Shown: one piece after another, positions 1 through 64,000 of the stretch
Position numbering within the stretch: position 1 is the stretch's first letter
Layout: the number at the start of each line of letters is the position of its first letter
From: Octopus vulgaris
Lineage: Eukaryota
Length of the DNA stretch: 64,000 bases
Assembly: GCA_951406725.2 (NCBI GenBank)
Contig: OX597816.1
Span: 157,294,001-157,358,000 of the forward strand
Direction: 5' to 3'
Made by a program: the position numbers and the translations under genes
Notes under the pieces: model-generated
Told to the model about the DNA's origin: nothing
Databases searched by the model: none
The model's input: the letters and a program-made list of their open reading frames with translations, nothing else

Positions 1-293
1 CAAACCGATTTATATCGAGTAAATTTCTAGCTATCATGGGAAGTGGTCCATTGAATTTATCGGATCGCAACCAGCCCTTTCAGCAACACCCACATCATCG
101 GAAGAATACTAACAACGACATTAACAACAACTTATTAGACAAGTTATTTCAAAGCGAGTGATTTGATAAAAGCAATATATTTTTTTATAGCTCCCAGAAT
201 AGTTATTAATTTGTACTGATATTTTGATATGAAAATAAAGAATAGGGTCCTATTGTATATCCTTGTATATTAGGCATACAGCACTAGGTACTA

Positions 294-296
<3 letters not shown>

Positions 297-345
<49 letters not shown>

Positions 346-360
346 TGGTATGTATGGATG

Positions 361-406
<46 letters not shown>

Positions 407-678
407 TATGCATATAAATGTATGATATATGTACGGTTATGTATATATATGCATACCACACACACATATGTGTGTGTGTATGTGTGTGCGTATGTGTGTG
501 TGCGTATGTGTGTGTGCGTATGTGTGTGTACGTATGTGTGTGTGCGTATGTGTGTGTGCGTATGTGTGTGTGCGTATGTGTGTGTGCGTATGTGTGTGTG
601 CTCGCGCATGTGAAAGTAATCGAAAGTGAAAACATGTAACATATGGTTCTGGGTATGGATACGTGAATACATGCATAC

Positions 679-751
<73 letters not shown>

Positions 752-790
752 TATGTAAACACAAACACAAACATACAAACACACATAATA
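297..790. repeat. Compound (TA)n/(TG)n/(TACA)n microsatellite
   Basis: Seen directly; explains all YIYI/CVCV ORFs here. Similar tracts at 1418-1655, 4345-4540, 4850-5560, 10640-11680, 12450-12640, 13115-13295, 16262-16560, 36945-37130. Confidence 0.97.
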
Positions 791-1519
791 TATAACGCCA
801 GATGTATTATAACTGACAACTGAACGAATGATCTGTCAATGCTCTACGAGATTAATATGTACGCGATTAACATTGTTTATCTATAAATATTACCATATTT
901 TATTATATTAAGTAGTGATGTTTGTGTAATCTGATAACGTTTCCTATTCATAATAAGGCTGGCGTAAAAATTGCTAAACATAAAACTGTTCAAATCATTT
1001 ACTGTTATCCATACGTGTGACGTCACTAGAAAAATACTTTCTGATTGCGATATAAAGCAGTTAAATAATAAGAGGAGTTGATAATGGTACCTGGAAACCA
1101 TAGTGCCTAAGGATCAATGACGCGGATTATATGCAAATACATTTGGGGGTTGTTTTATTGTCTTATTTTCTAATGATTACATTCAGAGGAATGCGGTTAT
1201 GTTGGGACAACGTAATGGCGGAGGTTTCGTTGATTATTATCAACTCCAGTGATCTCCGACATTTATTATTGTAGGATCACAAGAGAAGATAGGGAAAAAT
1301 TGATCTGGTTTTATAAAGGTCAATTCTTTGTATTGACTTTTACACCCAGGTCAGTGGATGTGGAATGCAGCGTAAGCTAATTTTGCCCGACTTAACTGTC
1401 CCTCCCACACTGATCTATATACATACATACATACATACATACATACATACATACATACATACATACATACATACGTACGTACGTACAAACATACATACAT
1501 ATATACATACATACATACG

Positions 1520-1551
<32 letters not shown>

Positions 1552-1573
1552 TATATATATGTATATATGTATA

Positions 1574-1638
<65 letters not shown>

Positions 1639-1742
1639 ATGTATATATGTATATAAACATATTTACCTATTTTTACATATATATCTACATATATTCATAG
1701 ACAAATAAATACATAAATAAGTATTATATCTTTGATTTTTTT

Positions 1743-1892
1743 TTACTTGCTTCAGTTGACTACGGCCAAGCAGGAGCACCGACTTGGAGAATTTTTAGTA
1801 CAATGTATCAACCCCAGTACTTAATTTTTAAGCCTAGTTCTTATTCTATCGATCTCTGTAGCCGAATCGCTAAATTACGGTGCCGTAAATAC
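1743..1892 (-). mobile_element. SINE-like fragment with a LINE-derived 3' tail
   Basis: Minus strand ends gtcggtgctcctgcttggccgtagtcaactgaagcaag, similar to the 3' UTRs of the LINEs at 41385-41430 and 45985-46027. Confidence 0.6.
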
Positions 1893-1999
1893 ATTACTTG
1901 TGGGAGTGGACGAACACAGACAGACAGACACACACACACACACATATATATATATACATATGTGTGTGTGTGTTTATACAGACACACTTTTTTATTATA

Positions 2000-2430
2000 T
2001 ATATTTTTACAAAAAAACAAATGAGTAAGACAGGTGTACGAACAAGCAGGTGTAATAGTTTGACGCTAGGGAAAGTGAGAAAGTCTTTCAAGTTTCGAGC
2101 CTGCGCTCTTCAACAGAAAGGAATAAGAGAAAATAAACAGGGACAGAAAAAAACTTGTGGATTTAGCGATCAAGCATGGCGGCTGATTGGGAAAAAATGT
2201 TTTCACAGGAGAGCTAGAAAGAATGGGAGATAATAAAGTATTGGGAATCCCAAAACGGAGGTGTTGGAGAGGAACGGGCACGTGCGGCAGTGTGGACGAG
2301 AGCAGCGGAACGAGCCAGGTTGGGAGGTGGAGTTAGGGAAGAAATTGTGGACCAGGAGGTCATGCAGGTTGTGGGCTCGTTGGAAGGAGGGAAAGGGTAG
2401 GTTGGGGAAGATGTGCGAAGTGGAGGGGTC
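2000..2430 (-). mobile_element. Penelope-like element remnant with degenerate hammerhead motif at 2085-2120
   Basis: Minus strand reads LHDLLVHNFFPNSTSQPGSFRCSRPHCRTCPFLSNT, homologous to 7875-7990. Downstream CUUU-CUGUUGA-A-GAGC(GCAG)GCUC-GAAA-CUUG-AAAG. Confidence 0.75.
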
Positions 2431-2432
2431 AG

Positions 2433-2815
2433 TTGGTCACCGTCTGTGAGGAAAACTGCCAGGACACATTTTACTCTGCCAGGAATTTGGAAGCGATATG
2501 CTGCAATGCTTGGCATTTGCGGCGGAAGCTCCAATACGAACATTTCAGAGTGTTTGGGTCTCTATCTGAAGACTTGCCGTGTCCCCAAAATATATATAGA
2601 GTGATAAAAATCGAACATCCAGTCAACATCATAGCGTTTGGAGTGATCACAAGTGATGGTGACGTTATGCCTCCATTCATCGTCTCACGCAGCCTCAGAC
2701 TCAACACATGCCTATATCAAGTGCCTGGAGGAGGCAGTGCTACCCTGGGCCAAGAGGATGGCTGCTGGAAGACCCTATGTCTAGCAACAGGACTCTGCAC
2801 CATGTCACACACGCA
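2433..2815 (+). mobile_element. Tc1/mariner-superfamily (maT/DD37D-like) transposase fragment, frameshifted
   Basis: HPVNIIAFGVITSDGDVMPPF followed in another frame by YIKCLEEAVLPW...GRPYV*QQDSAPCH, the QQD-x-APxH motif of Tc1-like DDE domains. Confidence 0.8.
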
Positions 2816-3491
2816 AAGTTTGATGTTTTAAAGCAACTGATGTAGTGATGAATGCTAATCAATAGAAAAAAAAATGATTAATTCGTAAATACATTTCAAT
2901 GTTGTACTTGTTCAATCGATTGATGAAGGAGAGCTGATGTGATATATAGGTAAAATATTCGGAAACATTTCTTCCTACCGACGGTTCGCAATAGGAATTA
3001 TCATTACTGACTGAAAAACAATTTTTTTAAAAATTTGATACTTTCATTGCTCTAATTCCTGATGTAAGGCTGCATGTTTGAGTGGGGGAAAGGTGTTTCT
3101 GATGTGTTTATAAATTTATGGTAGATGTTAATGTATTTGAAATGCAGAACTATCATTCAAGAATAAACCAACCTCGTTTAGTGTTAGCTTCAACGGCGAA
3201 TAAGCTAATGTTGTAGAAAGATATAATAGCTATTGGAATAACACGCTGTTAGTTTTGTTTGTGTGTGTGTGTGTGTTGTGTTCCTAATAGAAGTGCTTAT
3301 TCAACGTAAACTAGCTGTGGAAGCAGCTATTTTTGGTGCAAACGTACTTAATTGAAATGCTATTTATGCTGACGATTTTGGAAATCCCGGCAATTATTAT
3401 AACGGAAAACATTGAAGAAAGTTTTCTTCTAATAATATTTATGTACATATATAAGTGCGTTTGTGTCTCTGTGTGCGTGTTGCGTGTGTGC

Positions 3492-3529
<38 letters not shown>

Positions 3530-4149
3530 CTGAGTATGTGTGTGCCCGTTTTTCGTGTTTATACGTGTGTATGTACAAATGTTTATATACGTGTCCGTGC
3601 GGGGGGTGGGGTGGAGGGTGCAAATACTAGGTGCCTGCAAGACTGAAGATGAAACACTGCATATTTCTGAATTCTGAATTATGCGAAATTTATGGTATTG
3701 AAAGACAGTTATTTTGTAAGATTTGTAGTTATTCTACATGTTGCGTAACACTCCTAGGTGATATGTTTCCCTATCACTTTTCTATTAGAGAAACAGGATC
3801 AGGTATAAACAAATGCGTTATAGACAGAGGCTATATGAAAAGCCTTTACACTGTATGAGATTAAGCACTTACACGTCCTTATATATTATAGAAGTGATTA
3901 TCAGGCTTTTATGCAAACATACGTTAACAGACACACGTACATATACAGAGCGAGAGAAAGAAGGAGCGAAAGAAAGAAGGTGATAGAAAAAAGAAAGTTG
4001 GTAAGAAAATGTGCTAAGCAGCACGTGAGAATACGATAAACAGAAACACACATCTGCACAAAACAATAATACGTCTATTCGTATCTCGATATATGTATAT
4101 TTTACGTAATTATACATATATGTATATATATATATATATATATATAGAG

Positions 4150-4194
<45 letters not shown>

Positions 4195-4245
4195 AATATG
4201 TCTAAGTCTCTCTATAGGAGACTACGGCAGCGGTACTGGGTACTA

Positions 4246-4519
<274 letters not shown>

Positions 4520-4605
4520 GTGGTGTGTGTGTGTGTGTATGGGTTAACCACAGTAAATAAGGTACTCAATACATGGCAGAGTAAATTAATTTATTTTATA
4601 GAAGG

Positions 4606-4656
4606 AGCTTCTACAGGACTAGAACTGTTTCATTCAAATGAAATCATCAGGAAGCT
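4606..4656 (-). ncRNA. Type I hammerhead ribozyme motif in a probable Penelope terminal repeat (about 4540-4850)
   Basis: AGCUUC-CUGAUGA-UUUCAUUUGAAU-GAA-ACAG(UUCUAGUC)CUGU-A-GAAGCU: 6-bp stem I, 4-bp stem III, GUA cleavage triplet, weak stem II. Confidence 0.75.
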
Positions 4657-4864
4657 TGGCGTCAAGAATAGTTTTGGCATTTATACATTTAGGCAGATTT
4701 GATGGGGTGGTGGTGGGGGACTTTTTTGGGGGTAGGCAGGGCACAAACTGTCTTTCTTAGGGGAGTGGTCAAAAGAATCAGTGATAAAGTGGATAAATGG
4801 ATAAATAGAATAATAGAATAGAGTTTTAGGTAAATAGGAAGACTATTGCTTTATATATACATAT

Positions 4865-4920
<56 letters not shown>

Positions 4921-5127
4921 ACACATACATACACATATGTATACACATATACACATGTATACACATACACACACACACACATACACATACTCATACACAC
5001 ACTTATATACATACGCACATATATATATCTACACATATACATATATAAAAAAGGAATATACACACCCATACACACACACACATACATATACACATGCATA
5101 TATACACACATACACATATATATATAT

Positions 5128-5176
<49 letters not shown>

Positions 5177-5302
5177 GCATACATGCACATATATACACAT
5201 TTTTTCCCTTATTTTATTTTATTTTTATTTTTATTTTTATTTTTATTTTGACCTCTTCAGAGGTCAAAATAAAAATAGAAATATATACACATATATATAT
5301 AC

Positions 5303-5335
<33 letters not shown>

Positions 5336-5349
5336 CATATATATATACG

Positions 5350-5415
<66 letters not shown>

Positions 5416-5500
5416 TATATACATATATATATGTGTGTGTGAGTATATATAGGTATATATATATGTGTATATATATATATGTATATATATATATGTATAA

Positions 5501-5556
<56 letters not shown>

Positions 5557-5586
5557 GTTTGTATTAACATTAACAAACATCATGCT

Positions 5587-5679
5587 CTACTACGACTACT
5601 ACTACTACTACTGTTGATGCTGCTGCTACTACACCTGAGAAGAAGAAGAAGAAGAAGAAGAAGAAGAAGAAAAGAAGAA

Positions 5680-5751
<72 letters not shown>

Positions 5752-5965
5752 AAAGAAGAAGAATGAGAAGAAGAAGAAGAATGAGAAGAAGAAGAAGAAG
5801 AAGAAGAAGAAGAATGGGAAGAAGAAGAATGAGAAGAAGAAGAATGAGAAGAAGCAGAAGAAGAAGAAGAAGAAGAAGAAGAAGAAGAAGAAGAAGAAGA
5901 AGAAGAAGAATGGGAAGAAGAAGAAGAATGAGAAAAAGAAGAAGAAGAAGAAGAAGAAGAAGAAA
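5587..5965. repeat. Compound trinucleotide microsatellite (CTA)n/(GAA)n/(GAT)n
   Basis: Seen directly. Confidence 0.97.
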
Positions 5966-7629
5966 GCTACTGCCACAGCTGATGATGCTGAAGCGTCTGC
6001 TGGTGCCACTTCTACTGCCGCTGTTTCTCTTTTCATCTCATTTGGTTTCCGCTGGCATCTTTCTTTCTGTAAGACGAACAAAATGTCTTTCCCCTTCGTA
6101 TTTACAAGAGAGAGAAAAAGACAGAGTTAGATAAATAGAGAGAGAGAGAGAAGGAGAGAGAGAGAAGGGGACAGAGAGTTGAAGTCGACTGTCCGGCAAA
6201 GACAAAGACAAAGTGACAGAGATAGAAATGGACAGTTTGTAATATAAGTATGTGAAGACCAATAAGCGTTTTTGTCACATCTGTGAAATGTAACAAATTA
6301 GCTAGTTGGCCAGTTTATAACAATTATAATAAGTAGAATCTCTATTTTCCTGTTGACTTGATATGTCGCAGATCAAACAAGCTCGGACAGTATTCAGTTT
6401 CGTTGCATCAAACAGTCACTCTAACTGATAATATGTTTGCTTGAGTAAGTCAGTGAGAAATAACATCCATAAAGAGAAGTGATAATAGATCAGTGATATT
6501 TGACACTTGAAACTTCATAGTATAACTTGAATAACATGAAGAAAGATAGTGAACAATCTTAGAAGAATAGGAAAATATAAGATTGACCAGCTATTCTTAA
6601 AAGCTTTTGTTTCTTGTCTAATGGAACGCAATTGTTTTATTTTATTCTTAGTATTTTTTCTTGTTTCGCTTTTGTCATAAGGTCATTCGTAAATATGGTG
6701 ACAGAGAGTTAATTTAGCTGGCCTCACTTTATTATCTGCGTTATTTTATAAACTCTACCAGAGGAATAATGGGTGACGTCGGAAATCTTGAGATTGAACT
6801 CTTAAAATGTTTAGCTTGCTAAAAGCCCCAACTAAATTTTCGTCACATCTCTTTCTAATGCTTTTACAATTAGTGACACATTTAGAGAATGTGGTCATAC
6901 TTACATTACATCTTAATAAAGAGCAGCAAAGTCACAGCTACTAAATTGCACCAAACTTTCGTTTGATGTCTATGTGTGTATATATGCGTGCGTTCAGCCC
7001 TAAAACAGTCCTGAATATAGAAATGACATTTCCAACCACGACCATCACGGGTTGTATTAGGATTACTGCCCGAGTGTCCAAGTAAAGATCCCAAGTTCGC
7101 GCATGAACCCGGTGCGTGCATGTTTGTACCCTTTGTACGCTTTGTTCCGCGAAATGTACCCTCACATTCTTTTACTTGTTTTTGTATGACATACTTCGTA
7201 TTTCATGCTCGGCAAATGATGACCAAACTCTTATTGTAACACCGATATATACACATATCTACCTATATGCATACAAATATCTTTCCCGTATTATTAGGTG
7301 TCTTGTTCATTTTATATGTGTTTATATCATATCAATTGAAACATTATTTCTATTTTACGCATCATAAAGCTTTAAATATCACATACATGCTGGCAAATAT
7401 CTTTTTCACTATAATTGATTCACTTGCACACATTCAAGATAGAACTATTTGAAATAAATAGATATATGGAAGTTCATAAAAATTTTTATTAGTTCATTTA
7501 TCTCTAAGAGTGCAACCTCTTACATTCCACTAATTACCTTCTCCTAATTACTACGACCGTGAAAGCGCGTGGCTCAGTGGTTAGGGTGTCAGCATCATGA
7601 TCGTTTTGAGACTCAGTCTCAACTCATGA

Positions 7630-9012
7630 CTCGCCACATCATTCTATGTGGATATCTCCTCACCATTATCTACATTGTCCTTACTCGGGCTCGATGTATG
7701 GATCGTGCCGTTGCCCTTTCCCTCGCGCACACCCCACTCTTACCCGTCTCCAGTTTCCCCTTAACTACCACCCCTCCAACGCACCATTCTCCATTCTCCA
7801 GCGAATCCAGTCCAATCCCTCCACCTCACACACCTTCCCTAACCTTCCCATTTACCCCATTCAAAGGTGCCTATAACCTGCATGATCTCCTGGTTCACAG
7901 TTTCTCCCCTACACTTTCCTCTCAGCCTGACTCATTCCCCCTATTCCCGCCCACGCTGTTGCACCTTCCCTTACCTCTCCAATACCACCATCCTAAATGG
8001 CACCCATCGCCGACACCTTTACCTGCAACTCTAGTTATGCTATTTACTGCATCTCCTGCTCTCTATGTTCTTCCCTGTACATTGGTCAAACGGAACAGCG
8101 CTGGGTTGATCGGTTCGCGAAGCATCTCCGAGACATCAGATTCGGCAATGACACCCGGATCTTCCTCCACTTCCACTCTACCGGGTTTTTGCTACAACAT
8201 CTATCTGTGTTCGGACTGTTTCTGCACACGGGCTACCTGGACTCCAGCCTCGCCATGAACAGGAATTAATCTTCTCTCTTCGGTCCTCTGTGCCATATGT
8301 ACTCAACTCATTACTTCTCTATATCTGACACAGACCCCACATGGATTCCCATACACTTCCTACATCCAACTCCCCCAACCTACACACATGCATATCGCCT
8401 ACTTCGGTACCCTCACCACACACACACACGCACACCAGTATACAAACACCCACACACACTGTTTAACTCAGTACACACACTATCATACACACTTTAACAT
8501 CCACACAAGCACTTAATACCTGAACGCAGACAATATATACACACACAATCAACACACATATACAAAGATAACTTTCGCCCACAAGCATACACTATACACA
8601 TGCACATTATTTAGTGACAGACACACACACACACAGATACACATGTGCACACACCAGTTGAACAAACACACATCGACTGCTATCATACAACATACATACA
8701 CACACTCACATACGTTAGACTCACTTGCCCACATTCACTCACACACACAGGCGTTAGACTTACTCGTCCCCATTCGCGCATACACACTCTCACACACAAT
8801 TCACCCATACACACACACGCTTGCGTACCTTACTGTTTTGTTCCATTTATATTTTGTATTTTGTAAACTTTCCTATGTTGATTTAGCACGTGTCTTTCTC
8901 ACATGTTTCACTGAGACATCGTGCACGGGAAACTGTGCTCTGTATAGCAGTAACATTTTTGTTATTATTTATATTAAAAGCCGCTTTTGTTATTATTTAT
9001 ATTAAAAGCCGC
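7630..9012 (+). mobile_element. Penelope-like element 3' remnant with GIY-YIG endonuclease fragment
   Basis: ORF 7997-8269 DTFTCNSSYAIYCISCSLCSSLYIGQTEQRWVDRFAKHLRDIR matches the GIY-YIG pattern; CA-rich 3' region follows. Boundaries approximate. Confidence 0.85.
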
Positions 9013-9251
9013 TTCCTTTAAGTTTTCCACAGATCCCTTTATCTCATTCTACCTATGTTATTAGATTAGATCTGTTTTTGAATGGAGCGCCCGGTGTAGC
9101 ACACCCATGTTGTTATTATTATCTCCCTTTCATTCAACCTCTTTTTTCTAGTCATCGCGCCATGTTGCACCTTTGAACTCTGCATTTCCTTCCTTCCTCC
9201 GCTTTTTCATTCTCACTTCATGTTTTCCTCTTAATCCTTTCTATCGAATTA

Positions 9252-9309
<58 letters not shown>

Positions 9310-9316
<7 letters not shown>

Positions 9317-9486
9317 ACAAAAGTGACAAAAGGTACTGACTAGCACCGCTTTTCCTAAAGATATGAGTTAAACTAACTCAAAGTTGCAAACGCACTGTCT
9401 TAAGTGGCTGATAAAGGGGACTTACCTCCCTTTGCCAGGCACAAAATCGGAGCTAATCAGTAAGGTTTGTCACTTTTGTGACCTCT
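9310..9486. mobile_element. MITE with about 21-bp terminal inverted repeats
   Basis: agagttcacaaaagtgacaaa (9310-9330) and tttgtcacttttgtgacctct (9466-9486), 20/21 complementary. Confidence 0.75.
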
Positions 9487-9541
9487 GAACATTGCCTTTA
9501 GGTTTTAATTGTTAATAAGCCACCCTTTTAATTTATTATAT

Positions 9542-9631
<90 letters not shown>

Positions 9632-10641
9632 TATTCATAAGCAAGAATGTATGTAGTCGTCATAACTGACTTCGAATTTTCGAACAGTTAATACATCGTC
9701 ATAATGTCAGCTAAGTCATCATGATGGCTTAGCTGGCCAAAATTTTCGAGGTCACTGTGAACAACATTCTTGGTTAAGAATAATACATTTGTACTACTCT
9801 AAGGACGTATAGAACCACCCGTACTCTACAAAAACTATGAGTTAGAGTAATGTAAATGAAAAACCAAAGGGATAAGTAATATAAATTTTAGGAGTCGAAT
9901 TTACAATTGAAGGATAAGGGTGGTAGTAAAATATAACTTAGGAAATTCATGATATTAAAGTGAGAAAATTTAAATCAATTTATAGAAGATGGATAGAATT
10001 TAAATTTAAAACAATAATGGAATGCTTTACTATGTACGAAAAATATTAAGACTTTTCCGAAATAAAGTGTGTAGAAGATCATAATAAAAACATTCTTCAA
10101 TGAATGTATAACGGCATTAAATAATCATATGAATAAAAATTCATAGTACATTTTAAACTAATATCAGAACTATTCTCTTCATTACGGATGGATAAATATA
10201 AGATTTCCTAAATAATGGTATCCAATATATGGGGTAATTGAATTAGAGGTATACTAAATGTATAACGGAGTGCATTCAGATACAATACATAAACCAATTT
10301 GGGCATGTAAACGCTTAAGGAATATGTTGCATGATTAGTAGTCACTTGAAACGGCGGTAATGAATTGACACATCTATATCTTTTCCTGGTCATTTTTATT
10401 ATATTCACCTACGTTGGAATCTGCACTTCGGAAATACAATAGAAAGTACCTTTATAAAAAGTACTTGTCTGGATTACCAAGAGCGGATATCTTAACTTTG
10501 CTGGGTTGCGTTTTCTGCACACGCAGCAGGAATATCAGTTACAAACACTATTGTATGCGTCTTCATATTCAATATTCGATTAATATTGTTTGGGTATCCT
10601 GATTATACCGACCTAGCATGTATATAGATATGATTATAATT

Positions 10642-10736
<95 letters not shown>

Positions 10737-10755
10737 TTTATATATATATATATAT

Positions 10756-10806
<51 letters not shown>

Positions 10807-10814
10807 GTGATACA

Positions 10815-10936
10815 GGGCGTATCTCAGTTTCGTATATGCATGTATATGCGTTTATACGTAAGCATATTTGAAATGATTGTTAATGCTGCTAATGGACTAA
10901 TGGTTTTAGCACACAGCAAAGCACATACACACGAAC

Positions 10937-10972
<36 letters not shown>

Positions 10973-11007
10973 GTAATTAAATTATATACATACATACATA
11001 TATACAT

Positions 11008-11046
<39 letters not shown>

Positions 11047-11240
11047 TACATACATACGTATATACATGCATACGTATCTCTCAGTTTCTGCGTATATGCA
11101 TGTATTTGTGTCTGGTGCGTTTATACGTAAGTATATTTGAAATTATGCTCATGCTGCTAATGGACTAATGGTTTTAGCACACAGCAAAGTACTTCCCTCT
11201 TTTTTTTTTCTATCCATCACGATACACATACACACGAACG

Positions 11241-11275
<35 letters not shown>

Positions 11276-11290
11276 GTAATGAAATTATAT
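10815..11290 (+). repeat. Local diverged direct duplication (about 10815-10985 and 11075-11290)
   Basis: Shared gcgtttatacgtaag...atgctgctaatggactaatggttttagcacacagcaaag blocks. Confidence 0.8.
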
Positions 11291-11567
11291 ACATACATAT
11301 ATACATATACATGCATAAATATATATATACATATATGCATGCATACATACATACGTATACAAACATGCATTTATATGCATGCATACATATACATACATGC
11401 ATTTATTTATATATATGTATATGTATGTATATATATATATATATGTATATGTATATGTCTATATATATATGTATATATGTATATGTATATATATGTATGT
11501 ACATATATATGTATGTATATGTATATATATATACATATATATATAGATAGATGTATACACAAACACA

Positions 11568-11658
<91 letters not shown>

Positions 11659-12390
11659 TATTATATTATATTATATTATATCTAGTTTAAAAGTATGAAA
11701 AAACTCTTTAGTAGCGCAAAGCATAAAGACAATTTAGGAATTTTTCGAAGTCAACATATACTAACAGCTGGCAAAGCTAATTACCATAAGTTGATGGTGA
11801 TTTTTTTTATTGCAATAGTCTCACATTGCTGAAAAACTCAACAAATCCATAACTATTAACAAATCACTTGAATGAAATCAATTTTGATTAGCAAACATTA
11901 ACCTCGGTGCCATCTTGCTTTCATTAACGTCACTTCTTGCTTTTCGTTTCATTTAAAGATTTTTTTTCATTCTTAATTTCAACGTCCATATATTTTTGTG
12001 TCTGGGAAAGAGGAACTTCTTCTCCCACCTCTGTGTCTCTCATTCTCTCTATCTCAACATTTTGCCTCGAGTTACATGCAATTTGCTTCAATTGTACATT
12101 AGTGTTTTGATAAAATAAATCGCTAATTTGGTAGCTAGTAAAATCAAGCTAAGTCATCGTCACATTTCTACTGGACTAATCAGCAAGTAATTTAAAACAA
12201 ACAGAAATAGCAAGCTTTCAGTAGTTCTTTTGCACCCATGATATGTCAGGTGTCAAGAATCTTTTAGCATTTATAGAATAGGTATATCGTTGCTCAATGT
12301 ATAGGAGAGAACAAATCTATCACTTTTCCTTGACTAACTCAATGATATTTTTCAAAATACAGAAGTACATTTTCCTTCCTTTCTCTCTCA

Positions 12391-12427
<37 letters not shown>

Positions 12428-12460
12428 TCTGTCGCACTCTGCTGCGTCTACTCATATATG

Positions 12461-12523
<63 letters not shown>

Positions 12524-13129
12524 TATATTTGTATATATATATGATATATATGTATATATATATGTATATATATATATATATATATATGTATGTACATATA
12601 TATATATATATGTATGTGTATGTGTATATATATATATATGCAACTTATAAACAAGGGCAAAGGAAAATTATTTCTATGCCAATATGCTGATAACAGACTT
12701 TTATATCGTCAATTTCCACATATTATTATATACCCACTACAGAAATACGTTGTGCTGAAGTCGAGGAAAGCTAGCCAACAGATTTTTTTTTAAAGTTCGT
12801 TATTTCCATATTGAATCAATTTAGGAATTAATCTTATAATAGATTTTTTCCTCTTCAGTAGAAAATATGAATAGAAATAAATGAAATACTTATATGCGCC
12901 CATGGAAAAAGAAAACCGAAGCAAAAATCATGAGTACACATAAGTACCCCAGATATATCTAAATATAAAATCCTTTGGTTAGCCTCAGCACACGTGTGAA
13001 CTGTTCTCCACTACAGCTTATAGTGGTTACCAGTTCCTATAGCGAATAGTAATAAATCTACTACTAATATAGGATGAAGTTTTTTTACAGAAAAAATTCA
13101 TCCTATATTAGTAGTATATATATATATAT

Positions 13130-13228
<99 letters not shown>

Positions 13229-15547
13229 ATATATATATATGCACGCATACACGCATATACACACATAGATTACACACACACACATATATATATATCATTG
13301 AAACTAAAAAGGTTTCTTAAAGTGTTATTCAGAATATTTTGAAAAATATTATGAGGTTTTCTAGATGTTTTTATATAAAACCCATGTTAGCTTTTATTGA
13401 ACAGATCTCTGAAGAAAGACATTCAAGCCATTTCTGTTCTGCTTAGTGCGTATTTGAAAATATTTTCTAAGACGACAGCGTATGATTTCTAAGAGTTAGC
13501 TGGTATTGCTAGACAGGCTGGTTGCGAAACCTGAAAGAGTTTCCTGCGTTTCTTTCTCTGTCCTGTGTTACTAACATTAAAATAGAAAAGCAATAGAGAT
13601 GAACAAGTTTTAAAATAAGAAATCATAGCACGCGTCGTATCAGAAGTATTATTATACGACAAAAGATGTGAAGGTGCGTAGCTTTATTAGATAGGAAAAC
13701 AAAATTGTTACAAATCTACTTGCCTTTTTAACAATTTAAGGTTATCCATGAAATCAATCACAACAAAACGAAAATGTAACAGAAATTGCTAAATACACGA
13801 AATTTATATCTTCATTATGCAATCTATTTCGTTCGTAACACAAATTGGTGCGAATAAATGAAGATAAATTACAATAAACGAATAGAGCAAGGTAATTATG
13901 GCATTCACTCTACTGATCTTGGGATTTTAGAGAATATCTAATTGCTAAATCATCGATCAATGACGTCTCGTTTGTCCACCTCACACAAATATTACTGTCA
14001 TTCTTCACTCCTTTGCGGCTTTAATTATAATTGATATTGAAGTCTCTATGTATAGGAATATAAACGGGAAGAAATGTAGTTTGTGCTGCATTAGTTTAGC
14101 TGGTTGTAAATGACGATTTTTGAACTTCAGACTTGAGAAACTAGTGTGACAGGTACAATTTGTTATTAAGCTAACAAGAAGATATACTCTTTCTTCCCTT
14201 ATACCCTGCAACGTTACCACCTATTGTATCCTACTGCAATTCATCGTTGTATAACTGAAGTTCTTAATCCATCATTACTGCATTACATCTGCAGAGCGCA
14301 AATAGCATGTGTATATATGTATGTATATCATAGAATAAGAAGGCTTGCTGGCAGAACAGTTAGCACGTCGGGCAAAATGTTTAACAGCATATCTTTCGGC
14401 TCTCTTAACGTTCGCGCCAAGGTCAACTTTGCCTTTCATCATTTCAGGTTTGGTAAAATAAAGTACCAGCCAAATACTTGGGTCGATGTAATGCTGATAT
14501 TTCGAATGGCTTTATAGGGTTGTGTTAATAAATTAATTTTCTGCTACACCATTTACACACTCTTCCTTACCTTGACTAAATTATCTAACTGGATATTTAA
14601 ATGCATACATTCCCTTTGCTTTATAATCTCCAGGTACAACCGATGCTTCCTAAAGAGATATTTGAGAGAGCTTTTTTTTGTCTTTCTTCTATTGTTCACT
14701 ATTATTCTTTCATCAAGTTATGCAACTTTTCTTTTGTTTTTCCAAGCATTCACCACTGAGTGGAAGCTAGTTTGTAAGTTGCTTGAACTTTGTATAAGGT
14801 TAGCATCAAGACCTACCGTCGAGTTGCGTATCTTGACTCCTATGATAGCCGTTCAATTGCGATTACATATACAAAATTATCTCCTCTATCTGCCCAAGTT
14901 GAAGATAATTACAGTATAGTATATAGGGATCACAATTATCTCAAAATCCTTCGAAATGATAATAGTAAAGTTCTCTTGAAATTCAGTTACCTTACGCAAT
15001 ATACAATTTAAGTGACGAACAAAAGTCGATGCTATGGAAGTGGATGAATCTAATTTTTTTTACCATTTTAAGCCCACAAGACACAGATGTTCATTTTCAC
15101 TGAGTATATATTAGACATTAACTTTAGTATTGATGATGCTCGTAATTTGATAACTTTACTGATGTTGGTTATCGCCGAGTTCAGAATTGCGTTTAGGGAT
15201 AAAAAAATAGTGCCATCAATAATCACGAGGATCTATTAGATCTCTTCGCGACTCAAACTACAGATAAGTGGAAAGAGTAAAATGTTATTTGAGTATCTTG
15301 ACTATAAGAGCCGATGATCAGAATTAAAATGCGGAGCACTCTGCTCTCGAACTAGCGCTAGATTATATACGGCCTCTAGTTGTAATTTTTTTTACTATTC
15401 ATTAATAAACAACAACAAAAAAAACTGTATTTTATATAGTTACCACACGTTTCTTCTCTTTATTCTGTGAGTTATGATCTCGATCATGTTTTATTTGGAA
15501 GTAGAATCGTGTGCTTTATATTTCTACATTTTTTATGAAACATTATA

Positions 15548-15912
15548 GGGCGGAGAGCTGGCAGAATCGTTAGCACGTCGGACAAAATGCTTAGCGGTAT
15601 TTCGTCCGCCGCTACGTTCTGAGTTCAAATTCTGCCGAGGTCGACTTTGCCTTTCATCCTTTCGATGTCGATAAATTAAGTACCAGTGATGCACTGGCGT
15701 CGATATAATAGATTTAATCCGTTTGTCTGTCCTTGTTTGTCCTCTCTGTGTTTAGCCCCTTGTGGGTAGTAAAGAAATAGTTATTTCGTCTACCGCTACG
15801 TAATGATTTCAAATTCCGCCGAGTTCGACTTTGCCTTTCATCCTTTCAGGGTCGAGGAAATAAGTACAAGTTACGTACTGTATCGATATAATCGACCGGC
15901 CTCCTTCCCCCA
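15548..15912 (+). mobile_element. Abundant tRNA-derived SINE (family A), dimeric copy
   Basis: gagctggcagaa.cgttagcacg head, B-box gagttcaaattc, core gtcgactttgcctttcatcctttcggggtcgataaattaagtaccag (resembles the Meta domain, from memory), internal tail tagccccttgtgggtagtaaagaaata. A degenerate copy lies at 14340-14490. Confidence 0.9.
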
Positions 15913-16258
15913 ATTTTAAGAAACGATTTTAGCAATTTCTGAAGTTTACTCGGAATATTTTATTTGCTGGCCATTTAATCTGCGCTTGCGCTGAGGATTT
16001 GAAAAATTATAATATATCAGGATGAGACACGTGTTATTTGGGCTCTAATTTATATGCTAATGTTTTGGCGTATCTGCTGATGAGATCTTCGCCTAGCAGA
16101 TTATTTAGTTTGCTAATTAAAGTTCGGAACCTGAGGTCCGGCTGCAAAACACGGTAAATGTTTTTATTCTTCATTCCCTTCGAAATTGCTCTTAGCTGTG
16201 GTTTGGACTTTGTGACTATTCTTTCTAGCATGGTAGGCAACCTGTTAAGGTTTCGTCT

Positions 16259-16304
<46 letters not shown>

Positions 16305-16346
16305 GTATACAAAAATACACATATACACATATTTCCACATACATAT

Positions 16347-16397
<51 letters not shown>

Positions 16398-16455
16398 GGT
16401 ATGCATGTATTTACATATGCATGTATATATATATGTGTGTGTGTGAGTATCTGTG

Positions 16456-16551
<96 letters not shown>

Positions 16552-17104
16552 TACTCACACACACACATACACAACGTATATAGATATAGATATTTTCTTC
16601 TATACATACGTTTCCCGCTTTGAGAACAGCTTCGCAAAGTTTAATGGGTCGACTGATAGCAACTAACTGAAGACGTTTATGGTGTGCATACATGTCATGT
16701 GTGCAGATAACTAACAAATTCTATTTGCTGTCCGAATCAACAGGTCGCCATTACAAGACGTCATTTTTCATTACATGCATCAAATGTACTACACAGCAAT
16801 TCGAAGTTCATTTGAAATAAACTTTGACCTGCTGTTGTTATAGAACTGTTGGATTTGTTGATCAGTTCCCAACACCATCATATCGGCAGTTACGATCATC
16901 ATCGTCATGATATTCATTATTGCTATTGCTGTTGTTCTATTTCTGTTTGCGGCAGCAAGAGTGGTGATACCGTCGTCGTTGTTGCTTCCATTAAGGTCGT
17001 CGTCGACGTCTTGGTGGTGGTGGTGGTGGTAGTAGTAGTAGTAGTAGTATTAGTAGTAGTAGTAGATGCACCCATGATGGTGAGAGTGGTGGTGGTGTTA
17101 ATGA

Positions 17105-17800
17105 AGGTCGCGGCAGCAGCAGCGGTGGCAGTGGAGGAAGTGGTAGCAGCGGCAGCAGCGGTGGCGGCAGCAGCGGCGGCGGTAGAAGCGGCGGCGGCGG
17201 CGGCGGTATCGACGGCGGCGGCGGCGGCGACGGCGGCGGAAGGGCGGCGGCGGAAGCGGCGGCGGCGGAAGCGGCGGCGGCGGAAGCAGCGGCGGCGGAA
17301 GCAGCGGCGGCGGAAGCAGCGGCGGCGGAAGCAGCGGCGGCGGAAGCAGCGGCGGCGGAAGCAGCGGCGGCGGAAGCAGCGGCGGCGGAAGCAGCGGCGG
17401 CGGAAGCAGCGGCGGCGGCGGCGGCGGAAAGCGGCGGCGGCGGAAGCGGCGGCGGCGGAAGCGGCGGCGGCGGAAGCGGCGGCGGCGGAAGCGGCGGCGG
17501 CGGAAGCGGCGGCGGCGGAAGCGGCGGCGGCGGAAGCGGCGGCGGCGGAAGCGGCGGCGGCGGAAGCGGCGGCGGCGGAAGCGGCGGCGGAAGCGGCGGC
17601 GAAGCGGCGGCGGAAGCGGCGGCGGAAGCGGCGGCGGAAGCGGCGGCGGAAGCGGCGGCGGCGGTAGCAGCAGCGGCTGAAGCGATGGCAGCGGCAGCCG
17701 TGACAACGATGCCGGCGACAGCAGCAGGGGAGCAGCAGCGACGGACGCGGTAGGGGATGGCGGTGGCAGCGGCGGACGCGGCACGACGGACGCGGCAGTG
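17105..17800. repeat. GC-rich (GCG)n / GCGGCGGCGGAAGCA minisatellite
   Basis: 15- and 12-nt units built on GCG; gives poly-Ala/Arg/Pro in different frames. Confidence 0.92.
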
Positions 17801-18047
17801 GGGGACGATTTGGTTATGGCGCTGATTGTAGCAAGAAAAAATGTTTCCTAATAACTGATGTTATTGATGTTCATTCTCAATAAACACTTCTCTGTTGATA
17901 GAGATGCTCAGTAAATATATTTTAAATATTTTTGTGTGTGTGTTTGCGTGGGTGTGCGTGTGTGTGTGTTACACTTTCTTCCACTCTTTCTTCCATACCT
18001 TTGCCTTTCCCTTGGATAACACTGGTGGCGTGGAGAGGATAGGCCGG

Positions 18048-18255
18048 TATGCCGGGCGAAATGCTTAGCGGTATTTCGTCTGCGTTACGTTGTGTGTTCA
18101 AATTCCGCCGAGGTCGACTTTGCCTTTCATCCTTTCGGGGTCGATAAATTAAGTACCAGTTACACACTGGGGTCGATGTAATCGACTTAATACCTATGTC
18201 TGTCCTTGTTTGTCCCCTCTGTGTTTAGCCCCTTGTGGGTAATAAAGAAATAGGT
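18048..18255 (+). mobile_element. SINE family A copy ending in the Tx1-like tail
   Basis: Same core as 15548; ends tagccccttgtgggtaataaagaaata (18226-18252). Confidence 0.9.
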
Positions 18256-18367
18256 ATGCATGGGCGACTGCTGGTCTTCCATAAACCACCTTGCCCAGAC
18301 TTGTGACTAGGAGGGTAACTTTCTAGGTGCAATCACATGGACAGTGTCGTGACCGAAGGGGATCCCA

Positions 18368-18438
<71 letters not shown>

Positions 18439-19526
18439 TTGGTCCGTCACCAGAGTAATATTTTTAGGACCTTAAATCAAGAATCAATTTTAGAAAATCA
18501 TTTTCCGTATTTAGGTAAATACTGTGTATGTACGTGCATGTGCGTGTGCATGTGCGTAAATGTATTTTTATAAGTAGATGTTTGCAAGCCCATACGTGTA
18601 TGCAAGAGACGATGAACACTTTTGTGGAATTTGATGATGTTGTTACAAATGGACGAACCAGTCATTAAGTATAATTACCGAAATATGTTCTGCTCCTCAA
18701 ATGCTCTGCTTCCTGGGGGAAGAAGCCCAGAAAACACTTGACCTATTTCTTTTTATATATGTTAGGCAGCATTGCTCTAAATTACTAAAGAAATTTATGT
18801 ACACTCCTTCATCTTACGCCGATTTGTCTGCGCAAAATAATTAAAATAGAATACAAAGCAAGAAACAGTCACCAGCAATAATGGCATTATCCGTTCAAGC
18901 TCTCATCCTGTCTCCTATGTGTCCAGCTTCCATAGTAACGTATTGAAGTCAACATACAGAAGTGTCATTTGAATGAAGTTGCAGAGAATTTGTTGCTATA
19001 ATTATAAATCAAATTACAGGTGGTTGCCGACAGAAATCAGTAAAAAGAATAACGAATCATATCTCGTGGAATTTAAAGACATCCCTTATAGTTCTGAAAC
19101 CGAAATCATATCGCGATCAATTCTGCTTCGTATTTTTTTATGACACACTAAGTCAGAGTCAAATATCTATGTTTATATAATTGTCTGTTCTCTGTATCCA
19201 CGTTTATGACCGTATCACGGTGTTTACATTTATGATTTGCTGTGAAAATTTAGATAATGAATTCATACTCATGCTCAACGTAAACGCTTTTCAGATGTAA
19301 TTAAGTTCGATACATAGGTGTTACAAAACTTTCTGTGAGTCTCAAATATTTATGGTGTTGGGTGATAGACGAGTTCTCTTCTCTGTGTGCAACAAAATAA
19401 ATGGTAGGTAAATATTCTAATCTCACAAATAGAATACAAGTCACTCGACAGTATGGTTCACCAGAAAATCTAGTTTCTATTTTGCAGTGTCTATTTTAGA
19501 GACGAAAAATAAGATATATATATATA

Positions 19527-19818
19527 AATAACTTAGAATAACTTAGAAAGGTTTTGGCCAGTATTAGCCCAGGCCATGTCTAACTTAATAGCACCACCTG
19601 GCGAAGTCTTTCAATTCAGGATTTGGGCACCAAGGCCCATTCGAGCAGAGAGTTATTGTTTGCGGAGACATATCCGGGTGTGGGTGGTTTGTCCGGGACT
19701 GTTTGAAGGAATTTGTCCAAAGACTTCTTGAATTTTGTGTGGTCAGTTTCTTTTTTGATGTGTCCTGGTTGAAGAGAGCGGGTCCAATTGAGGTGAAATA
19801 GTTGTGCCGTATTGTCGT
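19527..19818 (-). mobile_element. CR1/L2-group LINE 3' end with (TTCTAAGTTA)2 tail abutting (TA)n
   Basis: Minus strand YFTSIGPALFN...KKSLDKFLQTVPDKPPTPGY resembles the C-termini of the LINEs at 41.4-46 kb; the ggtggtgc...catggcc 3' UTR motif is shared. Confidence 0.8.
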
Positions 19819-19908
19819 TATGTGATATAACGTGATATAACGTGATATAACGTGATATAATGTGATATAACGTGATATAACGTGATATAATGTGATATAT
19901 ATATATAA

Positions 19909-19944
<36 letters not shown>

Positions 19945-19948
<4 letters not shown>

Positions 19949-20213
19949 AAGCGCAACAACTCGCTGTTGTAGGATCGCGGTTTCGATTCCCAGACCGGGC
20001 GTTGTGAGTGTTTATTGAGCGAAAACACCTAAAGCTCCACGATGCTCCGCCAGGGGGTGGTGGTGATCTCTGCTGTACTCTTTCGCCACAACTTTCTCTC
20101 ACCCTTTCTTCTGTTGGCCTGCTCACTTAGCCAGCGGGGTGGCGTCATTTGAATGCGAACGCATTGTGACCAGCGATGTGTTGCAACATCTGAGAGCCTG
20201 GTCGATCACGGTG
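19945..20213 (+). mobile_element. tRNA-derived SINE family B variant
   Basis: Shares gagcgaaa(a)cacctaa(a)gctcc and tctttcgccacaactttctctcac with 49746-50052; B-box-like gtttcgattccc; different 3' end. Confidence 0.75.
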
Positions 20214-20232
20214 ATATATATATATATATATA

Positions 20233-20723
20233 AATGAAATTGTTGTATACAGTGCTTAGGTGCACTACAGTTGAGAAAAAAGTCATCAGATGTACTTTTG
20301 GCGGAACCATAGAAGTTTTAAAGGATATAGCGTCTCAACAGCTAACGACTGATGCGGATGGTTTATTCCATGTTTCAACAATTCTGAGCGTGAAAAAATG
20401 TTTCCGTAAGTCATGGGTATTGTGGTGAATTTTGATTTTGTGATCAAGTCCACGTGTGTTTGACATATGGAATTCAAAAAGGTGCCCAAGATTGTTGTTG
20501 GAAAGATGGTGGATAATCTTGTGAGTGTCTACCAAATCCGTTGCCAGATCTTCAATGTGTTCATTCCCAGAGAAGCAAGACGTTCAGAGTATGGTATTTG
20601 CCTGACGACGAGTATTTGTTTTGTTGTACGTTTCTGAACAGTTTCCAGGGTTTTTATATGCTGATCAAGATAGAGGTTCCAGACTGGTGATGCAAATTCG
20701 AAGTGTAGACGTAACATTGTCAT
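20233..20723 (-). mobile_element. Degenerate CR1-type LINE 3' end abutting (TA)n
   Basis: HFEFASPVWNLYLDQHIKTLETVQKRTTK...YSERLASL and RKHFFTLRIVETWN, typical CR1-group C-terminal motifs. Confidence 0.85.
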
Positions 20724-21618
20724 ATAATACTTTTGTTATCATTGTTTTACTTTTTTAGATCTAGGTCAATCTTGATCAAAGAAAAATTTAATCAAGTCGT
20801 GCAAGCCATGATTGTTTTTTTTATTTTTATGCCTGTTGCATTATTCAAAGTTTTCTTTATTTATTTTTAAAAAAGTAGGTTGTGATTTAAGAGAGATTTG
20901 GCGGTTATTTCTAACAGCTCCTGTGACTACATAGGGTCTTTTCCAAGGTTTGTGTATGAAACATGTAGCAAAAATGGTTCAGCTAAAGAAATAATATCGT
21001 GTATGTCCATGTAAATTATTTCATTTTGTGCCTTAAAGGTTAATTCCCACTTACTTTCATTTTATTGAAGTATAGGGTATGTTTTGGTGAATTCAGTATA
21101 TCCTTACGCAATAAATACATAACTTGTCTTAACAATACTTCAACCGTCACATATCATTCATTGGATATCTCTCGTACGTTGAAAGACGCCTTTCGGCGCA
21201 CGACCTTCAAAATTTCATGTAAATTTCAGGTTATTGATATCAGTGATGAGTGATTATTATCTGTGTAGACAGTTTCAACATAGTATTTTAGCGGCAATTA
21301 GCGGTAATTTGTGGTGACATCTCATTACATTCCATATCGTTTGACATTATTGAGCTGAAATGGAATGATCACTGCACGTGTGGATTTTCATATTCTAAGG
21401 CAGAATCTGGGTATTTGAAAAAACAGAGAATTTTGCTTCGATTCTGTTCAAACAGATAGCATTGTTATGGTAGCTTTCACGATGGTAGGTTATGAATCGG
21501 TTCCACGAATAAAACTAAACAATAATAAAGAATTTGTTAGAGTGTGTTTGCAACTCTGAATACAACTAACACATCCTACTTCATAATTTCACCTTACACA
21601 TACAGCTGTACTCCTATA

Positions 21619-21807
21619 GTTCTATACTTGAGAGATGAGGAATTATGTACATTATTTACATTTGACAGATATTTGTCCTCATCTTGTTTGTTGTTAACAT
21701 AACGTTTCGGTTGATATATACTCTAGCCTTCATCAGGTGTCTTAGGGAAATTTCGAATCTGGGTTTTCATTCCTACGGTATTTTTCGATGTTATTATTAT
21801 TATTATT
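21619..21807 (-). mobile_element. 3' part of hammerhead-containing SINE (family C); continues at 22798-22858 beyond the Dong-like insert
   Basis: Reverse complement of the copy at 22925-23101; split inside its (TTA)n tract. Confidence 0.8.
21696..21741 (-). ncRNA. Minimal (Penelope-type) hammerhead ribozyme motif, partly decayed
   Basis: GACAC-CUGAUGA-AGGCUAGAGUAUAUAUCAACC-GAA-ACGU-U-AUGUU; palindromic ACGU in place of stem III; mismatches in stems I and II. Confidence 0.65.
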
Positions 21808-22793
21808 TTTTTTTTTTTTTCTTCTTTCAAATTTTCTTCCATTTCTTGCCGAGTGTCTTCCCAACTCCTAGGGCAAAGAAACTCAGTGTATATTGGTAGG
21901 CCATTAAACCAAACTCAGTAGTTCGTTCTTTTTTTTTTTTTTTTTTAAGTTAAATTAAAATGCATGAGCAGCAACAGTTCTCACATCGACAATGCTCTTC
22001 TCAATACGTGTGATGTACCAGTTAAGACAATCTTTTGCACTTCTTGCAGGGATGGTAAGCCAGGATCATTCTCATATAATTTTCGGTTCCCTTCTTGATC
22101 ATTCCTAGTGCTCCTACGATCACTGGTATTGTAACCGCCTTGAGATGCCACATTTTCTCAATTTCAATGAGTAGGTCTTTATATTTTCTGAGCTTGTCAA
22201 ACTCTTTCGCTGAGATATTATGATCACAGGGGATGCTCATGTCGATCAATAAGCAAACTTTATTGTTTTGGTCTTTCACAACAATATCTGGTTTATTGGC
22301 CTTGATGGTTCGGTCTGTATGTACTGGAAAGTCCCACAGAATGGTTACATTTTCTCCTTCAGTTACAGCCTCAGGGTGGTGATTATACCACTTGTCGGCA
22401 GTTTTGATATTGTAATGCCGACTTATTAGCTAGTGGAGATATTGGCCAACTCTGTCATGTCTTAATTTATACTCCACTGGTGCTAAGACTTTACATCCAG
22501 AGATTAGGTGGTCCACTGTTTCAATCATATCGTTGCAGAATCGGCATTTTGGGTCTGCTCCATTTTTCATCACATTGGCCTGGTAGTTCCGGGTTGATAG
22601 GCTTTGGTCTTGAGCAGCCAGGATGAAACCTTCGCTCTCTGCTTTTAGCCCTGAGCTCCGCAGCCACTGATGGGTTTGCTTCTGGTCAACATCAGCTTGT
22701 TTGCTGCGGGTCACATATTTGCCGTGCAGAGGTTTCTCCTCCCACCTATCAGCCAATTGCTCGTGCGCATTTTTCATTGCCATCATTTTCACC

Positions 22794-22797
<4 letters not shown>
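21808..22797 (-). mobile_element. 5'-truncated R4/Dong-type non-LTR retrotransposon (restriction-like endonuclease end) in (TAA)n
   Basis: CRFC...ETVDHLISGC...RHD zinc knuckle, then WDFPVHTDRTIKANKPDIVV...LID endonuclease motif; one premature stop; A-rich tail; (TTA)n on both sides. Confidence 0.9.
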
Positions 22798-22854
<57 letters not shown>

Positions 22855-22924
22855 TCACCGAATTAAGGAAGGATAGGAAAATATTAGATTTATAAGCTCT
22901 AAAATTCACTCCATAATTCCACTC

Positions 22925-23101
22925 GGGCATATGGCATAGTGGTTAAGAGCGCGGGTTACTAACCCCAAGATTCCGAGTTCGATTCCAGGTAGTGACCTGA
23001 ATAATAATAACATCGAAAAATACCATAGAAATGAAAACCCAGGTTCGAAATTTCCCCAACAACAAACAAGATGAAGACAAATATCCGTCAAATGTAAATA
23101 A
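22925..23101 (+). mobile_element. tRNA-derived SINE family C copy lacking the hammerhead segment
   Basis: A-box tggcatagtgg, B-box gagttcgattcc; body complementary to 21637-21807. Confidence 0.85.
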
Positions 23102-24284
23102 TGTACTCCTATAACCTACCCGTGTACTTCAGTGTGTACAATCAGCGTCTGACTACACCACCTAAACAAGGATATGCTGACATTGGCAAACTTAAAATTA
23201 TCTTCGTACCGTTTTCATAAACTACTGGTGCCACAAGACGATTTGAAGAACTGGAAGGAAGTGTTAGCGTCACTGATTCCGCTTTGGCTGTAGCTGATGA
23301 GAGAAAGAAGACGACCACGAGGATAATGATGACGACGTCGAAGAAGTTGATGATGATGATGATGATAACAACACTGATTAGTTTACTGTCGCCAATTGAG
23401 AGACTAAAAATATTAATATTCTTGATATCTTTCTAATCAATACATAAAGGCGAGTTTAATAACCGTGAATTATTCCAGCAGCGTTACAATATCGACTCTG
23501 TCTCTTTCACTTTCTCTCTTTGTCTCTCTCCCCCCTCTTTTACTCTCACTCTCTAAATAAATATATATATGTATATATATATTTCTCACTTGTTCTTTCT
23601 TCAGAAAAAAAAATCTGGTTTTGTGAGACTATTGATCTCATAAAGAATCATTAGTGTGTTGAGTTTGTTATTGTTCTCTTTTGTCATTTGCAGTTCTTGT
23701 TTTTCCATTTAACTTTTTATTCTGTTTTTCATAGCAATTGCTTCTTCTTGGTTTTTTTTCTTTGTTGTTGTTTTTCTTCCTTTTTGTATTAAGTGATTTT
23801 TTCTTCCTTAGAATATTGGAAACGTTCGTCTATGGAAATGACAAAAACAAAATTTCTGGAGGAAAGACTTCTAAGATAGTTTTAACATTAAAAAAAGTAA
23901 TAAAAGTTGGTTTTAATTTGTTTACAAATTAGAATAACGACCAGCACGACAAAGAACGTTGAGTGAATCTTATAAACAACAGCTTGTTAGATTTTCCTGA
24001 AAAATTTTTTCTTGTTTTTATTTTATCATTTTTTTATTGACTTTAACAAAATAACGCAGGTCTAACGTAAGTGGAACGTAATAGCAACTTATAAGTGAAA
24101 CCAAAAGGTCCTAACACCAATAATGTCTCTCACGTTACGTTCCTGTGACAGGCATGTCAAACTGAATGGCGTTAGTTTACATTGCTAAAAATCAAACATT
24201 GTCGTAGTTCAAAAAAAATAGACGGATTACTTTACCTAGCAATAAATTATTGCTTATTAATTTGATACCATATTAATTATTGGT

Positions 24285-24995
24285 TTCAAATTCTACCATA
24301 AGGCCATCAGTTTCGAAGGTGCGGGTAAGTTGATTACCTTGACCCCAGTGTTCAACAGGTACTTATTTTATCGAACCGGAAGGATGAAATGCAAAATCAA
24401 TCCCTGCTGGCATTCAAACTTAGAACGTAAAGAAGGAAAAACATCGCTAAGCATTTTGCCTGACGTTTCTGCCAGCCCGCCGCCTTAGTCACCGTATTCT
24501 TTTCTATTCTGGGCACAAGGCCCCAAATTTTGGGGGAAGGGATCAGTCGATTAGATCGACCCCAACACACAACTGGTACTTAATTTATCGACCCCGAAAG
24601 GATGAAAAGCAAAGTCGAGCTCGGCGGAATTTGAACTCAGAACGTAAAGGCAGACCAAATACGGTTAAACATTTTGCCCGGCGTGCTAACGTTTCTGACA
24701 GCTCGCCGCCTTAGTCACAATATTAATTATTACTTAGATATGTAGCGGCCTAGCTTACTTACCTATTTCTTTATTACCCACAAGGGGCTAAACATAGAGG
24801 GGACAAACATGGACAGACATAGGTATTAAGTCGATTATATCGACCCCAATGCGTAACTGGTACTTAATTTATCGACCCCGAAAGGATGAAAGGCAAAGTC
24901 GACCTCGGCGGAATTTGAACTCACAACGTAACGCAGACGAAATACCGCTAAGCATTTCGCCCGGCGTACTAACGTTTCTGCCAGCTCGCAGCCTT
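24285..24995 (-). mobile_element. Cluster of three SINE family A units
   Basis: Repeated ctggtacttaatttatcgaccccgaaaggatgaaa; tail complement tatttctttattacccacaaggggcta at about 24764-24790. Confidence 0.9.
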
Positions 24996-25571
24996 ACTTA
25001 CCGACATACCAATGGACTTAAGGTGGTAATTTGTTGTTAAAGCATTGGATAGAGTACCTTACAGTACATGCTTCTGTTGTTTGCTCTCCAATTCAAATTC
25101 AACGGAAGCCAACCTTGTCCTTAACCTATCCTTTCGGTGCCAATAATATAAATGTACTTTTGCAGGGCATCGAATTTGCGAAATTTTTAGGGTATCTGAA
25201 TTTGCGAAACTGTCACGGTTATGTTTTGCAGTATCTGTTTCCGGGCCTTTGTGTTCTAACAGCAACGCCTACGACGATTTTGGTGCCGGCTCTAAAACTA
25301 TGATGTTTTAAAATTTTTCTTTGGACAAGAACAGTAGTGTAGAGATGCAGGGGGAAGTGTTTCATGTAACGATTCTCCAAGTAATCTTATCCAGAGCAAC
25401 ACGTACAGGGGAAGAAGCAGGGGCAGAAAGTGAGGAACGCATGTGCTAGGTTTCATTTATACGCCGTGATGAAAGCTAAGGACAGATACTTCTGGTAAAC
25501 TGTTTTCTCCATGCCATAATTTCGTTAATATTGTATACTCTCACACACACACACACATACACATATATTGT

Positions 25572-25848
25572 TATCGTTTGTTCTTTCTCGAGCCATGCCT
25601 GGCTCATAAGGGCCAGTTTCTCGGTTTCATTGGCTTATAGGCTCCACACTTGGACGGTCCGCCGGTCCGTCGCAGGTGAGCTGCTATATGCAGAAGGAAA
25701 GAGCGAGAGAAGGTTGTGGCGAAAGAGTCAGCAGAAGTTCGCCAGTACGGAGCCGCGTCGAGCTTAGGTGTTTCGCTCATCAACACACGCATTGCCCGGT
25801 TTGAGATTCGAACCGACTGCTCTGACCACTTTGTCATGTGCCTCCACT
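25572..25848 (-). mobile_element. SINE family B copy
   Basis: Reverse complement of 49746-50052. Confidence 0.85.
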
Positions 25849-26043
25849 ATATATATACATATGTGTGTGTGTGTGTGTGTGTGTGTGTATACATATATAT
25901 TATCTAGAATAACTATTGGTAAACCATTTTCTCACGCCGTCTCCGAGGAAGGGATATATAAATTATCCCGGAAACAACAGATATAAGACATATTTATAAA
26001 TGTTCTGAAAACTTTCACAGCCTTGAATTTTTATCTCATTCTG

Positions 26044-26083
<40 letters not shown>

Positions 26084-26169
26084 TATAAGATAAACTTATA
26101 TGGAAATGGATGCGTGGCGTTCAATCATATAATAATATAAATAATATATATATATATATATATATAAAT

Positions 26170-26402
26170 ATCTTCATCCATTTCCTTCCGGTCTTTTAAA
26201 ATGTGACCTCGTGTGTACCGTTGGCGATTTTTTTTCCTCTGTCTTCCCTCCTCTGGATCTTTCCTTTTCCTATGTTTCCGACGAAGAGCTCCGCTCGAAA
26301 CGTTAAACCCTCCTTCTTTCCTTCTTTCCTGAGCGTCCGATAATACTATATTTGTTCCACGTCCTCGCGTTGCTGTGTTTTTTTGTGCTTTCTTGTTTGG
26401 AT

Positions 26403-26408
<6 letters not shown>
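26170..26408 (+). mobile_element. Penelope-like terminal repeat between (TA)n tracts with hammerhead motif at 26274-26308
   Basis: GUUU-CCGACGA-A-GAGC(UCC)GCUC-GAA-ACGU-U-AAAC (core U4 changed to C); downstream region resembles the minus strand of 2000-2085. Confidence 0.75.
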
Positions 26409-26466
<58 letters not shown>

Positions 26467-26487
26467 TATGCATATATCCATACATAT

Positions 26488-27030
26488 ATGTACATACTTA
26501 CATGTATATGTATATATATATGCATATATTGGTATAGGACGTCACAAAACGTAAACAACATGAAATACGAAGACGAACTTTTGTATGCGAACAAAGAAAG
26601 AGACAAATAGAAAACAAGATGAGTAGCATAAACAACGACTCTTCAGCAGTTGTTGGTTGTTTATCTACTCCACATTTCGAGCAATTCCCGACAGTATGTG
26701 CCTTCGAGAAAACAGTTGCTCCCACGCACCAAAATAAAATTTGGGAATTGCGGAGGGTCAACAGGACAGTGAAAACAAACTGTGAGGGCGGCGACGCCAT
26801 ACGAAGTAAGGTGACGAACGCTGGAGGAACAATATTTGACAGAAGAAAAGATAGGAGAGGAGACAGACAACAATGCTGTTCTTTATGTTACTTGTCTTGT
26901 TTTCCATTTGTTTCACACACAAAAGCTTATCTTTGTATTTCATGTTTTCGTATTTCATGTTGTTTACGTTTTGTGACGTCCTGTACCCATATATGCATAC
27001 CTATGTACATGTACATATAAGTATGTACAT
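26488..27030. repeat. Fold-back repeat with long imperfect inverted arms; related copy at 27415-27735
   Basis: aggacgtcacaaaacgtaaacaacatgaaatacgaa (about 26536-26571) is complementary to about 26947-26982. Confidence 0.8.
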
Positions 27031-27048
27031 ATATGTATGAATATATGC

Positions 27049-27088
<40 letters not shown>

Positions 27089-27091
27089 ATG

Positions 27092-27136
<45 letters not shown>

Positions 27137-27279
27137 TGATTGAACGCTACGCGTCCATTTCTAAGTAAGTTTATCTTAAGAATTTTGATGCGACTTTGTC
27201 CTGTACGGTTCTCTCTCTACCCCTTTTTGTTTTCTCTTTTCCTTTCTCCAATTCGTTTTTCTCCTCTTCACCGTTTTTG

Positions 27280-27324
<45 letters not shown>

Positions 27325-27935
27325 TCCTTTACTTTTCGTTGCTCACATGCGATCATCGTCCATCTTTCTTTTCTCCACATAATCATTATATTTTTCGGTC
27401 TGTGTCACAGACCAGACGCATTCTTGTCTGTCTCCTCTCCTATCTTTTCTCCTGACAAAGATAGTTCCTTCAGTGTTCGCCACCTTACCTTGTATGGCCT
27501 ATCGGCACTCCCTGTTTGTTTTCTCTGTCCAGTGTTTGTTACCAGCTTTGATCCTCCGCAAATCCCAAATTTTATTTTGGTACGCGAGAGCAACTGTTTT
27601 CTCGCAGGCACATATTGTTGTGAATTGCTCGAAATGTGGAGTAGATAAACAGCCAACAACTGATGAAGGATCGTTCTTTGTGTTACTTGTCTTGTTTTCC
27701 ATTTGTTTCTTTCGTTGTTCGCATACAAAAGTTTGCTCCTGCTGTGGCTTCCAGTGACACTGCACAACGCATTGTGCAGGTGCAAGAACCGTACATTTCA
27801 TGTTTGTGCTGCTTCTAGTTCTCACATAACTTGAACATCTTTTGTACAACATCAAGAGCTCGTCTAAATGAAAGTTTCTACAATGATGCAAGTTCATCAT
27901 CTTCTATGAAGCAACCATCAGCAATAAAAGAATTA

Positions 27936-28460
27936 CACTGGGCAACTAATTCTAACTTTTTGTCTCTTGACCTAATTTTGAGACCCATTTTAGGGTAATT
28001 TGGGGTCACTGAGTTTTAAAATGGCAATATTTTTTATGTTTTTTTTTCTATCACGTTGATCTTTATTTATGAGCTAGTCCATATTGGCCCCACCCGTTGC
28101 TCCATGTTTCAGAAATTTCTCGACGTATATTTCGTAGGGTACGTAAGCTGTAAGAGTCTCAATGTCAGTTTGGCGTTCAGTGAGTGAGGTTGTGACGCTC
28201 TGTAGGCCTAGTATTTGTACCTGTGTAGAGCTGTGCTACCTAACAACTGCGGGCTCGAACGCTCGGTCGTCTTAATCTGCGTTGTTAATCTCTTCTTACT
28301 ATCAACAAACGTACAAAAGATATCCTTTCGATGAACATGCTCCTAATCTCGGAGAGGTGAGCGATGAGTATGGTGAGCGTTTTTATTAAGCAATCAAGAT
28401 TATGGAGGAGAGATATCAAGACCGATGGGACTTTTGGAGTATCCAAAGAGATTGTGTAGA
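27936..28460 (+). mobile_element. Chapaev3-like DNA transposon remnant (left end plus transposase C-terminal fragment)
   Basis: Begins cactgggcaac with subterminal tagggtaatttggggtc; 28345-28455 reads NLGEVSDEYGERF / IMEERYQDRW, matching the NLGxVSDEHGERFHQD...ME.RYQG.W motif. Family assignment from memory. Confidence 0.65.
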
Positions 28461-28777
28461 TATGTAACACTCCAGACACTCACGCAAGTGAAAATTTGTT
28501 CCATGAATATGAAGATAAATGTATGATGGTTTATGTTTTATCCATCATATTTGAGAATTAATAGTAGGTATTTAGTAAAAGGTGATGCTAGCAAACATTT
28601 CATTTATGATTTCGTATTCTATTCACATCATAACTTACGGTTTGAAGCTATAAGATTTAGTAAACTATTCTGACCAAGTAAATTATCTATAGAGTATGTC
28701 ATAAAATAGGAATAAGATTTAGAATGAAAACTTGATGTGTTAGAAAAATAATGGATGCAATATCTGAAAAAAGCAAC

Positions 28778-29200
28778 GCGGTGAGCTGAAATGTTAGCAC
28801 GGGCGAAATGCTTAGCGGTATTTCATCTGTCGCTATGTTCTGAGTTCAAATTTCGCCGAGGTCGACTTTGCCTTTCATCCTTTCGGGGTCGATTAAATAA
28901 GTACCAGTTACGCACTGGAGTCGATATAATCGACTTAATCCTTTTGTCTGTCCTTGTTTAGGACAGACAATGTTTAGCCCCTTGTGGACATTAAAGAAAT
29001 GAGAAACGTTACCATGCAAAGCGAAATGCTTAGCGGTTTTTCGTCTGACTTTACGTTCTGGGTTCAAATTCTAAAGAGGTCGACTTTGACTTTCAACATT
29101 TCAGGATCGATAAATTAAGTACCAGTTGCGTACTGGGGCCGATCTAATCGACTGACACCACTCCTGAAAAATTTCGGGCCTTGTGCGTAGAGTAGAAAAG
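28778..29200 (+). mobile_element. SINE family A dimer
   Basis: Two cores with an internal tagccccttgtgg tail. Confidence 0.9.
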
Positions 29201-29655
29201 AATATATGTAATAAGCATCTCAAAATTAGCTAAAAACAGCCAGAAAACCGAAATCAGTGTTATTGAATCCTTGAATATTAAACAATGTCGGATCCTTAAA
29301 TCGTGCCGTATATTATCGGTGAGTTACCCTCGCCCACGTCGTCATCGAGGTCGTTGGCGTAGTTATTGTTGTTGTTCTTGCTGCTGCTGCTGCAGATGAT
29401 GATGATGCTGATGATGATGTTGTTGTTGTTGAAGTAGGTATTGTTATTTGCTCACAAGGGAACACCGAATTAGCAGTTCTATGATGAATGCAGTTCCAGA
29501 GGGATTCCTTCTCCTTGTTTTGAGAGTATCTAGTATTGCTCTTAAAAATGTGTAATTACTGCTTTCGAAACAATGGGCTCTGAAGGGAAACATTTTGGTT
29601 ATAATCTCCAACACTAACCAAGTGAAAAACACACGCGAGCACACACACATACACA

Positions 29656-29720
<65 letters not shown>

Positions 29721-29889
29721 GAACACACAATTACACTTATACTTCCTGTTTTCGCAAACAAGGATAGTGGGTAGCATGTACCACACCTTTGCTATTTGGT
29801 TGAAGTTTATCGTATTGATGAGTAGCCATAAATAGCCTCTCGGTATTCCCACCCTTGATCCAGTAGAATAACCAGGACGTGACAGCTGG

Positions 29890-29919
29890 AGGAAGAGAGA
29901 GAGAGACAGACAGACAGAC

Positions 29920-29950
<31 letters not shown>

Positions 29951-30166
29951 GACAGACACAGAGACACAGAGACACAGAGACACAGAGAGAGAGAGAGATA
30001 GAGAGAGAAAGAGAAAGAGACAGAGAGACAGACACAGACACAGAGACAGAGACACAGAGAGAGAGAGAGAGACAGAGAGAGAGAAAGAGACAGAGAGACA
30101 CAGAGACAGACACATACACAGAGACACAGAGAGAGAGACAGACAGACAGACAGAGAGACAGAGAGA

Positions 30167-30197
<31 letters not shown>
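29890..30197. repeat. Compound (GA)n/(GACA)n microsatellite
   Basis: Seen directly. Confidence 0.95.
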
Positions 30198-30473
30198 CTA
30201 CACAAGAATTAGGCCGGAACTCATCTTAGTGAAATAAAGGACCAACGTATCGGCTGGGATGGGAACCCACAACCTCATAGCTGTGAGCTTACACTTTAGG
30301 CACGTTCATGTCAAACAGGGAGCTTCAAATTGTTCGAGCCACAGCAAACTGAATATGACGCTAAACGTTTTGAAGAGAATTATTATACAAACGAGTGTTG
30401 GACTTGAAAACATGTATAATGTAATACATTCCAGAAACATAGATTCCAGTATAAAAATGGGATTATCATAGAA

Positions 30474-30849
30474 CTAGCAGTATCGCCCGGTATTGCTCGG
30501 GTTTGTTTCAACCCTTTTTGAAATTGGAATTTTTGAAAAGTAAAAATTTTGTTATTCACTTTAAGTGAACATTTTTCTGGTTGAAATACACCGGAAAATG
30601 GCGACACAGCAGTAAAAAAAAATCGTAAAAAAAGGTATTTTCATAGAAAAAAAGCACCTTTTGATGTAAATAATTTTTGGTGTTAACATCGTCCAATTTG
30701 AATTTTTTCTTCTACGAAAGGAAGAGCAAGGCTTCCTCTATCATACTCTCAATTTTGGTCAACTTGCGCCGCAGGGTCTCGGAGTGGATAATGTTAGTTG
30801 AAGGCTACCAAACCTGCCATACACAGACAACTTCAGCTTTAGAGAGAGA
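30474..30849 (-). mobile_element. Non-autonomous Helitron-like element
   Basis: Minus strand A|TCTCTC start, subterminal hairpin cccgagcaataccggg, CTAG|T end; same end design as 53025-55463. Confidence 0.75.
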
Positions 30850-32564
30850 TTAGGGGAGAAGAGTAACCTCGTATGAATCTAATCGCTAAATGTCTCGTGT
30901 TTAACGTGTTTAAACAGTTCCATTTATAAAAACGCAAAGAATACAGAAAATGGAGTCTTGCACATTATAAGGTTGATGTTACTTTGTTGAAGCGTTAGAT
31001 GTGTATGGGATGTGATAATCAGTTATTGAAACTGGAATGATAGCAATACCATAACCTTATAAAAAAGAATGATGAGGTAATGCAAGGTAGATAACTGTAT
31101 TCATGGTAAACAACTCTACACATAAAATTGAGCTGACAAGGTACATAACTCTTAATGTATTTAATATATATTTATTCAAGTGGGGATAAATATTATCTCT
31201 TAATTTGTATTCGTTTTGTGTCAAAAATTGCAATATTTAATGCGATAAAATCTGCATCGGTTCAAAAGAAACACATACTGGTTTCTAAATATACTTACAA
31301 TTGACATGGACTTGCTAATAAATATAAACAATATCAGTTATTTTATATCGTTTCTGTTTTTTTAATATTTCTCTCTCTCTTTCATATTTTTTTTCTTTTT
31401 TTTCTTTCTGTTTTTCCTTTTGCATTGGTAACTTGTTGCTAAATTTGTCACTATCAATTGAATCACTCTCCGATATATTATTGATGCTCATTTTTATCGA
31501 CTCTCGGTGCTCGAAGAATACTTTGACACCAGCGAGGTTTGAAATGAAAGCATATAGATGTAACTAGTTTGCAAAGCAATTTACACAGTGCTGCACCCAT
31601 ATGACGACAGCTGCCACAACATCAATTATAATTGTTTAATAACATTGCGTACAAGTTGCATTGAATTGTCCTTAAGCCTTGAAAGCAAACGGTTGAGTCA
31701 ATGCGGGAGAATAGTCATCAGAATGGAGAGTCTTAACTAAACAACACCATTTTTGTTTTGCCATCCATAAATCAGTTTATTATGTGGAGAAGAATTAACA
31801 GTGTAATGGGCTAAATATTTAGTTACCTCATAAAAACATGCCCCTCACTGCTTTATGTGTATAATTATTTATCTATATATAATTATTTATCTATGTATCT
31901 ATATATCTATTTAATTGCTTATTTATCGACTTATTTATCTATTTATTTATTCACTTAATAATGTATTTATTTAATTATCTATTTAGTTATCTATTTATCG
32001 ATTTTTTAATTGGTTTATTTACTTACTTCTCCTTTCATCTTTTTAGGGATCGGTAAACAAAAAACAAGAATAGCACTGGCACCGGTATTGATTTAATCGA
32101 ATGTTACTGTTAGGAAATGGGTGATTTTGTGCCTTTGTTTGCAAACCATTTGTGCCTATGCTACAAACTATTTGCATAATTTATTCCGCTACTTTAACTT
32201 CTGACTTCAAATCCCGCCATGGTTAAATTTCCCTGTCGCCTTCTCAGAGAAGATACACTCATTGACAAATGCTGGTATTGATGTAATCGACTAGGCATAA
32301 CATTTCAAAATTGCAGGTCTCATGCCTAAATAATAAAACTGCATTTGTTATTTGTGAGGAACGATAACAAGTGCAACTGCTAAAACATCAGACCTACTAT
32401 CATGTGTTATTTAATTATGTTCCTCGATAGACTTAGATCAAATAATCCCGGAGTTGCCTTTGTCTCCCAGACTTCCCTAACCAGGAACTAGAATCGGTTT
32501 GTCTAAACCCATTCCTCTGATGTATGGACATCTGGCAGATAATCTCCCGGATTATACAATATTC

Positions 32565-32962
32565 TCTTCTACTCTAGGCGCAAGGCCCTAAATTTTGGGG
32601 GAAGGGGGTTAGTCGATTAGATCGACCCAGTATCCAACAGGTACTTAATTTATCGACCGCGAAATGATGAAAGGCAAAGCCGACCTGGGTGGAATTTAAA
32701 ATCAGAACATAAAGACAGACGAAATACCTATTTCTTTACTATCCACAAGGGGCTAAACACAGAGAGGACAAACAAGGACAGACAGACGGATTAGGTCGAT
32801 TATATCGACCCCAGTGCGTAACTGGTACTTAGTTTATCGACCGCGAAAGGATGAAAAGCAAAGTCGACCTCGGAGGAATTTGAAATCAGAACATAAAGAC
32901 AGACGAAATACCGCAAAACATTTCGCCTGGCGTGCTATGGTTTCTTCCAGCTCGCCGCCTTC
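32565..32962 (-). mobile_element. SINE family A dimer
   Basis: Two cores; tail complement at about 32728-32760. Confidence 0.9.
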
Positions 32963-33211
32963 CGGATTATACAATGTTATAGCACATTATTTTTCTGCAT
33001 TCAAGTGAGGCATAAAAGCGTCAGACATAATGCTATCCAGTATTTGCGTTCTATCTAGAAACCACTCCCAGGTCAACATTCACATTCATTTAGAGGGGAA
33101 AGGTCGATAGAATAATACGCCAGTCAGGAACTGAGTTCGATTCAGTTGATCTTTCCTCTGTATTTCAGACTCGTGGTTTTATAAACAAGTATTGTTATTT
33201 TATATTTTACA

Positions 33212-33845
33212 AGGCGGCGAGCAGGCAGAAACGTTAGCACGCCGGGCGAAATGCGTAGCCGTATTTTGTCTGCCGCTACGTTCTGAGTTCAAATGCCTCC
33301 AAGGTCGACTTTGCCTTTCATCCTTTCGGGGTCGATTAAATAAGTACCAGTTACGCACTGGGGTCGATGTAATCGACTTAATCCCTTTGTCTGTCCTTGT
33401 TTGACCTCTCTGTGTTTAGCCCCTTGTGGGTAGTACAGAAATAGGTATTTCGTCCGTCTTTACGTTCTAAGTTCAAATTCTGCCGAGGCCGACTTTCCCT
33501 TTCATCCATTCGGGGTCAATTATATAAGTACCAGTTACGCACTGGAGTCGATATAATCGACTTAATCACCTCCCCCATGCACAAGCTACCCTTGTGGCAA
33601 AAATTTGAAATCGTATTTATTTTATATTCCATTAGGGTGGTGAACTGCCAGAATCGTTAGCACGCCGCGGGGAAAATGTTTAGCGGCATTTCGTCCATCC
33701 TTACGTTCTGAGTTCAAATTCCGCTGAGATCGACTCTACCTTTCATTCTTTCGGGGTTGATGAAAAAAGCACCAGTCGAGTACTGTGGTCAATGTAATTG
33801 ACAACCCCCCGACGCACTAATTTCAGGTCTTGTGTCTATAGTAGA
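33212..33845 (+). mobile_element. SINE family A dimer plus monomer
   Basis: Three cores; inverted relative to 32565-32962. A further degenerate minus copy lies at 34060-34230. Confidence 0.9.
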
Positions 33846-34243
33846 GAATAAAAGATTATTTTATATTCTATTGAATATCATCATCACGTTGTCTGCATCT
33901 GAAGTAATGGGGATACCTTATATTGTGGTTGCATAATAAGTATTTATGCAATCACAATGTCACACAGAATCATCTGCAACTAGCTTCGAAAATTAGCGAG
34001 AAATGTACTGGCTACTGATAAGTAATTATTGATAAGCTAGTAATTATGGATGACTTCAGGAGTTAGTCAATTTCATTGACCACAGTGTTTCACTGGTACT
34101 TCATTTATTGATCCAGGAAGGTGAAAGGCAATGTCGACCTCTGCAGAATTTGAACTCAGAACGTAACGGCAGACGAAATACTGCTAAGTATTTAGTCCAC
34201 ACGCTAATGATTCTGTCACCTCGTTACCTTAACAACAACAACA

Positions 34244-34329
<86 letters not shown>

Positions 34330-35128
34330 ATGCAATACCAGGCACTGGCTTTCATGGCTTCTGGTCTTAACTGATTGGAGATGTTATCGTATACATGTTT
34401 TGCCTTGGTATAAAAAGATGGACTAGAGTAAATATTCTGCTCAATACCACAGATTTGCCTGTCAGTTGCGTGACCTTAGCCAGTTGAGCATATCCCTTAG
34501 TGGTTAACGATATGTGCAGCTCTGATCCCGAGCAGGAGTAGTGGGGGAGTGTCATAGCCACGTGATGAGAAGAATACTTTGGGGTTTGAATAATTCATCT
34601 TTGGAAACATGGTTGTTCGTTCAACATCCTTAAACAACCCTTAATTATATAGATATGTGTTCACAGAGATTGTAATCGCTCAAAACCATCGATCGAGAAT
34701 TCCTTATAACTCATGTTCCAATTTCAACTATTTCCGTTGGTTCTTCAGTAAGGACTACTCGTTCAGCTGATACCGCGCTTAATTCTCTATCAACATATAT
34801 GCATTCACCATTTATGGATAATTTAGAGATTTGCTAATATGTAAACAAAAATGATTATAAACAGCCATGCGCAATGTGTTACCATAAATAAAAAATATGT
34901 TACTAAATGCGGAGATGTCAGAGCAACTCCATTGCTAGAAATAAGAAATAAAATGCTCTAATATTGTAGGGAAAACATAATTGTATACATATATGCTCAT
35001 AGGCAATGTAGTTGCCCAGAATATTGACCGAGAATTCCTTATACTAAAATTCACTTTCGGCTATTTCAATATCTTCGGCAGTAAGGACAGCTCGTTCGGC
35101 TAATTCCGGGCTTAATTCTCTCTCAGCA

Positions 35129-36860
35129 TACGAGGGGGTACCCAAAAGAAACCGGAATTTTGCAATTTTATTCATTTAGAAGGCGGCGAGCTGGCAGAAA
35201 CGTTAGAATGCTTAGCGGCATTTCGTCTGCCGCTACGTTCTGAGTTCAAATTCCACCGAGGTCGACTGAGCCTTTCATCCTTTCGGGTTCGATTAAATAA
35301 GTACTAGTTACACACTGGAATCGATATAATCGATTTAATCCGTTTGTCCTTCCTTGTTTGCCCCCTCTGTGTGTAGCCTCTGGTGGGCAGTAAAGAAATA
35401 AGAAACGTTAGCACGCAAGGCGAAATGCTGAGCGGTATTTCGTGTATTTACGTTCTGAGTTCAGATTACGCTGATGTCGATAAATTAAGTACCAATCGCG
35501 TACTGGAGGTCGAGATAATCGACTGGCCTCCTCCCCCAAAATTTGGGGCCTTGCGCCAAGAGTAGAAAAGAATATTAATTTAGAAGGCGGTGAGCTGGCA
35601 GAAACGTTAGCACACCGAGCGAACTGCTTAGCCGTATTTCGTCTGCTGCTACGTTCTGAGTTCAAATTCTGCCGTGGTTGACTTTAGTTTTCATTGTTTC
35701 GGGGTCGATGAAATAAGTACCAGTTACGGACTGGAGTTAATATAATCGACTTGTGCTCTCCCCCAAAATTTCAAGATCTTGTGCCCAGATTAGAAATAAT
35801 TATCTTATTTACTTGTTTACACTTTTGCCGCCTTCAAAGTATTCTCCATTTGAAGCAGCACGTCGGGCCAGGCGAATTTTACACTGTTCGAAGTAGTCCT
35901 GAAACTCTTGCGAAGTGATACCTTTTAACGCTTCCGTCGTTATTTCGTTATTATCATTATTATTTTTTTTTTTTTGTATCTCTTCCACATCTGCAAAACG
36001 TTTTCCTTTAAGGTCTTTTTTTTTCATTCAGGGGAACAAAAAATATCGCAGGTTGCAAAATCGGGTGAATAGGAAGGGTGAGTAAGCGCGGTCATGCCAT
36101 TTTTGTTTAAAAGCTATCTCATACTCAAGGCGGTGTTCACAGGTACATTGTCGTGATGAAATCACCACTCTCCACTTTGTCACAGGTTGAGGTGTGTTCG
36201 TATCACTGCGTCTCGCAAATGCTTCAGAACTGCCATGTAAAATATCTGATTAAAGTTTGACCAGGAGGTACAAATTCTGTGTGCACAATTCCTTTCGCTT
36301 CGATGAAACAAATCAGCATTGTATCGACATTGGGCTTCACTTGACACACTTTGGGGGGACGTGGTTACAGCAGATACTTCCATTGACTTGATTGCTGCTT
36401 CGTTTCCGGGTCGTAGCCATTGCACCAGCTTTCGTCACCAGTGATGACCATTGAAAGTTCCGGATCAAATTCCAACTGTTCTTTCAGTTTACGACACGCA
36501 TTCAGTCGAAACTTTTTTTGATCTTCCGCGAGAAAGCGAGGCACAAATTTTGCTGAAACTCTTTTTATTCACAATTCCTCGCTCTCAAAATTCGTTGGCA
36601 GGAGCTCCAGAACACACCAGTCATATAAACAAGGTCATCAATTATCCGACAGTCGTCCTCCAAGATCAGTTTTTTCATTCATTCAGGAGGTCGACGGTTG
36701 CCCTGAACGAGGTTGGTCATCAAGCGACAAGTGACCATTGCCAAAGCTCAAAAGTCACTCATAAACTTGTGTTTTGCTCATGCCAGCGGCTTTGTAAGTT
36801 GTTTTGAGCATGACAACTATATCAGCCGCCATTTTCCCCAGCAGAAAACAGAATTTCACT
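35129..36860 (-). mobile_element. Decayed mariner (DD34D) transposon interrupted by SINEs
   Basis: TA|CGAGGGGGTACCCAAAA terminus; minus strand LKGKRFADVEEI...FQDYFEQ...NGEYFEG, a YSPDL-like region near 36050-36085 and a VTGDE motif near 36430-36445. Confidence 0.85.
35179..35795 (+). mobile_element. SINE family A units nested in the mariner
   Basis: aaggcggcgagctggcagaaacgttag heads at about 35179 and 35584. Confidence 0.9.
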
Positions 36861-36956
36861 GAAAGGAAGGCGAGGAGAGGAAGAGAGGGGGACGAGAATA
36901 AGAGAAATGCACACACATGCAGATAAATTCAGTCAGACACACAGATAGATAGATGA

Positions 36957-37027
<71 letters not shown>

Positions 37028-37101
37028 CATGCATACATACATACATACATACATACATACATACATACATACATACATACATACATGCATACATACATAC
37101 A

Positions 37102-37132
<31 letters not shown>

Positions 37133-38559
37133 TGTTTATGTTCATATACGTCTTTGTTCGTCTTTGGGTGTGTATGAGAACTTTACCCATTGAATATTTC
37201 CACATTTTAACGCAATTAAAACTTAACATGATATTTAAAAATAGAATATCTTACATTTGACTTGAAAGCTTTTCATGCCTTTGTTGTTTTTCTTTTTTTT
37301 TAATAGGTGCGCTTTGTAATGACTAATACAATTTCACTCATGCTTTAAGAATAATTTCAATAGGACTTTGCCAAAATGACACTCCTAACGTGAAACATAG
37401 TTAGATCTCTTGCACAGGAAAAGGATTTTGCAACAGGTAAACTCTTAACAAATATACTTGAAGTTTAATGTAAATCATTAAAAATGTTTTCCACGCCATT
37501 TGTAAATTTGGGTCAACACACCCCCACCTAGAACTTTCAAATTCGTCACTAGTCAGGCTTTGTTGTCAATGGTTAAAATAGAAAATAAAACTGTGTAGCA
37601 ACACACTATAATAAAGCAAATGGATCTCGGTTTCAACAATGAGTACTGAGGTATTCCTTCAACTGAACTACCTGCTTGTTGTATTGGTTGAATATTCCGG
37701 AGACAGATATACCCATAATATAACCTTCAGGGAGATTCTGTGCGATAGTTTGTGACAAGGTTGACACTCAAAATAAAGATAAAATCCATCCGACATATTT
37801 GCACATTTTATCAGCCACTGACTATCACTCTGATATTTTGGGTCAACTACCGTAAAATAAGTCCAAGATACATGCATCGAATGCGGGGCGTTGTGATTGT
37901 AGCCATGCATCCACACACACACACACACACACACATACGCTCACTCACACACACACACACACACACACACACATTCACGCACACACAGGCACGCACGCAC
38001 ACACACTCACTCATTCACTCACATTTTCACATCCTCACAAACACGTATAAGCCTATAGGATATTATTCGCACAGATTCTGAACTATATTTACAGAGAATT
38101 TAATTCATTCAAATTTTCCATTCTCACATCAGTACCAAGGTATAATATTTCCGTTGATGTAAGTGTAATATCTTGTGTGTTTACACATTATTCTTTTCGT
38201 TTTACCATTCATAATATATCTAGTACACTTAAGTCTTCTCCTCACTGTTTTTGTTTTTTTCTTCTTTCACCATTATCAACTCTTGTAAACTTCACAACAC
38301 AATTTCGAAAATACTCAGCAAAATGTCGAATTAGAATGGAGCAAGCAGAAAATATGAATGAAACCAGCTCACATGGTGAACAAATCACAGTAAAAAAGTA
38401 AAGAATATTACTAGACTTAATTACTGGGAACGTCTAAAAGCTCTTCATTTCTATTCTCTTGAACGCTGAAGGGAGAGTTATACTAACATATACATATGGA
38501 AAATCCTGCAGAGGTATGTTCCAAATGTCGGCATTACAGAGATAATTAATGCACGAACT

Positions 38560-38800
38560 GGCAGATACTGTCGGCTTCCAAATACAACACTCCATTTTAT
38601 TAGTCAAGTATTTAGAACTCAACTGTTTCAATTGCTTACCTAAAGAAATCTTAAGTATAAAAGGAACATTCAAAGGAACATTGGATAAACTTCTAACGAT
38701 GATACCAGACCAGTCAAATATTCAAGGATACACTCAGGGAAGATCAGATTCTACAAACTTCATCATGGACCAATTTCCTGCCATAAAGCGGCTATAAACT
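38560..38800 (+). mobile_element. Old CR1/L2-group LINE 3' fragment
   Basis: FNCLPKEI...FKGTLDKLLTMIPDQ...TNFIMDQ parallels FNILPK...[15 protein letters not shown]...SNSLVDQ. Confidence 0.65.
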
Positions 38801-38889
38801 CGAAAGAAGTACGTAATAACTGACTAATATTACACACTTATCTATGCACACTTATCTATGCCAAATTGAAGCGTCCTTAGAATCTGTAT

Positions 38890-39265
38890 TAAGGAATCTA
38901 TATCTTTTTTTTTTACTGAAAAGCTTCAGGTCATCCATGTAGAACAACTGGTTAATTTTTCGCTTACTATTTCTGAATTGATACCCTACCATTACCTTCC
39001 TTAATAATAAATTGAGGTGGGGGGGGATCAAAAGTAAGACAAATATTAAAGAGGATAACGAGTCCCTTTAGAAAATACTCCTCTTATTATTAACTTTGCA
39101 TAAGACTGTGTCACCTGAGTAGAGTTCTACTTTCCATTTCTTCACACTAAAGCTAAGTAATTCTTTTTTGTTGTCTGCTATACTGAATATACTCAAACCT
39201 TTACTTATCCATGAGTGTGGGATCATGTCGTAGGTTCTCCTATAATATATCCATAATATATCCAT
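38890..39265 (-). mobile_element. R4/Dong-type reverse transcriptase fragment
   Basis: WIYYRRTYDMIPHSWI (compare WIDYxKAYDxVPHSW) and INQLFYMDDLKLF near 38920-38955. Confidence 0.8.
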
Positions 39266-39339
39266 ATATACTTAGTTTTGGCACAAAGTATTTTCAGTTT
39301 GAAAAATTTTCCCGCTGTCTTCTATCTTATATAAACCTT

Positions 39340-39520
39340 TTCTGCACAACCTTCGAAGGCTATTGGAAATACAGTGCAAAGAAGGTAGGAGCAGGAATAC
39401 CACTCTGTTTAACACCATTTCCTATAGAAACGGGATCTGATAAGGCTACCTCCAACATTAATTCTCACCTCCATCTCGTCATGAAATGTTCCAAACATTC
39501 TCATAAAATTTTTAGGGCAG
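39340..39520 (-). mobile_element. RTE-type RT fragment
   Basis: PFL*.NGVKQSGIPAPTFFALYF resembles GVKQGCVLAPTLF. Confidence 0.55.
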
Positions 39521-39789
39521 TCCAGCTTGTGGGTGTCCACCGTGCAGAGGCGTGTCTGTTTGCTTGTGAGTTAACGTATGTGCTGGTCAAACTCTTTGTC
39601 GGACTCCAAGGAATCGGTGGCGGGACAAAATTGGGGAACTGGGAATTATAGTCATGATGGGATACACAGGTATGATAGGATGCTGAGAAGCAAATGATTT
39701 TAAAGATCTCCCAGCACCCAGGCATTTCCTTGAATAGGAAATGCCTGGGTAGTGGGAGTTATTTAAAAGCAATCTTTTCTCAGCTAATT

Positions 39790-40400
39790 ATAACCAGCAC
39801 TTCCTGCTGCTATTGACGGACGTTTTACATTTCTCTAGAATTTTCCATTTTATGCTGTTTTCGGTGGTGCTTTCCTCCAATGATCATACATACTTAGCAA
39901 GGGTCGTAGCGTTACGTATCTCCGGGATGTTGAAGGAGGGCTTGTGGTTGTTATCGCGGGTACTGTAGGAGACTTCAGTTACTCCTACCTACTTTCACAC
40001 GTTTGGTTGCCCATATGGTTCTATTGCTCTTACCTCTGCCTCGTACATGACAGACTCCGCGTTACAGAGGACATGTGCTAACCTTACATGAACATCATGC
40101 CGCTATCTCTAGTGTGGGCAACTTACTAAAATCTTTTTCAAATTGGATGCACAGCTAAAGGAAATTTTCACTGTATGCTTGTTAAATATTTTGCTGAACG
40201 TATTTGTACGAGAGAAGTACTTGTCTACTAAGCTAAGAAAAATCTTACCTACTTGTGTTTCAAGATTTAAAGAGAAGGGCGCTGAAAACCACAACATTTT
40301 ACGGTTGAGTTTTCTCTCGGGTGGGTTAGGGTCTGGTGTGTAACTAATTCTATCCTTGAAACACTCATTGTAGTCTCATTGTAGTACAAGGCGGCAGCAT
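39790..40400 (-). mobile_element. Penelope-like (Neptune-type) remnant
   Basis: WFSAPFSLNLETQVGKIFLSLVDKYF...KIFNKHTVKISFSC matches the WFNPPFS...IGK.FL.L.DKHF...KIFNRNTVKVSYSC linker. Confidence 0.75.
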
Positions 40401-40444
40401 CAAAAGTCTCTTTGCTTGAATGTATATATAAATATGCAATGTTA

Positions 40445-43982
<3,538 letters not shown>

Positions 43983-46048
43983 GAGCAAGCACACCAAAAG
44001 TGGTGAGAAGTCTCGGCTCGAAAGAATGCTAATGGAAACTGAGAAAAGTCTACATCAGTCCCATGAAAAGGAGAGAGCAGATAAAGAAGCTTGGGTAATA
44101 GAAAATATAAAATCAAACCCTAAAGCTTTCTTTAAGTTTGCCAAAGAGACAGCCACAGTGCACCAGAGAATAGGACCTCTCTTCCAAAAAGATGGCTCTC
44201 TCACAGGAAATCCCACGAGGATAAGTGAAATACTGAACGAACAGTTCCAAAGTGTATTCACTACACCTCTAGGACACAGGCAAGTAAACAACCCAGAAGA
44301 ATTCTTTGCCACTTTACCAGCGGCCAAAGAGACAAAAATTGAGTACATCAACATCGAAGAAGATGATATCACACTAGCCATTGATGAGATTGACACAAAC
44401 TCAGCTGCTGGACCTGATGGATTCCCAGCGATCCTTCTCAAATCGTGCAAACGAGCCCTTGCAAAACCGCTACAGCTTCTTTTTCAGAGCTTTCTTGCAA
44501 GTGGTAAGCTCCCAGTCAAACTGAAAGAGGGGGTAATATGCCCTATCCATAAGGGAGGTAGCAGAGCAGATGCTAAAAATTATAGGCCTATCTCTCTGAC
44601 CTCACACATCAGCAAAGTCATGGAACGAATAGTCCGTAAGAAACTAATCATGTTCCTTGAAGAAAATGACTTACTGTCTGACACCCAGCATGGATTTCGA
44701 CCAGGTAGAGGCTGCCTAACACAGCTCCTGCAACACTATGACTGGGTGTTGAAACAGCTACTAAATGGCTCAAATGTGGATGTAATATATCTTGACTTTG
44801 CAAAAGCCTTTGATAAAGTCGACCATGGTATGATCTGTCACAAACTGCGTGGTCTCGGCATAGGCGGGAAACTTGGAGAGTGGCTGCACAACTTCCTAAA
44901 AGACAGAAAACAGGCAGTTGTGAGCAATGGAGCCACCTCCAGGGAAACGCAAATAACAAGCGGTGTCCCACAGGGCACTGTCTTGGGGCCACTGATGTTC
45001 ATAGTGGCCCTTTCAGACATGCCTTCAGTTGCTACGATGACCACCCTTGCTAGCTATGCAGATGACACAAAGGTCTCCCACGCAATACAGAACCCTGAAA
45101 ATATTGCGCATCTGCAACATGAGCTGGACACAATATACAGGTGGGCTGAGGACAACAACATGCAGTTTAATGCAGGTAAGTTCCAGGCCCTGCGCTACTG
45201 GCACACAAAGGTAAATGACGTGAAGACTGGATACACTGGCCCAGGAAGAATTGCAATCCCTGAGTCAAAATCAGTGCGTGACCTGGGCATTGACATGAGC
45301 AATGATGCATCTTTCCAAATGCATATTGCTAATCTGGTGATAAAATGCAGACGGCTAGCTGGATGGATTCTCCGAACTTTCAGAACAAGAGAGAAGGAGA
45401 CACTGATGGTCCTATGGAAAACATTTGTCCTCAGCCGCTTGGACTACTGCTCCCAACTTTGGTCACCACACAATATAAAACAAACAGCAGAACTCGAAGC
45501 AACTCAGAGAAGCTACACAAAGAAAATCGTCTCAATGCAAAATGTCAGCTACTGGGAAAGACTGAAGGTATTAAACCTCTTCTCCCTGGAGCGGAGGCGG
45601 GAGAGATATGCAGTAATATACATCTGGAAAATCCTGGAGGGTCTTGTCCCAAACTTTGGCATTCAAAGTTACTCCAACCGCAGAACGGGGCGCCGCTGCG
45701 TGGTGCCAAGGATTCCAACATCACCATCAAAATACAGGTCCAGATACTGCAACAGCTTGGGTTTCAGAGGACCACAGCTTTTCAACATCCTCCCTAAATG
45801 CCTGAGAGACTTACATGGTGTGGATGTGGGTTTCTTTAAAACTAAACTGGATCTCTTCTTGTTGGGAGTCCCAGATGAACCTACCTCACGACAGGAGACA
45901 CGGATGCGGGCAGCAGCATCGAACTCCCTTGTTGATCAAGTGCCACGTATCAGAGGTGGATTCACAAACTAGTGTGGCTCATTCAGCGGTGGTGCCCCAG
46001 CATGGCCGCGGCCTTCGGGCTAAAACATTTTTAAGGATTTAAGGATTT
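43983..46048 (+). mobile_element. 5'-truncated CR1/L2-group LINE, uninterrupted RT frame to 45972, (TTTAAGGA)2 tail
   Basis: Same motifs as 41366-43550, clearly a sister subfamily; followed by (TA)n 46049-46290. Confidence 0.95.
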
Positions 46049-46070
46049 ATATATATACATATATATATAC

Positions 46071-46105
<35 letters not shown>

Positions 46106-46106
46106 C

Positions 46107-46281
<175 letters not shown>

Positions 46282-46596
46282 TATATACATTTCCACACAT
46301 AAGGTATTCACGCACACACATTATTTCAAAGCCTTCAATTTTCTTTATCGTCCCGTTGTCATTCTTGCGCGCCCGTACAGGCCATCTGCATCATCAAAAA
46401 GCATCAATGGCGTCACACATTTTGTCATTTTCCCAGTAACGCTTCCCGAGATCAGTTTTCACCATCTCATCCTGTGTCACCAGACCATCCATCCCTTTTC
46501 CTATTTATTACGTACTTCTTTCATTACTGTCTTATTTCTTCCATACTACATTTGAGTCCTTTTCTATTTAGTTTCTCACACGCTAATTCTCCTCAC

Positions 46597-46653
<57 letters not shown>

Positions 46654-47564
46654 TTCTCTTCTCATTACCCGTCTCTCTTTTTCTCTGTAGTTTGCACTGG
46701 ACATTTTTGAGAACCCTAAATACACTACATGATGATAAACAATACTCTGGTGCTCCTACTGGGTTACGATATAACTCATGTTCATTCCGTAAACATGAGA
46801 ACTATAATACCTTGTGTGGATTGTACTTTTTTTATGTGTCAAGATAAGGAAATACAAAATAATTTCACACTGATAAAAGCTTTATTGAAGATCATTGATA
46901 ATTATAAACGTATTATAAAACTGATTTAAAAATTATAAAAAATTGTTCATTGGCAATAATACATAGAGACTTTACTGTATAAAAAATTTGATAATGTAGA
47001 GTATCAGGCAATTTGCAAATAAATGAATTATAAGTAAAAATGAAACCTCAAGTTGAAAAGAAATAACATAGTAAAAGAACGATTACAACTTCAAAATTTA
47101 ATTGCCTTTTAGCCTGATATAGCTACAATCATATAATCTCACAACTTACAGGTCACCAAAGAGTCTAGGAAGGTTTATAATCTGTCATTAAATACACATT
47201 AAACTGAGAAGTGGGATTTTGTCAGTAAAATTAATTAATAATCATAACTTTTTCAGTTGATATGAATCATTTGAGAGGGAATATTTCTGGGAAAATTAAT
47301 CTTTTTATTTAGATATTTAGAACATATATGATTAATGTAAGTATTTTAAAAGTATAAATTTAATATGTTTAAACGTGGCATATAAATCTTTAGAGAACAA
47401 ATAAGGATAATAAAAATAAGGAAGCAACAAATGAGACTCGAGAGTTAGTCACATGGTTAGAATTTGCAAAATTTAATTGTGGAATTAAGCAATTAATGAA
47501 ATCAATTTAAATCAAATTAATCATTAGTAATTAACATTGTAGCAAACATCTTGTATTTAACATG

Positions 47565-47720
47565 TTATATTTCCTCTTCAATCCAATCTTTCATATCATA
47601 TACTTCAAAAGCTACTGAAGGATGTAAATCATTAGCATAACATGAAGTGTGTTGACCAATACCATACACCGTCCACTTGCCATGTTCATTGGGGCATGTT
47701 ACATAACTTCCTTCAAGAAA
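47565..47720 (-). CDS. Terminal coding exon of a trypsin-like (S1) serine protease homolog
   Basis: Acceptor ttttatttttcatag; FLEGSYVTCPNEHGKWTVYGIGQHTSCYANDLHPSVAFEVYDMKDWIEEEI* aligns to GDSGGPLVC...W.L.GI....C.....P.V...V....DWI. Not in the ORF track. Confidence 0.85.
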   Translation of the reverse strand, partial: FLEGSYVTCPNEHGKWTVYGIGQHTSCYANDLHPSVAFEVYDMKDWIEEEI

Positions 47721-48798
47721 CTATGAAAAATAAAATGTAAGAATACTCAGATATTACTGAAATATTTTGGAATTTTATTATGTATGTATCACATTATTAG
47801 AAGTCTAATAAAAGGATATCAGATAATTGTCACAAAATCAATATTCAAACACAATTATCCGTAAATATAAAAGCGAAATCTTTTTCCCTAAAATGACAAA
47901 ACTGTAAATGTCAATGGCAGTGTACCTTCAAATTTTACTTCAATAATGATAGAAACTGTAAAAGGATTCATAATTGAATCTGTAGTATATATAGCTAATG
48001 TTCCCTCATATCTTTATTAATTTCATTCTTATTAATGTTCAAAATCTATTATGAATTGTAAATTTGACGATGATATGGTTATCCAAGATGTGTTTTCACA
48101 CTAATGTACAATAACAGAGATAGGGATAGATTTGCAAATGTAAAAAGAAACTAAAACCTAATGGACTATAGATATGTAATGACCTGCTTCAAAATTAGTA
48201 TATATATATATATATATATGTTCCAATAAAATGTCATTTAAGCATAAGTGATTGCTAATATCATTTCTCTTGACTCCCATTTTCAACATATTATGATGCC
48301 TAGTGTAATTAAATGAAAACACTTTGCTGCGCCCCTTAGCAGAAATAGTCCTTTTCTTGACTTAGCAGAAATAGTCCTTTCCTTGACTTTTGAAAAGATT
48401 GTCGGTTTGTTAGTGCTGAATCAGGTATATCGGATATTTTCGAAAATATAGTATAAAAAGACTTTCTTAAAAAGCATTTATTAAACTCTCTTCACACATT
48501 GTCAACTTATAAATGTATACAGTTAGAAGTAGAAAGTTTAATGGGGAAAGAAATTAGAATCTTTGACTAGAATTTCATTGACATTCTATCTCCTGTACTC
48601 ATTTATAGATGACGTGATACAGCTTTCTGCAGTCCCTTGAAATAAGTCTTATTTGATGTTCGTTTTCAGTAATAAAACTCAGTTTCTTCCTATTACTAAT
48701 ATATATATATATATATAATAATAAATATTAGGGAATAAATCCAAATTTACAGGGAAAAATCAGATTTAGGATTGAATCCAATTTTATAATAAAATATA

Positions 48799-49002
48799 AT
48801 ATAATATTAATTAGAGACAAAACCACTATTATGCAAATCAAACAAAGAAAGACTTAATCCAATACATAAAAATTTTATATAAATTAAATATAATTAAGAT
48901 ATCTTAATTATATTTAATTTATATAAAATTTTTATGTATTGGATTAAGTCTTTCTTTGTTTGATTTGCATAATAGTGGTTTTGTCTCTAATTAATATTAT
49001 AT
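48799..49002. repeat. Perfect 204-bp spacerless palindrome
   Basis: Checked block by block; centre between 48900 and 48901. Confidence 0.95.
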
Positions 49003-49745
49003 ATATATAAATGTTTGTCTCAACATGCTATGCTTTTAGATACAAATTCATAACTACGATGGTGTTTATATTCAGTCTTGTGTTCACAATGTCGTAGCAG
49101 ATGTAGAAAAATAAACAGATGCTGAGTTGCTATAAGTTGCTTCAATCAAACAGTGATGTTATGAACTATTAAATTCTCTTTTGTGCTTTTATACTTCTAA
49201 TATCTATCAATGTTACTTTAAATTTGAAAGCAGCAAAACATTTTCCAAGTTGTTTTAAAATACTAAATGTTTAATCTATTAACTGAATGCGACAGAATAT
49301 ATCTATTTAAACCACAATCATAAAATCATAGGGGACTTGGTAACTTCGTACTGTAACCGATTTTACATTTCAGGAAATTACAACCAACCAACTCACCAAT
49401 TTGAAATGCCACTCTAATTTGATTTTAACAGCAGTTTAGAGAACATTGCTGGCGATTTTGGTACCAATATTATTAATGAAATATTGACGTCCTTCGTTTT
49501 CAAAGTAAATGTTTTATAACTATTTTTCCATATAAGAGTGGATTATACACATTTTTCCCTTGATATCTTTACATATCTTTGAACCATGCATGTATGAGAC
49601 ATAACACACTTTGGATTTCTGTTGGCTGCTTCTTCTGAATTTTCCAGTTATTTTCCTTTCAATAATATCTTTCATTACAGATTCCTCACAAATTTTCACT
49701 CTGTCTGCATCATCAATTCCCATCATTACATATACAAACCAGTGT

Positions 49746-50052
49746 GTGGAGGCACATGGCCTAGTGGTTAGAGTAGCAGACTCGCGGTCGAGGGATCGCG
49801 GGTTCGAATCTCAGACTGGGCGATGAGTGTGTTTATGAGCGAAACACCTAAGCTCCTCGCGGCTGTGGCAGAAGGTAATGGCGAACTTCTGCTGACTCTT
49901 TCGCCACAACTTTCTCTCACTCTTTCCTCCTGCATCTTGCAGCTCACTTGCGACGGACCAGCGTCCCATCCAGGTGGGGAACCTATACGTCAAGGAAACC
50001 GGGAAACCGGCCCTTATGAGCCGGGCATGGCTCGAGAAGGAACAAACAAAAA
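49746..50052 (+). mobile_element. Full-length tRNA-derived SINE family B with 12-bp target-site duplication
   Basis: A-box tggcctagtgg, B-box ggttcgaatct; acaaaccagtgt repeated at 49734-49745 and 50053-50064; AAAC tail. Confidence 0.92.
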
Positions 50053-50254
50053 ACAAACCAGTGTAGACTTTTCTAGAAATTACATGGTAATGCCTTTCAT
50101 ATCAAGTCAATATCGGTTCATATTGCTTTCTTCCAGATCAGCCTAAATCAATCACACTTGAGATAAAATGAATTCCAATTTTTCAGATATTATATCTAAA
50201 AGTATCCATTCCGTAATTCTTAAGTAGTAAGTTATTAATCGAGGGTGATTGCTA

Positions 50255-51930
50255 ATTCTAGCAAGGGAGACCTCTGTACTTATCTTTTGTTGACTTGGAG
50301 AAAGCCTTTGACAAGGTCTCCTCATCCCTTATCTGGGTGGTCAATGCGGATACTGGTCATAGACGAGTGGTTGGTAAGAGCTGTACAGGGATGCTGTTAG
50401 TAAAGTGAGGGTTGACAACGAATATAGTGAAAAATACCGGGTAGAACTAGGGGTTCACCAAGGATCAGTTCTCAGCCTCCTCATATTCAACGTAGTCCTC
50501 TAGGCAATAACAGAGGAATTAAAGACATGCTCCCCCTGGGAGCTCCTCTATGCTGATCACCTTGCTCTAATAGCCGAGTCACTACCAGAAATATAGATGA
50601 AGTTTAGGGTGTGGAAGCAAGGTCTAGAAGCTAAGGACCTTAATGTTAACCTAGAAAAAACTAAAGTCTTAGTAAGTAGGAACGCTAACAAATCACACAC
50701 CTTTTCAGGTAGATGGCCCTGCTCGATCTGTAGAAAAGGCGTGGGTAGAAATTCTATAATATTTACCCGGTATAAGCTATGGACACATAAAAGGTGCAGC
50801 AATATCAAAGGTAGGTTAACCAGGAAGATTGTTTTTGTGTGTGGCAGATGCATAGGAGCAATAAACTCTGAAGATGTATAGAAAACATATTCCACCACAT
50901 ACTATAGGAAAAAACTAGAAGTAGTTGATAGCTTTCGCTACTTAGCCGACCAAGTCTGTGGTAGAGGTAGTTGTTCTGAGAGGGTAGCGGCTAGAATAAG
51001 AATAGTCTGGGTAAAATTCAGGAAGCTCCTACCTCTACTGACAACTAAGAGCCTCTCGCTGTATGATGCATGTGTGTGAACTCTCATGCTACACGGCAGT
51101 GAAGCATAAGCCATGACTGCTGAGGACATGCGTAGGCTTGAAAGAAATGAAGCTAGTAGGAACCGCTGGATGTGTAATATCAGTGTGCATACACGATAGA
51201 GTTTGAGCGCCCTGAGAGAAAAGTTGGACATTTTCATCAAATGTGGTGTGCAAGAGAAACGTGTGCTGGCATGGTCATGTGTTATGTATGGATGAGGACA
51301 GCTGTGTGAAGAAGTGTCAAACCCTAACTCTAGAAGGAGCCTGTGGAAGAGGAAGAGCCAGGAAGGCATGGGACGAGGTGGTGAAGCATGACCTTTGAAC
51401 TTTGGGGCTCGCAGAAGCAATGACGAAAGACCGAGATATGCTGTGATTGAAAAGACCCGGCAATTAAAGAGAGATCGCAGCTATGGCCGATGCCAGTGTT
51501 GCATGTCCGGCCCATTTAAAAGTATCCTTAATGAGTCAGGCGATACGATATGCTTGAGAAGACCTATTGAGTCAAGTAAAACCAAAATTGTAGCTGTGGT
51601 CAGTGCCCCACTGATTGGCTTCCGTGCCGGTGGCACGTAAAATGCTCCACCCGAATGTGACCGATGCAAGTACCCCTTGAATGGCTCCCGTACCGGTGGC
51701 ACGTAAAATGTACTATATAAACGTGATCATGCCAAGGCCGCATGACTGGCTCCCTTTTACGTGCCGGTGGCACCCACTATACTCTCTGAATGTTTGGCGA
51801 TAGGAAGGGCATAAATCTGTAGAAAAATCGCCAGATCAGATTGGAGCCTGGTGCAGCCGCTGGATTTCTAGACCTGTGTCAATCCGTCCAACGCGTGCCA
51901 GCATGGAAAACGAACGTTAAATGATGATGA
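50255..51930 (+). mobile_element. Decayed RTE-clade LINE (RT, Cys-rich insert, 3' UTR with (ATG)n tail)
   Basis: FVDLEKAFD, GVHQGSVLS, WELLYADHL, VNLEKTKVL, WPCSICRKGVGRNSI...WTHKRCS...FVCGRC; many stops. Confidence 0.88.
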
Positions 51931-52438
51931 GGATAAGAAGGATCGGAGTTTTCTTCTTTCCTCATGTAACCACATGATATCGCAGGTGCTTTTTATCAGT
52001 TAAACGTTGCAAGTAAAATATGATATATTGACAATATCATATTCAACTTATTCCGCTTCATTCACCTTAGATAAGTTGCACTCATTTTCCATTTTCCTGC
52101 AATATACTTACATTTAAAATATGCTTCATACATGCTATTTCTCTTCCCTTGAAGCTTATGAAAGGATCTGTAAACCGTTGCTTATTTTACAAGAAATAGT
52201 AACCTAATTTCGTTTACCAAATGCAAATAAGAGAGATTTAGAATATTATAGACCCGTATATATTAAAGCGTACAAAATGACGATATGTTCGCTGCGTGAA
52301 TGCATCCGAGCAAGTCGCTTTATTTTGTATTTATCTGCTAAACTATAACACTTGTGCATTTTAACAACAGAACAATTTGTTTTAGAAATAATTGAATTTT
52401 TTAATACAAACTGAGTAAATGAACAGAAAATAACTTAC

Positions 52439-52572
52439 AGTACAGTGTGGTGGCTCGTCGTGTTTGTCGTTGAAACAGAATGTATTGTTTCCACTACTTG
52501 GATTATGCTTCTTGCAGAATGCAGGTTCTGTTTTTTCAACCTTTAATTCTTCTAAGCGTGTTGATACATGCC
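52439..52572 (-). CDS. Penultimate coding exon of the S1 protease homolog
   Basis: ag|GG...ACT|gtaagt, phase 1 to phase 0; HVSTRLEELKVEKTEPAFCKKHNPSSGNNTFCFNDKHDEPPHCT carries the C168, C182 and C191 equivalents and joins in frame to 47720. Confidence 0.85.
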
Positions 52573-52842
52573 CTAATTTCAAAATTAAAGAAAATTAGAA
52601 GACGAAACAGTTAATACAACAGGCATGTATAATAACATTTTAAATTTGATGAATCTAATTATTTCGAACAAAACCTTGGAATATAATTATCAGTTTGTTC
52701 TCATTCTTAGCTTATATTTGTGCAAATATACCAAATCTTGTGTTAAGCACATCAGCTGCATGTAAAAGTAAATTAACAATGGAAATAGAATGTTTAGGTA
52801 CTAAGTCGTTATAACTTATGTACATAGTTTATCATATTGATT

Positions 52843-53010
52843 TCAAAATTTTGACTCAAGTCCGGCAATATCGGAGGAGGGACGTAGGGATTCCGAAGGG
52901 TTGAAAAGAAAGGTATTTCGCGATGGAATTTGAATTCAGAACAAAGGACAGACGAAATGAGGCTAAGCATTCTGCCCGGCGAGCTAACGACTCTGTCAGC
53001 TCAGCGCCTT
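52843..53010 (-). mobile_element. Degenerate SINE family A
   Basis: ggaatttgaattcagaac...gacgaaat...gctaagcattctgcccggcgagctaacg. Confidence 0.7.
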
Positions 53011-53024
53011 TACATTATATAATA

Positions 53025-55463
53025 CTAGCAGCATAGCCCGGCGTTGCCCGGGTATGTAAGAAACTTTGTCGATAAGCAAAGCCCCTTACCTTTTTACCCT
53101 TTTTTGTGCTCATTGAACCGTTATTTTGTAAAATGAAGCATAAAAGGCATTAAGGTATTCAAGGCACCGTTCCCTTGCATGCATGAAGAAAATCTATGAC
53201 AGTCAAAGTGCATTTTCTGGTTTTGTTTAGCACACCCAACCCAGTTCTGCGGGATCAGTGTCGCGACGGGAGCGCATGGGTTGGGAGTTTGACAAGCAGA
53301 GGTGATAAGGTTGCACATGCCGGCCCTTTTGACACCCCACCCGAACCCAAGTTGGGTTCAGACCACAGCTAAGCCCTACCTAATCCTAACTTAAGTCTAG
53401 CGAAAGGGGGCTCAGGAGCCTCTAGTAGGCAACGACTAATCCCGATCTAGTCCTTTCCCTCTAGGGAATGAAAGCGCATGTGTAGGTTGCAACGTCTTCT
53501 CTTCACTTCAATACTTCTGTGTATATGACGTTCCTAGCTGTCCCTTTGGACGAAAACATGAAACAGCTTGGCGAGCTCTCCTCTGTTGTGGTGTTTCGGC
53601 AGATCGAGCCGTGACTGTGTTTGCGGCGTCAGCAGCTTGGTGAGCTCTCTTCTGTTGAGGTGTTTCGGCAGATCGGGCCATGGCTGTGTTTGCGGCGTTA
53701 GCAGCTTGGCGAGTTCTCCTCTGATGTGGGGTTTCGACAGATCGTGAATGGCCCTTTGTTTGGGTTCTCGCGAGCTCTGCGGATTGAAGCACAGGAAGAA
53801 GCCCGCATGTTTTGGCTGGACTGTTGCTCTTTCGTCAACCTCGAGCGGAGCGAAGATCTATACGCTACGGCACTTGCAAGTCGGGTAGAACGGTCGCTAG
53901 TGGTTTCAGATGCCCGAGCAGCGGCAGAACGGGAAGCTTTTTGCGAGAGGCGCAAGGCGGTTTCCTCGTGGGTCTCGCGTGCCCTTCTAGCCCTAGCAGC
54001 CGATGCCTTGGCCGTCCGAGGGCTGAGGAGGGTCCTTCTCTTCTTGGGTGGCATTTTGGTGGATAGCAATGTGTTTGACAAAGGTGTAATAAAAAGGAAC
54101 ACGTGGGTAAGTATCCCAAAATCTATAAAAATGTACAAAAACAGGAAAAAAGCGGGCAGCAATGTCAGTGACAACAACGAAAAAGCGAAAAGTGACCAAA
54201 CTGAATGGAAAAGGTTTTTTGGTGCACACGACAAAAGCGGCTTATAATAAACCAAGAGTTTGCAAGTAGCGTCCGAGGACCCTTAGGGTACGTCAAAAAT
54301 TTAAGGTAAAACGTTTGGGGTGGTAGTTATAAAGAAAGTTTAAACAAAAAAGTATTCGAATAACTTGTGGCTGCAGCAGCGATTAGCAGAAGTAGGCCAA
54401 CGTGTGAAGCGAGCATGTGTGAACCGAGAGAAAGAAGTGGGAGTCACAAACTATACGCGCACAACTGAGTGTGTCAGTGCATGTGATTGACCAAAGGGTG
54501 TTTAATTGAGAGCATTGTTCACCGTTTGGGGAGCCAATGGGATGAGCTGCAATCATCGTGTCTAGGGACACGCGCGCACACAACCGCAAAAGCATCTACA
54601 GCCCAACATTGCTCGGATCTGAAGCAAAAGGAAAACATATGCCATTTCTTGTAACCTTTATGATAAAAGCGGCAAAAATCGACTAAATCGCCCGAAATCC
54701 GCCAACTATTTAACAAAAGTCAGTTTTGTTGGGTTCGCATGGTCGGTCTCAAAGTGATACGGTTTTGTCGATTTCTCCCAATACTTGTTAACTGCATTGA
54801 CAAAAGGTCGTTAGTTTGACATTTAATGCAAACTTGATGTCCAACATCGGTGCAGGGAAAATCTATGTGAACGTTCAGAAAATATCGCAGAAAAATCGGT
54901 TTGCTATATGTGCCACATATGATGTAATTAACCGATTTTTTCCAGTAATAACGTATCCTATTGGAATCAAAAGGGCCATATAGCTCCTTGGAGCAGACAT
55001 GATGCTCGCTGTGAATTTCAAAAAAAAATTCCTGCCAATTTGTTAAAGATATTGTCGAAAATATGTCATCTTGAATTTGAACGCGATTTCCCAAAATGGC
55101 ATGATTTTATCGATTTTTTCTGATGATAAGGTATTGTATGGAAAACTAACGTCAGAATTAAGTTCTTTAGGGTAACATTAAGCTTCACCATGAGTTTGGT
55201 GAAAATCGATTGCAAGTTGCGAAAACTACGATGGAAAATGTGTTGCATATGATAAGCTTAGATTCTCGACCTCATGTCGAATTTATCGATTTTTTTCAGA
55301 ACTGGGAGAACTTTTCAAAATTTTCGCTGCGTTAGTTTTGAATTTTGACATTGGGCTATGTGTGTGTCAAGTTTCATCAGAATCGGTTGAAAGCCGTGGT
55401 CAGGGTGAGGGTACAACCTGACAGACACACAGACAGACAAACTGCCTTTTATATATAGAGAGA
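53025..55463 (-). mobile_element. Internally deleted Helitron retaining the start of a RepHel-like ORF
   Basis: A|TCTCTCTATATATAAAA start, hairpin cccgg(g)caacgccggg, CTAG|T end; ATG at 54054 gives MPPKKRR...RARETHEETALRL and 23-aa ARSAETPQQRRARQAADAANTVT repeats. Confidence 0.85.
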
Positions 55464-55905
55464 TATATTATTTATTTATATGCTTCCTATATATATGTAT
55501 TTTTTCTTTTTATATATATCTATATATTTATAAATTTCTTTATATTTTTATGTATTTATTATTCTAGATGTTGTAATGTTAAAAAAATAATTTTTTTTAG
55601 TCGTTAAATTATTAATCATTAACTTTTAACCGCGATGGACAGTATTCACGCATTTCTTATATTTTTCTTATATGCTTGTATTGATGAGTTGTATTTCATC
55701 TTCCGTGATTTTATGCATGTATATTCTATATGAAAGAAAAAGCATTATGTGATTAAATGTTCGAGATATGAAATGTTACGTAGATGACCTTATATTTGTT
55801 TGTTCTGCAACCATAGTTTAATATATTTGTCTCATTTAATTGAGTACTTCTATAGCAGTCCTATTAAACATTTTGTTCCGAATAAGAAACAATCACTTTA
55901 TTATT

Positions 55906-55942
<37 letters not shown>

Positions 55943-56008
55943 CAAAAAGAGATAACTAAGGCTGTGAAGAGTTTTCAGGACATTTATAAGTTAAGAGATA
56001 TAGATATA

Positions 56009-56056
56009 CTCTTACAGCTGTTTCTGGGATATTACGGGTATCCCTTAATCAGAGAG
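56009..56056 (-). ncRNA. Hammerhead motif (one core mutation) in a probable Penelope terminal repeat (about 55940-56165)
   Basis: CUCU-CUGAUUA-A-GGGAUA(CCCGUAA)UAUCCC-A-GAA-ACAGCUGU-A-AGAG; palindromic stem III. Confidence 0.65.
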
Positions 56057-56165
56057 GATGTGAAATGGTTAAATAGAGTTAAATATCTGAGTTCGAAATA
56101 AGAAATTATTGTGGAAAAGGAGGGAATAGGGAATATAGAGGGAAATAAGAGAATGAAAGCAGAAA

Positions 56166-56855
56166 TCTTTATATATATAAAACTTAAAATGTGTGTATGT
56201 CTGTCTGTTTCCCTAAAATTTGAGAACTACACAACCAATTTCATTCAAATTTTACACATGCCTTACTTAGGGTCCGGGGAGTGTCATCGGCAAAAAATTT
56301 TTTTACCTTTTTGCCTAGGACGAGCCAACAGCAATATTATATCTTCTCCATTACGATTCCCTAAAACTTGAGAACTATTTTGAACTTTTTGCCTAGGGCG
56401 AGCGCACAGCAATATCATATCTTCTCCACTACGATTCCCTAAAACTTGAGAACTACACAACCAATTCCATTCAAATTTTACACATGCCGTACTTAGGGTC
56501 CATGTAGTTTCATGGGCAAAAAAAATGTTCAACTTCTTGCCTAGAGCGAGCCCATAGCAATATCATATCTTCTCCACTATTTCAGTATTACGTGTTAAAA
56601 GTGAAACAAAAACGTTTCTCTATTTTATGTCAGATACTTTCACTTTAACAATAAAAATAATAATAACAATTGAATTATATGTAGTAAGTAATAATTTAAA
56701 TCAAACTAAAGTAACATAACAAAAGTAAAAATAGCAATTGGTATAAAGTTGCATCAATGATTTGAACTTGAATAAGTGGTTTCACATGAATGGGAATAAA
56801 TTAAAAATAAAATTAGCGTGCAGAATTCGAATAGTCCAGATGAATAATAAAAAAT
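56166..56855 (+). mobile_element. Helitron-like 5' portion with internal tandem duplications
   Basis: A|TCTTTATATATATAAAA...tgtgtgtatgtctgtctg start like 55463; repeated ccctaaaacttgagaactac and agcaatatcatatcttctcca units; no 3' end seen. Confidence 0.6.
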
Positions 56856-56861
56856 TAAATT

Positions 56862-56909
56862 CAAGAAAAGACTATTGTCTATAAAGTATACAATGTAGAG
56901 AAAAAAGGT
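56862..56909 (+). mobile_element. Upstream piece of host Tx1-like ORF1 (element C)
   Basis: QEKTIVYKVYNVEKKG parallels RRTIKYKVFMNGGRK (element A) and KKRIIYKTYDTTTK (element B); only 16 codons. Confidence 0.55.
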
Positions 56910-58587
56910 CGCGTTTTTTTGCGCTCAGTAAAATTCGGTTAAAAAAGAAAAAAGAACAAAAAGTGAATTGTGGTTGCGGAATTGGAACGTCGGTTGGTGC
57001 GGTTTCGCGTCGCACTGGTTCTGTGCGTCGCACGTTTTCTGTTCGGGAGGCCGTTTTTCGGTCTGAGGCGACTATGAGCCGCCTCTACCAAACGGATGAG
57101 ATGGAAGGGAGAAATTTCTCTGAAAATTCGTCGACATCTGAGAAGGAGTTGGCGGTGAAAAAAATGGAAAGCACCTACGCAGGTATAACGAAGAAGTCAA
57201 CAGAAAAAGAGATAGACCTGGCTAAGTTGACGGACTTCCAGGAGTTCATGAAGGAGGAGGAGAACGGAGAGGTTGAGCTGTTGCCTCTAGCAGCGCGCGG
57301 AGACTGGTTCTATCGTAGAACCATTAAATATAAAGTATTTATGAATGGAGGTCGAAAAATGGAAGTGATTAACATGGAAGCAATTGAAGAGGCTTTCAAA
57401 CAGACAGGAGAAGAAATTGTGTACATGACAAAAGGATTAGAATATGGAACCATAACGGTACAATTTAAAAGTGAGAAAGCAGCCAGGAATATAGCAGCCA
57501 AGGTGGTGAGTACAGAAAAGTTTTACTTGTTCCCTTCGTATTTGAATAGAAGGACCACCAGAATTAGGGTGGAAGGAATACCTCCACACCTAGAGGGCGA
57601 ATTAATAACGGCTGCGGTTATCAAAGGAAATGAAGATAAAGTGGACATCCTCCACGCCATTATGAAATATGAAGGCGTGAGAGGTGCCACACTAGTAATG
57701 AACATACAGACGGAGGCGGAAGTTATAGAAAAGCTTACGGACAGTATAAAAACTGGAAATATTATTATGAGAGTGTGGGTGGAGGGTAGGGCGCCCAGGT
57801 GCTACAAGTGTGGCCTGAGGGGTCACATAAGAGCCTACTGCCCTCCCCCACCAAAGGAAAAAGAAAAGGAAATCGTCGCGGAAGCCCCAAAAGAGGAAGA
57901 AACCAAAGAGAACCAAAGGGAAAAAGAAACGACAGAAGAAGAGGAGATGCAACAAGAGTGGGAAGAAGGAAGAAAAAAGAGAAAAAGAAAGAAAAAGAAA
58001 AACTGTGCGAAGCCCCAACCCACCCCAACACCACCCGCACCCTCTGAATCCCACCCTTCCCCCGCAGACAGTGAACCCACCCGCTCCCCTCCAACAAGAA
58101 AACAAAAGAAAAAATAATAATACAGACAGACAAGAGTTTGAAAACGAACCCAGGCCGAACATTTATATTGTGACTGAACAGAAAGAGGTTGAAAGGGTAA
58201 TGGAGGAGTATGAATGGTATGAAATGGATGGGACCAGATATGCAGTGCTGGAAAAGAAGAATATAGATGAGTTTGTGTTGAGGTGTGAAAGGGAGAATTG
58301 GGAGGTGAAAGATACAAGAATGAGCGATGAATTCGTGGAATATATGGAGGACAGTTTCGGAGTAAGAATGGATATGGATGGTCTTCGTATTGGGAATGAA
58401 CATTCAGGTGACAGTGAAAACAAAAGGACAGGTAAGTGATGCTGGCGGAGGGGGCCGTTAGCATCGCTTTCATATTATCATTTTTTCATTTTCATTTGCT
58501 CATAAATTTAATCATATTGTTCTATGTCCCCCATGTTTTGTTATGTCCGCCATTCTTCGTAGCCCCTGGTGGGTAATAAAGAAATAA
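56910..58587 (+). mobile_element. ORF1-only (HAL1-like) Tx1/L1-clade element A
   Basis: T-rich 5' end, ORF1, about 150-nt 3' UTR, then the same terminal motif as element B; no ORF2. Confidence 0.8.
57074..58439 (+). CDS. ORF1 nucleic-acid-binding protein with CCHC knuckle (one frameshift near 58110)
   Basis: RRM-like YGTITVQFKS, IRVEGIPP, VEGRAPRCYKCGLRGHIRAYC, charged tail; frameshift in an A-run. Confidence 0.8.
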
Positions 58588-58813
58588 CATGGAGGAAATC
58601 AATTTTTTGCGTTATTAGTAAGTTGATATATATTTTGCTCTCGTACTATTATCTCTGTTATTATATACTGTTGGTCTACCTGTTTTGTCTATTGTTGTCT
58701 AACTGACGAAGTCAGCCTTCGCGCGAAGACTTCGCGTTGGTGTTCCCCCTCCGTGGGGGAAAACTACAATTAATTTGGATTTACCAAAGGCTTGTTAAAG
58801 CCATTTGTTCAAG

Positions 58814-60198
58814 ATGGAGTCCCCCATCTCTTATTCGCCCGTGACGAGCGAGGATGAATACCCGGCGTTGTCGCCAAGAAAAAAAGAGGCGTTGTCGCCA
58901 AGAAAAAAAGAGGCGTTGTCGCCGAAGAAAAAAGAGGCGGCGTCGCCCAAGAAAATGGAAAAACCAGTACCAGCATCAACTCCAGCGAAAAAATTCGCTG
59001 AAGTGGCTGGGAAAAAGATTAAAAAAATAAATATAGAAAATTTGGAAAAATTTGCAGACTGTGTAAAAAAAGAGGGCACAGAAGTGACTGTGGCCACAAA
59101 CATACAAAAACATGACGATATAGAAAAAAAAAGAATAATATATAAAACTTACGACACAACGACAAAAATGATCCAAAAAATCGAAGAAAAAAATAGAGTT
59201 TTGTCTAAAACCTTTAATGGATAAAATAACGTATATAAACAGAGGAAAAAGATACGGCACAGTGGAGGTGCGTTTTACTACGGAGGAGATAGCGAAAAAA
59301 CTATCGATGGAGCCGATCAAAGCAGAAAACATTGTCTTACTACCATTGTATAAAGGAAAAAGGACGTCGAAAATTTCAATGAACAACATACCGCCAGAGG
59401 CAGATGCAGAATGTCTGGTGGCAGCAGTGATGGTAGGCCTGGAGGAAAAAATAAACATCCTCCAGGCCACAGTGGAGGAAGAGGAGTTTTGGAAAGGGCA
59501 GAAAATAGTGATAGCCATTCAGGCGGAGGTGCAAACACTGGAAGAAATTCCAGAAACGGTAAAGATTAGTGAAGACGAGAAAATAACAGTTTTCGTGGAG
59601 GGCAGGAAGCCGAGGTGCTTCGGCTGCGGCAAGAAGGGTCATGTAAGGGCGGAATGCTAACCCCAACCCAAACCGCAGGAAGCACCTAAGCCAAAAGAAA
59701 AAGAAGATAATGTGTCACCAGAAGCAGCGTCGGACGGCCCAGAAGGGAAGACTGAAGGTGTGGAGGTGACGGTGACAGCAGAACCAGCGGCGGAGGAAAA
59801 AAAGAGCGAGGAAAAGATAAATGAGGAGGGGTGGGCAAAAATTACCGGAAAAAAAAAAGAAAAACGGAAACCACCCCTCCCAGAGTAATTTTAAAAAGAA
59901 AAGAGAGTCAATGAACTCGTATATGGCCGTAAAGGCAGCAAATAGCAGACTCGGAAACGTGTTGGCAGCCATGGCCAAAGTGGAGAAAGTAGTGAAAAAA
60001 AACGACTTTGTAATTTACAGAATAGGCCGGAAGGATTACGGGCGGATAAAGTCAGAATTCTTCCATGACGTAGGCCCACTTAGATTGGATGTGACATCTC
60101 CACATATATTCGAGGGCCTACGTCAGACTCCCCACGAGGCCCAGAAAAAGAGTTAGAAGAACAAGAGAAAACCGAACCACTGATATAAAGGTAAGTAA
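58814..60198 (+). pseudogene. Element B ORF1, broken by frameshifts and a stop
   Basis: Pieces 58805-59224, 59217-59660, 59821-60156; YGTVEVRF, NIPP, VEGRKPRCFGCGKKGHVRAEC; N-terminal ALSPRKKE repeats. Confidence 0.85.
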
Positions 60199-63100
60199 TG
60201 GATTACATTTATGTTGGTTGTTTGAATGTGCGCGGCCTGGGAGCAGGCTGGAAGCAAGGTCGCTTCCTGCATGATATCAGGTCGCGTAATTTAGATGTTA
60301 TTGTTGCTACAGAAACCCGGTTAGAGGGGCCAAGAGGTCTACTCCCGCTGTTTGACGGCTACGAGAGTTTTTTCTCTCCTGGCAGTCCTACAGGCGGGAG
60401 TGGGGTGTTGGTCCTATTAAAAAGAAACCGGGTTTCTGAGAAAAAGTTAATTTTTGCAGATCCAGAAGGTAGGCTGGTCGTCATGGATTTGACGTTCAGT
60501 AATGGTAAAGTTATCAGACTGGTTGCAATTTACGCACCCAACCATACAGGGCAAAGTGATTATTTTCGTGAACTAGAAAACTTTCTTGGTACTTCGCATT
60601 CATTAGTGGTGCTAGGAGACTTTAACACAATTTGCAAAGCGGATGTAGATTGTGTTGGCTCGCGTCCAGATAGAAAAGGCAACAGTGGCTTCATGGAACT
60701 GCTAAGCCGCTTTGAGCTAGCAGATCCTTATAGGCTGGAATTTCCGAACGCTCCATTGTGGACATGGTCAAACAGCGACGGATCTTCCAGGTCATATTTA
60801 GATAGAATACTAATTAGAAAAGTAGACAGTAAAATAGCTAAGTGTCCACAGTTTTACCCGATCAGCTACAGTGATCATAAAATGGTCACTTGTAAGCTTG
60901 ACATAGATAAGGTTAAAAATAGAGGATCCGGTTACTGGAAACTTAATACGTCCCTTTTGGCGATTAAGGAGTACAAAGACCGGATTAGGAATATAATTCA
61001 GAGGGCACTATCTGGTACCATCATTAATAACAAATGGTGGTACGCCCTCAAACGAGCCATCAAGTTTGAGTCTATTAGATATAGCATAGGAGTAGTGGCT
61101 AGAGAGGCTAGAAGGGAAACTACTCTAGTTAAGGAATTAGAGGAAGCCATGAAAACTGGCTCTGCGGCTCAGGTGGCGTCCAAGAGACTGGTGTTAAACC
61201 AGCACCTCGAGGCCAAACACATGGGCTGCATTGTCAGGGCTAGACTCCGCCATATGGGATGTGAAGGAATCAACGCCGTGAGATGGGCCCGAGTGGTGGA
61301 AGCTCAGCATGGTAACGATGCCACGATTCGATCTTTGACGAACCAACAAGGTGAGTTGATAAACGAACCCGAGGAGATGTGTGAGGCCTTTCAGGAGCAC
61401 TTCGCTCAGCTTTTCGGTGAGTGCGGCGGACTGGATAGGAGGAGGGCCTTTACGGACCTACTCGACGGGCTGCCGCGCTTATCGGGGCGAGATGCGGAGG
61501 GCTGTGAAGGGCCAACCACGCCTGAGGAGGTGGTTGAGGCAATGGCGGACTGCGGCGCGAGCAAGGCGCCGGGTTTGGATGGTCTACCCTATGAGTTATA
61601 TAAGAGTATGCCAGACTTGTTCGGGCACCTACTGGCGGAGGTCTATGCGAACTGGCAGCAGAACGGGCTTATACCCAGATCTGTGCGCCGGGGAGTAGTG
61701 ACTCTCGTCAGAAAGGACCCGAGCAAGGGGGAGTGCATTGATAATTTCAGGCCCATCACTCTGCTAAACACAGAGTTGAAGATTTTGGCCAAAGTGTTAT
61801 CGAAAAGATTGGCGCGTGTCGCGGATGGTCTGATCGGAGAGGCACAGACATGTGCCGTTCCGGGCAGATCCATACAGGATAATCTCCATCTAATGCGGTA
61901 CACTATAGAGGGGTTTAATAGTGATTCTGGCAAGGGTGGGGCACTGGTCCATTTAGACCAATCTAAAGCTTTTGATAGGGTCGACCATCGTTACCTGGTA
62001 TCTGCCCTGGCACAGTTCGGGCTGAGCCTTGGCTTCCTCAGGTGGATTATCCAAATTTATGATAACATCGACTCGGTAGTTCGGGTGAACGGCTTCTTGT
62101 CGAAGCCGTTCAAAATCAAACGCTCGGTTCGTCAAGGGTGTCCGCTCTCCCCGCTTTTGTACGTGATGGCTCTTGAGCCATTACTGCGAAAACTGAGCGG
62201 CATCCCGAGACAGCCAGGTAATGGAAAATCAGTGTCAGCGTACGCGGATTACATCACCATCATCGTAACCGAAATGGACCACCTATGTAAAGTAGGCAAA
62301 GCCATAGAGGTTTACGAGACGGTGACAGGAGCAAAAGTTAATCGCGAAAAGTCAGTCGGCTTGCAACTCGGCACCTGGAGAGGCAAGTCGATGCCTCCTG
62401 ACAGCGTCGTGGGACGTTGGACGGAGGGTCCGATTAAACTGCTAGGGGTCTTGTTCGGTCCAGACCTCCAAATAGAGAAGAATTGGGGCGAGGTAACGAG
62501 CAAGGTGGCTGCAGTAGCCAAGACCTGGTCTTGGCGGTGGTTTTGCCTTGAAAGGGAGGGCGGAGGTGGCCAATGTGTTTATCGCATCGGTTATCACCTA
62601 CCGCCTTTCCGTCGTTCCTTGCCCTGATTCGTGGTTGATCAAGTTGGAAAGACAGCTCTTCTACTTCTTGTGGAAGGGCGGGAAACCACTTGTGAAACGC
62701 TCTACTTGCTGTCAACAACCGTTAAAGGGTGGGCTAGGGATGCCTTGGCTGATGATGCGCAGACATGCGCTGAGGTTAAGACATCTGTGGCTCTACCTGG
62801 ATGGTGAACGGGTGTGGTCTTCGCTAGCAAAACTGATGTTTCCCAAGTTCACTAGTTTCGGTGGATGGGAAACCTGGCTGAATCGTAGATCGAAACTTGG
62901 TACTTGGTACACGGAGTGTCGCAAGGCTCTCCTGCTATTCCGTCGCTCGGGCAACGCCTGCGGTGGGGGTTCCACCACATTCTTCTATAGAGGGTTGGTA
63001 GAGGCGGAATGTGAAGATACCTTGGGGGAAACCCTGGGTCTCGACGATAATCAGCTGGCCAGTTTGTTCCGACGTACGTTCAAGCCGAGGACACTGGACA

Positions 63101-63594
63101 ACTTCCAGAAGTCTCTGGCATGGCAATGCTACAGAGGAGCTCTACCTGTTCGGGATAAACTCGCAAGGCACGGTGGCCAAGACAGTCCGATATGTCCAAG
63201 ATGCGGGTGGGATAGGGAAACCGTCCCGCACGCTATTGTTCATTGTCCGGACGTGTCTGAGGTGTGGGTTTATGCCGAACAGCTGTTGTCAGGTACACGA
63301 AGAGTACAGCTGTCGACTGAGTCGATTACAAAAATTGACCCACCGGATTTCCTCGTGAATGAAGGTAAGTTTCGTTTTCTCGTTGTAGTAGCAATTGCGA
63401 AAGAGGTGATATGGAAGACGAGAATGAAAGGTTTACAGTCAGGCAAGTTCATCTCCGGCCCTGGTTTGATGAATTATTTCATCTTTCACCTGAAAAGGAA
63501 GATAGGGCTGGAGAGAATATGCCTGACTAGGAGAGTGTATGAAGAACGATGGAAGGATGTAGCACGAAAGTTGCGAGTGAAAGATACAACATAA
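60198..63594 (+). pseudogene. Element B ORF2: APE endonuclease, RT and C-terminal CCHC; frameshift near 62545, YADD changed to YADY
   Basis: LNVRGL, IYAPN, GDFN, SYLDR, SDH, YWKLN, APGLDGLP, FRPITLLN, LDQSKAFDRV, VRQGCPLSP, KGGLG, CPRC...ETVPHAIVHC. Confidence 0.92.
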
Positions 63595-63838
63595 ATGTAA
63601 TATCAAGCGCAACCAAAAGTATCAGTGGGGAGGCGGGGCTCGTGGGATCCGAGCTAAACCCGCACCCACTCCACCCGTAATGTCTTCCGGTCTGTCCCAT
63701 CATTCGATTTCTGTCCATTTATTGTAATTCATGAAAATTTTTAAATTCGATTTATTGCAAAAACCCATTCGTGTGTCTGACCCCATCATCAGATTGTATT
63801 GTCCCATCTATGTAGCCCCTTGTGGGTAATAATAAAAC

Positions 63839-64000
63839 AACATGGAGGAAAGCACCTTCGAAAAGTGTCTTGGTGCGACTATGAAAGGTATCTAATCAGA
63901 GGCGGTAAATTCGCCACAATAGAAGCAAGGTTCGAGTCAACGGAGCGTGCAAGGGAGTACTCGACTCGAACTTGCAAAGTGGAAATATTTTATTTTTACC
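63839..64000 (+). mobile_element. Downstream piece of host Tx1-like ORF1 (element C), runs off the window
   Basis: NMEESTFEKCLGATMK then, frameshifted, YLIRGGKFATIEARFESTERAREY, matching YINRGKRYGTVEVRFTTEEIAKKL of element B. Confidence 0.75.

Follow-up and report, generated by a model that had tools for sequence, protein, structure and literature searches.

The locus analyzed here raises the question of which enzyme copies a SINE, and whether the 3′ end that this SINE shares with two neighboring LINE-like elements points to that enzyme. Octopus genomes are rich in SINEs and L1-Tx1 elements (PMC8967140); in the accessible text of PMC13282606, SINEs account for 11.6% in Octopus vulgaris and L1-Tx1 elements for 56 Mb, with 80 families, 13 of which were recently active. 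A sequence-only reading of 64,000 nucleotides from this species (hereafter, the window) had proposed that a Tx1/L1-clade enzyme recognizes a short tail common to the most abundant SINE and two Tx1-like elements, A and B, and mobilized the SINE. Our analysis partly supports this interpretation. The reverse transcriptase (RT) of B's L1-clade lineage probably recognizes a tail containing a predicted hairpin with a CUUGU loop, copying the SINE and element A in trans.

The SINE is approximately 230 nt long, non-coding, and multicopy, with flanking duplications and 5′-truncated copies. Twenty monomers are recognizable in the 64 kb, of which 18 were aligned and two are fragments (52893-53010 and approximately 32190-32339). 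A single head and body carries several tails, the divergence starting immediately after a GTCGAT..ATCGAC palindrome. Tail T, the subject of this work, ends seven monomers; tail R is found whole in six and truncated in one, tail V in two, and the remaining four have no clear tail or a decayed one. The abundance attributed to this SINE therefore applies to the group, whereas the shared tail itself is present on only 7 of the 20 monomers. Two T copies stand alone. The copy at 18053-18252 (plus strand) is 5′-truncated and lies between two copies of the 7-bp duplication GGTATGC (18046-18052 and 18253-18259), whereas the copy at 24764-24993 (minus strand) is full-length, 96.7% identical to the first, and flanked by a 9-10-bp duplication, GGTAAGTAA. 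An A box was detected at the head of the full-length copy; a strict B-box pattern missed its target, and a B-box-like motif, GAGTTCAAATTCC, can be read in the sequence. Rfam gave no tRNA match over two SINE heads and nothing beyond microsatellite noise over the window. We take the body to resemble Deu/Nin, and the group is presumably the same as the abundant octopus SINEs OK/OR1/OR2 or "tRNA-Deu"/"tRNA-Core"; OK, OR1, and OR2 were reportedly described by Ohshima and Okada in 1994. A 9-base motif from the SINE body was absent from the searchable supplements of PMC4824008 and PMC4758252. Since several tails occur on one head and body, tails appear to have been swapped from LINE to SINE, and we infer that the SINE acquired tail T when the 3′ module following its body was exchanged. 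The accessible portions of PMC5786205 and PMC11481361 provide precedents for such tail swapping.

The other five of the seven T copies belong to composites of two monomers, in which the T tail lies inside and a different tail closes the outer end. On the plus strand, the T monomer extends to 15779 in the composite at 15550-15915, followed by the remainder of an older SINE from its GGTATTTC-type site; to 29001 in 28780-29203 and to 35400 in 35182-35573, where older R-tailed SINEs resume at AGAAAC; and to 33443 in 33213-33612, where an older V-tailed SINE resumes at GGTATTTC. On the minus strand, the composite at 32562-32958 comprises a T monomer (32958-32729) and an older R-tailed SINE resuming at GGTATTTC, with a 15-bp duplication around the whole. 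Resumption at GGTATTTC is thus seen in three composites (mutated in one) and at AGAAAC in two, and a C precedes each junction; the duplications of both solo copies likewise start with GGTA after a C. The two monomers of the 32562-32958 composite have private substitutions in common over approximately 70 nt, which suggests local conversion or a long duplication guided by homology. Tails R and V also occur outside the composites, on solo R-tailed SINEs at 33633-33855 and 35584-35803 (both plus strand) and on two tandem SINEs at 24280-24712 (minus strand), one with each tail, which have the same head and body and the same loop with another stem. Unlike those of the T copies, the duplications at R and V tails are AT-rich and start near ATT. 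R-type SINEs were also observed to form tandem clusters at one and the same AT-rich duplication (24280-24995, 33213-33855, and 35182-35803), suggesting that one site was reused.

The composites can be read as T copies inserted into resident SINEs. Left (T) monomers are 87% alike and right monomers 79% (10 pairs each), indicating that the T copies are of more recent origin than their host SINEs. Resident SINEs make up 3.8% of the window, and the probability that at least five of seven copies would be nested is 2e-6, or 5e-4 when the count is restricted to the five surely independent events, of which three are nested. Alternatively, the five composites may descend from two or three dimer masters that the partner of the R tail mobilized, with the T tail driving the solo copies only; we consider this unlikely, and it would narrow our claim without overturning it. 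Copied dimers would account for the outer duplications that flank whole composites (clear in three of the five) and for junctions at just two positions, but they fit poorly with the greater divergence of the right monomers, with two different right tails within one junction class, and with the recurrence of the C/GGTA start at both solo sites, which lie outside SINEs. The private changes shared within the composite starting at 32958 also fit, instead, a local insertion whose 5′ end joined by homology.

The LINE-like partners of the tail lie at the end of the window, within the ORF1 of a third relative, element C. The left piece of C (56850-56915, plus strand) aligns to positions 59-77 of an ORF1 profile, with three more codons to position 80, and the right piece (63840-64000, plus strand) resumes in register at position 81-82, then shifts frame and leaves the window. 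The left piece scores 12.1 bits against the profile, built from 19 sequences, compared with at most 4.2 in 300 shuffles; this flank is significant with the profile only, pairwise alignments being matched by 33 and 476 of 500 shuffles. The right flank is clearly ORF1 of such a relative (0 of 500 shuffles). Given that the left flank ends and the right flank resumes in profile register, A and B are placed head to tail at one site in the ORF1 of C.

Element A (approximately 56916-58586, plus strand, the 5′ boundary being approximate) contains an ORF1 at 57074-58439 with one frameshift near 58110 and a zinc knuckle, a 3′ UTR of approximately 150 nt, and the tail at 58560-58586. It has no ORF2, a HAL1-like layout of ORF1 plus the 3′ end of an L1-clade element, and no 5′ duplication was seen, which implies either a blunt join or movement of A and B as one unit. 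Element B (58599-63839, plus strand) is a full-length but disabled L1-clade element. Its ORF1 (approximately 58814-60198) has a zinc knuckle and is broken by frameshifts and stops; its ORF2 (60198-63594) encodes an endonuclease, an RT, and a zf-RVT domain, with a frameshift near 62545. The duplication ACATGGAGGAAA flanks B at 58587-58598 and 63840-63851, over 12 bp exactly and 15 bp with one mismatch, and it begins directly after the tail at 63813-63839. This places the tail inside the element, as B's own 3′ end. A (approximately 56916-56930) and B (58599-58625) also start alike, with a T run, GCG, and AGTAA, possibly a shared 5′ signal. A and B are known here from one copy each at one locus. 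Of 24 listed sequencing runs, 20 contain 0.44-0.70 of the words of A and B taken together (17 runs at half or more; four organism labels, 10 studies), a joint figure in which A is not told apart from B and structure is not resolved, so that it serves as context. No RNA run was among those listed with A and B words.

The two ORF1s are homologous at 34-36% identity, and both end in GGTAAG with an overlapping stop and ATG. In A, an unrelated 3′ UTR begins 11 nt after GGTAAG, a site that resembles the SINE target. A may therefore have formed by targeted insertion of a short tail-bearing sequence at the ORF1 stop of a relative, and an internal deletion fits equally well. A spliced origin for A was ruled out, as the donor-like GT is retained. 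We also considered whether ORF1 proteins generally end in Gly-Lys, as encoded at the GGTAAG site; only 1 of 150 hits does, many of the hits probably being fragments. The ORF1 ends read AG/GTAAGT (58431-58441 and 60190-60200), a perfect splice-donor consensus; with both strands counted, the window has 10 occurrences of GGTAAGT. At the codons homologous to the site in C where A and B are nested, the ORF1 of A itself contains a similar sequence (57372), and the lineage may target its own kind.

A search with the 27-mer at 18226-18252 on both strands of the window yielded nine matches at four mismatches or fewer and no further ones at five or six. Seven are the SINE copies, starting at 18226 and 24790 (minus strand) without mismatch, at 15753 with one, at 33417 and 32755 (minus strand) with two, and at 28975 and 35374 with four. 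The others are the ends of A (58560-58586; 26/27, one mismatch) and B (63813-63839; 24/27, the first 20 positions identical and all three mismatches after position 20). The tail is thus common to seven SINE copies, A, and B. The 26/27 and 20/20 matches claimed beforehand were both reproduced, with B diverging after position 20; the recurrence of the tail in further SINE copies held at every position named, and TGTCC motifs do lie upstream of the tail in the SINE, A, and B. The claim that the tail was retained despite divergent ORF1s is also borne out, the remaining 3′ UTRs of A and B being barely alignable. Weak homology extends approximately 35 nt further 5′ of 18226-18252; shuffled sequences scored equally high in 1 of 1000 cases for SINE and B, 43 of 1000 for SINE and A, and 44 of 1000 for A and B.

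Within the 27 nt of the plus-strand copy at 18226-18252, a GCCC/GGGU stem around a CUUGU loop is predicted, followed by AATAAAGAAATA. Seventeen aligned tails (seven T, A, B, six R, and two V) conform to a stem of 4 bp with a CUUGU-type loop, the stem being GCCC/GGGU in T tails and GGGC/GCCY in R tails while the loop is kept. Pairing is found in 88% of 68 cells, compared with 24-57% in slid controls, and double changes occur in three of the four pairs, a level reached by none of 500 shuffles; this covariation draws on about three lineages of tails, and two pairs co-change in a single T-to-R step. RNAalifold, unaided, returns the same helix. The helix is weak (-4.7 kcal/mol), and other structures are favored in longer folds of A and B. 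The GCCC-loop-GGGT structure proposed by the sequence-only reading is accordingly upheld as a predicted hairpin that covaries across tail variants, and the shared end holds a predicted conserved stem-loop, as expected of a stringent SINE/LINE pair. A strict loop/stem scan of the window, covering all but approximately 100 nt near the 5′ end of A, gave 10 hits, of which eight are tails and two unrelated, and a covariance model scan covered positions 1-56800.

The T-type ends stop approximately 12 nt past the stem in 9 of 9 cases, a nearly fixed distance, with the end of B exact to within 3 nt only. None of the nine (A, B, and seven SINE copies) is followed by poly(A), whereas poly(A) is present at several distant L1/Tx1-type relatives, for example L006, L025, L032, and L047. 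AATAAA occurs in the tails of A, B, and both solo T SINEs and could account for part of the tail conservation. It can be argued on this ground that the tail comes from this lineage but serves 3′-end formation, through AAUAAA and the hairpin, while the RT is relaxed and accepts any A-rich end. Mammalian L1 as a rule recognizes its template in such a relaxed way (PMC3747384), and the SINEU of crocodilians, whose movement is attributed to Tx1, carries poly(A) without sharing a tail (PMC4494074), both according to the accessible text of these sources. Nonetheless, the uniform lack of poly(A) is difficult to reconcile with a relaxed enzyme; the five composite T tails do not contain AATAAA (AGTAAA in three, AGTACA in one, and ATTAAA in one), and the covarying stem lies upstream of the signal. 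We regard this explanation as quite improbable.

We assign a similarly low likelihood to the view that a non-L1 LINE is the owner of the CUUGU hairpin and drives the whole SINE group, with A and B having acquired the tail from the SINE or from that LINE. This view draws on the R and V tails, which share the loop but not the type of duplication seen with T, and on the fact that no partner was found for the commoner R tail or for the V tail; RTE, CR1, and Dong-R4 elements are abundant in octopus, as the accessible part of PMC13282606 indicates. However, it would require capture of the tail by two families as distant as A and B, and neither A nor B has SINE body sequence before the tail. Moreover, the sequence-only reading would have been undermined by a better match to a non-Tx1 LINE, and none of the CR1-like or RTE-like 3′ ends in the window, two and one, respectively, matches. 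The two former are RVT_1 elements at 41124-43426 (minus strand) and 43997-46290 (plus strand), which we take to be CR1-like from their motifs; they are 77% identical, lie back to back on either side of an extended (TA)n run, and share GGTGCCCCAGCATGGCC in their 3′ UTRs. The latter, at 40517-41002, gives a weak C2H2 zinc-finger match and is presumably the C-terminal piece of an RTE-like ORF. Elsewhere in the window, a near-perfect palindrome occupies 48794-49008 (215 nt, 99%), with two weaker ones at 39682-39784 and 13052-13123, and an Arg/Ala-rich ORF at 53698-54282 (minus strand), which we assume resembles the start of a Helitron protein, lies near 69-nt tandem repeats (53564-53762).

Finally, chance likeness of an A-rich motif, suggested by the shortness of the match and the weak upstream similarity, is refuted and has practically no probability, since the best match in each of 300 dinucleotide shuffles of 57001-64000 had 7-12 mismatches, none reaching six, whereas the real sequence holds two matches, A and B, both exactly at element ends.

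The ORF2 of B, behind a separate ORF1, contains the Pfam domains PF03372 (Exo_endo_phos), PF00078 (RVT_1), and PF13966 (zf-RVT). Among the 15 solved sequences that it matched, of L1 and R2 types only, the best is human L1 ORF2p (E 2e-56, residues 3-722), with R2 at 8.5e-23 or weaker. Judged by these domains and matches, B belongs to the L1 clade. Among named proteins, those of Argonauta hians are closest to ORF2, with 63% over the RT region. For ORF1, HMMER found 225 relatives and a word-index search none; 7 of the 10 looked up bear Octopus names (three sinensis, two vulgaris, and two bimaculoides). RT trees were built with FastTree from 114 rows and with IQ-TREE from 37 of them. B, the Argonauta protein, and their relatives form a strong branch of their own (FastTree 0.999; IQ-TREE 100/99), in which the rows labeled octopod are P0055 (Argonauta hians) and P0001, the species name resting on P0055. 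Four loci flanked by U1 or U2, which served as Tx1 stand-ins in place of a labeled Tx1 reference, form a branch separate from B (80/79) on a polytomous backbone.

Tx1 ORF1 proteins have RNA-binding domains and a CCHC knuckle. The ORF1s of A and B contain a zinc knuckle, CX2CX4HX4C; the Pfam zf-CCHC match (E 0.04) is below the cut-off, and the Atlas neighbors of ORF1 are zf-CCHC, ZCCHC3-type RBD, and RRM, at 0.90-0.93. The target habit is also Tx1-like, given that A and B sit at one site in another repeat and B has a duplication of 12-15 bp, as seen at one locus, and the 3′ poly(A) typical of L1 is missing from both elements. Hence, of the proposed Tx1/L1-clade enzyme, the L1-clade part stands, whereas the RT of B falls outside the branch of Tx1-type loci flanked by snRNA genes. 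B is Tx1-like in build and habit, and belongs to the L1 clade from an octopod-containing lineage.

Beyond the window, a tail pattern scan gave no matches in viral contigs, metagenome contigs, or prokaryote genomes. In 80 distant L1/Tx1-type loci, the best plus-strand match to the 27-mer had at least nine mismatches in every case, and a tail covariance model over these loci (458 kb) returned a single minus-strand hit, close to the 5′ part of a locus, with an E-value of 0.6. The absence of the tail from all 80 indicates that it is not a general Tx1 feature. Some of these metagenome elements lie next to or within genes, namely U2 (L001 and L019), U1 (L006 and L057), and 18S rRNA (L025, L032, and L042), according to a scan for snRNA and rRNA neighbors that covered 20 of the 80 loci; the 18S-flanked elements form a separate branch in the tree.

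Whether B or A itself moved the SINE could be judged from the insertion sites and coding capacity. The T-SINE sites, C/GGTA and C/AGAAA, differ from the A/B site, which begins with ACATGG, in all seven SINE copies. Direct mobilization by the family of B, as the original proposal would have it, is therefore not supported, and A drops out as mobilizer because it has no ORF2. Given that the target sites differ, the driver of the SINE is likely a sister family rather than B; since A is closer than B to the SINE end and has no enzyme, this would be the autonomous partner of A or another sister family. Such a driver would be expected to bear an ORF2, to have a AAAGAAATA end, and to prefer C/GGTA and C/AGAAA.

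The favored reading, trans-mobilization by an L1-clade enzyme, can be laid out in steps modeled on established target-primed reverse transcription. The endonuclease would nick a preferred site and thus set the target, while ORF2p would bind the predicted hairpin in the tail, reading the loop and tolerating changes in the stem. Zebrafish L2 offers a parallel, stringent LINEs binding a 3′ stem-loop whose loop gives specificity, according to the accessible text of PMC4176376. Target-primed reverse transcription would start approximately 12 bases downstream of the hairpin, leaving a uniform, poly(A)-free end, and the 5′ end would join via microhomology or, in SINE heads, via sequence in common with the copy already resident there. 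Both the SINE and element A, with its lone ORF1, would be copied in trans by an RT of B's lineage. A broader and distinctly more tentative proposal is that, in octopods, target-specific families of an L1-clade lineage whose RNA recognition is fully stringent, needs no poly(A), and reads the CUUGU-loop hairpin drive the whole dominant SINE group, with coevolved T, R, and V tails, together with HAL1-like dependants, these elements inserting in each other's ORF1 and in SINE heads; A would perhaps derive from a tail-bearing insertion at GGTAAG of a relative's ORF1 stop.

If the favored reading is true, the octopus pair supplies an animal case for the L1 clade. In the model of Ohshima, set out in the accessible part of PMC3747384, elements of the L1 clade were originally stringent, and those of mammals and of most plants later loosened to recognize poly(A); the 27-nt element would make this model testable in animal cells. 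A candidate engine would also be named for part of the octopus SINE expansion, and an L1-type enzyme that prefers certain sites and accepts any RNA bearing so small a tail would be of interest as a gene-insertion tool. The accessible text of PMC13282606, PMC8967140, PMC4758252, and PMC4824008 contains no octopus SINE annotation that names a LINE partner. Likewise, no report of an animal SINE/LINE tail pair from the L1 clade appeared in the literature searched, which included PMC3531059 in its accessible part and lay outside Repbase, Dfam, Ohshima and Okada 1994, Akasaki 2010, and Bao and Jurka 2010.

Of the 58 SINE/LINE pairs in the table of PMC3747384, three have L1 tails and none is an animal L1-clade pair, as far as the accessible part extends. 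These three are ZmSINE2/3 with LINE1-1_ZM in maize and sorghum and SINEX-3_CR with L1-1_CR in Chlamydomonas. The octopus system resembles them in that a SINE, here of putative tRNA type, and an L1-clade LINE have in common a short 3′ end predicted to form a hairpin, with compensatory changes in the stem. It differs in occurring in an animal, in lacking a poly(A) or poly(T) stretch behind the tail, in belonging to a target-preferring lineage, and in including an ORF1-only element with the tail. Crocodilian SINEU was tied to Tx1-Mar via shared targets, SINEU having poly(A) and no LINE with its 3′ end having been found (PMC4494074, accessible part). There, as here, movement of a SINE by a Tx1/L1-clade enzyme is the proposed explanation, and both SINEs insert in another transposon, often in tandem. 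However, SINEU has snRNA heads, poly(A), and a target link, whereas in octopus the elements are linked by a common tail and do not agree in their targets. Known partners of mollusc SINEs are CR1, CR1-Zenon, L2, and Nimb, according to the accessible text of PMC11481361. With these and with L2 pairs such as ZfL2, the octopus system has in common the proposed stem-loop tail recognition and the placement of one SINE body on several tails, but its partner is of the L1 clade and tail T has no terminal microsatellite. HAL1 and other ORF1-only non-autonomous LINEs (PMC5786205, accessible part) are comparable to A, which keeps ORF1 and the 3′ end without ORF2; unlike HAL1, A ends in a hairpin tail common with a SINE and is known here as a single copy. 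Common-tail SINE/LINE systems are thus well known, and what is unusual in octopus is the animal L1-clade donor, the absence of poly(A), the target preference, and the ORF1-only dependant.
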